Source of the DNA: Thermoanaerobaculia bacterium
GTDB taxonomy: Bacteria > Acidobacteriota > Thermoanaerobaculia > Multivoradales > J023
Assembly: GCA_036397835.1 (NCBI GenBank)
Contig: DASWIG010000349.1
Location: forward strand, 962-64,961
Length of the DNA stretch: 64,000 nt
Direction: 5' to 3'
Numbering within the stretch: the first letter of the stretch is position 1; each line of letters starts with the position of its first letter. Below the pieces are notes generated by a model. It was not told the DNA's origin. It made no database searches and saw only the letters and a list, made by a program, of their open reading frames with translations. The translations under genes were made by a program, and so were the position numbers. This document shows, piece after piece, positions 1 through 64,000 of the stretch.

Positions 1-20
1 CGCGGTAGGATCGCGGCGCG

Positions 21-670
21 ATGGCCGAAGAGCAGGACAAGTCCCACCGCCTCGTCTTCTCCTTCCCGCGGATGATCGAGGACCTATCCGCCTCTGCCTC
101 GGCGGCGAGTGGGTGGAGCGGCTCGACTTCGAGACCCTCGAGAAGGTCTCCGAGCGGCTCCTGAGCCCCGAGCTCCTGCGCCGCGAGCAGGACGTCCTCT
201 GGCGTCTGCGCTGCCACCCCTCCGACGATCCGAAGGAGGAAGACTGGTTCTACGTCTACCTCCACGTCGAGCACCGGTCGACCCCGCGCAAGCGGATGGC
301 CCTGGACACGACGGTCTACAAGCTGCTCGCGCTCCAGGACCTGGCGCGTCGCGGAAAGCTGACCCGTCGCGGGAAGCTGCCGTCGATCTTCACGCTGGTG
401 TTCTATACTGGGGAGGCGGGGTGGCACGCGCCGACCACGCTCCTCGACTTGGTCGAGGAAGTTCCGGGAGTCCCGGAAGGAGTCGATCTGTGGAGCTACG
501 TGCTCGTCGACGCACAGCGTCAGCCGCTCGAGGAGCTGCTGGGCTCGGACAGCCCCCTGGTCGCCCTCTTCCGGTTGGAACGGCTCAGGGACCCCGGGGA
601 GCTGTCGGAAGTGGCGCTCGAGCTCGAGCGTATCCTGGCCGAGAAGCCCGAGGACGTCTTCGAGGATTGA
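21..670 (+). CDS. Rpn/YhgA-like PD-(D/E)XK recombination-promoting nuclease family protein. An apparent frameshift or indel near nt 85 splits the N-terminal 22 aa (ATG at 21) from the 113..670 ORF.
   Basis: Frame from ATG 21 reads MAEEQDKSHRLVFSFPRMIEDL, resembling the Rpn N-terminus (HDxxFKxLF...). Frame 113..670 reads IRLCLGGEWVERLDFETLEK...FYVYLHVEHRSTPRKRMA...LPSIFTLVFYTG, matching Rpn core motifs (YVYVLIEHQSSPDKHMAFR / LPLVIPILFYHG in E. coli RpnA). The frame switch falls at about 83-88 (gag gac cta tcc vs expected EDLIRLCL). Confidence 0.5.
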
Positions 671-679
671 TCGCGCCCG

Positions 680-1063
680 CTACTCCACGCTCTCGAGCAC
701 CGCCACCGCGACGGCGTGCGTCCGCTCGTGGCTGATCGACACGTGGACGCGTCCGGCGCCCATCTTCTCCGCCCGCTCGGCCGCGGCCTCGTGGAGCCGC
801 ACCCCCGGGGCGCCGCCGGCGTCGCGCACGACCTCGATCTGGCGCAGCCCGAGACCCTGGGCCCAGCCGGTGCCCAGGGCCTTGAGCGTCGCCTCCTTGG
901 CGGCGAACAGGCCGCCGAGGTGCTGGACGAACGCCGCGCCCCGGCGCTCCTGCCACTCGCCGGGCCGGCAGAAGCGGCGCAGGAAGGCTTCGCCGTGCCG
1001 TTCGTAGAGGCGCTCGATGCGCGCCAGCTCCACGATGTCGACGCCGAGGCCGAGGATCGCCAC
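680..1063 (-). CDS. acpS: holo-[acyl-carrier-protein] synthase (AcpS-type 4'-phosphopantetheinyl transferase)
   Basis: 127 aa. MAILGLGVDIVELARIERL N-terminus and size are typical of AcpS. Confidence 0.88.
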   Translation of the reverse strand: MAILGLGVDIVELARIERLYERHGEAFLRRFCRPGEWQERRGAAFVQHLGGLFAAKEATLKALGTGWAQGLGLRQIEVVRDAGGAPGVRLHEAAAERAEKMGAGRVHVSISHERTHAVAVAVLESVE

Positions 1064-1064
1064 G

Positions 1065-1694
1065 TCAATCGTCCTCCGGCCACGCGGCGCGGCGCGCCGC
1101 CGTCCATCGCTCGAGCTGCCGGGGGTCGTGGAAGGCGCGGATGCCCGCCGCCCCCGCGGCGCCGGCCGCGGCGAGGGCCGGCAGGTCGTCGGGCCCGATC
1201 CCGCCGAGCGCGACGACCGGCAGCCCCTGGGCCGCCGCCCGCCGCAGGCCGTCGAGGCCGGCGGGAGGGCCGAACCGAGCTTTCGAAGGCGTCGGGAAGA
1301 CCGGGCCGAAGGTCACGTAGTCGGCACCCGCCGCGCGCGCCGCCGCGACCTCGTCGGGATCGTGGGTCGAGCGGCCGATCACCGGCGAGCGGCCGAAACG
1401 CCGGCGCAGCGGCGCGATCGGCACGCCGTCGGCGGGCAGGTGGACGCCAGCGGCGCCGGCTGCGAGCGCCACGTCGAGGCGGGCGTTGACCACCAGCCAG
1501 CCCTGCCATGCCGCCCGCGCGTCGCGCGCGAGCGCGTAGAGCTCGCGGTCGCCGAGGTGCTTCTCGCGCACCTGCACGCCGTCGACCCCGGCCGCCGCGA
1601 GCGCCGCCAGCCACGCGGGCAGGGCGTCGTACCGTGACCGGCCGCCGCGCTCGCCCGGATCACTGATCGCCAGGAGTCTGGGAACCCTCGTCAT
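1065..1694 (-). CDS. thiE: thiamine-phosphate synthase
   Basis: 209 aa. ThiE family pattern (GVDGVQVREKHL, GADYVTFGPVFPT). Ends 1 nt from the acpS start. Confidence 0.85.
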   Translation of the reverse strand: MTRVPRLLAISDPGERGGRSRYDALPAWLAALAAAGVDGVQVREKHLGDRELYALARDARAAWQGWLVVNARLDVALAAGAAGVHLPADGVPIAPLRRRFGRSPVIGRSTHDPDEVAAARAAGADYVTFGPVFPTPSKARFGPPAGLDGLRRAAAQGLPVVALGGIGPDDLPALAAAGAAGAAGIRAFHDPRQLERWTAARRAAWPEDD

Positions 1695-1926
1695 GCGGTG
1701 GACGCAGAAAGGCGGAAAGGTCGTGGATGCCCCACACCAGGTGGACGAGCCCGAAGCCGGAGAGGGCGCCGCGCAGCACCGGAACGCTCAACCAGCGCAG
1801 GGCGGCGACGGGCAGCAGGGCGACCGTGCGGTCCCACAACAGCGTCCACGGCGCCAGCAGCAGGGCGACGCCGACCGTGAGGCAGTAGAGGACGAAGACG
1901 AAGCGAAAGAGCTGCGCGAAGGCCAT
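1660..1926 (-). CDS. Hypothetical small membrane protein (two predicted hydrophobic helices). Overlaps the thiE 5' end.
   Basis: This is the C-terminal 88 aa of the 1660..2913 antisense ORF, starting MAFAQLFRFVFVLYCLTVGVALLLAPWTLLW. It is hydrophobic, unlike the low-complexity Arg/Gly-rich artefact ORFs elsewhere. No homology recognised. Confidence 0.2.
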   Translation of the reverse strand: MAFAQLFRFVFVLYCLTVGVALLLAPWTLLWDRTVALLPVAALRWLSVPVLRGALSGFGLVHLVWGIHDLSAFLRPPHDEGSQTPGDQ

Positions 1927-2049
1927 CCCGCGAGATACTACGCGAATCCCTCCGGCGGCTCCACTTGGGGGCCGGCTCAGGTATACTGTCGCCTCCGGTA
2001 CCCGTTGCCGGCTCCCAGAATCCGACCCCGCCAGGAGGGCGCACACAAG

Positions 2050-2931
2050 GTGAAGATCTTCGGAAAGAAGAGGGCTGCCGCCGCCGACAACACGGACCAG
2101 AAAGAGCTGACCATCGAGGACCTGGTCACCCTCGAACGTTACGAGGAGGCGGCGGTGAAGCTGAAGGCGCGGCTCAAGGTCGTGCCCAAGGATCTTCACG
2201 CCCACCTCAAGCTCGCCGAGGTCTACCTTGGCCTCAAGAACCTGGACAAGGCTCTGGCGGAGTACACCTTCGTGGCCGACTCCTTCGCCGACGACGGCTT
2301 CTTCGACAAGGGCATCGCGCTCCTGGGCAAGGCCGCCAAGCTCGCCCCGGGCGACGACACGCTGCCCAAGCGCATCGAGCGCTACAAGCGCGTCAAGCGC
2401 CTCGAGGAACGCCGGCGGCTGGTCATCGAGGGCCTCATGGCCAACAAGTCCACGGTCGTGGCGGCGGCCGCCAACCGGGCGCTCGAGGTGGAGATGATGT
2501 GGCCCAGCATCGCCAGGAGCCACCTCGTGGAGCAGCTCGAAGGCGAAAAGCTCAAGAAGCTCTTCTCGGTGATGGGAATGCGCCGCACCAAGGAGGGCGA
2601 GGTGGTGGCCGAGGAGGGCAGCAGCCACCAGATGCTCTACCTGGTGGTCAACGGCGAGATCGAGGCCCTGGCCGCGGTCGGCAGCCAGCACTTCAACATC
2701 CGCAGCTTCTCGACCGGCGACGTGATCGGCGAGTCGACGCTGCTCGAGCGCAAGCCGTGGCCGGCGCGTTACCAGGTCAAGGAGAGCGGCACGGTGTTCG
2801 AGCTCTCGCGCGAAGGCCTGCAGCAGGCGATGATCGGCAACGACGACCCGGTGGGATTCCTCAGCGTGCTGCGGCAACAGAACAACGACCGCGACGTGGC
2901 GGCCAATCTGCACCGCCTGCGCGCGACCTGA
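2050..2931 (+). CDS. TPR-repeat protein with C-terminal cyclic-nucleotide-binding (CAP-family) domain
   Basis: GTG start at 2050 (VKIFGKKR...). TPR-like segment LAEVYLGLKNLDKALAEY. cNMP-binding signature GDVIGESTLLERKP...ARYQVKESGTVFEL. The upstream extension to 1693 is low-complexity and rejected. Confidence 0.7.
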   Translation: MKIFGKKRAAAADNTDQKELTIEDLVTLERYEEAAVKLKARLKVVPKDLHAHLKLAEVYLGLKNLDKALAEYTFVADSFADDGFFDKGIALLGKAAKLAPGDDTLPKRIERYKRVKRLEERRRLVIEGLMANKSTVVAAAANRALEVEMMWPSIARSHLVEQLEGEKLKKLFSVMGMRRTKEGEVVAEEGSSHQMLYLVVNGEIEALAAVGSQHFNIRSFSTGDVIGESTLLERKPWPARYQVKESGTVFELSREGLQQAMIGNDDPVGFLSVLRQQNNDRDVAANLHRLRAT

Positions 2932-2939
2932 AGCCCCCC

Positions 2940-3461
2940 ATGGCCTTGTTGGAGATCCGCCTCTATCCCGATCCGATCCTGCGCCAGCGCTCGGCCGAGG
3001 TCGACGAGGTCGACGACGCCCTTCGCCGGCTCGTCGCCGACATGGTCGAGACCATGCACGCGGCCCCCGGCGTCGGCCTCGCGGCGCCTCAGGTAGGCGT
3101 CGGCCGGCGCCTCGCCGTGGTCGACACCAGCGTCGGCAAGGATCCGGCGGCGCTGCGCGTGCTGGTCAATCCGCGGATCGTCGAAGAGCGGGGCAGCGAG
3201 CTCGACTTCGAGGGCTGCCTGTCGATCCCCGGCGTCACCGAAAAAGTCGAGCGGCCGGCGTGGGTGCGGATCGCGGCGCAGGACCTCGAGGGCCGCCGCT
3301 TCGAGCTCGAGGCCGAGGGCTTCGAAGCGCGCGCGGTCTGCCACGAGATCGACCACCTCGACGGCGTGCTCTTCATCGACCGGGTCCGCGGCCTGCGCCG
3401 CGACCGCGTGCGCCGGCAGCTCAAGCGGCTGAGCCGTGAGACCGTCGCGGTCGACGCTTGA
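2940..3461 (+). CDS. def: peptide deformylase
   Basis: Motifs GVGLAAPQVG, EGCLSIPG, HEIDHLDG (all three PDF motifs). 173 aa. Confidence 0.92.
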   Translation: MALLEIRLYPDPILRQRSAEVDEVDDALRRLVADMVETMHAAPGVGLAAPQVGVGRRLAVVDTSVGKDPAALRVLVNPRIVEERGSELDFEGCLSIPGVTEKVERPAWVRIAAQDLEGRRFELEAEGFEARAVCHEIDHLDGVLFIDRVRGLRRDRVRRQLKRLSRETVAVDA

Positions 3462-3514
3462 GGGGCCGCCCCCCGGCCCTGCTATCTTATGTGGAGATCC
3501 CGCCGGACAATGCC

Positions 3515-4933
3515 ATGAACGAGATCAGCTTCTTCAACTCCATGGGCCGCAAGCTCGAGCCCTTCACGCCCCTCGAGCCGGGCAGGGTGCGGCTCTACGC
3601 CTGCGGCCCCACCGTCTACGACCATCCCCACATCGGCAACCACCGCACCTTCCTCTTCGAGGACGTCCTGCGGCGGGGGCTCCTCTTCCTGGGCTACCAG
3701 GTCGAGCAGGTGATGAACGTCACCGATATCGACGACAAGACCATCCGCGGCGCCCAGGAGAAGGGCGTCACCCTCGACGAGTTCACGGCCCCCTTCGTCG
3801 CGTCGTTCTTCGCGGACCTCGACACCCTGCACGTCGAGCGGGCGGAGCACTATCCGCGGGCCACCGAGCACGTGCCGGAGATGATCGCCCTCGTCGAGCG
3901 GCTGCTCGAGCGCGGCTACGCCTACCCCAGCGACGGCTCGGTCTTCTTCCGCATCGCCGCCGACGATGACTACGGCCGCCTCTCGGGCGTCGACCTCGAC
4001 CACGTGCAGCGCGGCGAGCGGGTGGCCCAGGACGAGTACGAGAAGGAGGACGTGCGCGACTTCGCGCTCTGGAAGGCGGCCAAGAACGGCGAGCCGTCCT
4101 GGAGCTCGCCGTGGGGGCCGGGACGCCCGGGGTGGCACGTCGAGTGCTCGGCGATGAGCATGAGGTACCTCGGCGAGAGCTTCGACCTCCACTGCGGCGG
4201 CGTCGACAACATGTTCCCGCACCACGAGAACGAGATCGCCCAGAGCGAGTCGGCCACCGGCAAGCCGCTGGCCCACACCTGGCTGCACGCCGAGCACCTG
4301 CTCGTCGACGGCAGGAAGATGTCGAAGTCGCTGGGCAACCAGTACACGATCAAAGACCTGCTCGTCCGGGAGGCGGAGCCGCGGGCGATGCGCTACCTCT
4401 TCCTGTCGACGCACTACCGCCAGCGGCTCAACTTCACCTTCGACGCCCTGACGGCGGCCGGCGCGGCGCTGAGACGCAGCGACGAGATGCGCTTCCGGCT
4501 CGCCCACGCTACCGAGTCGGAGGAGAGAATCGCCGACGTCGAGGGCGCCGCTCGCCGCCTGCTCGACGGCTTCGCCGCGGCCCTCGCCGACGACCTCAAC
4601 GCGTCGGCGGCCCTCGGCGCCGTCTTCCAATTCGTCAAGGAAATCAACATGGCGGTCGAGGCCGGACGCATCGGCCGCGGCGACCGGCAGCGGGCGTTCG
4701 ACGCCCTGGCCCGCGTCGACCGGGTGCTCGGCGTGCTCGACCCGGCGGCGTGGCAGGAGCCGGCGGCGGCCGGCGGGCCCGGCGACGAGGAGATCGAGCG
4801 CAAGGTCCGCGAGCGCCAGGAAGCGCGGGGGCGGCGCGATTTCGCCGCCGCCGACCGGCTGCGCGACGAGCTGCAGGCGCTGGGCGTGGTGGTGGAGGAC
4901 ACGCCGCAGGGGCCGCGATGGCGCCGCGCCTAG
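3515..4933 (+). CDS. cysS: cysteine--tRNA ligase
   Basis: Class I aaRS HIGN and KMSKS motifs (CGPTVYDHPHIGNHRT, KMSKSLGN). ATG at 3515 (MNEISFFNS); the ORF-track start at 3458 is an upstream extension. Confidence 0.92.
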   Translation: MNEISFFNSMGRKLEPFTPLEPGRVRLYACGPTVYDHPHIGNHRTFLFEDVLRRGLLFLGYQVEQVMNVTDIDDKTIRGAQEKGVTLDEFTAPFVASFFADLDTLHVERAEHYPRATEHVPEMIALVERLLERGYAYPSDGSVFFRIAADDDYGRLSGVDLDHVQRGERVAQDEYEKEDVRDFALWKAAKNGEPSWSSPWGPGRPGWHVECSAMSMRYLGESFDLHCGGVDNMFPHHENEIAQSESATGKPLAHTWLHAEHLLVDGRKMSKSLGNQYTIKDLLVREAEPRAMRYLFLSTHYRQRLNFTFDALTAAGAALRRSDEMRFRLAHATESEERIADVEGAARRLLDGFAAALADDLNASAALGAVFQFVKEINMAVEAGRIGRGDRQRAFDALARVDRVLGVLDPAAWQEPAAAGGPGDEEIERKVRERQEARGRRDFAAADRLRDELQALGVVVEDTPQGPRWRRA

Positions 4934-4952
4934 CCGGCCGCGGGTAAGCCGT

Positions 4953-5354
4953 ATGCGCCACGAGCCCTTCCGCCACCAGCCCCACACCCGCGCCCAGGGC
5001 CGGGTGGGGGAGGAGCGCGCCATCGACTGGCTGCGGCGCCAGGGCTACCGCATCGTCGAGCGCAACGTCGTCACCAAGGCCGGGGAGATCGACGTGGTGG
5101 CCCGCGATGGCGACGTGCTCTGCTTCATCGAGGTCAAGGCGCGGGCCAGCCGCGCCTACGGACCGGCGGTCGAGGCGGTGACGCCGCACAAGCAGCGCCG
5201 CCTGGCGCGCGCCGCCTCGCTCTACCTGGTGCGCCACCCGGCCGACGGTCCCTGCCGCTTCGACGTGCTGGGCATGGACATGACCGACGAACAGGACCCC
5301 ACCGACGACGGCTGGAGCTTCACCCTGGTCCGCGACGCTTTCCAGGTGACGTAG
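4953..5354 (+). CDS. yraN: YraN/UPF0102 family endonuclease
   Basis: 133 aa. GEERAIDWLRRQGYRIVERNVVTKAGEIDVVARDGDVLCFIEVKAR is typical of UPF0102. Confidence 0.8.
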   Translation: MRHEPFRHQPHTRAQGRVGEERAIDWLRRQGYRIVERNVVTKAGEIDVVARDGDVLCFIEVKARASRAYGPAVEAVTPHKQRRLARAASLYLVRHPADGPCRFDVLGMDMTDEQDPTDDGWSFTLVRDAFQVT

Positions 5355-5416
5355 GTCAGGCTGTGCCTGACGATTCCGCGCGAACTCGGCAGGCAGAGCC
5401 TGCCCTACCCAGGCCC

Positions 5417-5445
5417 AAAAAAATAGGCGCCCGGACGTTGGCGCC
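5417..5445 (-). terminator. Possible intrinsic terminator read on the minus strand (GC hairpin followed by a T7 run)
   Basis: ggcgcc(5426-5431) cggacgtt ggcgcc(5440-5445) forms a 6-bp GC stem. On the minus strand it is followed by tattttttt (5425..5417). No annotated minus-strand gene is upstream, so the transcript being terminated is unknown. Confidence 0.2.
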
Positions 5446-5723
5446 GTTGGAGTTCCTTCGGACGGGGCGGCCCGAAGGAGAGCCCAGGAGAGGCGGGTCA
5501 TTGAGGACGAGAAGAGCGTAGGCGGCGCGTGTGAGCCGCGAATGAAGGGTGCGTGAAGATGCGCGCCGCCCGGCGCCGGGCGTGCCGTGATACCCTTCAG
5601 GCCGGCTGCGAACCCTCCACCAGGGCCTGCCGGGCGGCGCCGGAGGAGCTCGCGGCCGTCTCCCCGGAGCGGAGCGACCCGCGCCGGACCAACCTGACCC
5701 CGCCTGATCGAGCCGCGTAGACG

Positions 5724-8240
5724 ATGAACGTCCTCCTGGTCGTGGCCGACGAGGCCCTCGCACGGCAGCTCACGGATTTCTTCAGCCGCCGGGGTCGCGG
5801 CGTGACCGCTTGCCGCGATTCGGAGAGCGCCCGCCAGGCGCTCGCGCGCGAGACCTTCTTCTACGTGCTGATCGACCTCGAGGCCGACGCCGAGGCCGCC
5901 GACCTGTGCCGCACGATCCGCGAGCTGCCGAACGGTGAGAGCGTCTACGCCCTGGTGCTGCCGGCGGCGGAGACCGTGGAGGCGATGCGCGCCGCGCTCG
6001 CCGCCGGCGCCGACGACTACCTGCCCAAGCCGGTCGACCAGGCCGCCCTGCAGCTCCGCCTCGCCCTCGGCGAGCGCCGCCTGGCGGCTCGCCAGCAGCA
6101 GCTCCGGCAGCAGGCCGAGGAGTCGCTGCGCTACCGCGAGCGCTACTTCCGGTCGCTGCTCGAGAACTCCTCCGACCTCATCACCATCGTCGACTCCGAG
6201 GGGCACATCCTCTACCAGACCCCGTCGAGCGAGCACCTGCTGGGCTGGAACGCCGAAGAGATGATGGGCTGGAACCTGATCGAGCACGTCCATCCCGACG
6301 ACCGCGTCGAGGTCGCCGCCACCCTCGCGCAGTCGGTGGGCGACGCCGCCCTCACCCCGTCGCTGCAATGCCGCATCCGCCACCGCAGCGGCGACTACCG
6401 CCCCTTCGAATCGCTGTTCAAGAACCTGCTCGCCGACGCGGTGGTCGCCGGCGTGGTGGTGACCTCGCGCGACATCTCCGAGCACCGCCGCCTCGAAACC
6501 GAGCTCAAGCGCGAGCGCGTGTTCTTCCAACAGCTCTTCAGCAATTCGCCCACCGGCATCGTGATCCTCGACCCCGAGGACCGCGTGGTCGACGCCAACG
6601 ACTCCTTCCTCGAGCTCTTCCGTTGCCAGCTCGCGGACCTGCGCCGGCGGCCGATCAACGACTGCATCGTGCCCGCGGAGCTGGCCGACGAGGCCGCTCG
6701 CCTGTCGCGGGCCGTGCTCGCCCACGAGAGCGTCAACGCGCACGAGACCACCCGCCGCCGCCAGGACGGCTCGGCGGTGGAGGTGGCGCTCACCAGCTAT
6801 CCGATCGAGATCTCCGGGCGCCTGATCGGCGCCTTCGGCATCTACGCCGACATCACCCAGCGCAAGCAATTCGAGCGCGAGCTCTACCACCACGCCTACC
6901 ACGACGCGCTGACCGGCCTGCCCAACCGCTCGCTGCTTTCCGAGCAGCTCGAGCGCTCGTTGCGCCGGGTCGAGCGCCGCGACGGCTACGCCTTCGCGCT
7001 GCTCTACATCGACCTCGACCGCTTCAAGGTGATCAACGACAGCCTCGGTCACGAAGCGGGCGACGAGTTCCTCAAGGAGATCGCGCGGCGGCTGGAGGCC
7101 TGCGTGCGTCCCGGCGACGCCACGGCGCGGCTCGGCGGCGACGAGTTCACCGTGATCCTCGAGGACCTCCATCACCGGCGCGACGCCACCCGGGTGGCCG
7201 ACCGCATCCTGGCGGCCCTCAGCCGTCCCTTCCGCGTCGCCGACCAGGAGGTCGCCTCCTCGGGCTCGATCGGCATCGCCTACGGCTCGCCGAGCTACGC
7301 CTCGGCCGACGAGCTGCTGCGCGACGCCGACCTCGCCATGTACCGCGCCAAGAGCGCCGGCAAGGCTCGCTACGCGATCTTCGACGCCGAGATGCACGAG
7401 CGCGCCGTGCGCCGCCTGCAGCTCGAGTCGGAGCTGCGGCGGGCGATCGACGACGAAGAGCTGGCGCTCTACTACCAGCCCATGGTATCGCTCAGGACGC
7501 GGCGGGTGGTGGGCTTCGAGGCCCTGGTGCGCTGGCAGCGCCCCGGCGGCGGCCTGGTGGCGGCGCACGAGCTGATCCCGATCTGCGACGAGACCGGGCT
7601 GATCGTGCCCCTCGGCGGCTGGGTGGCGCGCGAGGTGGCACGGCAGGTCGTCGCCTGGCAGCAGCTCTACCCCGAGCGCGACTGCCTGGTGACCATGAAC
7701 CTCTCGGCCAAGGAGGCGGTACACTCGCGCTTCCTCGAGACCATCGACTCGGCGGTGGCGGCGAGCGGCGCGCCAGCCTCCTCGATCGGCTTCGAGATGA
7801 CCGAGAGCCTCATGGTCTCCGACGAGAAGATCTCGCAGGTGATGTGGGAGCTGCGCAAGCGCGGCTTCCGTCTCTACGTGGACGATTTCGGCACCGGCCA
7901 GGCCTCGCTCAGCGCCCTCTACCGCTTCCCGATCGACGCCCTCAAGATCCATCGCTCCTTCGTCCAGCAGATGGCGCCGGGCTCGGAGAGCGTGGAGATC
8001 GTGCGCGCCATCGTCGCCCTCGGCGAGAGCCTCGGGCTCCTGGTGGTGGCCGAAGGGGTGGAGAGCCGCGAGCAACTGGCGCGGGTGCGCCAGCTCGAGC
8101 TGATCTACGCCCAGGGCTTTCTCTTCGGTAAGCCGCTGCCGTGCGACAAGGCGGAGAAGCTCCTGGCGCTCGACACCCTGTGGAAAGAAGAGCAAGAGGC
8201 GCCCGAAAGGGCCGTGACCACGCCCGAAGGAGGTGGGTGA
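5724..8240 (+). CDS. Response-regulator receiver + PAS + GGDEF + EAL protein (c-di-GMP turnover)
   Basis: N-terminal REC (MNVLLVVADE...D at LIDLE), PAS segments, intact GGDEF (RLGGDEFTVIL) and EAL (FEALVRWQRP) motifs. 838 aa. Confidence 0.85.
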   Translation: MNVLLVVADEALARQLTDFFSRRGRGVTACRDSESARQALARETFFYVLIDLEADAEAADLCRTIRELPNGESVYALVLPAAETVEAMRAALAAGADDYLPKPVDQAALQLRLALGERRLAARQQQLRQQAEESLRYRERYFRSLLENSSDLITIVDSEGHILYQTPSSEHLLGWNAEEMMGWNLIEHVHPDDRVEVAATLAQSVGDAALTPSLQCRIRHRSGDYRPFESLFKNLLADAVVAGVVVTSRDISEHRRLETELKRERVFFQQLFSNSPTGIVILDPEDRVVDANDSFLELFRCQLADLRRRPINDCIVPAELADEAARLSRAVLAHESVNAHETTRRRQDGSAVEVALTSYPIEISGRLIGAFGIYADITQRKQFERELYHHAYHDALTGLPNRSLLSEQLERSLRRVERRDGYAFALLYIDLDRFKVINDSLGHEAGDEFLKEIARRLEACVRPGDATARLGGDEFTVILEDLHHRRDATRVADRILAALSRPFRVADQEVASSGSIGIAYGSPSYASADELLRDADLAMYRAKSAGKARYAIFDAEMHERAVRRLQLESELRRAIDDEELALYYQPMVSLRTRRVVGFEALVRWQRPGGGLVAAHELIPICDETGLIVPLGGWVAREVARQVVAWQQLYPERDCLVTMNLSAKEAVHSRFLETIDSAVAASGAPASSIGFEMTESLMVSDEKISQVMWELRKRGFRLYVDDFGTGQASLSALYRFPIDALKIHRSFVQQMAPGSESVEIVRAIVALGESLGLLVVAEGVESREQLARVRQLELIYAQGFLFGKPLPCDKAEKLLALDTLWKEEQEAPERAVTTPEGGG

Positions 8241-9562
8241 TGGACGTGACGACGAAGCGATGGGTATTGACCGCACTCTGCCTGGCGCTCGCCGCCTTCG
8301 CGGCGCCGGCGCAGGACGAGCCGGCACCGGAGGGAGAGCTGGCGTCGCTGGACTTCGAGTCGGGCCCGGCCGAGCCGTTCGACGTCGAGGCCGCGACCGA
8401 CGCCTATCTGGCGCGGCTCTCTCCGGAAGAGCGCGAGCGCTCGGACAGCTACTTCGAAGGCGGCTACTGGCTGCGGCTGTGGGGTTTCCTCTACGGTCTC
8501 GGCGTCGCCTGGCTGCTCCTGGGCACCGGGCTCTCGGCCGGGCTCCGCGACCTGGCGCAGCGGGTGACGCGCTTCTGGGCCGTCCACGTGGTGGTCTTCG
8601 CCGTCCCTTACGTGGTGCTGACGACGCTCCTCGTGTTTCCGTTGACCCTCTACCAGGGATTCTTCCGGGAGCGCCGCTACGGCCTGGCGACCCAGACGCT
8701 CGGCGAGTGGCTGGGCGACCAGGTCAAGGGCCTTGGGGTGGGCCTCGTGCTCACCCCGCTCCTGCTCGTCGCCCTCTACGCCGTCTTCCGCCGCGCGCCG
8801 CGCTCCTGGTGGCTGTGGGGCGCGGGCGTCGCTCTCGTCTTCCTGATGTTCGTGCTGCTGATCGCGCCGGTCTACATCGCGCCGATCTTCAACGCCTACG
8901 AGCCCCTGGAGGATCCGGCGGTGGTCGAGCCGATCCTGGCGATGGCGCGCGCCAACGGCGTCGCAGCGGAAAAGGTCTACCAGTTCGACGCCTCGCGCCA
9001 GTCGACGCGCATCAGCGCCAACGTCAGCGGCTTCCTCGGCACCATGCGCATCTCGCTCAACGACAATCTGCTCGAGCGCAGCACCCTGCCCGAGGTCGAG
9101 GCGGTGATGGGGCACGAGCTCGGCCACTACGTGCTCAACCACATCTACGAGTCGATCGTCTTCTTCGGCGTCGTGCTGGTGGCGGGGTTTGCCTTCCTGC
9201 GCTGGTCGTTCGACCGGGCGGTGGCGCGCTGGGGCGGGCGCTGGCGGGTGCGGGGCATCGCCGACGTGGCGGGGCTGCCGCTGCTCGGAGCGATCCTCTC
9301 GGTCTTCTTCTTCGTGCTGACGCCGGTGACCAACACCTACGTCCGGGTCAACGAGGCGGAAGCCGACGTCTTCGGCCTCAACGCGGCGCGCCAGCCTGAC
9401 GGCTTCGCCTCGACGGCGATCAAGCTCAGCGAGTACCGCAAGCTGGATCCCGGCCCGCTCGAGGAGTGGATCTTCTACGACCACCCGAGCGGCCGGGCGC
9501 GGGTCGAGATGGCGATGCGCTGGAAGGCCGAGAGCCGCGCCGAAGAACCGTGGAGACCATGA
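8240..9562 (+). CDS. M48-family zinc metallopeptidase (HtpX/Ste24-like) with N-terminal signal peptide and multiple TM helices
   Basis: HELGHYVLNH HExxH motif. ATG 8240 overlaps the TGA of the upstream gene (ATGA). Hydrophobic segments. Confidence 0.75.
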   Translation: MDVTTKRWVLTALCLALAAFAAPAQDEPAPEGELASLDFESGPAEPFDVEAATDAYLARLSPEERERSDSYFEGGYWLRLWGFLYGLGVAWLLLGTGLSAGLRDLAQRVTRFWAVHVVVFAVPYVVLTTLLVFPLTLYQGFFRERRYGLATQTLGEWLGDQVKGLGVGLVLTPLLLVALYAVFRRAPRSWWLWGAGVALVFLMFVLLIAPVYIAPIFNAYEPLEDPAVVEPILAMARANGVAAEKVYQFDASRQSTRISANVSGFLGTMRISLNDNLLERSTLPEVEAVMGHELGHYVLNHIYESIVFFGVVLVAGFAFLRWSFDRAVARWGGRWRVRGIADVAGLPLLGAILSVFFFVLTPVTNTYVRVNEAEADVFGLNAARQPDGFASTAIKLSEYRKLDPGPLEEWIFYDHPSGRARVEMAMRWKAESRAEEPWRP

Positions 9563-9565
9563 CGA

Positions 9566-11476
9566 GTGTGTGGAATCGCCGGCTACCTGACGTTCAACCG
9601 TCCACCTGAGCGATCGGTCTTGCAAGCCATGGCTGGTCGGATGTTCCACCGGGGTCCGGACGCCGAGGGCTTTTTCCTCGACGAGCACATGGGCTTCGCA
9701 TTTCGACGCCTGGGGATCATCGATCTCGAGAGCGGCGACCAGCCCATCTACAGCGAAGACCGTTCCCTGGTGATGATCGCCAACGGCGAGATCTTCAATT
9801 ACAAGGAATTGAAAGAAGATCTACTGAAGCGGAATCATCAATTCTATACACAGACCGACGTGGAGGTCCTGGTCCATCTCTACGAAGACCATGGGCCGGC
9901 ATGTGTGAAAAAGCTCAACGGTCAGTTTGCATTCGCCGTCTGGGATCGGCGTGAGCGCACGCTGTTCTTGACCCGGGATCACTTGGGCATCTGTCCACTC
10001 TATTACACCGAGGTGGAGGGCGCGTTCGTTTTCGGCTCCGAGATCAAGGCCATCCTCGAGCATCCCGGCGTCGAGCGGCGGGTGGAACTGACCGGCCTGG
10101 ATCAGGTCTTCACCTTCCCGGGCCTGGTGAGCCCTCATACCCTCTTCCACGACATTCGACGGTTGGAGAACGGTCATTATCTATTGGTGCGGGAGACGGG
10201 GGTCGTGGATCGCGAGTACTGGGACCTGGTCTACCCGACCTGCGACGAGGCGCTGCCGGCAAGGCCGGAGAGCTACTACGTCGAGGCCCTGGCGGAGATC
10301 TTCCAGCGCTCGGTGGCCTATCGCCTGCAGGCCGACGTGCCGGTGGGCTTCTACCTGAGTGGCGGTCTCGACTCCTCGCTGATCGCGGCGGCGATCCACC
10401 GTCTGGCACCGGACCAGCGCCGGCACGCCTTCGCCATCAATTTTGCGGACCAGGAGGCCGACGAACGCCAGTACCAGGAGATCATGGCGAGGCAGGTGAA
10501 GTGCTACCTCCATGAGCATCGTTTCGACTGGCGGCGAACCTCCGAGCTCATGCACGACATGGTCTACCACGCGGAGTGTCCGGTCAAGGAGACCTACAAC
10601 ACTTGCTCCATGGTGCTCTCACGGATGGCCCGCGAGCACGGAGTCAAGGTGATCCTCACCGGCGAGGGTGCCGACGAGCTCTTCGCCGGTTATATCGGCT
10701 ACCGGCTCGACGCCCTGCGCTCGCCCTCGCCGGGATCGTCGTCCTTCGAGGAAATCCTCGAGGAGGAGCTGAGGCAGCGGCTATGGGGCACCCCGGATCT
10801 CTTCTACGAGCACAACTACCATGCTCTGGGGGAAACCAAGCAGGCCCTCTACGCCACCGAGGTGCGGCGGGGATTCGCCGCGTTCGATTGCCTGCGAGAG
10901 CCGGTGGTGAGAAAAGACCGGCTCGAGAATCGCCACCCCCTGCACCAGCGCTCCTATCTCGACTACAAGCTGCGCATGGCGGACCATCTGCTGATGGACC
11001 ACGGCGACCAGATGGCGCTGGCTCATTCCGTCGAAGCCCGCTATCCCTTCCTGGACGTCGACCTCGTCGAATTCGCTCGCCAGATGCCGCCGGAGCTGAA
11101 GCTCAACGGCTTTCGCGAGAAGTACGTCCTGCGCAAGATGGGGGAGGGCATGCTGCCGGCGTCCATCCTGGATCGGGAGAAGTTCGGATGGTACGCTCCC
11201 GGCAGTCCCCAGCTCCTCCAAGCGGGCGTGGAGTGGATTCAGGACGTCCTCTCTTACGATCGGATCTCGCGCCAGGGCTACTTCGACCCCGACGTGATCG
11301 AGCGCATCAAAACGCAGTATCAAAAACCGGGTTTCCGCTTGAATCAACCCTACGAATGTGACGTCCTGATCGTCGTCGCCAGCTTCGGATTGCTCCTCGA
11401 CGCCTTCGATCTGCCGGACGCCGGCGTCGGGGCCCTCGCTCCGACTGCTCGGTATCCGGCGACGCTGAGCTCGTAA
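9566..11476 (+). CDS. Asparagine synthetase (glutamine-hydrolysing)-like amidotransferase, AsnB family
   Basis: N-terminal MCGIAGY Ntn-amidotransferase nucleophile. PP-loop SGGLDSS. 636 aa. Starts 3 nt after the M48 stop. Visibly lower GC than flanking DNA. Confidence 0.82.
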   Translation: MCGIAGYLTFNRPPERSVLQAMAGRMFHRGPDAEGFFLDEHMGFAFRRLGIIDLESGDQPIYSEDRSLVMIANGEIFNYKELKEDLLKRNHQFYTQTDVEVLVHLYEDHGPACVKKLNGQFAFAVWDRRERTLFLTRDHLGICPLYYTEVEGAFVFGSEIKAILEHPGVERRVELTGLDQVFTFPGLVSPHTLFHDIRRLENGHYLLVRETGVVDREYWDLVYPTCDEALPARPESYYVEALAEIFQRSVAYRLQADVPVGFYLSGGLDSSLIAAAIHRLAPDQRRHAFAINFADQEADERQYQEIMARQVKCYLHEHRFDWRRTSELMHDMVYHAECPVKETYNTCSMVLSRMAREHGVKVILTGEGADELFAGYIGYRLDALRSPSPGSSSFEEILEEELRQRLWGTPDLFYEHNYHALGETKQALYATEVRRGFAAFDCLREPVVRKDRLENRHPLHQRSYLDYKLRMADHLLMDHGDQMALAHSVEARYPFLDVDLVEFARQMPPELKLNGFREKYVLRKMGEGMLPASILDREKFGWYAPGSPQLLQAGVEWIQDVLSYDRISRQGYFDPDVIERIKTQYQKPGFRLNQPYECDVLIVVASFGLLLDAFDLPDAGVGALAPTARYPATLSS

Positions 11477-11489
11477 CCTGGAGAACTTC

Positions 11490-12482
11490 GTGATGAGCCA
11501 TGAATCGACCCCTATCGGCCTCAAGATTTCCTCCCGAGTCTGGAACCAGGAGCACAACCTCCCGCTGCTCATCGAGCCGGAAAGCCCCAGCGACACGGAG
11601 GGCTTGATCGCCTGGTGGCGCGAGAATCGGCCCTGGCTCGACGGCAAGTTGAGCGAGCACGGCGCCGTCCTATTCCGCGGTTTTGGAATCGACTCGCAGG
11701 CTCGTTTGCGGCAGGTGAGCGCCGCGACCTCCGGCCAACTCCTCGATTACGTCGACGGCAACTCTCCGCGGACCAAGATGGAAGCCGGAGTCTACACCTC
11801 CACCGAATATCCTCCCGAGTACTTCATTTCGATGCACAACGAGCTGTCGTACGCCCGGCGCTGGCCGTCGCGGCTCAACTTCTGCTGCGTCACGCCGCCG
11901 GCGACCGGCGGCGAAACCCCGCTGGCGGACAGCCGCAGGATCCTGCGCGAGCTGCGGCCCGAGATCGTGGACGAATTCCGCCGCAAAGGCGTCAAGTACA
12001 TTCGCAACCTCCACGGCGGCGCGGGATTCGGCCCTTCGTGGCAGAAGACCTTCGAGACCGACGAGCGCGCGCTGGCGGAGAAGTTCATTCAGGATTCCGG
12101 GATGAATGCCGAGTGGCAGCCGGACGGGAGCCTGCGGATCACCAGCGTGCGTCCGGCCACCACCGTGCACCCGGTCACCGGCGAGGAGGTGTGGTTCAAC
12201 CAGGCGGACCAGTTCCACCCCTCCACCCATCAACGGGAGGTCTACGAGTCGCTGCTCGTCATGTACCAGGGCCGGGAGGACCAGCTTCCCCAGCACGCCA
12301 CCTTCGGTGACGGCACGCCGCTTGAAGAGTCGATGCTGGACGAGATCCGCGAGACGATTCGCCGCTGCCTGGTGCTGTCCCCCTGGCAGCAAGGGGATCT
12401 GGTCGTCGTGGACAACGTGCTGGTGTGTCACGGCCGGATGCCGTTCACCGGGCCGCGCAAGATCCTGGTCACGATGGCCTAG
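11490..12482 (+). CDS. TauD/TfdA (clavaminate-synthase-like) Fe(II)/2-oxoglutarate-dependent oxygenase, probable amino-acid beta-hydroxylase
   Basis: 330 aa. HNE (MHNELSY) 2-His-1-carboxylate motif plus distal His (VCHGRMPF). Resembles the SyrP/AsnO/VioC-type tailoring enzymes common in NRPS clusters. Confidence 0.7.
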   Translation: MMSHESTPIGLKISSRVWNQEHNLPLLIEPESPSDTEGLIAWWRENRPWLDGKLSEHGAVLFRGFGIDSQARLRQVSAATSGQLLDYVDGNSPRTKMEAGVYTSTEYPPEYFISMHNELSYARRWPSRLNFCCVTPPATGGETPLADSRRILRELRPEIVDEFRRKGVKYIRNLHGGAGFGPSWQKTFETDERALAEKFIQDSGMNAEWQPDGSLRITSVRPATTVHPVTGEEVWFNQADQFHPSTHQREVYESLLVMYQGREDQLPQHATFGDGTPLEESMLDEIRETIRRCLVLSPWQQGDLVVVDNVLVCHGRMPFTGPRKILVTMA

Positions 12483-12511
12483 ATCCAAGCAACCAACGGA
12501 GGAGAAAGAGA

Positions 12512-14746
12512 ATGAAGCTCGCGGGTGCACGAAAGATCCTGATCGGCGGACTGGCCGTCATCCTGTTGCTGGTCCTCGCAGTCGCGGTATGGTGGAGATC
12601 GAGCGGCGAAACGCGGGAGAGCGCCTTCGCCAATCCCGAGGCTCCCCTGAGCATGGCCGAGATGGCCATGGGGGGTGAGAGCGGACCTTTCTATCCCGCC
12701 GCCGTCCACACCCGAAATGGCGCCCTGCTCCCCCAGGAAACCTTCACCGGTTCGGAGAGCTGTAGGGAGTGCCATGCCGAGATCGTCGAGCAGTGGTCGT
12801 CCTCGCCCCACCGTTTTTCCGGCCTCGACAATCCGTGGTATCGGGTGAGCTGGGAGCAGGTGCGCGAGGACCGGGGGCCGCAGGCAGCCCGGTGGTGCGC
12901 CGGCTGCCACACGCCGGCGCTTCTCGTTGCCGGCGCCGCCGACGGGGACGTCGCCGGGCTCCTGGAAGCCCCGGCCGCTGAGACCGGGGTCTCGTGCCTG
13001 GTCTGCCATGGCATTTCCCGCGTCGGCAGCACCTTGGGCCAGGGTCACTATGAGCTCCACGTTCCGTCGCGCCACGCCATGGCCACCCATCCCAACGGCC
13101 TGGTGCGCGGTTTCTACAATCTCCTCGTACGGCTCGATCCGGAGCCCCATCGCCGGGCTTATTCCGTTTCCGATCTGCCCGCGGCCGAGTTTTGCTCGAC
13201 CTGCCACAAGGCCGCCTTGGACGAGCCGATGAGCGGCCACCCCTACCTCAACGTGCTCGACGAGTACCTGCCCTGGCAAGTGAGCAGTGCCTCGGGCAAC
13301 GGCATGATGCAGTCGTACTATTTCCCGGAGCCCCGGAATTGCGTCGACTGCCACATGCCTCGGCCGGCCGGCGGGGCTGATCACCGTTTTGCTTCCACCA
13401 ACACGGCGCTGCCCACCTTCAACGACGATGCGGCGCAGCTCCAAGCAGTGATCGACTCCCTTCGCTCCGGCTTCGTCTCGATCGACCTCTTCGCTATGTC
13501 AGAGGGAATTCCGAGCGCCAACTTGGACACGAGCCGGCCACAGAAAGTTTACGCCCCCCTCAACCGTGTGCCTGCCACCGTGCGCCGGGGAGAATCGAAC
13601 CGTGTGGACGTCGTCCTGCGCAATCGTAGCGTGGGTCACCTCTTCCCAGGCGGTAAGAACGTCCAGTTGGATTGTTGGTACGAGCTGAAGGCGACGGACG
13701 AAAACGGCAAGGTCATCTTCTGGCGGGGCCGCACCGAGCCGGGGGAGCCGGTCGATCCGGGAACACGGTTTTTGGGCGACGTCTGGATCGACGAGAGCTC
13801 CGAACGCGTCCCGGGATACGAGTTCTGGAAGAACCGCACCGACGTGTCGCGGCAACGCCTCATCGCCTACGGCGCGCTGTTGGCGCGCTTTCGCGTCGAC
13901 ATCCCACCGGAAACAGGAAACGAGCTGACGTTGGCCGTCCGCTTGAACTACCGCAGGTTCCGACCCGAATTCACCCGCCGGGTTTTCGACCGTCTGGGTA
14001 GGGAAGGCGTGGAGGTCCCCATCGTCACCCTGGCGGAGGATTCCCTCACCCTGCGCGTGGTCGATGCCGGTGCCGAGCTGCCCGACATGGAGACGGCGGA
14101 GGCGCATCCGGACGCCGACTACGAACGCTGGAACGACTATGCATACGCCCTGGCGATATCCGGGGACGTCCGGTCCTCTCTGGGGGCCTTTCAGCGGCTG
14201 TTGGCGCTCAAGCCCGACTATGGCTTGGCTCATGCCAGCCTGGGAAACCTGCAACGGTTGCTCGGCAATTTCAGCGGCGCGAGGCAGCACCTGGATCAAG
14301 CCCTCGCCCTCGACGCCAACCCTGGCCTGGTTAACTTCCTTTTCGGAATGATCGCTCAGGGTGAGGCCAACTACGAAGACGCCATCAGCCGGATGCGTCG
14401 GGCCGCGGAGCAATACCCGGAAGATTCACGGGTGTGGAAGGAGCTCGGCACGACTCTGCTCCGGAACTCCTCTTACGAGGAGGCCATCCAGGCCTTCGAG
14501 AGGTCCCTGGCCATCACTCCGGAAGACAATTCGGTCCACCTCTCTCTCGCGCTGGCCTACGACTCCCTCGGCGAGAGCCAGCGCGCCGAGGGCCACCGTG
14601 GGTTGAACCAACGCTTTCTCGGCGATCCGTCGGCCAACTCGCTGGTAGGGCTCTTCCTCACCAGTGATCCTCACGCCAGATCGCTACGGCCGCTCTACGA
14701 GTTCTCGTCGATGCCCCTCGACGAGGAGCCGGCGCAGTCGCCGTGA
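12512..14746 (+). CDS. Membrane-anchored pentaheme c-type cytochrome with C-terminal TPR repeats
   Basis: Five CxxCH motifs (CRECH, CAGCH, CLVCH, CSTCH, CVDCH). N-terminal TM anchor (ILIGGLAVILLLVLAVAVWW). TPR-like repeats in the C-terminal third. RBS ggaggag upstream of ATG 12512. Confidence 0.75.
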   Translation: MKLAGARKILIGGLAVILLLVLAVAVWWRSSGETRESAFANPEAPLSMAEMAMGGESGPFYPAAVHTRNGALLPQETFTGSESCRECHAEIVEQWSSSPHRFSGLDNPWYRVSWEQVREDRGPQAARWCAGCHTPALLVAGAADGDVAGLLEAPAAETGVSCLVCHGISRVGSTLGQGHYELHVPSRHAMATHPNGLVRGFYNLLVRLDPEPHRRAYSVSDLPAAEFCSTCHKAALDEPMSGHPYLNVLDEYLPWQVSSASGNGMMQSYYFPEPRNCVDCHMPRPAGGADHRFASTNTALPTFNDDAAQLQAVIDSLRSGFVSIDLFAMSEGIPSANLDTSRPQKVYAPLNRVPATVRRGESNRVDVVLRNRSVGHLFPGGKNVQLDCWYELKATDENGKVIFWRGRTEPGEPVDPGTRFLGDVWIDESSERVPGYEFWKNRTDVSRQRLIAYGALLARFRVDIPPETGNELTLAVRLNYRRFRPEFTRRVFDRLGREGVEVPIVTLAEDSLTLRVVDAGAELPDMETAEAHPDADYERWNDYAYALAISGDVRSSLGAFQRLLALKPDYGLAHASLGNLQRLLGNFSGARQHLDQALALDANPGLVNFLFGMIAQGEANYEDAISRMRRAAEQYPEDSRVWKELGTTLLRNSSYEEAIQAFERSLAITPEDNSVHLSLALAYDSLGESQRAEGHRGLNQRFLGDPSANSLVGLFLTSDPHARSLRPLYEFSSMPLDEEPAQSP

Positions 14747-14761
14747 CCCGGAGGTGCTCTC

Positions 14762-16555
14762 ATGTCGTTGATGCGTGTCCTTTCCGTGGGGGCTTTCCAT
14801 CTCCGAGCTTCGACGTTTTGGCTGGCGCTCGCCTGGCTGGCGGCCTGTGGCGGGAGACTTTCCGAGGTGGCGACCGAAGGGGCGGGGGAGCCGGCTGCCG
14901 TGCCGGCGCTCGCTGCACCGGAGGCAGCGGAGGCAACGCCGGCGCCCGCGAACGTCCCGGCGGTTCCGGCTACGGTCCGGTTCATCGACGTCACCGCTGG
15001 GAGCGGCCTGTCCTGGGAGCACAACAACGGGGCATTTGGGCAGCGCTGGCTGCCGGAGACCATGGGGCCGGGCGTGGTGCTCTTCGACGCCAACCACGAC
15101 GAGCGGCTCGACGTGCTGTTCGTCGACGCACGCAATTTTGCCGGCCATCCGGGCGCGGCGAGCCCGCCGGCTCTCTTCCTCAATCAGGGCGGCCTGAAGT
15201 TCCAGCGCCAGGCGGCGGAGGCGAACGGATTGACCTGGAGTGCCTACTGCTTCGGTGCCGCCGCGGCGGATTACGACAACGACGGTGACCCCGATCTGTA
15301 TTTCACGTGTCTCGATCGCGACCGGCTCTTGGAGAACGAAGACGGCCGCTTCGTCGACGTCAGTGCCCGGGCCGGGCTGAGCGAGGAGAGCGAGCTCGGG
15401 GCGTCGGTCGCCTTTTTCGACGCCGACCGTGACGGACATCTGGACGTCTTCGCCACTTGCTATGCCGTGTGGACGCCCGAAAAAGACGTCTTCTGCTCCT
15501 TCGACGGCGCCACCAAGTCCTACTGTGCGCCGACCCTCTACCAAGGGCTCGCGTCGCGTTACTACCACAATCGAGGCGACGGCACCTTTGCGGACCGAAC
15601 CTTCGCGGTCGGTCTTGCCGACCCGGGGGCCAAGGCATTGGGCGTGATCCCCACGGACCTCGACGGCGACGGCTGGATCGACCTGGTGGTGGCCTGCGAC
15701 ACCTACCGCAACCTCCTCTTCCACAACCAGGGGGACGGGACCTTCGAGGAGATCGGGCTTCAGGCCGGCGTGGCCCTCGCTCTGAACGGCAGAGCGCAAG
15801 GGGGCATGGGAGTCACCTCCGGCGACTACGACCGCAGTGGACGGCCCAGTCTCGCGATCACCTACTTCGCCTTCGAATCGACAGGGCTCTACCACAACGA
15901 GGGCCATCGCCTTTTCCGGGAGGTGGCCCGGAACCAGGAGATCGGACGCAACACCTATACCACCCTCGGCTGGGGTTGCTTCTTTTTCGACTACGACCTC
16001 GACGGTTGGTTGGATCTCTTCATCGCCAACGGCGACCTCGACGGCGAGAGGGCGAAATTCCTGGACAACGTCAGCTACGAGCAACCGCAACAACTTTTCC
16101 GCAACCTGGGCGCCGGCGCTTTCCGCGAGGTGACCGCGGTCGCCGGCGGCGACCTGGCACGGCCCGTGGTGGGACGCGGAGCGGCCTACGGCGATCTGGA
16201 CGAGGACGGCGACCTCGATCTCGTGGTGACGACCAACGGTGGCCCGGCCAAGCTTTTCGAGAACCGCGGTCAAGGCTACGGTCATTGGTTGCGGCTGTCC
16301 CTGACAGGGACTACGAGCAACCGTGATGCCCTCGGCACCCGCGTCGAGGTCACGGCGCAGGGATCGACGCAGACCGCCGAGCTCCACACCGGCGGCAGCT
16401 ATCTCTCCCAGTCCCAGGTCGATCCCGTCTTCGGCCTGGGCACCGCGACCCGCGTCGACGAAATCGTCGTCCACTGGCCTTCGGGAAGGGTCGAACGCCT
16501 GAGCGGGGTGGCGGTCGACCAGCGGTTGAAGATCGTCGAGAGCCGGGAACAGTGA
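14762..16555 (+). CDS. CRTAC1-family FG-GAP repeat lipoprotein with C-terminal ASPIC/UnbV domain
   Basis: Lipoprotein signal (LAWLAACGG). Repeated D-x-D-x-DG (FG-GAP/VCBS) motifs. C-terminal ...VHWPSGRVERLSGVAVDQRLKIVE is typical of UnbV_ASPIC. Confidence 0.72.
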   Translation: MSLMRVLSVGAFHLRASTFWLALAWLAACGGRLSEVATEGAGEPAAVPALAAPEAAEATPAPANVPAVPATVRFIDVTAGSGLSWEHNNGAFGQRWLPETMGPGVVLFDANHDERLDVLFVDARNFAGHPGAASPPALFLNQGGLKFQRQAAEANGLTWSAYCFGAAAADYDNDGDPDLYFTCLDRDRLLENEDGRFVDVSARAGLSEESELGASVAFFDADRDGHLDVFATCYAVWTPEKDVFCSFDGATKSYCAPTLYQGLASRYYHNRGDGTFADRTFAVGLADPGAKALGVIPTDLDGDGWIDLVVACDTYRNLLFHNQGDGTFEEIGLQAGVALALNGRAQGGMGVTSGDYDRSGRPSLAITYFAFESTGLYHNEGHRLFREVARNQEIGRNTYTTLGWGCFFFDYDLDGWLDLFIANGDLDGERAKFLDNVSYEQPQQLFRNLGAGAFREVTAVAGGDLARPVVGRGAAYGDLDEDGDLDLVVTTNGGPAKLFENRGQGYGHWLRLSLTGTTSNRDALGTRVEVTAQGSTQTAELHTGGSYLSQSQVDPVFGLGTATRVDEIVVHWPSGRVERLSGVAVDQRLKIVESREQ

Positions 16556-16562
16556 AAGCTTT

Positions 16563-18997
16563 CTATTCCTCCCGGATGATCTTCATCGGGTCGGTGCGGC
16601 TCGCCCGGAGGGTGGGGGGCAGGACTGCCAGGACGGCGACGCCGAGGAGGCCCAATAGCACGAAAGCGAAGGTCGCGGGATCGGACGCGCTGACCCCGAA
16701 GAGGAAGCCGCCCAGCAGAGCCCTGAGGGCCAGGAGGATGGCGATGCCGACCCCCATCCCCACGAGGGCCGGTCTCAGGCTGCGGACCATCATCAGCCGC
16801 AAGATCCGCGGACCGGTCGCACCCATGGCCATGCGGACGGCGACCTCGTGCCGTTGCTCGCGGACGCTGTTGCTCACCACTCCCCACAGATCGACCAGCG
16901 CCAGGATCAGGGCAACGCCGGCGAACAGGGTGAGGAGCAGGGTGCTGAAGCGCTCCTTGGAGATTTGCACTCGGAGGACCTCGTAGAGAGTCCTGGCGGC
17001 GGCGATGGGTTGCTCCGGGTCGATCCGGTGCAAGAGCTCCCGAAAAACGGGGAGCACCGAGAGCGCCGGGACGCCGGTGCGAATCAAGACGTTGACCTTG
17101 CGTTGGGGTACCTGCTGCAGCGGCAGGTAGAAGGTCGGATGAGGAGTCTTCCCCTCCGACGAGAGGGAATCGTCCACCACCCCGACGATGGTGAAGGAGG
17201 AGGGCCGCTCCGGTCCCCACACCCACTGGGCCGCCGGGGTGAAGAGGTGAGACCCGAGAGGATTTTGCTCCCCGAAATGCTTGCGCACCAGGGCCTGGTT
17301 GACGACGACCACCGCGGGCGCAGCGACGTGATCGCCGTGGTTGAAATCCCGTCCCGCGAGCACTTCCATGTCCAGGGATTCGAAGTAGCCGACGCTGACG
17401 GTGCGAAACAGCCCGCCCATTCTCTCTCCCAGCTTCGGCTCGACGCCTTCCAGTCTGAAGCCTGCCAACCAGTTGGCCTCCAGGGGATGATCGTAGGCCG
17501 CGACCGCGGCCGCCACTCCGGGAATGGCCCGGACCCCGTCCAGGAGCTGCTGGTAGAAATCGTTGAGCTGGGGCATTGCCGAGTAACTCTGTTCGGTGTG
17601 CGACAGCTCGACGATCAGCAATTCCCCACGCTCCAATCCCAGGTCCACCGCCTGCAAGCGTTTAAAGTTCTGGGCCAGGAGGGTGGAGCCGATCAAGAGC
17701 ACCACCACCAACATCATTTCGACGGCCACCAGGGCGCGATGGACACGGGCTCCCCGGCGGCCGCCGGCGACGGACCTGCCGGCGCGCAAAGCGCTCTCGA
17801 GGTCACGCCAGCGGATCTGACCGGCCGGGATCAACGAGGATATCAAGACGATCAACAGCGAGAGCAGAATCGTCACGCCCACGACCCGGTAGTCCATGGA
17901 CAACTGGTCCAGCCGCGGGAGCTCGCGGGGGGCCAGATGGGGAATCAGGCGCAGTCCCCAGATGCAGAGCAACAAACCCAGGAGGTTGCCGATCACGACG
18001 AGGACGGCACTCTCCACCAGGAACATCCTGACCACGTCGGCCTTCCCGGCACCGAAGGCGGAACGGATCGCCAGCTCCCTGTTCCGGGACATGACGCGCA
18101 CCAGCAAGAGGCTGACGACGTTGGCGCAGGCGACGATCACCAGCAAGGCCACGGCCACGGCCAACAAGTACAAGGGCCGACGGATCTTTCCCACCGCCTC
18201 CTCCGTCAGTGGGATCACCGCCGCCTTCTTCTTTTCGTTGGTCGCGGGGAAGTCCTGGGCCAGTTGGCCGGCGATCCTGTCCATCTCGATCCGCGCGCTT
18301 TCCAGGGTCTCTCCCGGGCCGAGCCGCGCCAGGACCCCGTGGATGCCGGACTGATCCGGCGGACCCGGGGGTCTGGGAATCCAGTAGAACGGCCGTTCCA
18401 AGTTGAAGGTCCAGACGCCGGAGGGCTCGGCGAGCTCCGGCAAGAGAAGCCGGGGCATGACCCCGACGACGGTGTAGGGTTGCTCGTCGAGGAGGAGAAC
18501 CTTTCCGATCGCCTCGCGATCAGCTTGCAGATGCGTGGACCACATGGGGTAATTGACCACGATGGTCCGCTCGGCCGCAGGCGTGAAGTCCTCCACCTGG
18601 AACGTTCGGCCGTAAAAGGCCGGGACCCCCAGCAAAGGAAAGAAATCTTCGGTCACCAGGGTGCCGACCACCTGTTCGGGCCGCTCCAGGGAGGTCAGAG
18701 CACCGGTGGAGAAGCTCACCATGGCCATCTTGTCGAAGACCTGGCTGCGCTCGTGCCACTGTCCGAAATTGAAGCCGGTGGTTCGCTGCTTGTCCCAGCC
18801 TTCCGAAAGTACCGAGTCCCAAATCGCCACCAGGCGTTCCGGGCTCGCGAGGTCCAGGGGCTTGAGCAGGATGGTGTCGATCAGGCTGAGGATCACGGCA
18901 GCGGCACCGATGGCGATGGCCAGGATGAGGATGACCAGCGAGCTGACTCGCCAATCGCGGCGCAGGGAACGAAGTGCCTGAGTGAGGTTTGAGCCCG

Positions 18998-19001
<4 letters not shown>
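16563..19001 (-). CDS. FtsX/MacB-like ABC transporter permease (two FtsX domains). No fused or adjacent ATPase.
   Basis: About 812 aa from ATG 19001 (MTGSNLTQALRSLRRDWRVSSLVILIL...). That ATG overlaps the TGA of the upstream megasynthase (ATGA). N-terminal TM, large periplasmic domain, FtsX-type 4-TM bundles. Confidence 0.75.
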
Positions 19002-35809
<16,808 letters not shown>

Positions 35810-35833
35810 GACGTTTCCTGCCTGCTCCGGGAC

Positions 35834-38800
35834 TCAGAAGTCGTCCAGGTCGTCGGTGAACACGGGGATCGGCTCGGATCCGGAGCCGATCGGCAGACGG
35901 AGCTCGCGGATCGGCTTGTGGGGATGGTCGACCAGCTCCTCGAGCAAAGCCAGGAAGTTGAACGCCAGCCGCTCGATGGTGGCGCCGTGGAACAGCTCCC
36001 GCCGATAGAGGACGACTCCTTCCAGGTGGTCTTCGTGCGCGCTGAACTGGAACGTCAGGTCCTCGATGGCAAGGTCCAGGGCGGGCACCGTGACCCGCAG
36101 CTCCTGGTCCTCGGCGAGGGCCTGAGGAGGGAGGGCGTCCTGAAGGACGAAGAGGGCCTGGTACAGAGGCGGGCCGCCCCGATCCGTCCGCAGCCGTTCG
36201 ACCAGCCGTTCGTAGGGGACGTCCTGGTGGGCCCAGGCCTCGAGCACGGTTTCCCGCGTCCGGGCCAGGAGCTCCACGCCGGTGGGATTCCCGGACAGGT
36301 CGACCTTCAAGACCAGGGTATTGAGGAAGCAACCGATCAGGTGATCGAGCTCCACGTGGTTGCGCCCCGCCACCGGCGCCGCCAGGGCGACCTCGCAGTG
36401 GCCGGCGAAGCGGGACAGCAAGACGTGCAGGACCGCCAGCAGCGACATGAAGAGCGTCGTCCCCTGCTCGCGTCCCAGCTTCCGCAGCCCCGTGGTCAAG
36501 CCCTTCGGCACCCCGACCGGAACCCGTCCTCCCCGGTGGCTCGGCCTGGCGCGGCGCCGGCGATCCGCAGGCAGCTCCGGCACGGTCGGCGGGTCTCCCA
36601 AGGCCGCTTGCCAGAAAGCGATCTGAGCCTCCAGGATCGGCCCCTGCTCCAAGTAGTGACGCTGCCAGCGAGCGTACTCGGCGAATCGGACGGGCAGTGG
36701 CGGGAGATTCGGCGAGGCGCCGGCGGCCAGCGCGCGATAGAACGCTCCCAGCTCGTGGCCCAGCAGCCCCAGAGACCAACCGTCGAGGATCAGGTGGTGG
36801 GCGGTGAGCAGCAGGACGTGGTGGCGGGGCTCCAGGCGCACCAGCACCAGACGCAACAACGGCGCCCGGGCGATGTCGAAGCGGTGCTGCGCCTCGCGGG
36901 CCAGCGCGCGCAGGGTCTCCCCTTGCCGAACGTCCCCGGGCAGGCCGGTGAGGTCCACCAGCGGCAGCTTCACCGGCCACGGTGCGACGATCTCCAGACC
37001 GGGCTGGCCGTCGACCTCCGGCAACGCGGCCCGCAGGACCTCCTGGCGCCGGCACAGCTCCTCAATGGCCCGGGCGAGGAGCGCTGGCTCGAGCCCGCCT
37101 GAGAACTGCACCAAGACCGGCAGGTTGAAGGCCGGATTGCCGGGATCGAGGCGATCGAGGAACCACATCCGCTGCTGGGCGAAGGAGACCTGCAGCGGCT
37201 CCCGGAGGGGTTCCGTGAGGGAGCTCGGTGCCGGCCAGGCGACCTCCTGCCGTCGCTGCGTTGACAAGGCCCGGGCCAGGGAGGCCACCGTCGGGCTCTC
37301 GAAGAGCTGTCGCAGGGAGACCTCCCGGTCCAGAGTCCGGCGCAAGCGGGCGACCACCCGGGCGGCGAGGAGGGATTGTCCTCCCAGCTCGAAGAAGTTG
37401 TCGTGGATCCCGAACCGGCTCGGATCGGTCTCCAGGATCTCGGCCCAGGACCCCGCGATGAGCTCTTCCAACGGGGTGCGGGACAAGATGGGAGGCGCCG
37501 CGCCGCTTTTCTCCGCGGTCTCGGGCGGCCGCAGGGAGCGGCGATCGACCTTGCCGTTGGCGGTCAGCGGGAGGGCCGCCAGGGGGATCCACTGCTCCGG
37601 GACCATGTAGGCCGGCAACTCTTCTTCCACGGCGCGGCGAAGCACGGCCACCGGCGCCTCCGGAGGCACGAAGAACGCCGCCAGACGCCGCTGTCCCCGG
37701 GGGTCCCCGAGGGCCGTGACCACCGCCGCGCGGACGGCCGGCTGGCGGTTGAGCACGGTCTCGATCTCGCCCAGCTCAATGCGATGGCCCCGGATCTTGA
37801 CCTGGAAGTCCTCACGGCCGAGAAACTCGATTTCGCCATCGGGCAGGTAGCGGCCCCAATCGCCGGTCCGGTAGAGGCGTTCGCCGGTAACCGGGTGGGG
37901 GACGAAGGCGGCGGCGGTGGCCGCCGGCTGCCGCCAATAGCCTCGGGCGAGGCCGCCGCCGCCGATGTGGAGCTCGCCGGGGACCCAGACCGGCCGCCGG
38001 CGCCGGCACGAATCCAGGACCTGGAGGCTCTGGTTCGTCATCGCCCGCCCGTAGGGGATGCTCGCCCAGCCGGGGTCGACCTCGACGATCGGGTAAAGGA
38101 CGGACCAGATCGAGGCCTCGGTGGCCCCCCCCAGGCTGACGACCGCAGCGTGCTCCGTCCGGGCCCGGAGGCGTACCGGCAGATCTGTCGGGATCCAATC
38201 GCCGGAGAGCAGAATCAGGCGCAGGCTGGCCGGCAAGGGGGTGGGGCGGACTTCCAGGGAGTCCATGAGCATCACCATCAGGGACGGGGTGGAGTTCCAC
38301 AGGCTGATGCCCTCCGCCGCCAGGAGGTGCAGCCAGTGCTCCGGGTCGCGACGCGCCTCCTCCGCCGGGAAGATCACCCGGCCGCCCGCAGCCCACAGGC
38401 CGAAGAGATCGTAGACCGACAGGTCGAAGCCCAGGGACGACAGGGCCAAGATCCGGTCCTCAGGCCCGACGTCAAAGCGGCGTTGGAGGTCGAGGATGGT
38501 ATTAACCGCTCCCCGGTGATCGATCATCACGCCCTTGGGATGGCCGGTGGAACCGGAGGTGAAGATGGTGTAAGCCAGGTGATCCGGGCAGCCCGGATCG
38601 GGCACGGTTGCGGCCGGGCCGCCGGGAGCTTCCACCGGCATGGCCACGACGCCGTCCGGCCAAGCCAGGGAGCTCGCCAGGTGGGCCTCGGTGAGGGCGA
38701 TTCCCACCTCGCCGTGGCACAGCAGATGGTGGCGCCGGGCCTCGGGCAGTTGGGGATCCACGGGCAGGTAGGCCGCGCCTGCCTTGAGCACCGCCAGCAC

Positions 38801-41800
38801 CGCCACCGCCTGGCGCCAGCCCTTTTCCAGCACTACGGCCACCAGCCGATTCGGGGCCGCGCCCCGCAGCCGCAGCCGATGGGCGAGGTTGTCGGAGCAC
38901 CGATCGAGCTCCCCATAGCTGAGGTGCCGGCCCGCCGCCACCGCCGCCACCGCCTCGGGACGGCGGGCGGCCTGGGCCCGGAACAGCCCGTGCAAGGTCT
39001 GGTCCGCGCTCGCGGCTGCGGGCTCGGGTTGCGGGCTCGCAGTCGCGGGCAAGAGAGACGGCACCGGCTCGTTCCAGGCCCGGGGATCCTCGGCCAGCCG
39101 GCGGAGCCAGCCGCAATACCCGGCGAAGAGCTGGTCGAGCAGACCGGGCGGAAAGGCGTCGTCGACGGCATCCCAGTTGAACGCCAAGCGGTCGTCTCGT
39201 TCCCCCACCTGATGATCCAGCAAGACCTGAGGGGTCTGGCTGATGCTGTAGACCGACTCCCTCTCGATGCCCAGACCGTCCCATCCTCCCCATTCCTCGG
39301 TGCTTTGGTCGATACCCAGGAGACTGGTGAAGACCACCGGCATGATCACCGGCCCGGTCCGCCGCTGGCGGGCGGCCAGCTCCCTCAGCACCTGGACGCC
39401 GCTGAAGTAGCGGTGGTCCAGGTCTCCCCAGAGCTGGCTTTGCAGCCGCCTGGCCTGGGTTTCGAAGGTCCCCGGATCCCCCATCTTCACCTCCAGCAGG
39501 AGCGTGGAGGTGAAATCCCCCACCAGCTCGTTGACCTGCGGATGCATGGGCAGGCGATTGAAGAGGGTCAGGTTGAGGACGAAGTGAGGCTGCCGGCTCC
39601 ATTGGGCCAAGCATTGGGCGAAAACGGCGAGCAGCAGACCGGCGGAGGTGATGCCCGAGCTCTTGCACCGCTCTTTCAATGAGCGCCACAGGTCCGGTCC
39701 GAGCTCGCCGCTCCGGCGGACGAAGCGGGGCCGGCGCAGCTCGGTAAGGGAGGTGACGAGCGGCAGCTCGGGAGCGGAGGGTAAAGCGTCCAGGCGCCGC
39801 AGCCAGTAATCCCGGGAGCGCCGGTAGAGCTCGCCCTCGCGCATGGCCTCCTCGGCCAGGACGTAATCTCGGAAAGACAGCTCCAGGGGCGCGACGGCGG
39901 CGTCGGGGTCGGCGTAGAAGCGGCACAGGTCGCGAAACAGCACCAGGAAGCTCAGCGCGTCCCCCAGCAGCAGGTCGAAGCTGAAGTGGAGCCGGCAACG
40001 GTCTTCCGCGAGCCGGCTGGCCCGCAGCTCGAAGAGCGGCCACTGCTCGCACGGACGGACCTGATGGGACATCTGACCCCGGATCTCCGACAGAGCCCCC
40101 TCCGTCGCCGCCGCTCCCAGGCCGCGCAAGTCCGCCGTCCGGACGTCGTAGGGCGGCACGTCGGGCAAGATCCGCTGGCGGCCGTTCGGGTCGATCACCG
40201 CCCGCAGCATGGGCTGATGCCCGATGAGCTTGCGGAAGGCGGAGGTCAGCCGTTCCAGGTCCAGATTCCGAAAGTCCATCTCCTCGTAGCTGTGGGTCGC
40301 CACCCCACCCAGCTCCATGCCCTCCGACCGGCCGATCCAATAGGCCTGCTGGACGTCCGTCAGGGGGAAGCTCTCCTGCCACCGCTCCGGATCCGGGGTG
40401 ATGGCGGGGAGCTGGGCGACCTCTCCGCCCTCTTGCCGTGCCTCGGACACCAGCTCGGCGAGAGCGGCGACGTGGGCGGACCGGAAGAAATCCTGCAGGC
40501 CGACGTCGACATGGCGGGTCCGGCGGACCTGGGCCATCATCTCCGTGGCCAGGAGAGAATCTCCGCCGAGCTCGAAGAAGTCGTCGTAGACCCCCACCGG
40601 CTCGACGCCCATGAGCCGTTGCCAGAGGCCCACGAGGATCTCCTCCTCGGGATTGCGGGGTGCGGCGTAGGGGGTTTCCAGCTCCGGGCGGCCGTGCTCC
40701 AGCGGTGTGTCCATCCGCTCCGCGGCGCCGGCGGTCGTCGTGGTTTTCGTGCCCTCCGGAAAGCCGGAAATCAGGCCGAACCCGGCGGGGGGATCGATCC
40801 AGAAACGCCGTCGCTGAAAGGGGTAGACCGGCAGGGGCAGGCGCCGGCGGCGCTCTTCGCCGTAGTAGCCGTCCCAGTCGATCTCTACTCCGGCCAGCCA
40901 CAGCCGGCCCAGGGTCGTGAGGAGGAAAGCGTCGTCCGCTTCGTTCCGGTCCGCGGGAGGCAGGGAGGCAAGCGCCACCCGCTCGCCGCCGTAGCCCGGG
41001 TGGCGCCGTGCCAGGCGGGTCAGGGCGTGTCCCGGCCCCACTTCCAGGAGCACCTGGCTCGGCTCGTTCCAGAGCTCGCCGAGGGCGTCGCCGAAGCGCA
41101 CCGGCCGGCGCAGGTGCTCGAGCCAGTAGGCCGGTTCGACGGCGGCTTCGGGCTTCAGCAGCGTGCCGGTGAGGTTGGAGAAAACCAACTCCTGCGGCGG
41201 TTTCAGGGTCACCCGCTCCAGCGCGGCGGCAAAGGGCTCGGACACCGGCTCCATCATCGCCGAGTGGAAGGCGTGGGAGGTATGGAGGAGGCGGCAGGTC
41301 AACCCCTCCTCCTCCAGGCGTTCCCGCCAGGCAGCCACCGCCTTCCGGGACCCCGAGACCACGCAGCGATCCGGACCGTTGACGGCCGCCAGGTCCAGGG
41401 AAGCGCCGAGGCGCTCCCGGACCTGCTCCGCCGGCAGCCGGACGGAGAGCATGGCGCCCTCCTCCAGGCCCTGCATCAGGCGTCCCCGCAAGGCCACCAG
41501 CTCCAGGGCGTCCTCCAAGGAAAAAACTCCCGCCAGGCACGCCGCCACGTATTCCCCGAGGCTGTGGCCTAGCATCGCCTGGGGGCGCACGCCCCAGGAA
41601 AGCCACAACCGGGCGAGGGCGTACTCGAAGGCGAAGAGCGCCGGCTGGACCTCGGCGGTCGCCTCCAGGGGCCGGGCGCCGTCGCCCCGGGACGGGAACA
41701 GGATGGTCAGCAGGTCCGGCTCCAGGTGGGGTTTCAAGATCTCCGCACAGCGGTCCAGCCAGTGGCGGAAGGTGGCTTCCTCCCGGTAGAGGTCCTGGCC

Positions 41801-43437
41801 CATACCGGCGTACTGGCTTCCCTGGCCCGGAAAGAGGAAGGCCACCGGCCGGTCGGTCTCGCGAAAGCAGCGTTGGAGCAACCGCCGGGGATCCCGGTCC
41901 CGGAGCAGGCGCACCGCTTCCCGGCCCTCGCCGGCGAGGAGGGCGCGACGGTGTTGACACGGCTTGCGTCCCACCTGCAGGGTGAAGGCCACGTCCGCCA
42001 GGTCCGACTCCGGATGCTGCTCCAGGTGATCGGCCAGACGGTCCGTGGCCTCCTCCAGAGCCGCGCCGTCGCGGGCTGAGAGCAGGAGCAGCCGCCACCG
42101 CCGGGCCGCCGGATCGCACGGCACGGCGGGCGGGGCCTCCTCCAGCACCGCGTGGGCGTTGGTGCCCCCGATCCCGAAAGAGCTGACCCCGGCGCGCCGC
42201 GGGGTTCCATTCGTATCCCAGTCCCGGAGCCGGACGTTGACGACGAACGGCGTGCGGCGGAAGTCGATCTTCGGATTGGGGGCCTGGAAGTGAAGGCTGG
42301 GGGGGATCTGGCCGTGCTCCAGCATGAGGACGGTCTTGATCAACCCGGCGATTCCGGCGGCGGTGTCCAGGTGACCGATGTTGCTCTTGACCGAGCCCAG
42401 GGCGCAGCGGCCGGGCCCGGCCGCCGGTCCGAAGGCCTGGCGCAGGGCCTCGACTTCGACCGGATCCCCCAGCGCCGTGCCGGTGCCATGGGCTTCGACG
42501 AAAGTGATGCTTTCGGGCGGCACCTCGGCGAGCTCCAGGGCCGCCCGGATCACCCTTCGCTGTCCCTCGATGCTGGGGGCGGTATAACCCACCTTGTGCC
42601 GGCCGTCGTTGTTGATCGCCGTGCCCCGAATCACGGCGTGGATGGTGTCACCGGCCGCCACGGCGTCTTCCAGCCTCTTGAGGGCCACCACCCCCACCCC
42701 ATCTCCCGCCAGGGTGCCCCGGGCCTGGGCGTCGAAAGGCCGGCAGTGACCGTCTGGGGAATGGATCCCTCCCTCTACGTAGCGATAACCCCGCTGGCCG
42801 AGCAACCTCACCGTCACGGCTCCGGCCAGGGCCAGGTCGCTCTCGCCCGCCTGCAAACCCTGGCACGCCAGGTGGACCGCCACCAGCGAGGTGGAGCACG
42901 CGGTCTGTACCGTGACGCTGGGACCGGTCAGGTTGAGCTTGTAGGACGTACGGGTGGCCAGGTGATCCTTTTCGTTGGCCAGGAGCAGTGCGTGCATCCC
43001 CAGGTCCGCCACCAGGCAGGGATGCGCGCTGAGCTGCATGACATAGGTGTTGGTGGAGGCTCCGGCGTAGACCCCGATGGGGCCGGCGAAGCGTTCGGGG
43101 TCGACGCCCGCGTGCTCCAGGGCACTCCAGGCCGTTTCCAGGAAGAGGCGGTGCTGAGGATCGAGGATCTCGGCTTCCCGCGCCGTGAAACCGAAAAAGT
43201 CGGCGTCGAAGAACTCGACGCCGGCCAGGTAGCCGGTCGCCGGGACGTAGCTCGGATCGGCGAGGACCTCGCGGGGCACGTCCGCGAGCAGCTCGTCGAT
43301 GGAAAAACGGCGGATGGATTCCACCCCGGCGCAGAGATTGTGCCAGAAAGCATCGACGTCGTCAGCGCCCGGAAACCGCGCCGCCATCCCGACGACCGCC
43401 ACTTCCAGGCCACTTGCCTGTTTTCCCGGGTCCTTGC

Positions 43438-43441
<4 letters not shown>
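35834..43441 (-). CDS. Hybrid PKS-NRPS, 2535 aa. Domain order KS-AT-ACP-Cy-A-T-C.
   Basis: KS (TACSTS near 42890-42910; HGTGT; NIGH). AT GHSLGE...HAFHS (malonyl-type motif). ACP GGDSL. Heterocyclisation domain with FPLTDVQQAYWIGR (about 40327-40370) and DxxxxDxxS (FDLLLGDALS, about 39948-39980). A domain with DLY..W-type residues at Stachelhaus positions 235/236/239/331, compatible with Cys; A10 NGKVDR. PCP GGQSL. C-terminal C (HHLILDGWS). Start ATG overlaps the upstream stop (ATGA). Confidence 0.88.
39030..40370 (-). other. Heterocyclisation (Cy) domain (approximate)
   Basis: N-terminal Cy signature FPLTDVQQAYWIGR and the DxxxxD motif replacing HHxxxDG. Both were located in the DNA by reverse-complement matching. 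Confidence 0.7.
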
Positions 43442-49502
<6,061 letters not shown>

Positions 49503-49506
<4 letters not shown>

Positions 49507-51593
49507 CGAGCGTCCTCCGGCAAGACCACGTCTTGCTGGCGCACCGAGGCCTGCCGTTCCAGGAAGCTCTCGATCTCCCCCGGTTCGATGCGAAAACCGC
49601 GAATTTTGACTTGCTGATCGATCCGGCCCAGGAACTCGATCTCTCCATCTGCCGCCAATCGGGCCAGATCGCCGGTCCGGTAGAGGCGCTGGTCCGGCAC
49701 CTCTGCAAAGGGGTCGGGGATGAATCTGCTGGCGGTCTGTCGCGGACGTCCCAGGTAGCCACGGCCCACCTGGATTCCTCCGATGTGGAGATGGCCCGCC
49801 ACTCCTATGGGTAGAGCGTGGTCGAGAAGGTGAATGCGGGTATTGAACACCGGCCGCCCGATAGGGACGCTCATCTCGCCGCCGTCCGGAGCACAGGTAT
49901 GGGAGGTGACGTCGATGGCGGCCTCGGTGGGACCGTAGAGATTGTGGAGCTCGGTCTTGAGATGCCCAAATCGTTTGCAGAAAAGACGCTCGTGCTCCGG
50001 CGTCAGGGCCTCGCCGCTGGCGATGATCCGCCGCAGGTTGGTGATGTCGGAAAGGCCCGGCTCCCGGAGAAAGACCCCCAGCATCGACGGCACGAGGTGC
50101 AGGACCGTCACCCGCCGTTCCACGATGAGGGACGCCAGGTAGGCGCTGATCCGGTGTCCCTCCGGTCGGGCCATCACCAGCCGCGCCCCCACGAGAAGAG
50201 GCCAGAAGAGCTCCCACACCGAGACGTCGAAGCTGATCGAAGTCTTTTGCAGCACACGGTCGGCCGGGGTGAGAGGATATGTTTTCTGCATCCAGAAGAG
50301 TCGATTGCAGATCGCCCGATGAGAGTTCATGGTTCCCTTCGGGCGCCCCGTGGAGCCGGAGGTATAAATCATGTAGGCGAGCTGCTCCAGGGCCACAACG
50401 TCTCTCGCGTGTTGTCTGCCTCTGCGGGCGTGTGCCCTCGTCGTCCCACGGAGTACGAGTCTTCCGGTAACCGGATCGCCTTCGACCACCACGGCGGCGC
50501 CGGAATCCCTGAGCATGAAGGCCAATCGTTCCTGGGGATAGGATGGATCGAGAGGTACGTAGGCGCCGCCGGCCTGGAGAATCGCCAAAAGCCCCACCAG
50601 AAGCTCGGGCGACCGCTCCAACGAGATCGCGACCCGTATCTCCGGTCCCACCCCGAGGTCGCGCAATCGCCCTGCCAGGTGGCCCGCCCGAGCTTGGAGC
50701 TCCCCGTAGGTGACAAACTGCTCTCCGATCTCCAGTGCCACCGCGTCCGGAGTCCGTGCGGCCTGTGATTCGAAGAGCTCCGTCAAGCTCTGCGGGCCGG
50801 CAACAGGCACGTCCGTGTCGTTCCATTCCAGCGCCAGTTGATGTTTCTCTGCCGTGCTGATCAGGGAGAGCTCCCCCACTCGCCGTTGCGGATGAGCGCA
50901 AAGCTCCTCCAGCAGACCGGCGAAATGGACCTGCAGGCGGCGCAGCGTCACCCGGTCCCAAAGCTCCGTGCAGTATTCGAAAGCCCCATCCAAGGTGTCC
51001 CCCGACTCGGCCAGGGAAACCTTGAGATCGACGGGCACGGCGCTTGTTTCCGTTTCCAGAAAACGTATCACAAGATCCGGCAGATTGACGTCCTGGAAGG
51101 GAGCGTTGCCCCAGGCGAACGTCACCTGGAAGAGCGGCGAGCGCGATGGGTCCCTCTCCGGCTGCAGGGCGTCCACCAACTTCTCGAAAGGCAGATCCTG
51201 ATAGGCATGAGCCCCAAGGACTCGCTGATTGACCTGAGCGAGCAAGTCCAGGAAGCTCGGATCACGCTTCAGATTTCCGCGGAAAACCAGGTGGTTGACG
51301 AAAGGACCGATCAGGTCCTCGGTCTCCGCGTGAGGTCGATCGACGGGGGGCCTGCCTTTCCGGGCGAACGTCTTGCGAAGAACCTCGTGCCGTTGGACGA
51401 TTTTCCGGAAGCTCATCGCCAGCGCCGCACCGTCCGGGGCTCCGTCGAAACGCAGCACGAAGGGGGTGCTGTAGGCGGCGGTGCTTTGACCCGCCAGCGC
51501 GTCGAGAAACCAAAAGCGCTCCTGAGCCCAGGACAGGGGCAGCTCCCGGTCACGGCGGGCGGCGGCCGCCGAACCGCCGAACAGCTCGCTCAT
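49503..51593 (-). pseudogene. Degenerate C-A remnant gene (696 aa). C domain lacks the HHxxxDG core through an about-190-aa internal deletion. A domain is truncated after the A8 core (no A9/A10, no T). Near-duplicate of the C-A region of the downstream gene.
   Basis: About 90-93% nt identity between 49520-51560 and 44000-46650, compared by eye (for example 49941-50400 vs 44421-44880). Copy lacks the segment equivalent to about 45830-46400. ORF ends ...FLERQASVRQQDVVLPEDAR* whereas the intact copy continues ...VRQAVVTVRSYGTDDRRLVAYV.... ATGA-coupled to the upstream gene and GTGA-coupled to the downstream gene. Confidence 0.6.
49520..51560 (-). repeat. Direct repeat copy B (degenerate C-A coding segment)
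   Basis: Paralogous to 44000..46650 with an internal about-570-nt deletion and 3' truncation. Confidence 0.7.
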
Positions 51594-54500
51594 CGCACGT
51601 CCTCCGACAAGACGACGGGCCGCCGCCGTTGCCGGGCCTGCCGTTGGGCGGTCGCACGCTCCTGCATGCCGTCGAGCTCCGCCTGCTCGGCCTCGGCCTC
51701 GGTCTCGGCCTCGGCGAGGTAGCGTGCCAGGGAGCCGATCGTCGGGTAGGTGAAGAGGTCGACCTGCAACAGGTCGTCCCGGCCGAGCTTTTTTGCCAGT
51801 TCCTCGTGGGCCTGGACCAGCGCCAGGGAATGGCCGCCATGATCGAAGAAGTTGTCGTCAACGCCGAGTTTGTCGACCCGCAGCACGTCCTTCCAGACCT
51901 CGGCGATGGTGCGCTCCAGGCGGTTGCGCGGCGCCACGTACTCGCCCGAGACATCCGAGCGCCGGCTCTCCGGCCGGGGCAGGGCGCGCAGGTCGAGCGC
52001 GCCGCCGGCGGTGCGCGGCAGAAGACCCACCGGCAGCACCGCCTCCGGGCACAGGAAAGGCGGCAGCCGCTGGCGCAGGAATCCCGTGAGCTGGGCGGGT
52101 GAGACCGCGTCGGCGCACACCACGTAGGCCACCAGGCGCTTGTGCCCCGGATCGTCCTCGCGCACGGCGACCTCGACGTCGTCAACCTGCGGATGCGAGC
52201 GCAAGACCGCTTCCACCTCGCCCGGGTCGACGCGGTGCCCTTTGACCAACACCTGCCGGTCGCGGCGGCCGAGCGGCTCCAGGATGCCGTCGTGGCGGTA
52301 GCGGGCCAGGTCGCCGGTGCGGTGCAGCCGGCCGCCCGGCCGGCTGCCGAAGGGATCGGGAGCGAAGCTCGCGGCGGTCTCGCGAGCGTCTCCCATCACG
52401 GCGCGGGCCAGCCCCTCGCCGCCGAGGAGGAGCTCGCCGGTGGCGCCCACCGGGACCGGCTTCAGGGCGTCGTCGAGCAGGTAGACCTGGCGGCCGGCAA
52501 GCGGCCGCACCGTGGCGGTACCGTCGCGGCGGCGCGTCTCGACGCGCGAAAAGGCCGTCGCCTCGGTGCGCCCGTAGACGATGCAGACACGCTCGAGGGT
52601 GGAGCTCGCGAAGAGCTTCCCGAGCAGGGCTTCGGACGGCCGGTCATAGGCGAAGCTCACCGTCCGCAGCGCCGGCGGGAGCGCCTCCAGCCGGAGCAGC
52701 TCGGCCATGGCCGAAGGCGTGGCCGTCACCAACCGGACGTCCGCCGCGGCGGCCAGCCGCGAGGGGCGCAGGACGTCGCCGGCCAGCAGCACCCGGCCGC
52801 CGCGGGCGAGCGGCGCGAACAGCTCGAAGATCGAGACGTCGAGGCTGACCGGCGTCGACGCCAGGCAGCCGCCGAGATCCTCGTCGTCGAAGAGCTCCTG
52901 GGCCGCGGCGAGCCAGGTGGCGAGGGCCCGGTGCGGGATCTCGATCCCCCGGCGCCCGCTCGGTCCGGAAGTGTACAGGACCCAGGCCAACTGCTCGCCC
53001 CGCGGCGGCGGCAGCGGCGCCGCCGGCTCGAAGGGCTCGCGGTCGGCGCGCACGACCCGGCAGCCGGACAGCGTCGGCAGTTGCTCGTGGAGCGGCGCCT
53101 CGCTCACCAGCCAGCGGGCGCCGCTGGCGTCGAGGGCTTCGAGCGGCCGCTCGGTGCTCTCGCCCAGGTCGACCGGCACGCAGGCACCGCCCGCCTTGAG
53201 CACCGCCAGCATGGCGACCACGAGGCGCGGAGTCCGCTCGAGGAAGATCCCCACCCGGTCCTCGGCGGCCAGGCCCAGGCGGCGGAGATGGCCGGCCAGA
53301 CGCGACGAGCGTTCGTCGAGGTCGCCGTAGGTCAGGCTCTCGCCCTCCCACCGCACCGCTTCGCGTCCGGGATGGCGGCGCGCCGCCGCGGCGATCACCT
53401 CCGGCACCGTCCGCGCGGCCGGCGCCGCGACCGCGACGCCGCTCCATTCGCCCACCGACTGCCAGCGCTGCGCCGGGGAGAGCGGCTCGAGATCCCCCAA
53501 CCGGGCGTCCGGCTGGCGGGCCATGGCGTCGAGCAGGCGGCCGAGGTGCTCCAGCCGCTGCCGGACGGCGCAGTCGCTGAAGCGCCCGGTGTCGTAGATC
53601 ATCTTGAGCCGCAGCCCGGGCTTCTCGTAGGCGTGGACCAATAGCGGATAGCCGGGCTGGCGGCGGATCTGCACCGTCATGCTCCGGTATCGCGGGCCCA
53701 GCCAGGGCAGCGACGCGCTCAACGGGTAGCGCTCGAATTGCACCAGACTGTCGAAGAGCGGTTGGCCGGAGGCGATGTCGCTCCACTCCTGGACCTTGGA
53801 GAGCGCCGTGTGCTCGTGGGGGCGCAGTGCCGTCCAGAAGCTGCGCAGCTCTTCCAGGTAGACGCTCAAGGGCTTGCTCGGCTCGGCTATGGCCCGCACG
53901 GCGAGGGTGTTGACCATCGGACCGACGATCGTGTCGCCGCCGGGGAGCGACGCGCGGCACGACTTGACGGCCCCGAAGGCGACGTCGTGACGCCCGCTGT
54001 AGCGCGCCAGCAGCAAGCCCCAGGCGGCCTGGGTCACCGTGTTGAGGCTCAGGCCCTCGCGCTGGCACCTGGCGGCGAGGGCGGCGCCGGTCTCCGGTGA
54101 CAGGAGGAGGTCCATTTCCCGGTGGCCGCGGCTCGGGTCCGCGGCCGAGCTCTCGAGGCCGTCCGCGGCAGGAGTCGGGCTTTCGAAGCCGGCGAAGGCG
54201 GCGCGCCAGAAGGCCTCGTCTCGCGACGCGTCCTGAGCCGCGACGTGCTCGACGTAGTCGCGGAACGGCAGCGACTGCCGGGGCTCGAAGGCGCTGCCCG
54301 CGGCGATCGCCGCGTAGCGGCCGAAGAGGTCGGTGGTGGCGATCGGCACGGAGCGCCCGTCGACCACCGCGTGATGGACGGTGATCAGGATCCGAGACCC
54401 GGACGCGCCGCCGTGGAAGAGCGCCGCGCGGATCAGCGGCGGCCTGCCGAGCACGAAGCCGCGGCGCCGGTCCTCGCGCAGATATCCCTCCAGGCGGATC

Positions 54501-54799
54501 TCCTGCTCCTCGGTGGGCAGCTCGCTCCAATCCTGCGCGGTGAACGGCACCTGCACCGCCGGGGCCACCCACTGCCGGGCCTCGGCGCCGTGCCAGTCAA
54601 AGGCCGTGCGCAGCGCCGGGTGACGCTGGACCATCCAGTCCAGGCAGTCCCGCAGCAGAGGAGCGTCGACTGCCTCGGGAAGGGCGAAGACGAGCTGCCA
54701 GACGTCGACGCCGGAGCCCGGGCGGTTCAGGCTCTGAACGAGCATTCCCTCCTGGATCGGGGACAGCGGATAGCTCTCTTGCGTCATTCGCAACCTCAC
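51590..54799 (-). CDS. NRPS initiation module Cs-A-T (about 1065 aa). N-terminal starter-type condensation domain. A domain with non-canonical core motifs, no A10 lysine. PCP and C-terminal docking-like tail.
   Basis: C: HHAVVDGRS. A: A2 LKAGGACVPVD; A3 YTSGPSGRRGIEI (vs YTSGSTGxPKG); A8 GRRDRQVLVKGHRV; A10 region LPRTAGGALDLRAL (vs NGKVDR in all other A domains of the cluster). PCP: FFDHGGHSLAL. Likely true start ATG at 54787 (MTQESYPLSPIQEGM), 12 nt after the TAA of the upstream gene; the ORF-track start is GTG at 54799. Confidence 0.85.
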   Translation of the reverse strand: MRLRMTQESYPLSPIQEGMLVQSLNRPGSGVDVWQLVFALPEAVDAPLLRDCLDWMVQRHPALRTAFDWHGAEARQWVAPAVQVPFTAQDWSELPTEEQEIRLEGYLREDRRRGFVLGRPPLIRAALFHGGASGSRILITVHHAVVDGRSVPIATTDLFGRYAAIAAGSAFEPRQSLPFRDYVEHVAAQDASRDEAFWRAAFAGFESPTPAADGLESSAADPSRGHREMDLLLSPETGAALAARCQREGLSLNTVTQAAWGLLLARYSGRHDVAFGAVKSCRASLPGGDTIVGPMVNTLAVRAIAEPSKPLSVYLEELRSFWTALRPHEHTALSKVQEWSDIASGQPLFDSLVQFERYPLSASLPWLGPRYRSMTVQIRRQPGYPLLVHAYEKPGLRLKMIYDTGRFSDCAVRQRLEHLGRLLDAMARQPDARLGDLEPLSPAQRWQSVGEWSGVAVAAPAARTVPEVIAAAARRHPGREAVRWEGESLTYGDLDERSSRLAGHLRRLGLAAEDRVGIFLERTPRLVVAMLAVLKAGGACVPVDLGESTERPLEALDASGARWLVSEAPLHEQLPTLSGCRVVRADREPFEPAAPLPPPRGEQLAWVLYTSGPSGRRGIEIPHRALATWLAAAQELFDDEDLGGCLASTPVSLDVSIFELFAPLARGGRVLLAGDVLRPSRLAAAADVRLVTATPSAMAELLRLEALPPALRTVSFAYDRPSEALLGKLFASSTLERVCIVYGRTEATAFSRVETRRRDGTATVRPLAGRQVYLLDDALKPVPVGATGELLLGGEGLARAVMGDARETAASFAPDPFGSRPGGRLHRTGDLARYRHDGILEPLGRRDRQVLVKGHRVDPGEVEAVLRSHPQVDDVEVAVREDDPGHKRLVAYVVCADAVSPAQLTGFLRQRLPPFLCPEAVLPVGLLPRTAGGALDLRALPRPESRRSDVSGEYVAPRNRLERTIAEVWKDVLRVDKLGVDDNFFDHGGHSLALVQAHEELAKKLGRDDLLQVDLFTYPTIGSLARYLAEAETEAEAEQAELDGMQERATAQRQARQRRRPVVLSEDVR

Positions 54800-57370
54800 T
54801 TACGCGGGTGGGTCGGGTGGCGGCGCCTCGGCGGCCGTCAGGTCGACGGCGACGATCCTCAGCTCGCTCGTGTAGGTCTGGCCTTCGGCGTCCGGCAACC
54901 AGGTCTGGTCGGGAGCCGGCAGCATCTCGCTGGCGGAGACCCGCGCCGCCTCGCCGTGCGCTTCGCGGGCGCGGCGGATCTCCTTGGCGAAGATGGCGAC
55001 GTAGAGCGGATTGTCGAAGTCGACGAACATGGGCTTGATCTCGCTCGACGTGCGGGTGAACACGAAGCGCGGCATCCCGTGGCCCGCGGCCCAGCGCCGG
55101 ACTTTGACGAAGAGCTCGAAGGCGTCTTTCTCGTCGGCGAAGGTCAGCTCTGCGCCGGCGAAGCGCCAGGTCTCGCGGGCCATGACCAGGCGGTCGACGG
55201 TGACCCGCGGGGTATGGTCCCAGGCCGGCAGGAGGCGGGTTTCGAGGGCGAGCAGGAGCGAGAGGATCAGCGCGAAGCACTCGACGGGCTCGACCTCCAG
55301 GCGGCCATCGTGGGTGCGCACCCTCAGGCGGCCGTCGCGTCGCTCGAGCTGCAGCTCGGAGAGCTTCAGGACCCGCGCTCCCTCGAGGCCCGCGGCGTCG
55401 GCCGAGGTGACGAGCAGGTAGTCCCGAGGGCTCACCAGGCTCATGTTCGTCCGCGTGGTGGCGCGCGGCACGTTCTTCGGAGTCACCGACAGCACGCGGG
55501 GGACGGTGACGTCGCGCGCCACCGCCCGCACGAGCTCCTCGGGGCGGGGGTGCTGCTCGACGAAGACCGAGGAGTTGAGGGTGTTGGTGGCGACGTGGAG
55601 CTCGCCCATCACGATCTGGAAGTCGCCGCCGGCCAGCGCTTCGACGCTGGGCGAGGAGATCATGAGGTCAGGACTGTGGTGGCAGGCACCCGGCCAGCCG
55701 ATGCCTGAAGTGCGGAAGGCGGCGCGGACCCGGGGGCCCAGCTTCTCGCTCGAGAGCTGCACGCGCCGGCTGCCGGGCCGGATGCCGAGGAGCTCGGCCC
55801 AGAGCTGCTGATAGCTCTCGAGCACCCGGTCGAGGGGTCGGCCGCGGGCGCCGAAGATCAGGTGCTGGGCCTGGAACCAGAAATCGACCATCTCGACCGT
55901 CGACGAGGCGGACCTTTCGGCCAGCTCGAGATGGACCTCCTCGAAAGCCCGCCGGTATTCCTCGGCCACCCGGCAGCTCAGCCAGCGGCTGCTGTCGAGG
56001 ACCAGCTCCAGGGGGGGCGCCAGGGTGGCGAGCAGCTTCTTGCCGAGCCGGACGTCGACGTGGCGCCGGCAATCCTCGTAGACGAGGGTGCGGGCGGCGT
56101 AGGTCCGGCCGGCGGCACGCGTCGGCTCCTGGCCGGTCAGGCGGGTGAAACACTCCTCGAGGCTCTCGAAGGACTCGTCGAGGCGTTGTGGATCGCCGGC
56201 CGCTTCGCCGACCCTGCGCCGGGCGGCATCGAGCTCGTCGAGGTCGGCCAGGGCGCCGTCGCGCAGCTCGAGGTCCAGAATCGCCTCGAGCTGGGCCCTC
56301 AGGGTCCGCTCGGGATGGGCCTCGAGGGGAATCTCGAGGCCCCATGAGAGCACGCCTTCGTCCCGCAGGCGGTCGAAGAGGTCGAGCACCTCCTGCGGAT
56401 CCTCGACGTCGCTCGCGGGGTCCGCCGCCAATTGCTCGGCGATCGTCCGGGCGGGACGGCGGCCGTCGCAGGCGGCCAGCGCCGCCGCTTCCGTCGCGCT
56501 CAGCGGCCGCGGCGACTCGAACGGCCGGCGCACGCTCGTGGCGCCGAGCTTAACGAACGGCAGGATCCGCGGCGGAAGCCAACTGCGCAGCGCCGGATCC
56601 GCCGTCATCCGCTCGGCGAGCGCGTCCACGGTCCAGCCTTCGAAACAGACCTTGCGATCGCAGAGCATCTCGGGGTGGACGCGGACCCGGACCACCTCGT
56701 CCTCCTCGCTCCACCAGGCCCAGCCGACAGGACCGAAGAAGCCGATCGTGTCGTTCTTGGCGCCGTAGCGTTGGAGATAACGCGCCACGAGCTCCTCGCG
56801 GCGGCGATAGGCGGAGCTGCCGAAGTCCTCGCGGCCGGAGGCCAGCAAACGCTCGACGCCGGTGTGGAAGCCGCGCCGGTTCTGCCACAGGACGGCTTCC
56901 TGGAAGCGCGCAGTGGCGGCGATCCGGCGCAGGCTTTGGGTGACCGCGGATCCGGCGCGCTCGAAGGCCTCTCGGAGCTCGCGCAGCGCCGAGTCCCGCT
57001 GCTCCAGCGCCCGCTGATAGGCCTCGACGGCCGAACGGGTGGCGGCGTTGAGCGGCGCGAGGTCTTCGTGGCAGGGGCTCGCGGCCTCGAGACGCCGGCG
57101 CACCCGGCGCAGGGCTCGGCGCTCGGCGTCCGAGCTGCGCCGGATGTCGCCGCGCAGGGCGATGGAGGCCTGGTTGCGGAGCCATTCCAACTCCTCCTCG
57201 CAGAGCAACAAGCGCTGCGCCGCCGCGCCGCAGTCGCCGACCTCGGGGCCGGTCACGGCGGCGACGGGAAATCCCGCGGCGCGCAATGCCGTGCATCGCC
57301 AAAAGGCCCACCGCCCCGCTCCGGGCAGAGACACCAAGTGCCCAACGTCCCCCAAGGCCCAGTCCTCCAC
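54800..57370 (-). CDS. LanB-like protein (lanthipeptide dehydratase N-terminal glutamylation-domain family; PEARL-like standalone architecture without SpaB_C elimination domain), 856 aa
   Basis: Motif ARYLQRYGAKNDTIGFFGPVGWAWW resembles the conserved LanB/Lant_dehydr_N signature (RY..R...TPFGLF[AS]G). The about-850-aa size matches split-LanB/PEARL proteins. No C-terminal eliminase domain, and no small precursor ORF nearby. Immediately followed, co-directionally, by the NRPS genes. Confidence 0.55.
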   Translation of the reverse strand: MEDWALGDVGHLVSLPGAGRWAFWRCTALRAAGFPVAAVTGPEVGDCGAAAQRLLLCEEELEWLRNQASIALRGDIRRSSDAERRALRRVRRRLEAASPCHEDLAPLNAATRSAVEAYQRALEQRDSALRELREAFERAGSAVTQSLRRIAATARFQEAVLWQNRRGFHTGVERLLASGREDFGSSAYRRREELVARYLQRYGAKNDTIGFFGPVGWAWWSEEDEVVRVRVHPEMLCDRKVCFEGWTVDALAERMTADPALRSWLPPRILPFVKLGATSVRRPFESPRPLSATEAAALAACDGRRPARTIAEQLAADPASDVEDPQEVLDLFDRLRDEGVLSWGLEIPLEAHPERTLRAQLEAILDLELRDGALADLDELDAARRRVGEAAGDPQRLDESFESLEECFTRLTGQEPTRAAGRTYAARTLVYEDCRRHVDVRLGKKLLATLAPPLELVLDSSRWLSCRVAEEYRRAFEEVHLELAERSASSTVEMVDFWFQAQHLIFGARGRPLDRVLESYQQLWAELLGIRPGSRRVQLSSEKLGPRVRAAFRTSGIGWPGACHHSPDLMISSPSVEALAGGDFQIVMGELHVATNTLNSSVFVEQHPRPEELVRAVARDVTVPRVLSVTPKNVPRATTRTNMSLVSPRDYLLVTSADAAGLEGARVLKLSELQLERRDGRLRVRTHDGRLEVEPVECFALILSLLLALETRLLPAWDHTPRVTVDRLVMARETWRFAGAELTFADEKDAFELFVKVRRWAAGHGMPRFVFTRTSSEIKPMFVDFDNPLYVAIFAKEIRRAREAHGEAARVSASEMLPAPDQTWLPDAEGQTYTSELRIVAVDLTAAEAPPPDPPA

Positions 57371-57668
57371 CGACTCCGGTAGTCTCCAGGATCATGAACT
57401 CCGCAGCGTGCGGGTTACCCTCTTCCGCAGCGCGTCCAGGGCGGAGTCCAACACGTGCGACCGTCCCGACGGCCACCATGAAGCGGCCCACACTCTACTC
57501 CCAAGCTCGAGGAGAAGCAAGAGGTCAGTAGGCGTCTTTGCCCCGCGCGGGGTTGCTTCCGGGGCCCCGACTCGTTATCATCCGGGCTCGGCGGCGAACG
57601 CCTGAGCCTCGCCGGCTCCGCGCCTCGCGGAGTCTGATACTTACCCGCGAGCCCACTGAGGGAACGAG
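57371..57668. promoter_or_regulatory. Divergent intergenic region, presumably carrying promoters for the LanB-like/NRPS-PKS operon (minus) and the acyl-CoA carboxyltransferase gene (plus)
   Basis: 298-bp gap between divergent start codons. No motif-level promoter call is possible by eye in GC-rich DNA. Confidence 0.3.
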
Positions 57669-59231
57669 ATGGCAAAGGTGTCCCGTGAGGTTCTCTTCGA
57701 AGATCTGGATCGGCGGCTTGCCGCGTCAGCAGCTGGCGGCGGGCCGGAGAGGGTCGCCAAGCAAAATGCGCTGGGCAAGCTGACGGCTCGCCAGCGAGTC
57801 GAGGCGCTGCTCGATCCCGGCTCGTTCTTCGAGCTCGACGCGCTGGTGACCCATCAGTGCAAGGACTTCGGCATGGACCGGAAAGTGGTTCCGGGAGACG
57901 GAGTGATCACCGGGCACGGGACGATCGACGGCCGGCGGGTCCACCTCTTCTCGCAGGATTGCACGGTCTTCGGCGGCTCCTTGTCCAGTGCCGGAGCCCG
58001 GAAGATCTGCAAGGTCATCGACCTTGCAGCCGACACCGGGACTCCGCTCATCGGCCTCAACGACGGCGGCGGCGCCCGCATTCAAGAGGGTGTCGCCTCG
58101 CTCGACGGCTATGCGGCGCTGGCCCGGCGGATCGCCCATGCCTCCGGCTGGATTCCGCAGATCTCCGCCATTCTGGGCGCCTGCGCGGGCGGCGCCTCCT
58201 ACACCCCGGCCGGGACGGACTTCCTCTTCATGGTCGAGAAGACGAGCTTCATGTTCGTCACCGGACCCGAGGTGATCCGGCAGGCGACGAGAGAGGAGGT
58301 GACGCAGGAGGCCCTGGGCGGGGCCATGACGCATTTCTCCAAGACCGGCGTCGCTCACGTCAAGACGCCGGACGACGGCACCTGCCTGCAGGAGATCCGA
58401 CGCCTGCTGTCGTATCTGCCCGACAACAGCGGCCAGAAACCGCCCCGACTCGCGGCACCGGCCGAGAACGGGCATGCGGGCGAGGAGCTTGACGAGATCA
58501 TCCCCGAAGATCCGAGCAGCACCTACGACGTCAAGGCGCTGATCAACGGGATCGTCGACGAGGACAGCTTTTTCGAGCTGCAGGCCGCCTGGGCGAAGAA
58601 CATCGTCATCGGCTTGTCGCGGATCGGCGGCTTTGCCGTCGGCATCGTCGCCAACCAGCCCAAGCACCTCGCCGGCGCGCTCGACATCAACGCTTCGCTC
58701 AAAGCGGCGCGGTTCATCCGCTTTTGCGACGCCTTCGAGATCCCGGTGTTCACGATCCTCGACACTCCCGGCTACCTCCCCGGAACCCACCAGGAATACA
58801 ACGGGATCATCCGTCACGGCGCCAAGCTGGGTTTCGCCTACGCCGAAGCGACGACTCCGACCATCACCCTCGTCACTCGCAAGGCCTATGGTGGGTCCTA
58901 TGGCGCGATGGGAAGCAAGCAGATCGGGTGCGACGTCAATCTCGCCTATCCCAGCGCCGAGATCGCGGTCATGGCGCCGGAGAGCTCAGCACGAATCCTT
59001 TACCGCAACGAGCTGACGGCGGCGGGCGAAAACGCCGCGGAGCTCTACAAGCAGCGGGTCGAGGAGCTGCGCTCGATACTCTCGAATCCCTACGTCGCCG
59101 CGGCGCGCGGCGAGATCGACGCGGTGATCAAGCCGCGAGAAACCCGTGGCCACGTCCTGCGAAGCCTCGAGCAACTACGCACCAAGAACGTCGTGAGACG
59201 CTGGAAAAAACACTCGAACATCCCGCTGTGA
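57669..59231 (+). CDS. acyl-CoA carboxylase carboxyltransferase beta subunit (propionyl-/acetyl-CoA carboxylase beta chain family)
   Basis: 520 aa. Carboxyltransferase N/C domains (GGSLSSAGARKICKVIDLA..., GYLPGTHQEYNGIIRHGAKL, AYGGSYGAMG). Confidence 0.85.
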   Translation: MAKVSREVLFEDLDRRLAASAAGGGPERVAKQNALGKLTARQRVEALLDPGSFFELDALVTHQCKDFGMDRKVVPGDGVITGHGTIDGRRVHLFSQDCTVFGGSLSSAGARKICKVIDLAADTGTPLIGLNDGGGARIQEGVASLDGYAALARRIAHASGWIPQISAILGACAGGASYTPAGTDFLFMVEKTSFMFVTGPEVIRQATREEVTQEALGGAMTHFSKTGVAHVKTPDDGTCLQEIRRLLSYLPDNSGQKPPRLAAPAENGHAGEELDEIIPEDPSSTYDVKALINGIVDEDSFFELQAAWAKNIVIGLSRIGGFAVGIVANQPKHLAGALDINASLKAARFIRFCDAFEIPVFTILDTPGYLPGTHQEYNGIIRHGAKLGFAYAEATTPTITLVTRKAYGGSYGAMGSKQIGCDVNLAYPSAEIAVMAPESSARILYRNELTAAGENAAELYKQRVEELRSILSNPYVAAARGEIDAVIKPRETRGHVLRSLEQLRTKNVVRRWKKHSNIPL

Positions 59232-59278
59232 CGGAATCCCGGCGCGCCCGGCCCAGCGGGTTGGAAGGTCGTAGGACC

Positions 59279-61159
59279 TCACATCTCCTCGAGCGCCTCG
59301 ATGGCCAGCAGCCGCAGGCCGTTGCCGACGACGACGCGGAAGGCCGCCAGCAACGCCAGGCGGCTCGAGCGCACCGGCTCGCCCGATTGCAGCACCGGGT
59401 GGTCGTGGTAGAAGGTATTGACGAGCTGCGCCAGCTCGATCAGGTAGCTCGACAGACGCATCGGGTCGTAGCTCTCGGCCGCGTCAGCCACGACCACGGG
59501 GAAGAGCATCACCTGGACGAGGATGCGCCACTCGACGTCCTCGCCGAGGACGAGGGTCTCGGGCGGCTGCCAGTCGCCCGCCTTGCGCAGGATGCTCGAG
59601 ACGCGGGCATAGGCGTACTGCAAGTAGGGGCCGGTCTTGCCCTCGAAGGCGAGCGACGAGGCGGGGTCGAAGTGGATCTCCGTGTCCTTGCCCACGGCGA
59701 GGAAGTGGAACGTCATGGCGGCGAGACCGATCGCCATGGCGCGGCGGTCGAGCTCCTCTCCCTCGAGGTCCGGGAAGCGCTCGCGGATGGCCTCGCGGGC
59801 GAGCTGCCTCATGCCGTCCATCAGGTCGTCGGCGTCCACCACCCGGCCCTCGCGCGACTTCATCTTGCCCTCGGGCAGGTACACCATGCCGTAGCTCAGG
59901 TGATAGAGGCCGTCGGCCCATGGGAACCCCAGGAGCTTCAGGATGGCGAAGAGCTGCTGCATGTAATAGTCCTGCTCGGAGCCGATGCAATACAGGGACC
60001 TGGTGAGCCCGAACTCCTTGAATTTGATCGCGGCGAGATGGATGTCCTGAGTGACGTAGAGGCCGGTGCCGTCGCCGCGCAGCACCGCCTTGTCCTGGAG
60101 CTTGCCGTGCTCGGAGAGCGGCGCGATCACCGCGCCGTTCGGCGCCCGCTTGAAGATCCCTTTCTCCACCGCCGCGAAGATGATCTCCTTGCCGCCTTCG
60201 TAGATCTCGCTTTCGTAATAGTGCTTGTCGAAGTCGAGACCGAGGCGGTCGTAGGTTTCTTTGAAGCCGGCGTAGACCCAGCCGTTCATCCTCTCCCACA
60301 GCGCGCGGGCCTCGGCGTCGCCCGCTTCCCACCGCTTCAGCAGGTCGCGCGCCGCGGCGAGCAGACGCGACGACTCGTTGAAGCGTTCGTCGAGATCCTT
60401 CGCTTCTTTGTCGAGCTCCTGCTCGGCGCGCCACGTTTCTTTTTCTTTCTGCAGCTCCTGCTCGAAGCGCACGTAGAGACGGCCGACGAAGCGGTCGCCT
60501 TTGACTCCGGCGCTCTCGGGCGTCGCGCCTTCGCCCCAGCGCTCGTAGGCGAGCATCGACTTGGCAATGTGGATGCCGCGGTCGTTGACGATCGACGTCT
60601 TCAAGACCCGGGCGCCCTGGGAGGCGAGGAGGTTGGCGACGGCGCGGCCGAGCACGCCGTTGCGCAGGTGGCCGAGGTGGAGCGGCTTGTTGGTGTTGGG
60701 CGAGACGTACTCCATCATCACCACCTCGCCGGCCTCGCGGTCGGAATCGCCGTAGGCGTCGCCCGCTTCGCGGGCCTCGGCGACCGCGCGCGGCACGACC
60801 GCGTCGCGGTCGAGCTCGACGTTCAGGTAGGGGCCGGCGGCGACGGCGCGGGCGATCCAGGCGTCGGGCGGGATCGCCGCCGCCATCTCTTTGGCGATCT
60901 CGGCGGGGTTCTTCTTCCACTGGCGCGCCAGCTCGAAGCAGCGGAACGACAGGTCGCTGCCGGTGTGGGACGGCGCCGGGGTGAGGGCCACGTCCTCCAC
61001 GGCCACGGCGCCGCGCGAGGCGCCGGCGATCGCCGCGGCAACGTGGCCGTACACGTCGGCGAGCGTGCGGCCGACGACGAAGTCATGGGTCAGGGCTTTC
61101 ATGGCGGCAGGTTCCTTCCAGGAGCTGCGCAATATACCAGGTACGACGTCTCGTGACAT
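59279..61159 (-). CDS. argS: arginine--tRNA ligase
   Basis: Class I HIGH-like (PNTNKPLHLGHLRN) and C-terminal DALR anticodon-binding region. Start may be the internal ATG at 61102 (MKALTHDFV...). Confidence 0.85.
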   Translation of the reverse strand: MSRDVVPGILRSSWKEPAAMKALTHDFVVGRTLADVYGHVAAAIAGASRGAVAVEDVALTPAPSHTGSDLSFRCFELARQWKKNPAEIAKEMAAAIPPDAWIARAVAAGPYLNVELDRDAVVPRAVAEAREAGDAYGDSDREAGEVVMMEYVSPNTNKPLHLGHLRNGVLGRAVANLLASQGARVLKTSIVNDRGIHIAKSMLAYERWGEGATPESAGVKGDRFVGRLYVRFEQELQKEKETWRAEQELDKEAKDLDERFNESSRLLAAARDLLKRWEAGDAEARALWERMNGWVYAGFKETYDRLGLDFDKHYYESEIYEGGKEIIFAAVEKGIFKRAPNGAVIAPLSEHGKLQDKAVLRGDGTGLYVTQDIHLAAIKFKEFGLTRSLYCIGSEQDYYMQQLFAILKLLGFPWADGLYHLSYGMVYLPEGKMKSREGRVVDADDLMDGMRQLAREAIRERFPDLEGEELDRRAMAIGLAAMTFHFLAVGKDTEIHFDPASSLAFEGKTGPYLQYAYARVSSILRKAGDWQPPETLVLGEDVEWRILVQVMLFPVVVADAAESYDPMRLSSYLIELAQLVNTFYHDHPVLQSGEPVRSSRLALLAAFRVVVGNGLRLLAIEALEEM

Positions 61160-61272
61160 TCCCTGACACTTCGGCCTCCAGCGTCACGTCTCGGTCACGG
61201 CTCCGTGCGAAGGCCCGAAGACCGCCGGGGGCGCGGCTAGGATGCGATTGACCACGACCCCTGAAGGACACC

Positions 61273-62382
61273 ATGGAGATCCAGGACATGTCGACCCCCT
61301 CCGCAGGCATCGCCGCCCTCGGCCTCAGCTTCCCCTCCCTCGCCCTCCCCGTCGAAGAGCTCGCCGCCCTGCGCGGCCAGGAGCCCGCGAAGTACACCCA
61401 GGGGCTCGGCTGCCGCGAGATGGCGCTGTGCGCGCGCGGCGAAGGCGTCGTGGACCTGGCGGCGACGGCGGCCGAAAGGGCTCTCGGCCGCTGGGGCGGC
61501 GACGCCCGGCGCCTCGGCCTGATCGCCGTCGGCACCGAGTCGGCCCTCGACATGAGCCGTCCGCTCTCGGCCTGGGTGGCCGATCGCCTCGGCCTCGCCG
61601 GCTCGGTGCGCTCCTACGAGGTCAAGCACGCCTGCTACGGCGGCACCCTGGCCCTGCGCCAGGCCCTGGAGTGGCGGCTATCCGGCGCCGCCAAGGGCCG
61701 CGCGGCCCTGGTCATCGCCGCCGACGTGGCGCTCTACGAGCTCGGCGACGGCGGCGAGCCTACCCAGGGCGCCGGCGCCGTGGCCATGCTGGTCGACACG
61801 CCCGAAGTGGCGGCCGTCGATCCGATCTCCTATCCCTGGAGCGAGCCGGCCTTCGACTTCTGGCGTCCGGTGGGCGAGACCCACCCGCGCGTCGACGGTC
61901 CCCTGAGCCTCGACTGCTACAAGCGCGCCGCCGAACGCTGCTTCGGCGCCCTGGCCGCGGAAGGCGCCGGGGTCGACGACTTCGCCGCCGTCTGCTGCCA
62001 CGTGCCGTTCCCCAAGATGGTGAAGAAGGCCCTCGTCCACGTGGGCGAGACTCTCGGCTGGGACGAGGAGCGCACCCTGGCGTTCTTCGCGGAGAAGGTC
62101 GATCCCCACATGGAATGGAACCGCCGCTCGGGCAACGCCTACACCGCGAGCCTGTGGGTCGCGGTGGCTCAGGCCCTGGCGGGCATGGACCAGGGACGGC
62201 GCCTCGTCGCCTTCTCCTACGGCTCCGGCTTCGGCGCCGAGCTGCTGACCCTCGCCGCGGGTCCCGCCGCCGCCGCGGGCGCCTGGGCCGAGGACGCCGA
62301 GCGCGACTTCCGCGAGCGGCGGGTGATCGACGCCGCGGAATATGCCAAGCTGCGGGGCGAGCGCGTCGCCGTGGCGGCCTGA
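61273..62382 (+). CDS. hydroxymethylglutaryl-CoA synthase family protein
   Basis: HMGS catalytic triad context: GTESALD (Glu), HACYGGT (Cys), CCHVPF (His). 369 aa. Confidence 0.75.
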   Translation: MEIQDMSTPSAGIAALGLSFPSLALPVEELAALRGQEPAKYTQGLGCREMALCARGEGVVDLAATAAERALGRWGGDARRLGLIAVGTESALDMSRPLSAWVADRLGLAGSVRSYEVKHACYGGTLALRQALEWRLSGAAKGRAALVIAADVALYELGDGGEPTQGAGAVAMLVDTPEVAAVDPISYPWSEPAFDFWRPVGETHPRVDGPLSLDCYKRAAERCFGALAAEGAGVDDFAAVCCHVPFPKMVKKALVHVGETLGWDEERTLAFFAEKVDPHMEWNRRSGNAYTASLWVAVAQALAGMDQGRRLVAFSYGSGFGAELLTLAAGPAAAAGAWAEDAERDFRERRVIDAAEYAKLRGERVAVAA

Positions 62383-62466
62383 CGTCTTGGCCGAAGGCTC
62401 TCGTCGTGTTGGCGTTGGGGGGTGGGGGGATCTGGCCGACGACGTCGGCCTGCTTCCTGCGGGTGT

Positions 62467-62973
62467 ATGCTCGCGCCGATGTCCTGGCGCTCGGTGACGG
62501 AGATCGACTGGTCGGCGTGGGACCCGGTCGACCGCGCGACCCTGCTCTTCGTGGTCGCCGGCGGGCGCATCCTCCTCATCCGCAAGAAGCGCGGCCTCGG
62601 CGCCGGCAAGATCAACGGTCCCGGCGGCCGCATCGAGGACGGCGAGTCGGCGCTGGCCGGCGCCGTGCGCGAGGTCGAGGAGGAGATCGGCGTGACGCCG
62701 ACCGAGGTCAGCGAGCGCGGCGAGCTCTCCTTCCAGTTCGTCGACGGCTACTCGATCCACGTCCGCGTCTTCCGCGCCGGCGGCTGGCGCGGCGAGCCCG
62801 TGGAGACCGACGAGGCCGTGCCCCTGTGGTTCCCGCTCGAACGCATACCTTACCGCGAGATGTGGGCCGACGACCGGGTGTGGCTGCCGCTGATGCTCGC
62901 CGGCGAACGCTTCCACGGCCGCTTCATCTTCGACGGCGACGCCATGGTCGATCACCGCGTCGTGGTGCCGTGA
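62467..62973 (+). CDS. NUDIX hydrolase (MutT-like)
   Basis: Nudix box [24 protein letters not shown]. Start ambiguous (62422, 62467 or 62479). Confidence 0.75.
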
Positions 62974-64000
62974 CCCAGAAACCTCTCGAAGAAATCCGCC
63001 GCCGCGCGGAACGTCCGCAGCCAGCTCTCGTGACGCAGGAAGCCGTGGACCTCGTCGGGGAAGACGAGCGTCTCCACGTGGACGTCGCGCTGCCGCAGGC
63101 GCTGGACCAGGTCGGTCGTCTGGATGAACATCACGTTGCGGTCGTCGTCGCCGTGAACGAAGAGCACCGGCGAGCTCCAGAAGCCGAGGTCGGCCACCGG
63201 CGACGAGCGCTTCGCCAGCGCCAGCAGCTCCTCGCCTTGGAGGCCCCAGGCGCCCCCGGACGTCGGGAAGCGCTCGCCGCGGTAGGACCAGTCGTGGACG
63301 CCGTGGAGGTCGACGCCGGCGGCGAACAGGTCGGAGTCGCGGGCCAGGCCGAGGGCGGTGAGGTAGCCGCCGTAGGAGCCGCCCCACAGCCCGACGAGGC
63401 GCGGGTCGACCTCGGGACGCTCCTGAAGGTAGCGCCCCGCCGCGAGGACGTCGCGGTACTCCGAGGCGCCGCGCGGCCCCTGGTCCGCCGCCTGGCGGAA
63501 GGCGCGGCCGTAGCCGATGCCGCTGCGGAAGTTGACCGAGAGCACCACCGTGCCGCGGCTCGCCAGGTACTGGTTGAAGGCGTAGCAGCGGGCGTAGTAG
63601 CCGCTGTGGTGCCAGCCCAGGAGCATCTGACGGACGGGTCCGCCGTGCATGAAGAGCACGCCGGGACGCGCGTCGCCCGCGGCGGAGCCCGGCGGCAGGA
63701 AGAGCTGGCCGTGGACGGTGACGCCGTCCGAGGCCTGGAAAGTGACCGCCAGCGGCACCACGAGGTCCGCCTCCGGGAACGACGCCGGCAGCTCCCGCGG
63801 CGCCACCAGGCGGCGCTCGCCCGAGGCCGGCGCCACCACCGTCACCGCCGACGGACGCCGCGCGTCGGCGCCGCGGTACGCCACCCAGCGTCCGCCGGCG
63901 AGCGGCGTCGGGTCGGTCTCGAGGCCCTCGCCGCTCGTCAGCGGCTGGGGATCGGCGCCGGGCCTCACCCGCCAGAGATGACGGCGGTCGACGTCGTCCC
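62952..64000 (-). CDS. S9 (prolyl oligopeptidase / acylaminoacyl-peptidase) family serine peptidase, partial; N-terminus lies beyond the window end
   Basis: Alpha/beta-hydrolase C-terminal domain with GGSYGG nucleophile motif ([11 protein letters not shown]) and a preceding beta-propeller-like segment. The ORF is open to the window edge. Confidence 0.7.

Follow-up and report, generated by a model that had tools for sequence, protein, structure and literature searches.

A probable scar of partial module duplication, half of it still constrained, inside a hybrid NRPS-PKS operon of the Thermoanaerobaculia

Degenerate domains that persist in line within assembly lines are familiar from NRPS and PKS systems, among them the truncated A* domain of the kutzneride enzyme KtzH, inactive A domains that are loaded in trans, and the AT remnants of trans-AT PKSs. 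The X domain of glycopeptide NRPSs is a degenerate C-type domain that is reused as a recruitment platform; it has a complete two-lobed fold and is conserved across clusters. Natural recombination units of NRPSs have been described by Baunach et al. (2021; PMC8097286); in these events homologous exchange replaces the A core of a module that goes on working. From fungal genomes, relic or truncated modules of NRPSs are reported as well (for example PMC6367777, PMC4517408). Among the papers listed by literature searches, none, judged by title or abstract, describes a bacterial free-standing relic comparable to the one presented below.

We analyzed a 64,000-nucleotide stretch of DNA (the window, in whose numbering all coordinates are given) and focus on a 696-aa open reading frame, here called the remnant, that lies within a hybrid NRPS-PKS operon (Table 1). 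Its translation is stop-free, and an identical protein is on record as HEX9733569.1, from a metagenome-assembled genome of the Thermoanaerobaculia (Acidobacteriota). Like the in-line domains, the remnant can still be recognised as NRPS/PKS sequence despite the loss of catalytic parts, is in frame and would be translated, and the X domain provides a precedent for the idea that such a protein could act as a non-catalytic scaffold. With the units of PMC8097286 it shares a break at the boundary between A core and A_sub and an A core as the moving unit, and the low GC common to both C-A copies hints at an import before the duplication; with the fungal relics (PMC6367777, PMC4517408) it shares an origin as a leftover of NRPS gene rearrangement within a cluster.

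Table 1. Features of the remnant and of its operon (window coordinates).
Feature	Coordinates	Strand	Remarks
Remnant ORF, 696 aa	49503..51593	-	broken C domain, A core (A1-A8) and 11-residue tail; ATG start
C-domain N-terminal fragment (C1/C2 motifs)	51356..51568	-	82% nt identical to 46428-46637; pLDDT <50 at residues 1-42 and 68-103
Deletion junction, net 591 nt, in frame	51349..51356	-	C core including HHxxxDG gone; intact copy 45831-46427
C-domain C-terminal fragment and C-A linker	50835..51350	-	Pfam Condensation 280-455
Adenylation core A1-A8	49536..50834	-	core motifs all intact; pLDDT ~90
Remnant tail QDVVLPEDAR*	49503..49535	-	copy of the 3' end of the upstream C-A-T gene, PVVLSEDVR*
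J1, native junction	51586..51616	-	C-A-T gene tail, GGAGGA and ATG AGCGA; now starts the remnant
J2, duplicated junction	49499..49529	-	tail, GGAGGA and GTG AGCGA; now starts the KS gene
Intact paralogous C-A segment	44005..46637	-	inside the KS-AT°-T-C-A-T gene 43438-49506
Downstream gene, 2022 aa, KS-AT(degenerate)-T-C-A-T	43438..49506	-	
Upstream gene, 1069 aa, C-A-T	51590..54799	-	donor of the duplicated tail
LanB-like gene	54800-57370	-	same operon
2535-aa KS-AT-T-C-A-T-C gene	35834-43441	-	same operon
5603-aa A-T-C-A-T-C-A-T-KS-AT-KR-T-C-A-T-TE gene	18998-35809	-	same operon

The first-pass annotation, made from the sequence letters, had described the remnant as a direct repeat of the C-A segment of the downstream gene at about 90% nucleotide identity. 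BLASTN aligned nucleotides 245-2058 of the remnant to 45830-44005 at 87.7% identity (~1.8 kb, E = 0) and nucleotides 26-238 to 46637-46428 at 82.2% (~0.2 kb); the repeat is thus real and the figure slightly high. Since E = 0, the match between the copies is no chance pattern. At the protein level, the remnant and the intact C-A segment are 81% identical.

Pfam splits the Condensation domain of the remnant into two pieces (profile positions ~4-70 and 280-455), the best being aa 85-253 (280-455), and matches AMP-binding (PF00501) at aa 274-614 over profile positions 1-384 with 281 bits. No Pfam match was found in the remnant to AMP-binding_C (PF13193) or to a PP-binding carrier (T) domain (PF00550, with its GGxS). 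In the intact copy the stretch missing from the remnant measures 597 nt; with 6 unaligned nt subtracted, the net loss is 591 nt or 197 codons, against the roughly 570 nt first estimated. The NIHHIVSDGWS of the intact copy falls in this 197-codon gap, to which the greater part of the N lobe, HHIVSDG included, and the beginning of the C lobe have been lost, and the remnant does not have the complete two-lobed fold of a C domain. Because HHxxxDG is absent and both lobes are broken, condensation by the remnant would be excluded. At its other end the remnant stops 15 codons past the A8 motif, and A9 and the A10 catalytic lysine are absent; the intact copy continues past A8 with LPPYMVP (A9), SGKVD (A10) and then a T domain. 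Alignment and Pfam thus bear out the early reading that the copy has lost HHxxxDG and ends after A8 without A9, A10 or T; that description was correct except for its rounded figures. In the ANL superfamily, the A10 lysine and the rotation of A_sub are required for both half-reactions. As it has no A_sub, A10 lysine or T domain, the remnant is almost certainly incapable of adenylation or of carrier loading.

What is left of the A domain is well preserved. All family-invariant A-core residues (A1-A8) are kept, and its motifs include YTSGSTGRPKG, FDVSVWE, NLYGPTE, YRTGDL and GRIDQQVKIRGFRIEPGEIE. At the nine core specificity positions, taken from an A4/A5-anchored alignment with GrsA numbering, both copies read DVWHISLID. 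This is one residue off the published serine code, DVWHLSLIDK, and we infer from the code that both A domains would be serine-type. AlphaFold2, run on a 41-sequence alignment, assigned the A core a pLDDT of ~90 over residues ~270-660 and predicted the N-terminal C fragment to be disordered. Peptides specific to the remnant include ones spanning FARKGRPPVDRPH or SVRQQDVVLPEDAR.

The genes of the operon lie on the minus strand, and 4-nt start/stop overlaps are the rule among them. Those of the remnant are cgATGAgc at 51593 and cgGTGAgc at 49506, exactly as first claimed, and GGAGG sits 7 nt before each of the two starts (the ATG of the remnant and the GTG of the KS gene). We found that J2 (GTGGTCTTGCCGGAGGACGCTCGGTGAGCGA, 49529-49499) and J1 (GTCGTCTTGTCGGAGGACGTGCGATGAGCGA, 51616-51586) are identical at 26 of 31 nt. 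Within the 31-mer lie GGAGGA as ribosome-binding site, the start codon and the next gene's first two codons (Ser-Glu); the first three residues are M-S-E in the remnant and V-S-E in the product of the KS gene, and the remnant enters the T-C linker of the intact copy after ~25 nt. In a three-way alignment, the remnant follows the intact A domain up to ...GAACGGCAGGCCTCGGTGCGCCAG (…ERQASVRQ) and then the 3' tail of the upstream C-A-T gene, and just before this switch point all three sequences have an 11-nt microhomology, AACGGCAGGCC, in common. The final 33 nt of the remnant are not derived from the A domain, and only eight tail residues resemble the C terminus of the upstream protein. What is newly recognised here is that these last 33 nt, together with the KS gene's start and Shine-Dalgarno site, appear to be a copy of the junction that precedes the remnant. 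Direct repeats (44005-46637 and 49536-51568) are thus found together with a novel junction, J2, that duplicates J1, a pattern that shows the remnant as the apparent scar of a partial tandem duplication or a template switch. The module-duplication fossil that had been offered as one of several interpretations is strongly supported and is now resolved to its junctions.

We propose that the ancestral operon would have had a C-A-T gene followed by a KS-AT-T-C-A-T gene, with a 4-nt overlap and a GGAGG site between them. An illegitimate event would then have copied the segment from ~33 nt before the KS start codon to just past A8, either as a partial tandem duplication followed by deletions or as a single multi-jump template switch. 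The upstream copy would have lost KS-AT-T and the core of the C domain, leaving 'MSE', the T-C linker, C(1-70), the C-terminal 175 aa of C, the A core and the 11-residue tail, and the remnant and the KS gene would each hold a copy of the same ribosome-binding site and start. The coupling signals at both ends of the remnant appear, on this evidence, to be inherited from one native junction, not evolved. Because both overlaps, with their GGAGG sites, are copies of a single pre-existing junction, they are uninformative on later selection; we caution that start/stop overlaps and open frames may be inherited and not selected. The earlier argument that the overlaps mark the remnant as something other than a dead fragment is therefore weakened, and its conclusion holds on other grounds, in that in-frame indels and an A-core omega of ~0.2 (see below) are not those of an ordinary pseudogene.

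The lower GC of the repeat copies, pointed out in the first-pass annotation, was also recovered: the remnant has a GC of 0.637 and the intact C-A segment 0.641, against 0.715 in the flanking KS-AT-T, 0.731 in the upstream C-A-T gene and 0.70-0.71 in the two downstream genes. The C-A copies (44005-46637 and 49536-51568) are thus 6-9 GC points under the rest of the cluster, and an in-between value, 0.686, is seen in the A_sub-T behind the intact copy. As both copies are low in GC and A_sub-T is intermediate, this suggests that the C-A(core) unit came in from a donor of lower GC and was duplicated afterwards. A donor closer than ~54% amino acid identity was not found among the matches listed.

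Several other domains of the cluster deviate from their consensus. The A domain of the upstream C-A-T gene (51590-54799, minus strand) has the motifs YTSGPSGRRG (A3), YGRTEAT (A5), HRTGDL (A7) and GGALD (A10, Lys to Ala) and looks defective, and the population variants of this gene comprise three nonsynonymous and no synonymous changes. One contig (L021) carries a 10-nt deletion at the equivalent of 51940-51949 that would shift the frame just before the T domain, and which may be either a real disrupted allele or an assembly error. In the 2022-aa gene, the AT (46900-47900, minus strand) reads GHGLG for GHSxG, with the active-site Ser replaced by Gly; ~65 residues including the HAFH region are missing relative to the AT of the next gene, and Pfam matches only positions 2-124 of 319. 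The KS of the same gene keeps its Cys/His/His. Since its AT is degenerate, the module of this gene would be either loaded in trans or inactive. The LanB-like protein that opens the operon (54800-57370, minus strand) consists of the N-terminal domain alone, which is of the tRNA-dependent glutamylation type, and lacks an elimination domain; a gene for arginyl-tRNA synthetase (59279-61159, minus strand) lies two genes away from it, and a cysteinyl-tRNA synthetase gene is found at 3458-4933 (plus strand). From these genes, the NRPS-PKS pathway may include tRNA-dependent chemistry.

The same gene order and junctions were found in at least eight contigs or assemblies, namely the window, L001-L006 and L021. 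These come from several JGI samples and two ENA assemblies with at least two record-naming styles (JGI Ga..., ENA k141...), all of them short-read metagenomes. The contigs are 99.5-99.99% identical to the window with differing SNPs, and a 9-nt indel among them makes the protein either 696 or 699 aa long. The frame of the remnant is open over its 696 or 699 codons in all full-length copies recovered (haplotypes n = 6, matching window/L001/L002, L003, L004, L005, L006), with no frameshift and no premature stop. A further search of JGI metagenomes returned only one more contig, from the same population. In a 5.8-billion-protein collection, in which the 8000 candidates sharing most words were scored, the matches listed consisted of a 99% cluster and then of proteins at 54% identity or less. 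The 81%-identical 2022-aa neighbour was absent from the remnant's matches despite being in the collection, which shows that a word-based search of this kind can miss proteins of such length. No orthologous cluster showing the pre-duplication state was found, the best matches in the genomes of GTDB species being at most 35% identical.

To compare selection on the two copies, we computed dN/dS by the Nei-Gojobori method, as the first-pass annotation had proposed, and obtained a mosaic. Over the whole remnant against the intact copy, dS was 0.28 and dN/dS 0.31; by region, dN/dS fell from 0.48 in the C parts to 0.23 for the A core as a whole and to 0.14-0.17 between A3 and A8, with dS at ~0.27-0.34. 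We then polarised the amino acid differences, using Nei-Gojobori counts, with 50 outgroup modules that are only ~50% identical. In the C fragments the remnant was deviant at 43 sites and the intact copy at 12, and in the C-terminal C fragment (50835..51350) the remnant had decayed at 30 sites against 7. In the A core, change was symmetric, with 19 sites in the remnant and 22 in the intact copy. Under an assumed even split of synonymous change, omega is ~0.75 for the remnant C fragments, 0.21 for the intact C domain, 0.22 for the remnant A core and 0.24 for the intact A core. A neutral A core would give ~83% remnant-derived changes, whereas 46% were observed, and neutrality is rejected (p = 1e-7); the C fragments are compatible with it (p = 0.37). 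All indels on the remnant lineage are in frame (+3, STAAYS; a segregating -9, GWV; and the net -591), as are the loss of KS-AT-T and the 3' junction. Taken together, the frame of the remnant appears to have been kept open while its C fragments are seemingly junk, decaying near-neutrally, and the A core appears to be under purifying selection with a constraint equal to that of the working copy. These results give no support to the earlier idea of a docking or scaffold role between the first T domain and the KS, as the C fragments, the carrier-facing part, decay neutrally and are predicted to be disordered.

We considered other sources of the low dN. Recent gene conversion keeping the A cores alike was rejected: at 41 nt, the longest stretch of identity does not exceed the 44 nt expected, variants in the population are for the most part not shared with the paralogue, and conversion is no explanation for the low dN because there are no unusually long identical tracts. 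A hidden overlapping gene was likewise rejected, as neither the KS-frame extension at 49507-50961 nor either of two antisense ORFs had a Pfam match. Among the consensus contigs, the remnant carries 11 SNPs and one indel in 2.1 kb, a density five-fold higher than the ~1 per kb of the flanks (p = 2e-5). We discounted this as a sign of relaxation, because the variants lie in one haplotype block that also spans the KS domain. In that KS domain (48343-48618, minus strand), 20 SNPs fall within 276 nt (in L003, L004 and L006) against a background of ~1 SNP per kb, and may mark a recombination tract. Conversion from the KS of the next gene was tried as its source and set aside, since only 4 of the 20 alleles match; the source is probably another strain or another KS.

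We favor, with a probability of about 0.6, the reading that the remnant is a translated duplication scar that is biosynthetically inert and whose frame is held open by the cost of polarity and lost coupling downstream. As GGAGG lies 7 nt before its ATG and its stop overlaps the start of the KS gene, the remnant should yield a free 76-kDa protein and be translated about as strongly as its neighbours. A stop or frameshift would leave at most ~2 kb untranslated ahead of ~30 kb of megasynthase genes, so that the long mRNA of the operon would become prone to polarity and the start of the KS gene would lose its coupling. Polarity would thus be the reason for the open frame; the KS gene is perhaps independent of coupling, since it has a GGAGG site of its own. 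A promoter and terminator scan found nothing relevant between the genes. The loss of KS-AT-T and of the C core would have disarmed a duplicate that was able to capture intermediates but not to pass them on. Under this inert reading, the constraint on the A core might reflect a harmless stable fold in a protein that is obligatorily made, or a residual binding role. It does not comfortably explain that constraint: an A-core omega of ~0.22 is stronger than what "merely harmless" predicts and fits a function at the protein level.

Such a function is the basis of a possible, if less likely, alternative, in which the remnant is a functional free-standing A core that binds serine and ATP without an A_sub and serves the assembly line in trans, whether by binding substrate, by regulation or as a structural partner, its C fragments being decaying N-terminal baggage. 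The omega of ~0.22, equal to that of the intact paralogue with symmetric change, the retention of the invariant A1-A8 residues and of the nine core specificity positions, the confidently predicted fold and the in-frame ORF with its strong ribosome-binding site all agree with this, and a helper is conceivable given that the A domain of the upstream module looks defective (A10 Lys to Ala). However, the A10 lysine and A_sub are missing and no orphan A_sub-T is encoded within the window, no free-standing homologue outside this population was found among the matches listed, and a 9-nt deletion inside the core segregates in the population along with three amino acid variants. We regard as rather doubtful the related notion of a half-recycled relic, in which selection would maintain the A core, without its mobile subdomain, because it binds serine and ATP for the assembly line or supports it structurally. 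Such a core might relate to the upstream module that has no A10 lysine, and would amount to a natural "split" or non-catalytic employment of an A core.

It is improbable that the remnant is a plain, neutrally drifting pseudogene whose open frame and low dN reflect luck or a period before truncation, as would be the case if long-diverged serine modules or alleles had existed and one had been truncated recently. In simulations of neutral decay, 10% of runs remained stop-free at 112 substitutions and 1.6% at 224, so that the chance of escaping stops (0.10) is not tiny, GC-rich DNA leaves many frames open, and the elevated SNP and indel density noted above would fit relaxed constraint. The divergence of J1 and J2 bounds the age of the junction only loosely, and part of the A-core divergence could therefore predate truncation. 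Against this, the 5 of 31 nt at which J1 and J2 differ imply an old truncating junction, the C fragments, unlike the A core, have been decaying over roughly the entire time since the copies diverged, and the four or five independent in-frame events would have a probability of ~0.01 or less under neutrality; the extra SNPs, in a block that also covers the KS domain, give no clean sign of relaxation. Finally, an assembly artefact, in which the repeat of one module was mis-joined or collapsed, as the first-pass annotation had also suggested, is very unlikely and is rejected: the region does contain a 2-kb repeat and the assemblies are all short-read metagenomes, but 12% of positions differ between the copies, too many for a collapse, the junctions carry diverged sequence of their own, and the identical layout recurs across samples and pipelines with distinct SNP and indel haplotypes.

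The favored reading, a translated scar, makes this locus a base-resolved snapshot of the rearrangement of a hybrid NRPS-PKS operon, in which an illegitimate junction at the hinge between A core and A_sub would have duplicated a gene start together with its ribosome-binding site. It also offers an internal control within one ORF, where apparent junk C fragments lie beside a constrained A core. Should the A core be constrained because it has a function, this would suggest that A cores can have a non-catalytic or trans role that has gone unrecognised, and would bear on engineering at the A core / A_sub boundary; if there is no function, the remnant would be a textbook duplication scar.

In comparison with the systems described at the outset, the remnant differs from degenerate in-line domains in that it is a separate gene, is constrained over only half its length, and has an origin that a duplicated gene junction makes traceable at single-base resolution. 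Unlike the X domain, it is without ~200 residues spanning both lobes, and the rest of its C domain is neutral and predicted to be largely disordered. In contrast to the homologous exchange of PMC8097286, the remnant derives from an illegitimate junction, at the level of microhomology, to a gene tail, and a non-working extra copy was made. The fungal relics (PMC6367777, PMC4517408) differ from the remnant, which is bacterial, lies within an operon, is in frame, has an intact ribosome-binding site and contains a constrained A core. Overall, degenerate in-frame domains are already familiar and the hinge between A core and A_sub is a known recombination boundary (PMC8097286); this remnant, well resolved as it is, stands out by its constrained A core.

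Follow-up and report, generated by a model that had tools for sequence, protein, structure and literature searches.

The window analysed here, a single stretch of 64,000 nucleotides, carries a hybrid NRPS-PKS cluster in which the gene for a LanB-like protein is followed directly by that for a module made up of a condensation (C) domain, a degenerate adenylation domain (A*) and a thiolation (T) domain (Table 1). The DNA of the window is about 70% GC, and related proteins are labelled Pyrinomonadaceae, Longimicrobium or Acidobacteriota. On the reverse strand, positions 51590-54799 translate to a C-A-T protein of 1069 residues; the ATG at 54787, with a GAGG 8 nt before it, is the probable start, and the GTG at 54799 marks the alternative reading of the frame. 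The gene has a GC3 of 0.92, its product differs from that of P0001 at only 2 residues, and it is also found with an intact frame in three independent assemblies, whose common gene order rules out an assembly artefact. Between this gene and the first PKS gene lies an orphan gene, called at 696-699 aa in independent assemblies and absent from relatives. The KS of the PKS gene that follows is presumed to take over the cargo of the C-A*-T carrier domain.

Table 1. Genes, domains and motifs of the C-A*-T locus (positions in the window; sign gives the strand)
Feature	Position	Strand	Remarks
A-T-C-A-T-C-A-T-KS-AT-KR-T-C-A-T-TE gene	18998..35809	-	End of the assembly line
KS-AT-T-Cy-A-T-C gene	35834..43441	-	
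KS-AT-T-C-A-T gene	43438..49506	-	KS active-site Cys present
Orphan gene between C-A*-T and PKS gene	49503..51593	-	Internally deleted C domain and A domain cut after A8; no T domain
C-A*-T gene	51590..54787	-	Pfam Condensation, AMP-binding, AMP-binding_C, PP-binding; NRPS module no. 1 by gene order
Thiolation (carrier) domain	51710..51922	-	Phosphopantetheine-attachment Ser991 (51827-51829) intact in FFDHGGHSL
Degenerate adenylation domain A*	51950..53450	-	Residues ~460-950; assigned from alignments, sub-cut-off TIGR01733 score and deletions in relatives
A10 remnant LPRTAGGALDLRAL	51980..52021	-	Ala934 (51998-52000) in place of the catalytic Lys
A8 remnant GRRDRQVLVKGHRV	52229..52270	-	GRxD hinge retained; thiolation-state Lys (GrsA K434 equivalent) replaced by Leu
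A3/P-loop remnant YTSGPSGRRGIEI	52937..52975	-	One residue deleted, Lys gone
Condensation domain, N-terminal	53465..54787	-	Intact HHAVVDG at 54356-54376; not ureido-type EHHxxHDG
LanB-like / PEARL-type gene	54800..57370	-	Glutamylation-type domain only; stop codon abuts the C-A*-T gene
ExR motif TSE836LR838IV	54851..54871	-	Like TglB Glu801/Arg803; Arg PEARL-specific, Leu in split LanBs
D568/E590/H592 motif, SPD568LMI ... GE590LH592VA	55589..55675	-	Arrangement and spacing like those of the PEARL ATP/Mg site (TglB Asp542, Glu564, conserved His); Asp PEARL-specific
Acyl-CoA carboxyltransferase gene	57669..59231	+	Divergent, upstream of the LanB-like gene; arrangement recurs in L001

A* still belongs to the AMP-binding fold (PF00501, E 2.1e-53; PF13193, E 2.8e-10) and aligns over its full length with the A domains of LgrA. 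The alignments show that it retains the overall length of an A domain together with A1, A2, the A4 Asp, the A5 TE, the A7 TGD and the GRxD hinge. In a HMMER alignment to LgrA and a MAFFT alignment with the A domains of the window, its P-loop reads SGPSGR-RG against the canonical (S/T)GT(T/S)GxPKG. A8 reads QVLVKG against the canonical QVKIRG, with Leu at the equivalent of GrsA K434 (MAFFT), and A10 reads GGALDL, with Leu at the Arg position and Ala934 at that of the lysine (GrsA K517) in alignments to LgrA and to all A domains of the window (HMMER, MAFFT). The absence of the A10 lysine claimed by the first-pass annotation is thereby borne out; the three motif strings that it quoted are all present at verified coordinates, and the span it gave for the domain agrees with ours. 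The lysines of A8 and A10 stabilise the two half-reactions, that of A8 (GrsA K434) the thiolation half-reaction (PMC11253843). A compensating lysine in the A-sub region was looked for by alignment: none lies near A10 of A*, and none is conserved across the family anywhere in that region.

The other A domains of the cluster set the scale for this divergence. Six are complete, as annotated before, and a seventh that the earlier count had missed lies in the orphan gene, cut after A8 and without A9 or A10. The lysine is found in all six A10 motifs (TGKIDR, SGKLDR, SGKVDR, NGKVDR, NGKVDR and SGKVDQ), although the literal NGK described for all of them occurs in just two, and the pattern is xGK[VLI]D[RQ]. 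Against the NCBIfam adenylation-domain model TIGR01733, whose cut-off is 317.4 bits, A* scores 285.1 and falls below, while its six complete sister domains score 339.5-425.9 and lie above. A lysine-less A10 is uncommon and not unique, being found in 6 of 263 A domains (2.3%) across 80 unrelated NRPS loci.

Relatives of C-A*-T were found in three metagenomic lineages only, which brings the known copies of the module to four. All four have Leu at the A8 Lys position and lack the P-loop Lys; the A10 position holds Glu in P0003 and P0014 and Ala in the second L001 copy. The losses extend beyond single residues to deletions that arose independently in the relatives. P0003 has lost the P-loop altogether, together with the FDxS Asp and a stretch of 26 residues between A6 and A7 (TIGR01733 score 194.5), the second L001 copy has no P-loop at all, and P0014 is without about 330 residues spanning A1-A5 and gives no match to TIGR01733. 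A HMMER search with the C domain returned no new family member among its best 150 matches, which were filled by giant multi-C NRPSs through summed scores. Species-representative genomes, scanned with patterns from the family alignment that are generic NRPS motifs, likewise yielded no family member, the best match being 40% identical.

The domains on either side of A* have a different history. The C domain shares 47-50% identity with the family copies and 34-40% with generic C domains, and the T domain is 56-74% identical to its family counterparts. HHxxxDGRS in the C domain and GGHSL in the T domain are invariant across lineages that are only 47% identical. Comparison of the two L001 copies gave dN/dS values of 0.17 for C, 0.34 for the A* core, 0.32 for A-sub and 0.16 for T. 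This pattern indicates a functional module in which constraint on A* is relaxed, not neutral. Because relatives whose C, T and LanB surroundings are the same have lost the P-loop or A1-A5, adenylation could not be the function under selection.

Taken from its motifs, A* is very probably dead for adenylation. The deficiency proposed in the first-pass annotation is strongly supported, since the A8, A10 and P-loop lysines are missing from all four family copies and relatives have lost the P-loop or A1-A5. It is conceivable that A* adenylates non-canonically, with other residues replacing the missing lysines, and both its retained length and motifs (A1, A2, A4 Asp, A5 TE, A7 TGD, GRxD hinge) and the residual constraint seen in its dN/dS of 0.34 lean that way. 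This is extremely improbable, however, given a domain below the TIGR01733 cut-off from which all three lysines are gone, an A-sub region with no conserved lysine to take over, and relatives that, beside the same C, T and LanB partners, have dispensed with the P-loop or with all of A1-A5.

The C and T domains, by contrast with A*, are probably still functional. That the whole module is an evolutionary relic, skipped or unused, is very improbable, even though decay is also seen elsewhere in the cluster, with a C-A duplicate, partial and truncated, next to it and low-GC recombination patches, and even though around 2% of NRPS A domains at large are degenerate. A relic sits poorly with a GC3 of 0.92, a frame intact in three assemblies, C and T dN/dS values of 0.16-0.17, and a catalytic His and Ser that are invariant across such distant lineages. 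Furthermore, the active-site Cys of the downstream KS is normal, and C-A*-T offers the only upstream carrier from which this KS could take a starter. Since A* would not load its own module, the carrier domain (Ser991) would be primed in trans.

The gene directly upstream encodes the candidate for this role. The LanB-like protein is a single domain of 856 aa that matches Pfam PF04738 (E 6.5e-36) over profile positions 3-648 of 649; the elimination domain PF14028 was found neither in it nor in the window ORFs scanned. Its AF2 model (pLDDT 92.6) has TbtB, MibB and NisB as top Foldseek matches, the glutamylation domain of TbtB being the best (E 1.9e-27, TM 0.66/0.70). A profile search of the PDB gave TbtB as the sole significant match (E 1.6e-9), and a search with the single sequence gave no match. 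D568, E590, H592, E836 and R838 are invariant in 59 homologues, with spacings of 22 and about 246 residues compared with 22 and 237 in TglB, an equivalence drawn from pattern, spacing and invariance and not from a direct alignment to TglB or BhaB7. The roles of the corresponding PEARL residues, which make up an ATP-grasp-like site, are described in PMC11117183 and PMC11962472. By pattern, Y198, R201 and R427 likewise resemble Y205, R208 and R429, the 3′-CCA contacts of BhaB7. On its modelled fold and residue pattern, then, the LanB-like protein is a predicted PEARL-type ligase. Its ATP- and carboxylate-activating residues suggest that it probably does not carry out a simple aminoacyl transfer from tRNA to a carrier thiol. 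A profile search also placed a PqqD/RRE-like segment in it, so that its partner may be peptide-like.

The pairing of this protein with C-A*-T is conserved. A LanB-like gene lies directly upstream of all four family copies (in the window, twice in L001, and in L003), and in L001 the two genes are duplicated in tandem as a unit (LanB/C-A*-T/LanB/C-A*-T/PKS). Similar arrangements occur outside the family. Stand-alone T domains stand between LanB-like genes and a KS (A-T, LanB, T, KS) in L168 and L170, the order C, LanB, T is seen in L150 and LanB, T in L146, and A-less C-T modules lie beside LanB-like genes in L098, L102, L116, L120 and L158/160. A C-Asub*-T-TE module is found in L137/139, and an A*-T-TE precedes a LanB-like gene in L124. 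With loci counted as independent and their relatedness ignored, modules without a working A domain number 8 of 39 near LanB-like genes and 9 of 235 in the comparison set (OR 6.5, p 8e-4), and 6 of 37 once the family of C-A*-T itself is left out (p 0.008). An enrichment of lysine-less A10 motifs alone was rejected (2 of 61 against 6 of 263, without the query family); it is the broader class of A-deficient modules, and only that class, that is enriched near LanB genes.

The wider context of these proteins is less uniform. Downstream of P0383, which at 55% identity is the closest LanB relative, come a C domain of the family type and an A domain whose P-loop, YTSGSTGRPKA, is intact. The partnership of LanB with C-A-T is therefore older than the decay of the A domain and does not depend on it. 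Most members of the wider LanB clade (37-45% identity) follow complete modules or stand in tandem arrays with no A-deficient neighbour, contexts that fit a SnaE-like extension of a free carboxylate.

These observations bear on a possible though rather unlikely alternative, in which A* is dead, a different A domain of the assembly line loads the T domain in trans, and the LanB-like enzyme works elsewhere in the manner of SnaE, using aminoacyl-tRNA to extend an intermediate or product by one amino acid at a free carboxylate. Such loading is documented for trans-iterative A domains, as in the loading of the A-less CmnI of capreomycin by CmnA-A1 (PMC12400406). SnaE, the sole characterised LanB-like enzyme from an NRPS-PKS cluster, extends a free carboxylate, and the intact PEARL ATP-site residues, the pairing of a LanB gene with an intact-P-loop module in L167 and the many tandem LanB-like genes with no A-deficient module nearby all point the same way. 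However, a free carboxylate would have to be made, and the C domains of the cluster (VHHAVVDG, IHHIVSDG, AHHLILDG, LHHTITDG, LHHVLADA and FHHLVVDG, plus one Cy domain) include none with the ureido motif EHHxxHDG, on which grounds a SnaA-like ureido explanation was rejected. The window also holds no free-standing complete A domain, and the A domain of the orphan gene, without A9-A10 and absent from relatives, is an unlikely trans-loader. Loading by another A domain further leaves unexplained why LanB and C-A*-T were duplicated as a unit, why bare T domains stand between LanB genes and a KS, and why A-deficient modules are enriched near LanB genes.

The preferred explanation is instead that A* would be a catalytically dead relic, acting as a structural spacer in a C-A*-T module that still works, and that the T domain (Ser991) would be primed in trans, most likely by the co-transcribed LanB-like protein of PEARL type. 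In characterised PEARLs, ATP phosphorylates a carboxylate that is then coupled to the amino group of an aminoacyl-tRNA. Here an (acyl-)aminoacyl group would become a thioester on the T domain, possibly aided by the conserved C domain, and would then move to the KS of the next gene. Trans priming, the agency of the PEARL-like enzyme and the hand-over to the carrier thiol are all steps that we infer, and the chance that this account is right as a whole falls just short of even. Priming of C-A*-T through the PEARL-like enzyme, taken by itself, is a tentative proposal with a probability somewhat under one half. A PEARL reaction requires a carboxylate as substrate and as a rule finishes by hydrolysing the tRNA ester, and such priming does not explain why an initiating module would keep its C domain. 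The literature searched gave no report of carrier proteins loaded by LanB/PEARL enzymes and no precedent for transfer to a phosphopantetheine thiol. The first-pass annotation had speculated that a LanB/PEARL-like enzyme delivers the first building block; adjacency, duplication, the similar arrangements elsewhere and enrichment lend this circumstantial support. The PEARL ATP-site residues complicate it, and against it stand the intact P-loop of the A domain beside the closest relative, the lack of an A-deficient neighbour for most LanB-like genes of the wider clade and the absence of enrichment for lysine-less A10 motifs alone. Whether an amino acid supplier is encoded nearby was also considered. 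No tRNA gene was found in the window, so a dedicated tRNA is not supported, and the neighbouring argS, which has no conserved counterpart in L001 and scores above the housekeeping equivalog cut-off, was rejected as a pathway-specific supplier and treated as coincidental.

The need of PEARL chemistry for a free carboxylate is also the starting point of another model, in which the T domain is primed with a non-amino acid, such as a malonyl-type dicarboxylate from an acyltransferase, and the PEARL-like enzyme amidates the free carboxylate with an aminoacyl-tRNA. This would reverse the chain without a ureido group and make an A domain unnecessary. The carboxyltransferase gene divergently upstream of LanB in both the window and L001 would suit it, as would the direct feeding of a KS by the C-A*-T module and the possibility that SnaE works on carrier-bound intermediates. 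Nevertheless, the model is improbable: it is purely inferential, gives no role to a C domain that is conserved and under purifying selection, and has to contend with a T domain of NRPS type and with the fact that no gene for a trans-acting AT was seen.

LanB-like proteins are reported in about two thousand NRPS/PKS clusters (PMC10769383), and of these proteins only SnaE has been characterised. If the pairing described here is functional, it would represent a second route for aminoacyl-tRNA or acyl-phosphate chemistry into thioester assembly lines, would account for 'broken' modules that are mis-called by A-domain predictors of the antiSMASH type, and would offer an engineering route to charge carrier domains with tRNA-borne amino acids. 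The general form of the idea, that PEARL-type LanB-like enzymes charge NRPS/PKS carriers independently of adenylation, via acyl-phosphate and/or aminoacyl-tRNA and onto the phosphopantetheine thiol, is doubtful. Were it true, 'PEARL + (C)-T' would be a new tRNA-dependent assembly-line module, recognisable in genomes by an A domain that is decayed, truncated or missing. Even with a pairing that has no function, the family is a clear case of an A domain decaying to a scaffold while C and T are under selection.

The nearest known system is the sna cluster of Stackebrandtia nassauensis, in which SnaE takes part in making threopeptin (Yu & van der Donk; PMC10769383, PMC11212132). Like SnaE, the LanB-like protein is stand-alone, has only the glutamylation-type domain and belongs to a hybrid NRPS-PKS cluster. 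The SnaE cluster has no RiPP precursor, and SnaE is proposed to form an amide from ATP and an aminoacyl-tRNA outside thioester logic, its free carboxylate being supplied by SnaA, an A-T-C-A-T protein in which both A domains are active and the C domain is of the ureido-forming kind (EHHxxHDG). In contrast, the LanB gene here lies directly before a C-A*-T module with a very probably dead A domain, the pair is conserved and duplicated, and EHHxxHDG is in no C domain of the cluster.

With the canonical PEARLs (the TglB, BhaB and AmmB enzymes) the LanB-like protein shares its fold class and the lack of an elimination domain; it also has a putative counterpart of their Asp...ExH...ExR pattern, and the Tyr and Arg residues proposed to bind the 3′-CCA appear conserved. 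In canonical PEARLs the substrate is a ribosomal scaffold peptide, which is extended at its C-terminus before the tRNA ester is hydrolysed, whereas the genomic partner here is an NRPS carrier module. The best structural match, TbtB, is a split LanB from the thiomuracin pathway that is ATP-independent, carries Leu and Tyr in place of the PEARL residues Arg803 and Asp542, and leaves elimination to a second protein. Unlike TbtB and the LanB enzymes of class I lanthipeptides, the protein described here has Arg838 and Asp568, and PF14028 is in no window ORF scanned.

As a carrier without a working A domain in cis that would be primed by another enzyme, C-A*-T resembles capreomycin CmnI, loaded by CmnA-A1 (PMC12400406). 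The loader of the known trans-loaded modules is an adenylating enzyme; here the conserved partner is of predicted PEARL type, and there is no spare complete A domain. Other modules with a missing or inactive A domain that are loaded in trans include viomycin VioI, yersiniabactin HMWP1 and syringomycin SyrE/SyrB1. PacB of pacidamycin biosynthesis uses aminoacyl-tRNA in an NRPS context, and Mocibob and colleagues reportedly found in 2010 that enzymes resembling aminoacyl-tRNA synthetases aminoacylate carrier proteins without a tRNA. These belong to Fem/GNAT-like and SerRS-like families, and we know of none that is of LanB/PEARL type or paired with a decayed A domain. Like the arrangement proposed for C-A*-T, PacB and the synthetase-like loaders link the translation-type activation of amino acids to carrier-protein chemistry.

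Alignment by HMMER to LgrA and by MAFFT to all A domains in the window gives the same reading of the motifs of the degenerate A domain (A*) of the C-A-T gene, and the three strings quoted for it in the first-pass annotation are all present where they were placed. A3 (YTSGPSGR-RG) has lost its Lys and one further position by deletion, A5 reads YGRTE, A8 (GRRDRQVLVKG) holds Leu at the GrsA K434 position, and A10 (GGALDL) holds Ala at the K517 position and Leu at that of the Arg; both alignments thus uphold the reported absence of the A10 Lys and divergence of A3 and A8. K434 stabilizes the thiolation half-reaction and K517 the adenylation half-reaction (PMC11253843), and A* lacks both equivalents. 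Against the NCBIfam adenylation-domain model TIGR01733 (cut-off 317.4), A* scores 285.1, under the cut-off, versus 339.5-425.9 for its six sister domains. The earlier view that A* is adenylation-deficient is well supported; A* is very probably a dead scaffold, and continued activity is a minor possibility. The six sister A10 motifs do retain the Lys, but not the uniform NGK ascribed to them, their pattern being xGK[VLI]D[RQ]; six is also correct for the other complete A domains, but a seventh, which ends after A8 in an orphan gene, was overlooked. Among 80 unrelated NRPS loci the A10 Lys is absent from 6 of 263 A domains (2.3%), and a degenerate A domain is therefore in itself uncommon but not extraordinary.

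A family search over 5.8 billion proteins found only three related clusters, represented by P0001 (the same locus), P0003 (46% identical), and P0014 (794 aa), after which match scores fall from ~1,940 to ~1,140 bits. P0003 and a second copy on its contig wholly lack the P-loop and the FDxS Asp and have lost 26 residues between A6 and A7, while P0014 is missing A1-A5 (~330 residues). In all four family copies the A8 Lys position is Leu and the A10 Lys position Ala or Glu, and degeneration of the A domain is a family trait and no accident. The A-sub region has no conserved Lys at any position in the family, so the search for a compensating Lys leaves the earlier reading of A* in place. By contrast, both the C domain (HHxxxDGRS) and the T domain (GGHSLALV) are preserved in every copy. 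One relative, locus L001, carries the LanB/C-A*-T pair in tandem duplicate (~79-80% amino acid identity between C-A*-T copies, 67% between LanB copies); a real frameshift in its second C-A*-T was ruled out, as the interruption is a stretch of N in the contig sequence. Comparison of the two L001 copies gives dN/dS values of 0.17 for the C domain, 0.34 for the A* core, 0.32 for A-sub, 0.16 for the T domain, and 0.28 for LanB. The module is thus maintained, with its A part under relaxed but non-neutral constraint that fits a structural role. The predicted C and T domains are likely to be still functional; a skipped relic module is a minor possibility.

Every family copy has a LanB-like gene immediately upstream, with a 4-nt overlap in relative L003, and in L001 (LanB, C-A*-T, LanB, C-A*-T, PKS) the pair is duplicated as one unit. 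The LanB-like protein of the window is 49-51% identical to the L001 and L003 LanBs. Its AlphaFold2 model (pLDDT 92.6) matches the glutamylation domain of the split LanB TbtB (E 1.9e-27, TM 0.66/0.70), then MibB, GodF, MadB, and NisB, and no elimination domain (PF14028) was detected among the window ORFs scanned. PEARLs are told from dehydratases by Asp542 and Arg803 (TglB numbering), where split LanBs have Tyr and Leu; further ATP/Mg ligands are Glu564, a conserved His, and Glu801 (PMC11117183, PMC11962472). Mapped by pattern and spacing, the LanB-like protein has D568, E590, H592, E836, and R838 with TglB-like spacing, all invariant in 59 homologues (39-55% identity), and Y198, R201, and R427 are reminiscent of the 3'-CCA contacts in the PEARL BhaB7. 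We conclude that it is a putative PEARL-type enzyme and not a dehydratase, and since the ATP-site residues are intact it probably still activates a carboxylate. Residues 268-343 resemble PqqD/RRE peptide-recognition domains (profile versus PDB 5SXY, E 0.011), and Foldseek also matches them weakly to the RRE protein TbiB1.

A scan of metagenomes with the LanB alignment yielded 80 loci, mostly from soil (37-49% identity), which were characterized by domain maps and Pfam checks. These are varied, with many LanB-like genes after complete modules or in tandem arrays of 2-3. Several independent architectures nevertheless put a LanB-like gene beside a carrier domain that has no functional A domain in cis: A-T / LanB / stand-alone T / KS (L168, L170), C / LanB / T (L150), LanB / T (L146), A-less C-T modules near LanB (L098, L102, L116, L120, L158/160), C-Asub*-T-TE (L137/139), and A*-T-TE / LanB (L124). 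A-deficient modules number 8/39 near LanB genes versus 9/235 in control loci (OR 6.5, p 8e-4, with loci treated as independent and shared ancestry ignored), and 6/37 near LanB genes without the query's family (p 0.008, shared ancestry again ignored). Other evidence runs counter to delivery by the LanB-like enzyme: the nearest LanB relative, P0383 (55%), precedes a family-type C domain and an A domain whose P-loop is normal, on a contig that stops short of A10. C-domain identity puts this locus basal to the dead-A family, so the LanB/C-A-T partnership predates the death of the A domain. Stand-alone carrier proteins immediately follow the LanB-like genes of L168, L170, L150, and L146, and the free T of L168 is a near-duplicate of the T closing the preceding A-T protein. 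In L143 a LanB-like domain is fused C-terminally to a complete C-A-T module with canonical A10 (NGKVDR), which places a PEARL-like domain physically adjacent to a carrier domain.

Features of the window and of comparison loci L001 and L143
Feature	Position	Strand	Remark
LanB-like gene, 856 aa	57370-54800	-	Pfam Lant_dehydr_N only
LanB-like residues 268-343	56342-56569	-	PqqD/RRE-like
C-A-T gene with A*	54787-51590	-	second in transcription order
A* domain	51950-53450	-	
Orphan gene, 696 aa	51593-49503	-	third; between C-A*-T and PKS gene
KS-AT-T-C-A-T gene	49506-43438	-	
Its last-module C-A	43438-46650		
KS-AT-T-Cy-A-T-C gene	43441-35834	-	
A-T-C-A-T-C-A-T-KS-AT-KR-T-C-A-T-TE gene	35809-18998	-	last synthetase
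MacB/FtsX-type permease gene	19025-16563	-	last in transcription order listed
Acyl-CoA carboxyltransferase gene	57669-59231	+	mmdA / propionyl-CoA carboxylase beta-like
Arginyl-tRNA synthetase gene	59279-61159	-	two genes upstream of LanB-like gene
Cysteinyl-tRNA synthetase gene	3458-4933	+	opposite end of window
Asparagine-synthase-like and TauD-family dioxygenase genes	9566-12482	+	near cluster end
YhgA-like transposase fragment	2-670	+	start of window
L001 LanB/C-A*-T tandem	3209-14679		
L001 acyl-CoA carboxyltransferase	1460-3025		
L143 C-A-T-LanB fusion	6629-12559		

All genes of interest are encoded on the minus strand (GC of the region ~70%), and the LanB stop codon immediately abuts the C-A-T reading frame, with GAGG 8 nt before its ATG at 54787. 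Gene order is identical across three independent metagenome assemblies, which rules out an assembly artefact. The orphan gene consists of a C domain lacking ~600 bp (no HHxxxDG) and the truncated A domain, without a T domain, and at the DNA level it duplicates (85-91%) the last-module C-A of the next gene; the GC of both copies is 0.64-0.65 versus 0.71-0.73. The gene junction '...VVL(S/P)ED(V/A)R* / (A/G)TGAGCGA' also occurs twice, a sign of insertion by recombination. Residues ~1020-1440 of the KS-AT-T-Cy-A-T-C protein, nominally its first 'C' domain, form a heterocyclization domain (FPLTDVQQAYWIGR, DLLLGD), and the last synthetase has HHVLADA (residue 1826) in place of HHxxxDG in its second C domain. 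MacB/FtsX-type permease genes recur beside LanB-like genes in NRPS clusters (many loci, L087-L171), often directly upstream; that of the window follows the TE-containing synthetase gene. The acyl-CoA carboxyltransferase gene is divergent and directly upstream of the LanB-like gene, as is its counterpart in L001, a 46-51% identical relative. Both aminoacyl-tRNA synthetase genes are probably housekeeping, since argS scores above its equivalog cut-off and is not kept beside the relative's cluster. The asparagine-synthase-like and dioxygenase genes may be tailoring genes, and a YhgA-like transposase fragment lies at the start of the window.

Tentatively, the T domain would be primed in trans, most plausibly via the adjacent PEARL-type enzyme. 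This enzyme would activate a carboxylate with ATP and couple it to an aminoacyl-tRNA; the (acyl-)aminoacyl unit would then be captured as a thioester on Ser991, the phosphopantetheine-attachment residue, and passed to the downstream KS. Delivery from tRNA, as first suggested, is a reasonable if unproven hypothesis with some comparative support, and it probably needs modification: with the ATP-site residues intact, simply moving the aminoacyl group from tRNA onto the carrier thiol is not its most natural form. A minor possibility is that the T domain is first primed with a malonyl-type unit, which the PEARL then amidates. In the literature searched, no LanB/PEARL enzyme was reported to load a carrier protein.

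The T domain might instead be loaded by another A domain, as is the CmnI module in capreomycin (PMC12400406), with the PEARL acting elsewhere in the manner of SnaE, the LanB-like enzyme of the sna NRPS-PKS cluster. This is the main rival reading, somewhat less likely than priming via the PEARL, and it is weakened by a difference between the two systems: the substrate of SnaE is made through a ureido motif, EHHxxHDG, whereas all C domains of the window cluster are without it. Degenerate A domains are already known, as are PEARL-like enzymes in NRPS-PKS clusters; the pairing of a dead A* with a PEARL-type partner may hint at a new logic for loading carrier domains.

Follow-up and report, generated by a model that had tools for sequence, protein, structure and literature searches.

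A PEARL-type relative of the lantibiotic dehydratases at the head of an NRPS–PKS operon, next to a module with a degenerate adenylation domain

The LanB-type enzymes TbtB, GodF, NisB, MibB and MadB use Glu-tRNA to esterify Ser/Thr, and class I dehydratases further depend on a leader peptide and on an eliminase of the PF14028 family. The LanB glutamylation fold without an eliminase is also found in the tRNA-dependent peptide ligases (PEARLs) TglB (3-thiaglutamate), AmmB2/AmmB3 (ammosamide) and BhaB1/5/7. These enzymes lengthen a ribosomal scaffold peptide, encoded by a neighbouring gene, at its C terminus; they carry the residues Q-R...K-N-[DE]-T and E-x-R, which have been linked to binding of tRNA and to phosphorylation with ATP. 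SnaE is a characterised amide-forming PEARL that is required for addition of Thr to the product of an NRPS–PKS cluster, the sna (threopeptin) cluster of Stackebrandtia nassauensis (Yu and van der Donk, ACS Cent Sci 2024; PMC11212132). The carboxylate to which it couples Thr is left free by the action of a ureido-forming C domain (PMC11212132).

Here we analyse a gene for a PEARL-like protein within a 64-kb stretch of Thermoanaerobaculia DNA, referred to below as the window (Table 1). Like SnaE, its product is a stand-alone, PF04738-only enzyme encoded in an NRPS–PKS cluster with no precursor peptide, and the cluster includes a transporter gene, as does sna. The two enzymes share their signature blocks: SnaE has ...YAQRYFTKNDTIGFF and ...YTSELRFVAV where the protein described here has ...YLQRYGAKNDTIGFF and ...YTSELRIVAV. 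In SnaE the first of these lies about 65 residues closer to the N terminus. Unlike the sna system, the cluster contains no ureido-forming C domain (EHHxxHDG), and the PEARL-like gene stands first in its operon, with the next gene encoding a C-A-T module whose A domain is dead. The PEARLs of RiPP pathways have a scaffold peptide encoded beside them, whereas none was found for this gene, whose genomic partner is instead a thiotemplate assembly line. We consider it rather likely, from the sequence and its context, that the enzyme serves this NRPS–PKS line instead of a ribosomal peptide, acting as an amide ligase dependent on ATP and aminoacyl-tRNA.

Table 1. Features of the PEARL-like gene, the operon that it heads and the adjoining divergent gene (positions in the window).
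Feature	Position	Strand	Remarks
PEARL-like (LanB glutamylation-fold) gene	54800..57370	-	856 aa from GTG at 57370
Signature QRYGAKNDTIGFF	56735..56773	-	residues 195-207 of the 851-aa form
Winged-helix, RRE-like insert	56342..56578	-	residues about 260-338
C-terminal signature YTSELRIVAV	54845..54874	-	compared with Fig. S12 of PMC11212132
Spacer gtgaggttgcga	54788..54799	-	12 nt, with GAGG ribosome-binding motif; read directly from the sequence
g2, first NRPS module, C-A*-T	51590..54787	-	1065 aa; Pfam, domain HMMs, motifs
g2 C domain	53459-54769	-	HHAVVDGRS
g2 A* core	52403-53383	-	
Degenerate A3 P-loop of g2	52946..52972	-	TSGPSGR-RG (consensus TSGSTGxPKG)
g2 A subdomain	51986-52261	-	
A10 motif of g2	51989..52021	-	LPRTAGGALDL, catalytic Lys replaced by Ala
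g2 T domain	51716-51916	-	GGHSL intact
g3, shortened C-A remnant	49503..51593	-	partial duplicate of g4; domain HMMs
g4	43438..49506	-	KS-AT0-ACP-C-A(Ser)-T
g5	35834..43441	-	KS-AT-ACP-Cy-A(Cys)-T-C
g6	18998..35809	-	A-T-C-A(Ser)-T-C-A(Gly)-T-KS-AT-KR-ACP-C-A(Cys-like)-T-TE
ADOP/MacB-type duplicated permease	16563..19001	-	last gene of the operon; ATGA overlap with g6
Carboxyltransferase (PccB/MmdA-like)	57669..59231	+	divergent from the PEARL-like gene; Pfam, NCBIfam

The protein and its catalytic signature

The public gene call places the start at a TTG at 57355, preceded 9 nt upstream by GGAGGA, which gives a protein of 851 aa. PF04738 (Lant_dehydr_N) was the sole significant Pfam family, matching over profile positions 3-648 of 649 (E 6.5e-36), and a Pfam search of the 856-aa protein gave no match to PF14028. 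An NCBIfam search assigned no family, and a PDB search with the single sequence gave no match. For the AlphaFold2 model (mean pLDDT 90.1), the top Foldseek match in the PDB was the glutamylation domain of TbtB (E 3e-26, TM 0.64-0.69), followed among the top matches by MibB, GodF, MadB and NisB, with identities of 12-19% and E-values from 3e-26 to 8e-18 for the five. TbtB resembles the present protein also in lacking a fused elimination domain. The preliminary description of the locus, which had called a LanB-like domain without SpaB_C and had suggested family profiles and structure prediction as checks, is thus borne out by the near-complete PF04738 match, by the absence of PF14028 and by a predicted fold that matches the glutamylation domains of TbtB, MibB and NisB. 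A 100%-identical protein was recovered in three JGI metagenome contigs from three samples; the closest relatives are otherwise at most 55% identical.

A winged-helix insert, modelled as strands and three helices, has a family profile that weakly matches PqqD (5sxy, E 0.027). Because a Pfam PqqD match is absent from the protein, its reading as an RRE/PqqD-like domain is only suggestive.

The nature of the catalytic residues distinguishes the two kinds of LanB-fold enzyme. In LanBs, RxxxR-STPFGLF stands in place of the PEARL motif (Fig. S12 of PMC11212132), and TbtB, GodF, NisB, MibB and MadB have the glutamylation-site motif RxxxR/K-S/T-T/S-P-F/Y. Here, by contrast, the segment QRYGAKNDTIGFF reads Q-R-Y-G-A-K-N-D-T-I-G-F-F, conforming to QRxxxKNDTIGFF, with the PEARL-type K-N-D-T where LanB has S-T-P-F. 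The earlier call of a LanB-family glutamylation signature therefore stands as to the family, although not in the RY-x-R form that had been given for it, which proves to be the PEARL variant. By comparison with Fig. S12 of PMC11212132, the R/K pair of this segment would correspond to the one suggested as the binding site of the tRNA 5'-phosphate, and the Glu and Arg of YTSELR would be the counterparts of TglB residues required for ATP-dependent phosphorylation; both segments align with TglB, BhaB, AmmB2 and SnaE in that figure. Residues Q195, R196, K200, N201 and T203 are invariant across 36 homologues, as are E831 and R833. Across the wider family, QRxxxKN[DE]T was found in 149 of 159 members, E-x-R in all 159 and the LanB motif in none of them. 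Judged on these residues, the gene is a genuine stand-alone lantibiotic dehydratase relative of the PEARL type.

This bears directly on the proposal, made when the locus was first described, that the enzyme dehydrates Ser/Thr on a carrier-bound intermediate. Such an enzyme would glutamylate Ser/Thr from Glu-tRNA on a carrier-bound or released intermediate, with elimination then yielding Dha/Dhb. The fold shared with NisB and TbtB is compatible with this, the A-domain codes of the line include two or three predicted for Ser, and split LanBs such as TbtB likewise have no fused eliminase. Against it, RxxxR-S/T-T-P-F is replaced by QRxxxKNDT, the PEARL-specific Arg of E-x-R is present, the LanB motif is missing throughout the family, and neither a PF14028 eliminase (no match in any substantial ORF scanned across the 64-kb window) nor a leader peptide was found in the window. 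As the signature is of the PEARL/SnaE type and not of the LanB type, we consider dehydration very improbable.

The operon and its surroundings

The PEARL-like gene is the first of seven genes in an operon encoding seven NRPS and three PKS modules and a terminal TE. Its TAA stop codon (54800-54802) is followed by the ATG of the C-A-T NRPS gene g2 at 54787, which confirms the 12-nt gap and common strand noted previously. The downstream junctions had all been described as ATGA/GTGA overlaps; this is so for four of the five, but g5 and g6 are separated by a 24-nt spacer. g3 has no HHxxxDG motif, and only the first 37 of 95 positions of its A subdomain remain. An origin of g3 as an assembly artefact was rejected, since it is merely 88% identical in nucleotide sequence to its source in g4 (44005-45818). 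The AT of g4 has GHGLG together with an internal deletion, and is presumably dead. The permease family encoded by the last gene of the operon adjoins the PEARL gene on its upstream side in many relatives.

On the other flank lies the divergent carboxyltransferase gene, which may be a member of the cluster; a 63% identical homologue occupies the same divergent position in the related locus L082. No promoter or terminator was detected in a scan of the region upstream of the PEARL-like gene, and no tRNA gene was found within the 64-kb window. An arginyl-tRNA synthetase gene at 59279-61159, parted from the PEARL-like gene by a convergent gene, was considered as a dedicated partner and rejected: it is a bona fide argS and stands beside no other family member, and we treat it as housekeeping.

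We then considered whether the enzyme might belong to an independent RiPP-like pathway, with a scaffold peptide encoded elsewhere and the NRPS genes as mere neighbours. The PEARLs characterised before SnaE all act on scaffold peptides, and the RRE-like winged-helix insert is retained here. On the other hand, as had been noted earlier, no credible small ORF that could encode a scaffold or precursor is present in the flanks of the gene, including the 298-bp upstream region, and the 12-nt coupling to g2 places the enzyme in a common operon with the assembly line. The family as a whole points the same way. NRPS/PKS domains occur in 121 (76%) of 159 non-redundant related loci, in agreement with the co-occurrence that the preliminary description had suggested examining, and lie within 500 nt on the same strand in 58 of the 159. 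In ten actinobacterial loci the PEARL is joined in frame to the NRPS module, in the order C-A-T-PEARL. A separate RiPP pathway is therefore highly unlikely.

The same survey alters how unusual the locus appears. A LanB-like enzyme within an NRPS line had been presented as a rarity; however, about 2,000 NRPS/PKS gene clusters with PF04738 enzymes have been documented (PMC11212132). The NRPS-associated PEARL-like family comprised about 2,000 clusters at 50% identity (E ≤ 1e-30), and members of the PF04738 enzyme family were found in at least 569 species-level genomes. What does appear to be new is a PEARL directly before a module with a dead A domain.

The dead adenylation domain of module 1

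The A domain of g2 was already known to lack its A10 lysine, and this is confirmed by the sequence LPRTAGGALDL; its P-loop is degenerate too. Both defects are rare. Equally weak P-loops occur in four of 142 A domains from related genome and look-up loci, namely that of g2 (counted twice) and two in L082; the A domains of metagenome loci add one more, in L089, a second assembly of L082. The A10 Lys is present in 119 of 124 aligned A subdomains, the exceptions being g2, the copies in L082, of which one recurs in the second assembly L083, and a single K-to-R change. Of the roughly 200 A domains encoded in some 160 PEARL loci, only that of g2 and the two of its nearest relative, L082, combine both defects, and each of them immediately follows one of the PEARLs most closely related to that of the window. 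In L082 the PEARL and its C-A*-T module are duplicated as a cassette, and A* has also lost Asp235, yet it evolves under constraint (dN/dS 0.33).

These observations lend some support to the trans-loading role that the preliminary description had thought conceivable, with the module fed from tRNA and the PEARL taking the place of the dead A domain. The phosphopantetheine thiol on the T domain of g2 would receive an aminoacyl group from aminoacyl-tRNA, or the aminoacyl-tRNA would first be N-acylated by an ATP-activated carboxylic acid and then delivered. The carrier thiol, in place of water, would resolve the tRNA ester, the unit would enter thiotemplate synthesis, and the dead yet conserved A domain would serve as a scaffold only. 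Consistent with this, the C (HHAVVDG) and T (GGHSL) domains of g2 are intact beside the inactivated A domain. Arrangements elsewhere in the family also fit: in L084 and L086 the PEARL is followed by a stand-alone T and then a KS with no A domain between, a T domain comes directly after the PEARL in L071, L154 and L158, 22 of the 184 peptidyl carriers counted in PEARL loci have no A domain in cis, and the actinobacterial proteins mentioned above are true T-PEARL fusions.

Several points weigh against such a module. The dead-A trait may go back to a single event in the lineages of the window and L082, and the statistics on it are weak for that reason; the metagenome scan yielded no independent example, as L088 is the organism of the window and L089 is L082. 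L085, a closest relative, has a canonical P-loop after its PEARL, and the A domains of most PEARL-adjacent C-A-T modules are intact. In addition, the conserved phosphorylation residues imply a carboxylate substrate, for which simple aminoacyl transfer has no need, T1 could be loaded in trans by another A domain, and capture of a PEARL intermediate by a thiol is without precedent. We therefore regard a tRNA-fed module as possible but rather unlikely.

The dead A domain of g2, the shortened g3 and the dead AT of g4 mean that the cluster may not be fully functional, and they could also be taken to mark a decaying front end in which the PEARL no longer has a role. Yet the PEARL reading frame is unbroken and retains every residue that is invariant in the family, its structure is predicted with confidence (pLDDT 90), and the identical sequence recurs in the three metagenome samples. 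Furthermore, L082 shares the dead-A arrangement, with an intact PKS module and an A* under purifying selection. A relic is thus quite improbable.

Proposed amide formation and its possible acceptors

The role that we favour, amide formation for the assembly line, would proceed in three steps. The PEARL would phosphorylate a free carboxylate with ATP, as do TglB, the BhaB enzymes and SnaE, join the acyl-phosphate to the alpha-amine of an aminoacyl-tRNA, and release the tRNA. The outcome would be one added amino acid, held by an amide bond that is beyond the reach of the thiotemplate machinery. The dependence on ATP and tRNA is presumed by analogy with these enzymes.

Which carboxylate might be used was considered from the domains of the line. 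The ureido-type C motif EHHxxHDG is absent from all six frames of the 64-kb window, in which the five HHxxxDG motifs read VHHAVVDG, IHHIVSDG, AHHLILDG, LHHTITDG and FHHLVVDG, and a ureido C domain was accordingly rejected as the source of the carboxylate; the acceptor must then differ from that of SnaE. No Asp/Glu-type (acidic) A-domain code is predicted in the assembly line either. In the absence of both, the simplest candidate would be the C-terminal carboxylate freed by TE, and the TE at the end of g6 is compatible with a released product as substrate, although this TE might release the product by cyclisation and not by hydrolysis. In relatives, the PEARL gene often follows a TE or has genes for exporters and peptidases as neighbours. 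The main alternative would be the carboxylate of an intermediate held at module 1; the PEARL-like gene comes first in the operon and is followed by a module whose A domain is dead, which suits an on-line role better than one after release. The g2 C domain (HHxxxDGRS, N-terminal YPLSPxQxGML) was rejected as a PEARL-specific partner; C domains of this type also start NRPS proteins with no PEARL nearby (L168, L169 and L170).

This locus belongs to a large NRPS-associated PEARL-like family in which SnaE is the one characterised member. EHHxxHDG is likewise absent from 77 of 79 related genome loci; because SnaE relies on a ureido chain reversal that nearly all of the relatives examined lack, its mechanism cannot explain most of the family. 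The locus and its relatives offer a testable lead, in which a PEARL is paired with, and sometimes fused to, carriers that lack a working A partner. If carrier-bound intermediates are indeed fed or extended from aminoacyl-tRNA, this would be a new link between the substrates of translation and thiotemplate synthesis, and would alter both the prediction and the engineering of such clusters; a tRNA-fed module, if real, would be a ribosome-independent module inside an NRPS–PKS line. Should the PEARL merely cap a released product, it would still be a useful case, in clusters of the Acidobacteria type, of an amide formed outside the thiotemplate machinery.

A PEARL-like protein heading the operon

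The 856-aa open reading frame of the preliminary description proved real, with minor corrections: it can be read from a GTG at 57370, and the public gene call begins at a TTG (57355; 851 aa) with a GGAGGA motif in front. The proposed HMM check gave Lant_dehydr_N (PF04738) as the sole significant Pfam family, near full length (profile positions 3–648 of 649; E = 6.5e-36). SpaB_C (PF14028), the elimination domain reported as absent, had no Pfam match in the protein, and no NCBIfam model matched it. An AlphaFold2 model using 36 homologues was confident (mean pLDDT 90.1, pTM 0.89), and its top match among solved structures was the TbtB glutamylation domain (E = 3e-26, TM 0.64–0.69). The other top matches were MibB, GodF, MadB and NisB, so that the suggested comparison with NisB and TbtB was borne out; no solved structure beyond these five was significant. 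One insert has a winged-helix form reminiscent of RiPP recognition elements (weak PqqD match of the family profile, E = 0.027), in a pathway without a leader peptide.

The protein had been credited with a LanB glutamylation signature. The LanB glutamylation fold stands, but the motif is of the type found in peptide aminoacyl-tRNA ligases (PEARLs) and in SnaE, the PEARL of the sna (threopeptin) NRPS-PKS cluster of Stackebrandtia nassauensis. The diagnostic LanB block is R-x-x-x-R/K-S/T-T/S-P-F/Y-G-L-F, and that of PEARLs and SnaE Q-R-x-x-x-K-N-[DE]-T-x-x-F-F (Fig. S12 in Yu & van der Donk, PMC11212132); phosphorylation of the substrate carboxylate with ATP requires residues of a C-terminal E-[LI]-R that the latter also carry (PMC11212132). 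The window protein has YLQRYGAKNDTIGFF and YTSELRIVAV, the SnaE counterparts being YAQRYFTKNDTIGFF and YTSELRFVAV (PMC11212132). Q195, R196, K200, N201, T203, E831 and R833 show no variation among 36 homologues. Among 159 full-length family members from related loci, QRxxxKN[DE]T occurs in 149, E-x-R in all 159 and the LanB motif in none. We group the protein with the PEARLs because it has their signature residues and lacks the eliminase; Ser/Thr dehydration, an option raised earlier for a LanB-like enzyme, is therefore disfavoured and in our view very improbable. Our verdict is that the NRPS-PKS operon does begin with the gene of a genuine PEARL-like enzyme.

Operon layout and flanking genes

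Layout was derived with Pfam and home-made domain HMMs. As described previously, 12 nt (gtgaggttgcga) separate the PEARL stop codon (TAA, 54800–54802) from the ATG of the C-A-T NRPS gene, g2. The ATGA/GTGA overlaps claimed for all downstream junctions are present at g2/g3, g3/g4, g4/g5 and g6/permease, but g5/g6 has a 24-nt spacer. Predicted A-domain codes are Ser, Cys, unknown, Ser, Gly and Cys-like, none being Asp/Glu-like. Scans of the window turned up neither a PF14028 domain nor a tRNA gene, and no small ORF flanking the PEARL gene was credible, in line with the reported lack of a precursor-like ORF nearby; that the enzyme belongs to an unrelated RiPP pathway is correspondingly a slim prospect.

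Features in and around the operon (A0, A domain with degenerate P-loop and A10 Lys lost; AT0, dead AT)
Feature	Position	Strand	Remarks
PEARL-like gene	54800–57370	-	LanB glutamylation fold only
Winged-helix insert	56342–56578	-	residues ~260–338
g2			C-A0-T
g3	49503–51593	-	truncated C-A; 88% nucleotide identity to 44005–45818
g4	43438–49506	-	KS-AT0-ACP-C-A-T; first PKS module
g5			KS-AT-ACP-Cy-A-T-C
g6			A-T-C-A-T-C-A-T-KS-AT-KR-ACP-C-A-T-TE
Permease	16563–19001	-	ADOP/MacB-type, duplicated; closes the operon
argS	59279–61159	-	bona fide; 1.9 kb from PEARL gene
cysS	3458–4933	+	second aminoacyl-tRNA synthetase gene
Carboxyltransferase	57669–59231	+	PccB/MmdA-like; divergent from PEARL gene
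M48 peptidase, AsnB-like amidotransferase, TauD-like dioxygenase	8141–12482	+	tight operon flanking the cluster

The g3 gene is a truncated duplicate of the g4 C-A part: its C domain has lost the core, HHxxxDG included, its A subdomain breaks off at 37 of 95 positions and a T domain is lacking, yet the ATGA/GTGA gene junctions are kept. The g4 AT has GHGLG (active-site Ser to Gly) and a ~66-residue internal deletion, so that the g4 ACP would have to be loaded in trans. The active-site Cys is retained in each of the three KS domains.

Since argS is not conserved beside other family members, it is probably housekeeping. The carboxyltransferase, with a 63%-identical homologue in the same position in the cluster of a relative, L082 (1460–3025, - strand), may supply extender units or belong to the pathway. 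The closing permease type lies immediately upstream of PEARL in many relatives (L085, L171, L172, L014, L018, L026, L103), and its ADOP family suggests that the window comes from an acidobacterium. In several relatives (L014, L044, L172, L087) PEARL is followed by TauD-like or OCD-like genes or by M28 peptidases, a hint of tailoring or release reactions that act on the added residue.

PEARL genes beside NRPS and PKS genes

The presence of a LanB-like enzyme in a thiotemplate cluster had been called unusual, which overstates its rarity. Lantibiotic-dehydratase annotations occur in about 2,000 NRPS/PKS clusters, mostly on stand-alone proteins and in some cases on fusions to T or TE (PMC11212132), and our counts agree. 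Homologues at 40–55% identity number in the hundreds, all PF04738-only; there were at least 569 matches in species-representative genomes (Acidobacteriota, Chloroflexota, Actinomycetota, cyanobacteria and myxobacteria) and ~1,960 clusters (50% identity) at E ≤ 1e-30. The suggested co-occurrence check found NRPS/PKS domains in 121 of 159 non-redundant loci, 58 having such a domain on the PEARL strand at most 500 nt away. The downstream neighbour domain is C in 21, A in 14, T in 5 and KS in 1, and the preceding one T in 24, C in 8 and TE in 4. PEARL beside NRPS/PKS is thus a class already known, if hardly characterised.

True in-frame C-A(Val)-T-PEARL fusions occur in 10 actinobacterial loci (linkers of 18–60 residues, one of 216); with Val predicted on the fused carrier, a side-chain carboxylate is not the acceptor there. 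A conserved layout, the fusion, C-A-T, ~2.3 kb, C-A-T and C, is seen in L034, L052, L056, L060, L064, L066, L070, L072 and L078 (Micromonospora, Salinispora, Saccharothrix and relatives). Two or three tandem PEARL paralogues, as in L007, L097, L173 and other acidobacterial loci, suggest successive additions of different amino acids.

Candidate acceptor carboxylate and dead A domains

The best-supported reading, which we consider probable, is that a PEARL-type ligase serves the NRPS-PKS pathway: ATP would phosphorylate a carboxylate, the amine of an aminoacyl-tRNA would attack it, and the tRNA would be released. SnaE, the sole characterised member, adds Thr to a carboxylate left by chain reversal via a ureido-forming C domain (PMC11212132). 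In contrast, the ureido signature EHHxxHDG is missing from the window, as from 77 of 79 related genome loci, and SnaE logic therefore cannot supply the acceptor here. The simplest candidate is the TE-released C terminus. It agrees with canonical PEARL chemistry and with those relatives whose gene follows a TE or has ADOP/MacB permeases and M28 peptidases as neighbours.

By contrast, gene order and the pattern of dead A domains and A-less carriers would place the enzyme on the assembly line, at module 1. In the most novel form of that role the module would be fed by tRNA, and the aminoacyl-tRNA ester would be resolved by the carrier thiol, not by water; this tRNA-fed form we regard as unlikely. 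The A10 lysine of g2 had been reported lost, and we indeed read LPRTAGGALDL (consensus LPxTxxGKxDR), with TSGPSGR-RG as P-loop (consensus TSGSTGxPKG). Among 142 A domains from genome loci and first context look-up loci, plus those of metagenome loci, degenerate P-loops were confined to g2 and the two C-A0-T genes of L082. The A10 Lys, too, is missing from these genes alone, apart from one K-to-R change elsewhere. The L082 PEARLs are second and third closest to the window PEARL (51% and 49% identity), the layout being PEARL, C-A0-T, PEARL, C-A0-T, KS-AT-KR-ACP, C-A..., with the PKS module intact and Asp235 also lost from the A0 domains. Its two cassettes share 83% (C), 78% (A0) and 67% (PEARL) identity, with dN/dS of 0.17, 0.33 and 0.28 respectively; the A0 value indicates that selection still constrains the dead A domain, and that we are dealing with a relic seems remote. 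The next relatives, P0005 and P0009 (45–46% identity), read ...A-T, PEARL, stand-alone T, KS-AT-KR; in L071, L154 and L158 a T domain with intact GGxS directly follows PEARL; and 22 of 184 peptidyl carrier domains, over all PEARL-bearing loci, lack a cis A domain. However, PEARL precedes a C-A module whose P-loop is canonical in P0002, the closest relative (55% identity), A domains are normal in most modules next to PEARL, the g2 C-domain type also occurs without PEARL, and the dead-A trait may go back to one evolutionary event. The pairing of PEARL with a conserved dead A domain and, in relatives, with A-less carriers, not described in the literature searched, is the part worth following up.
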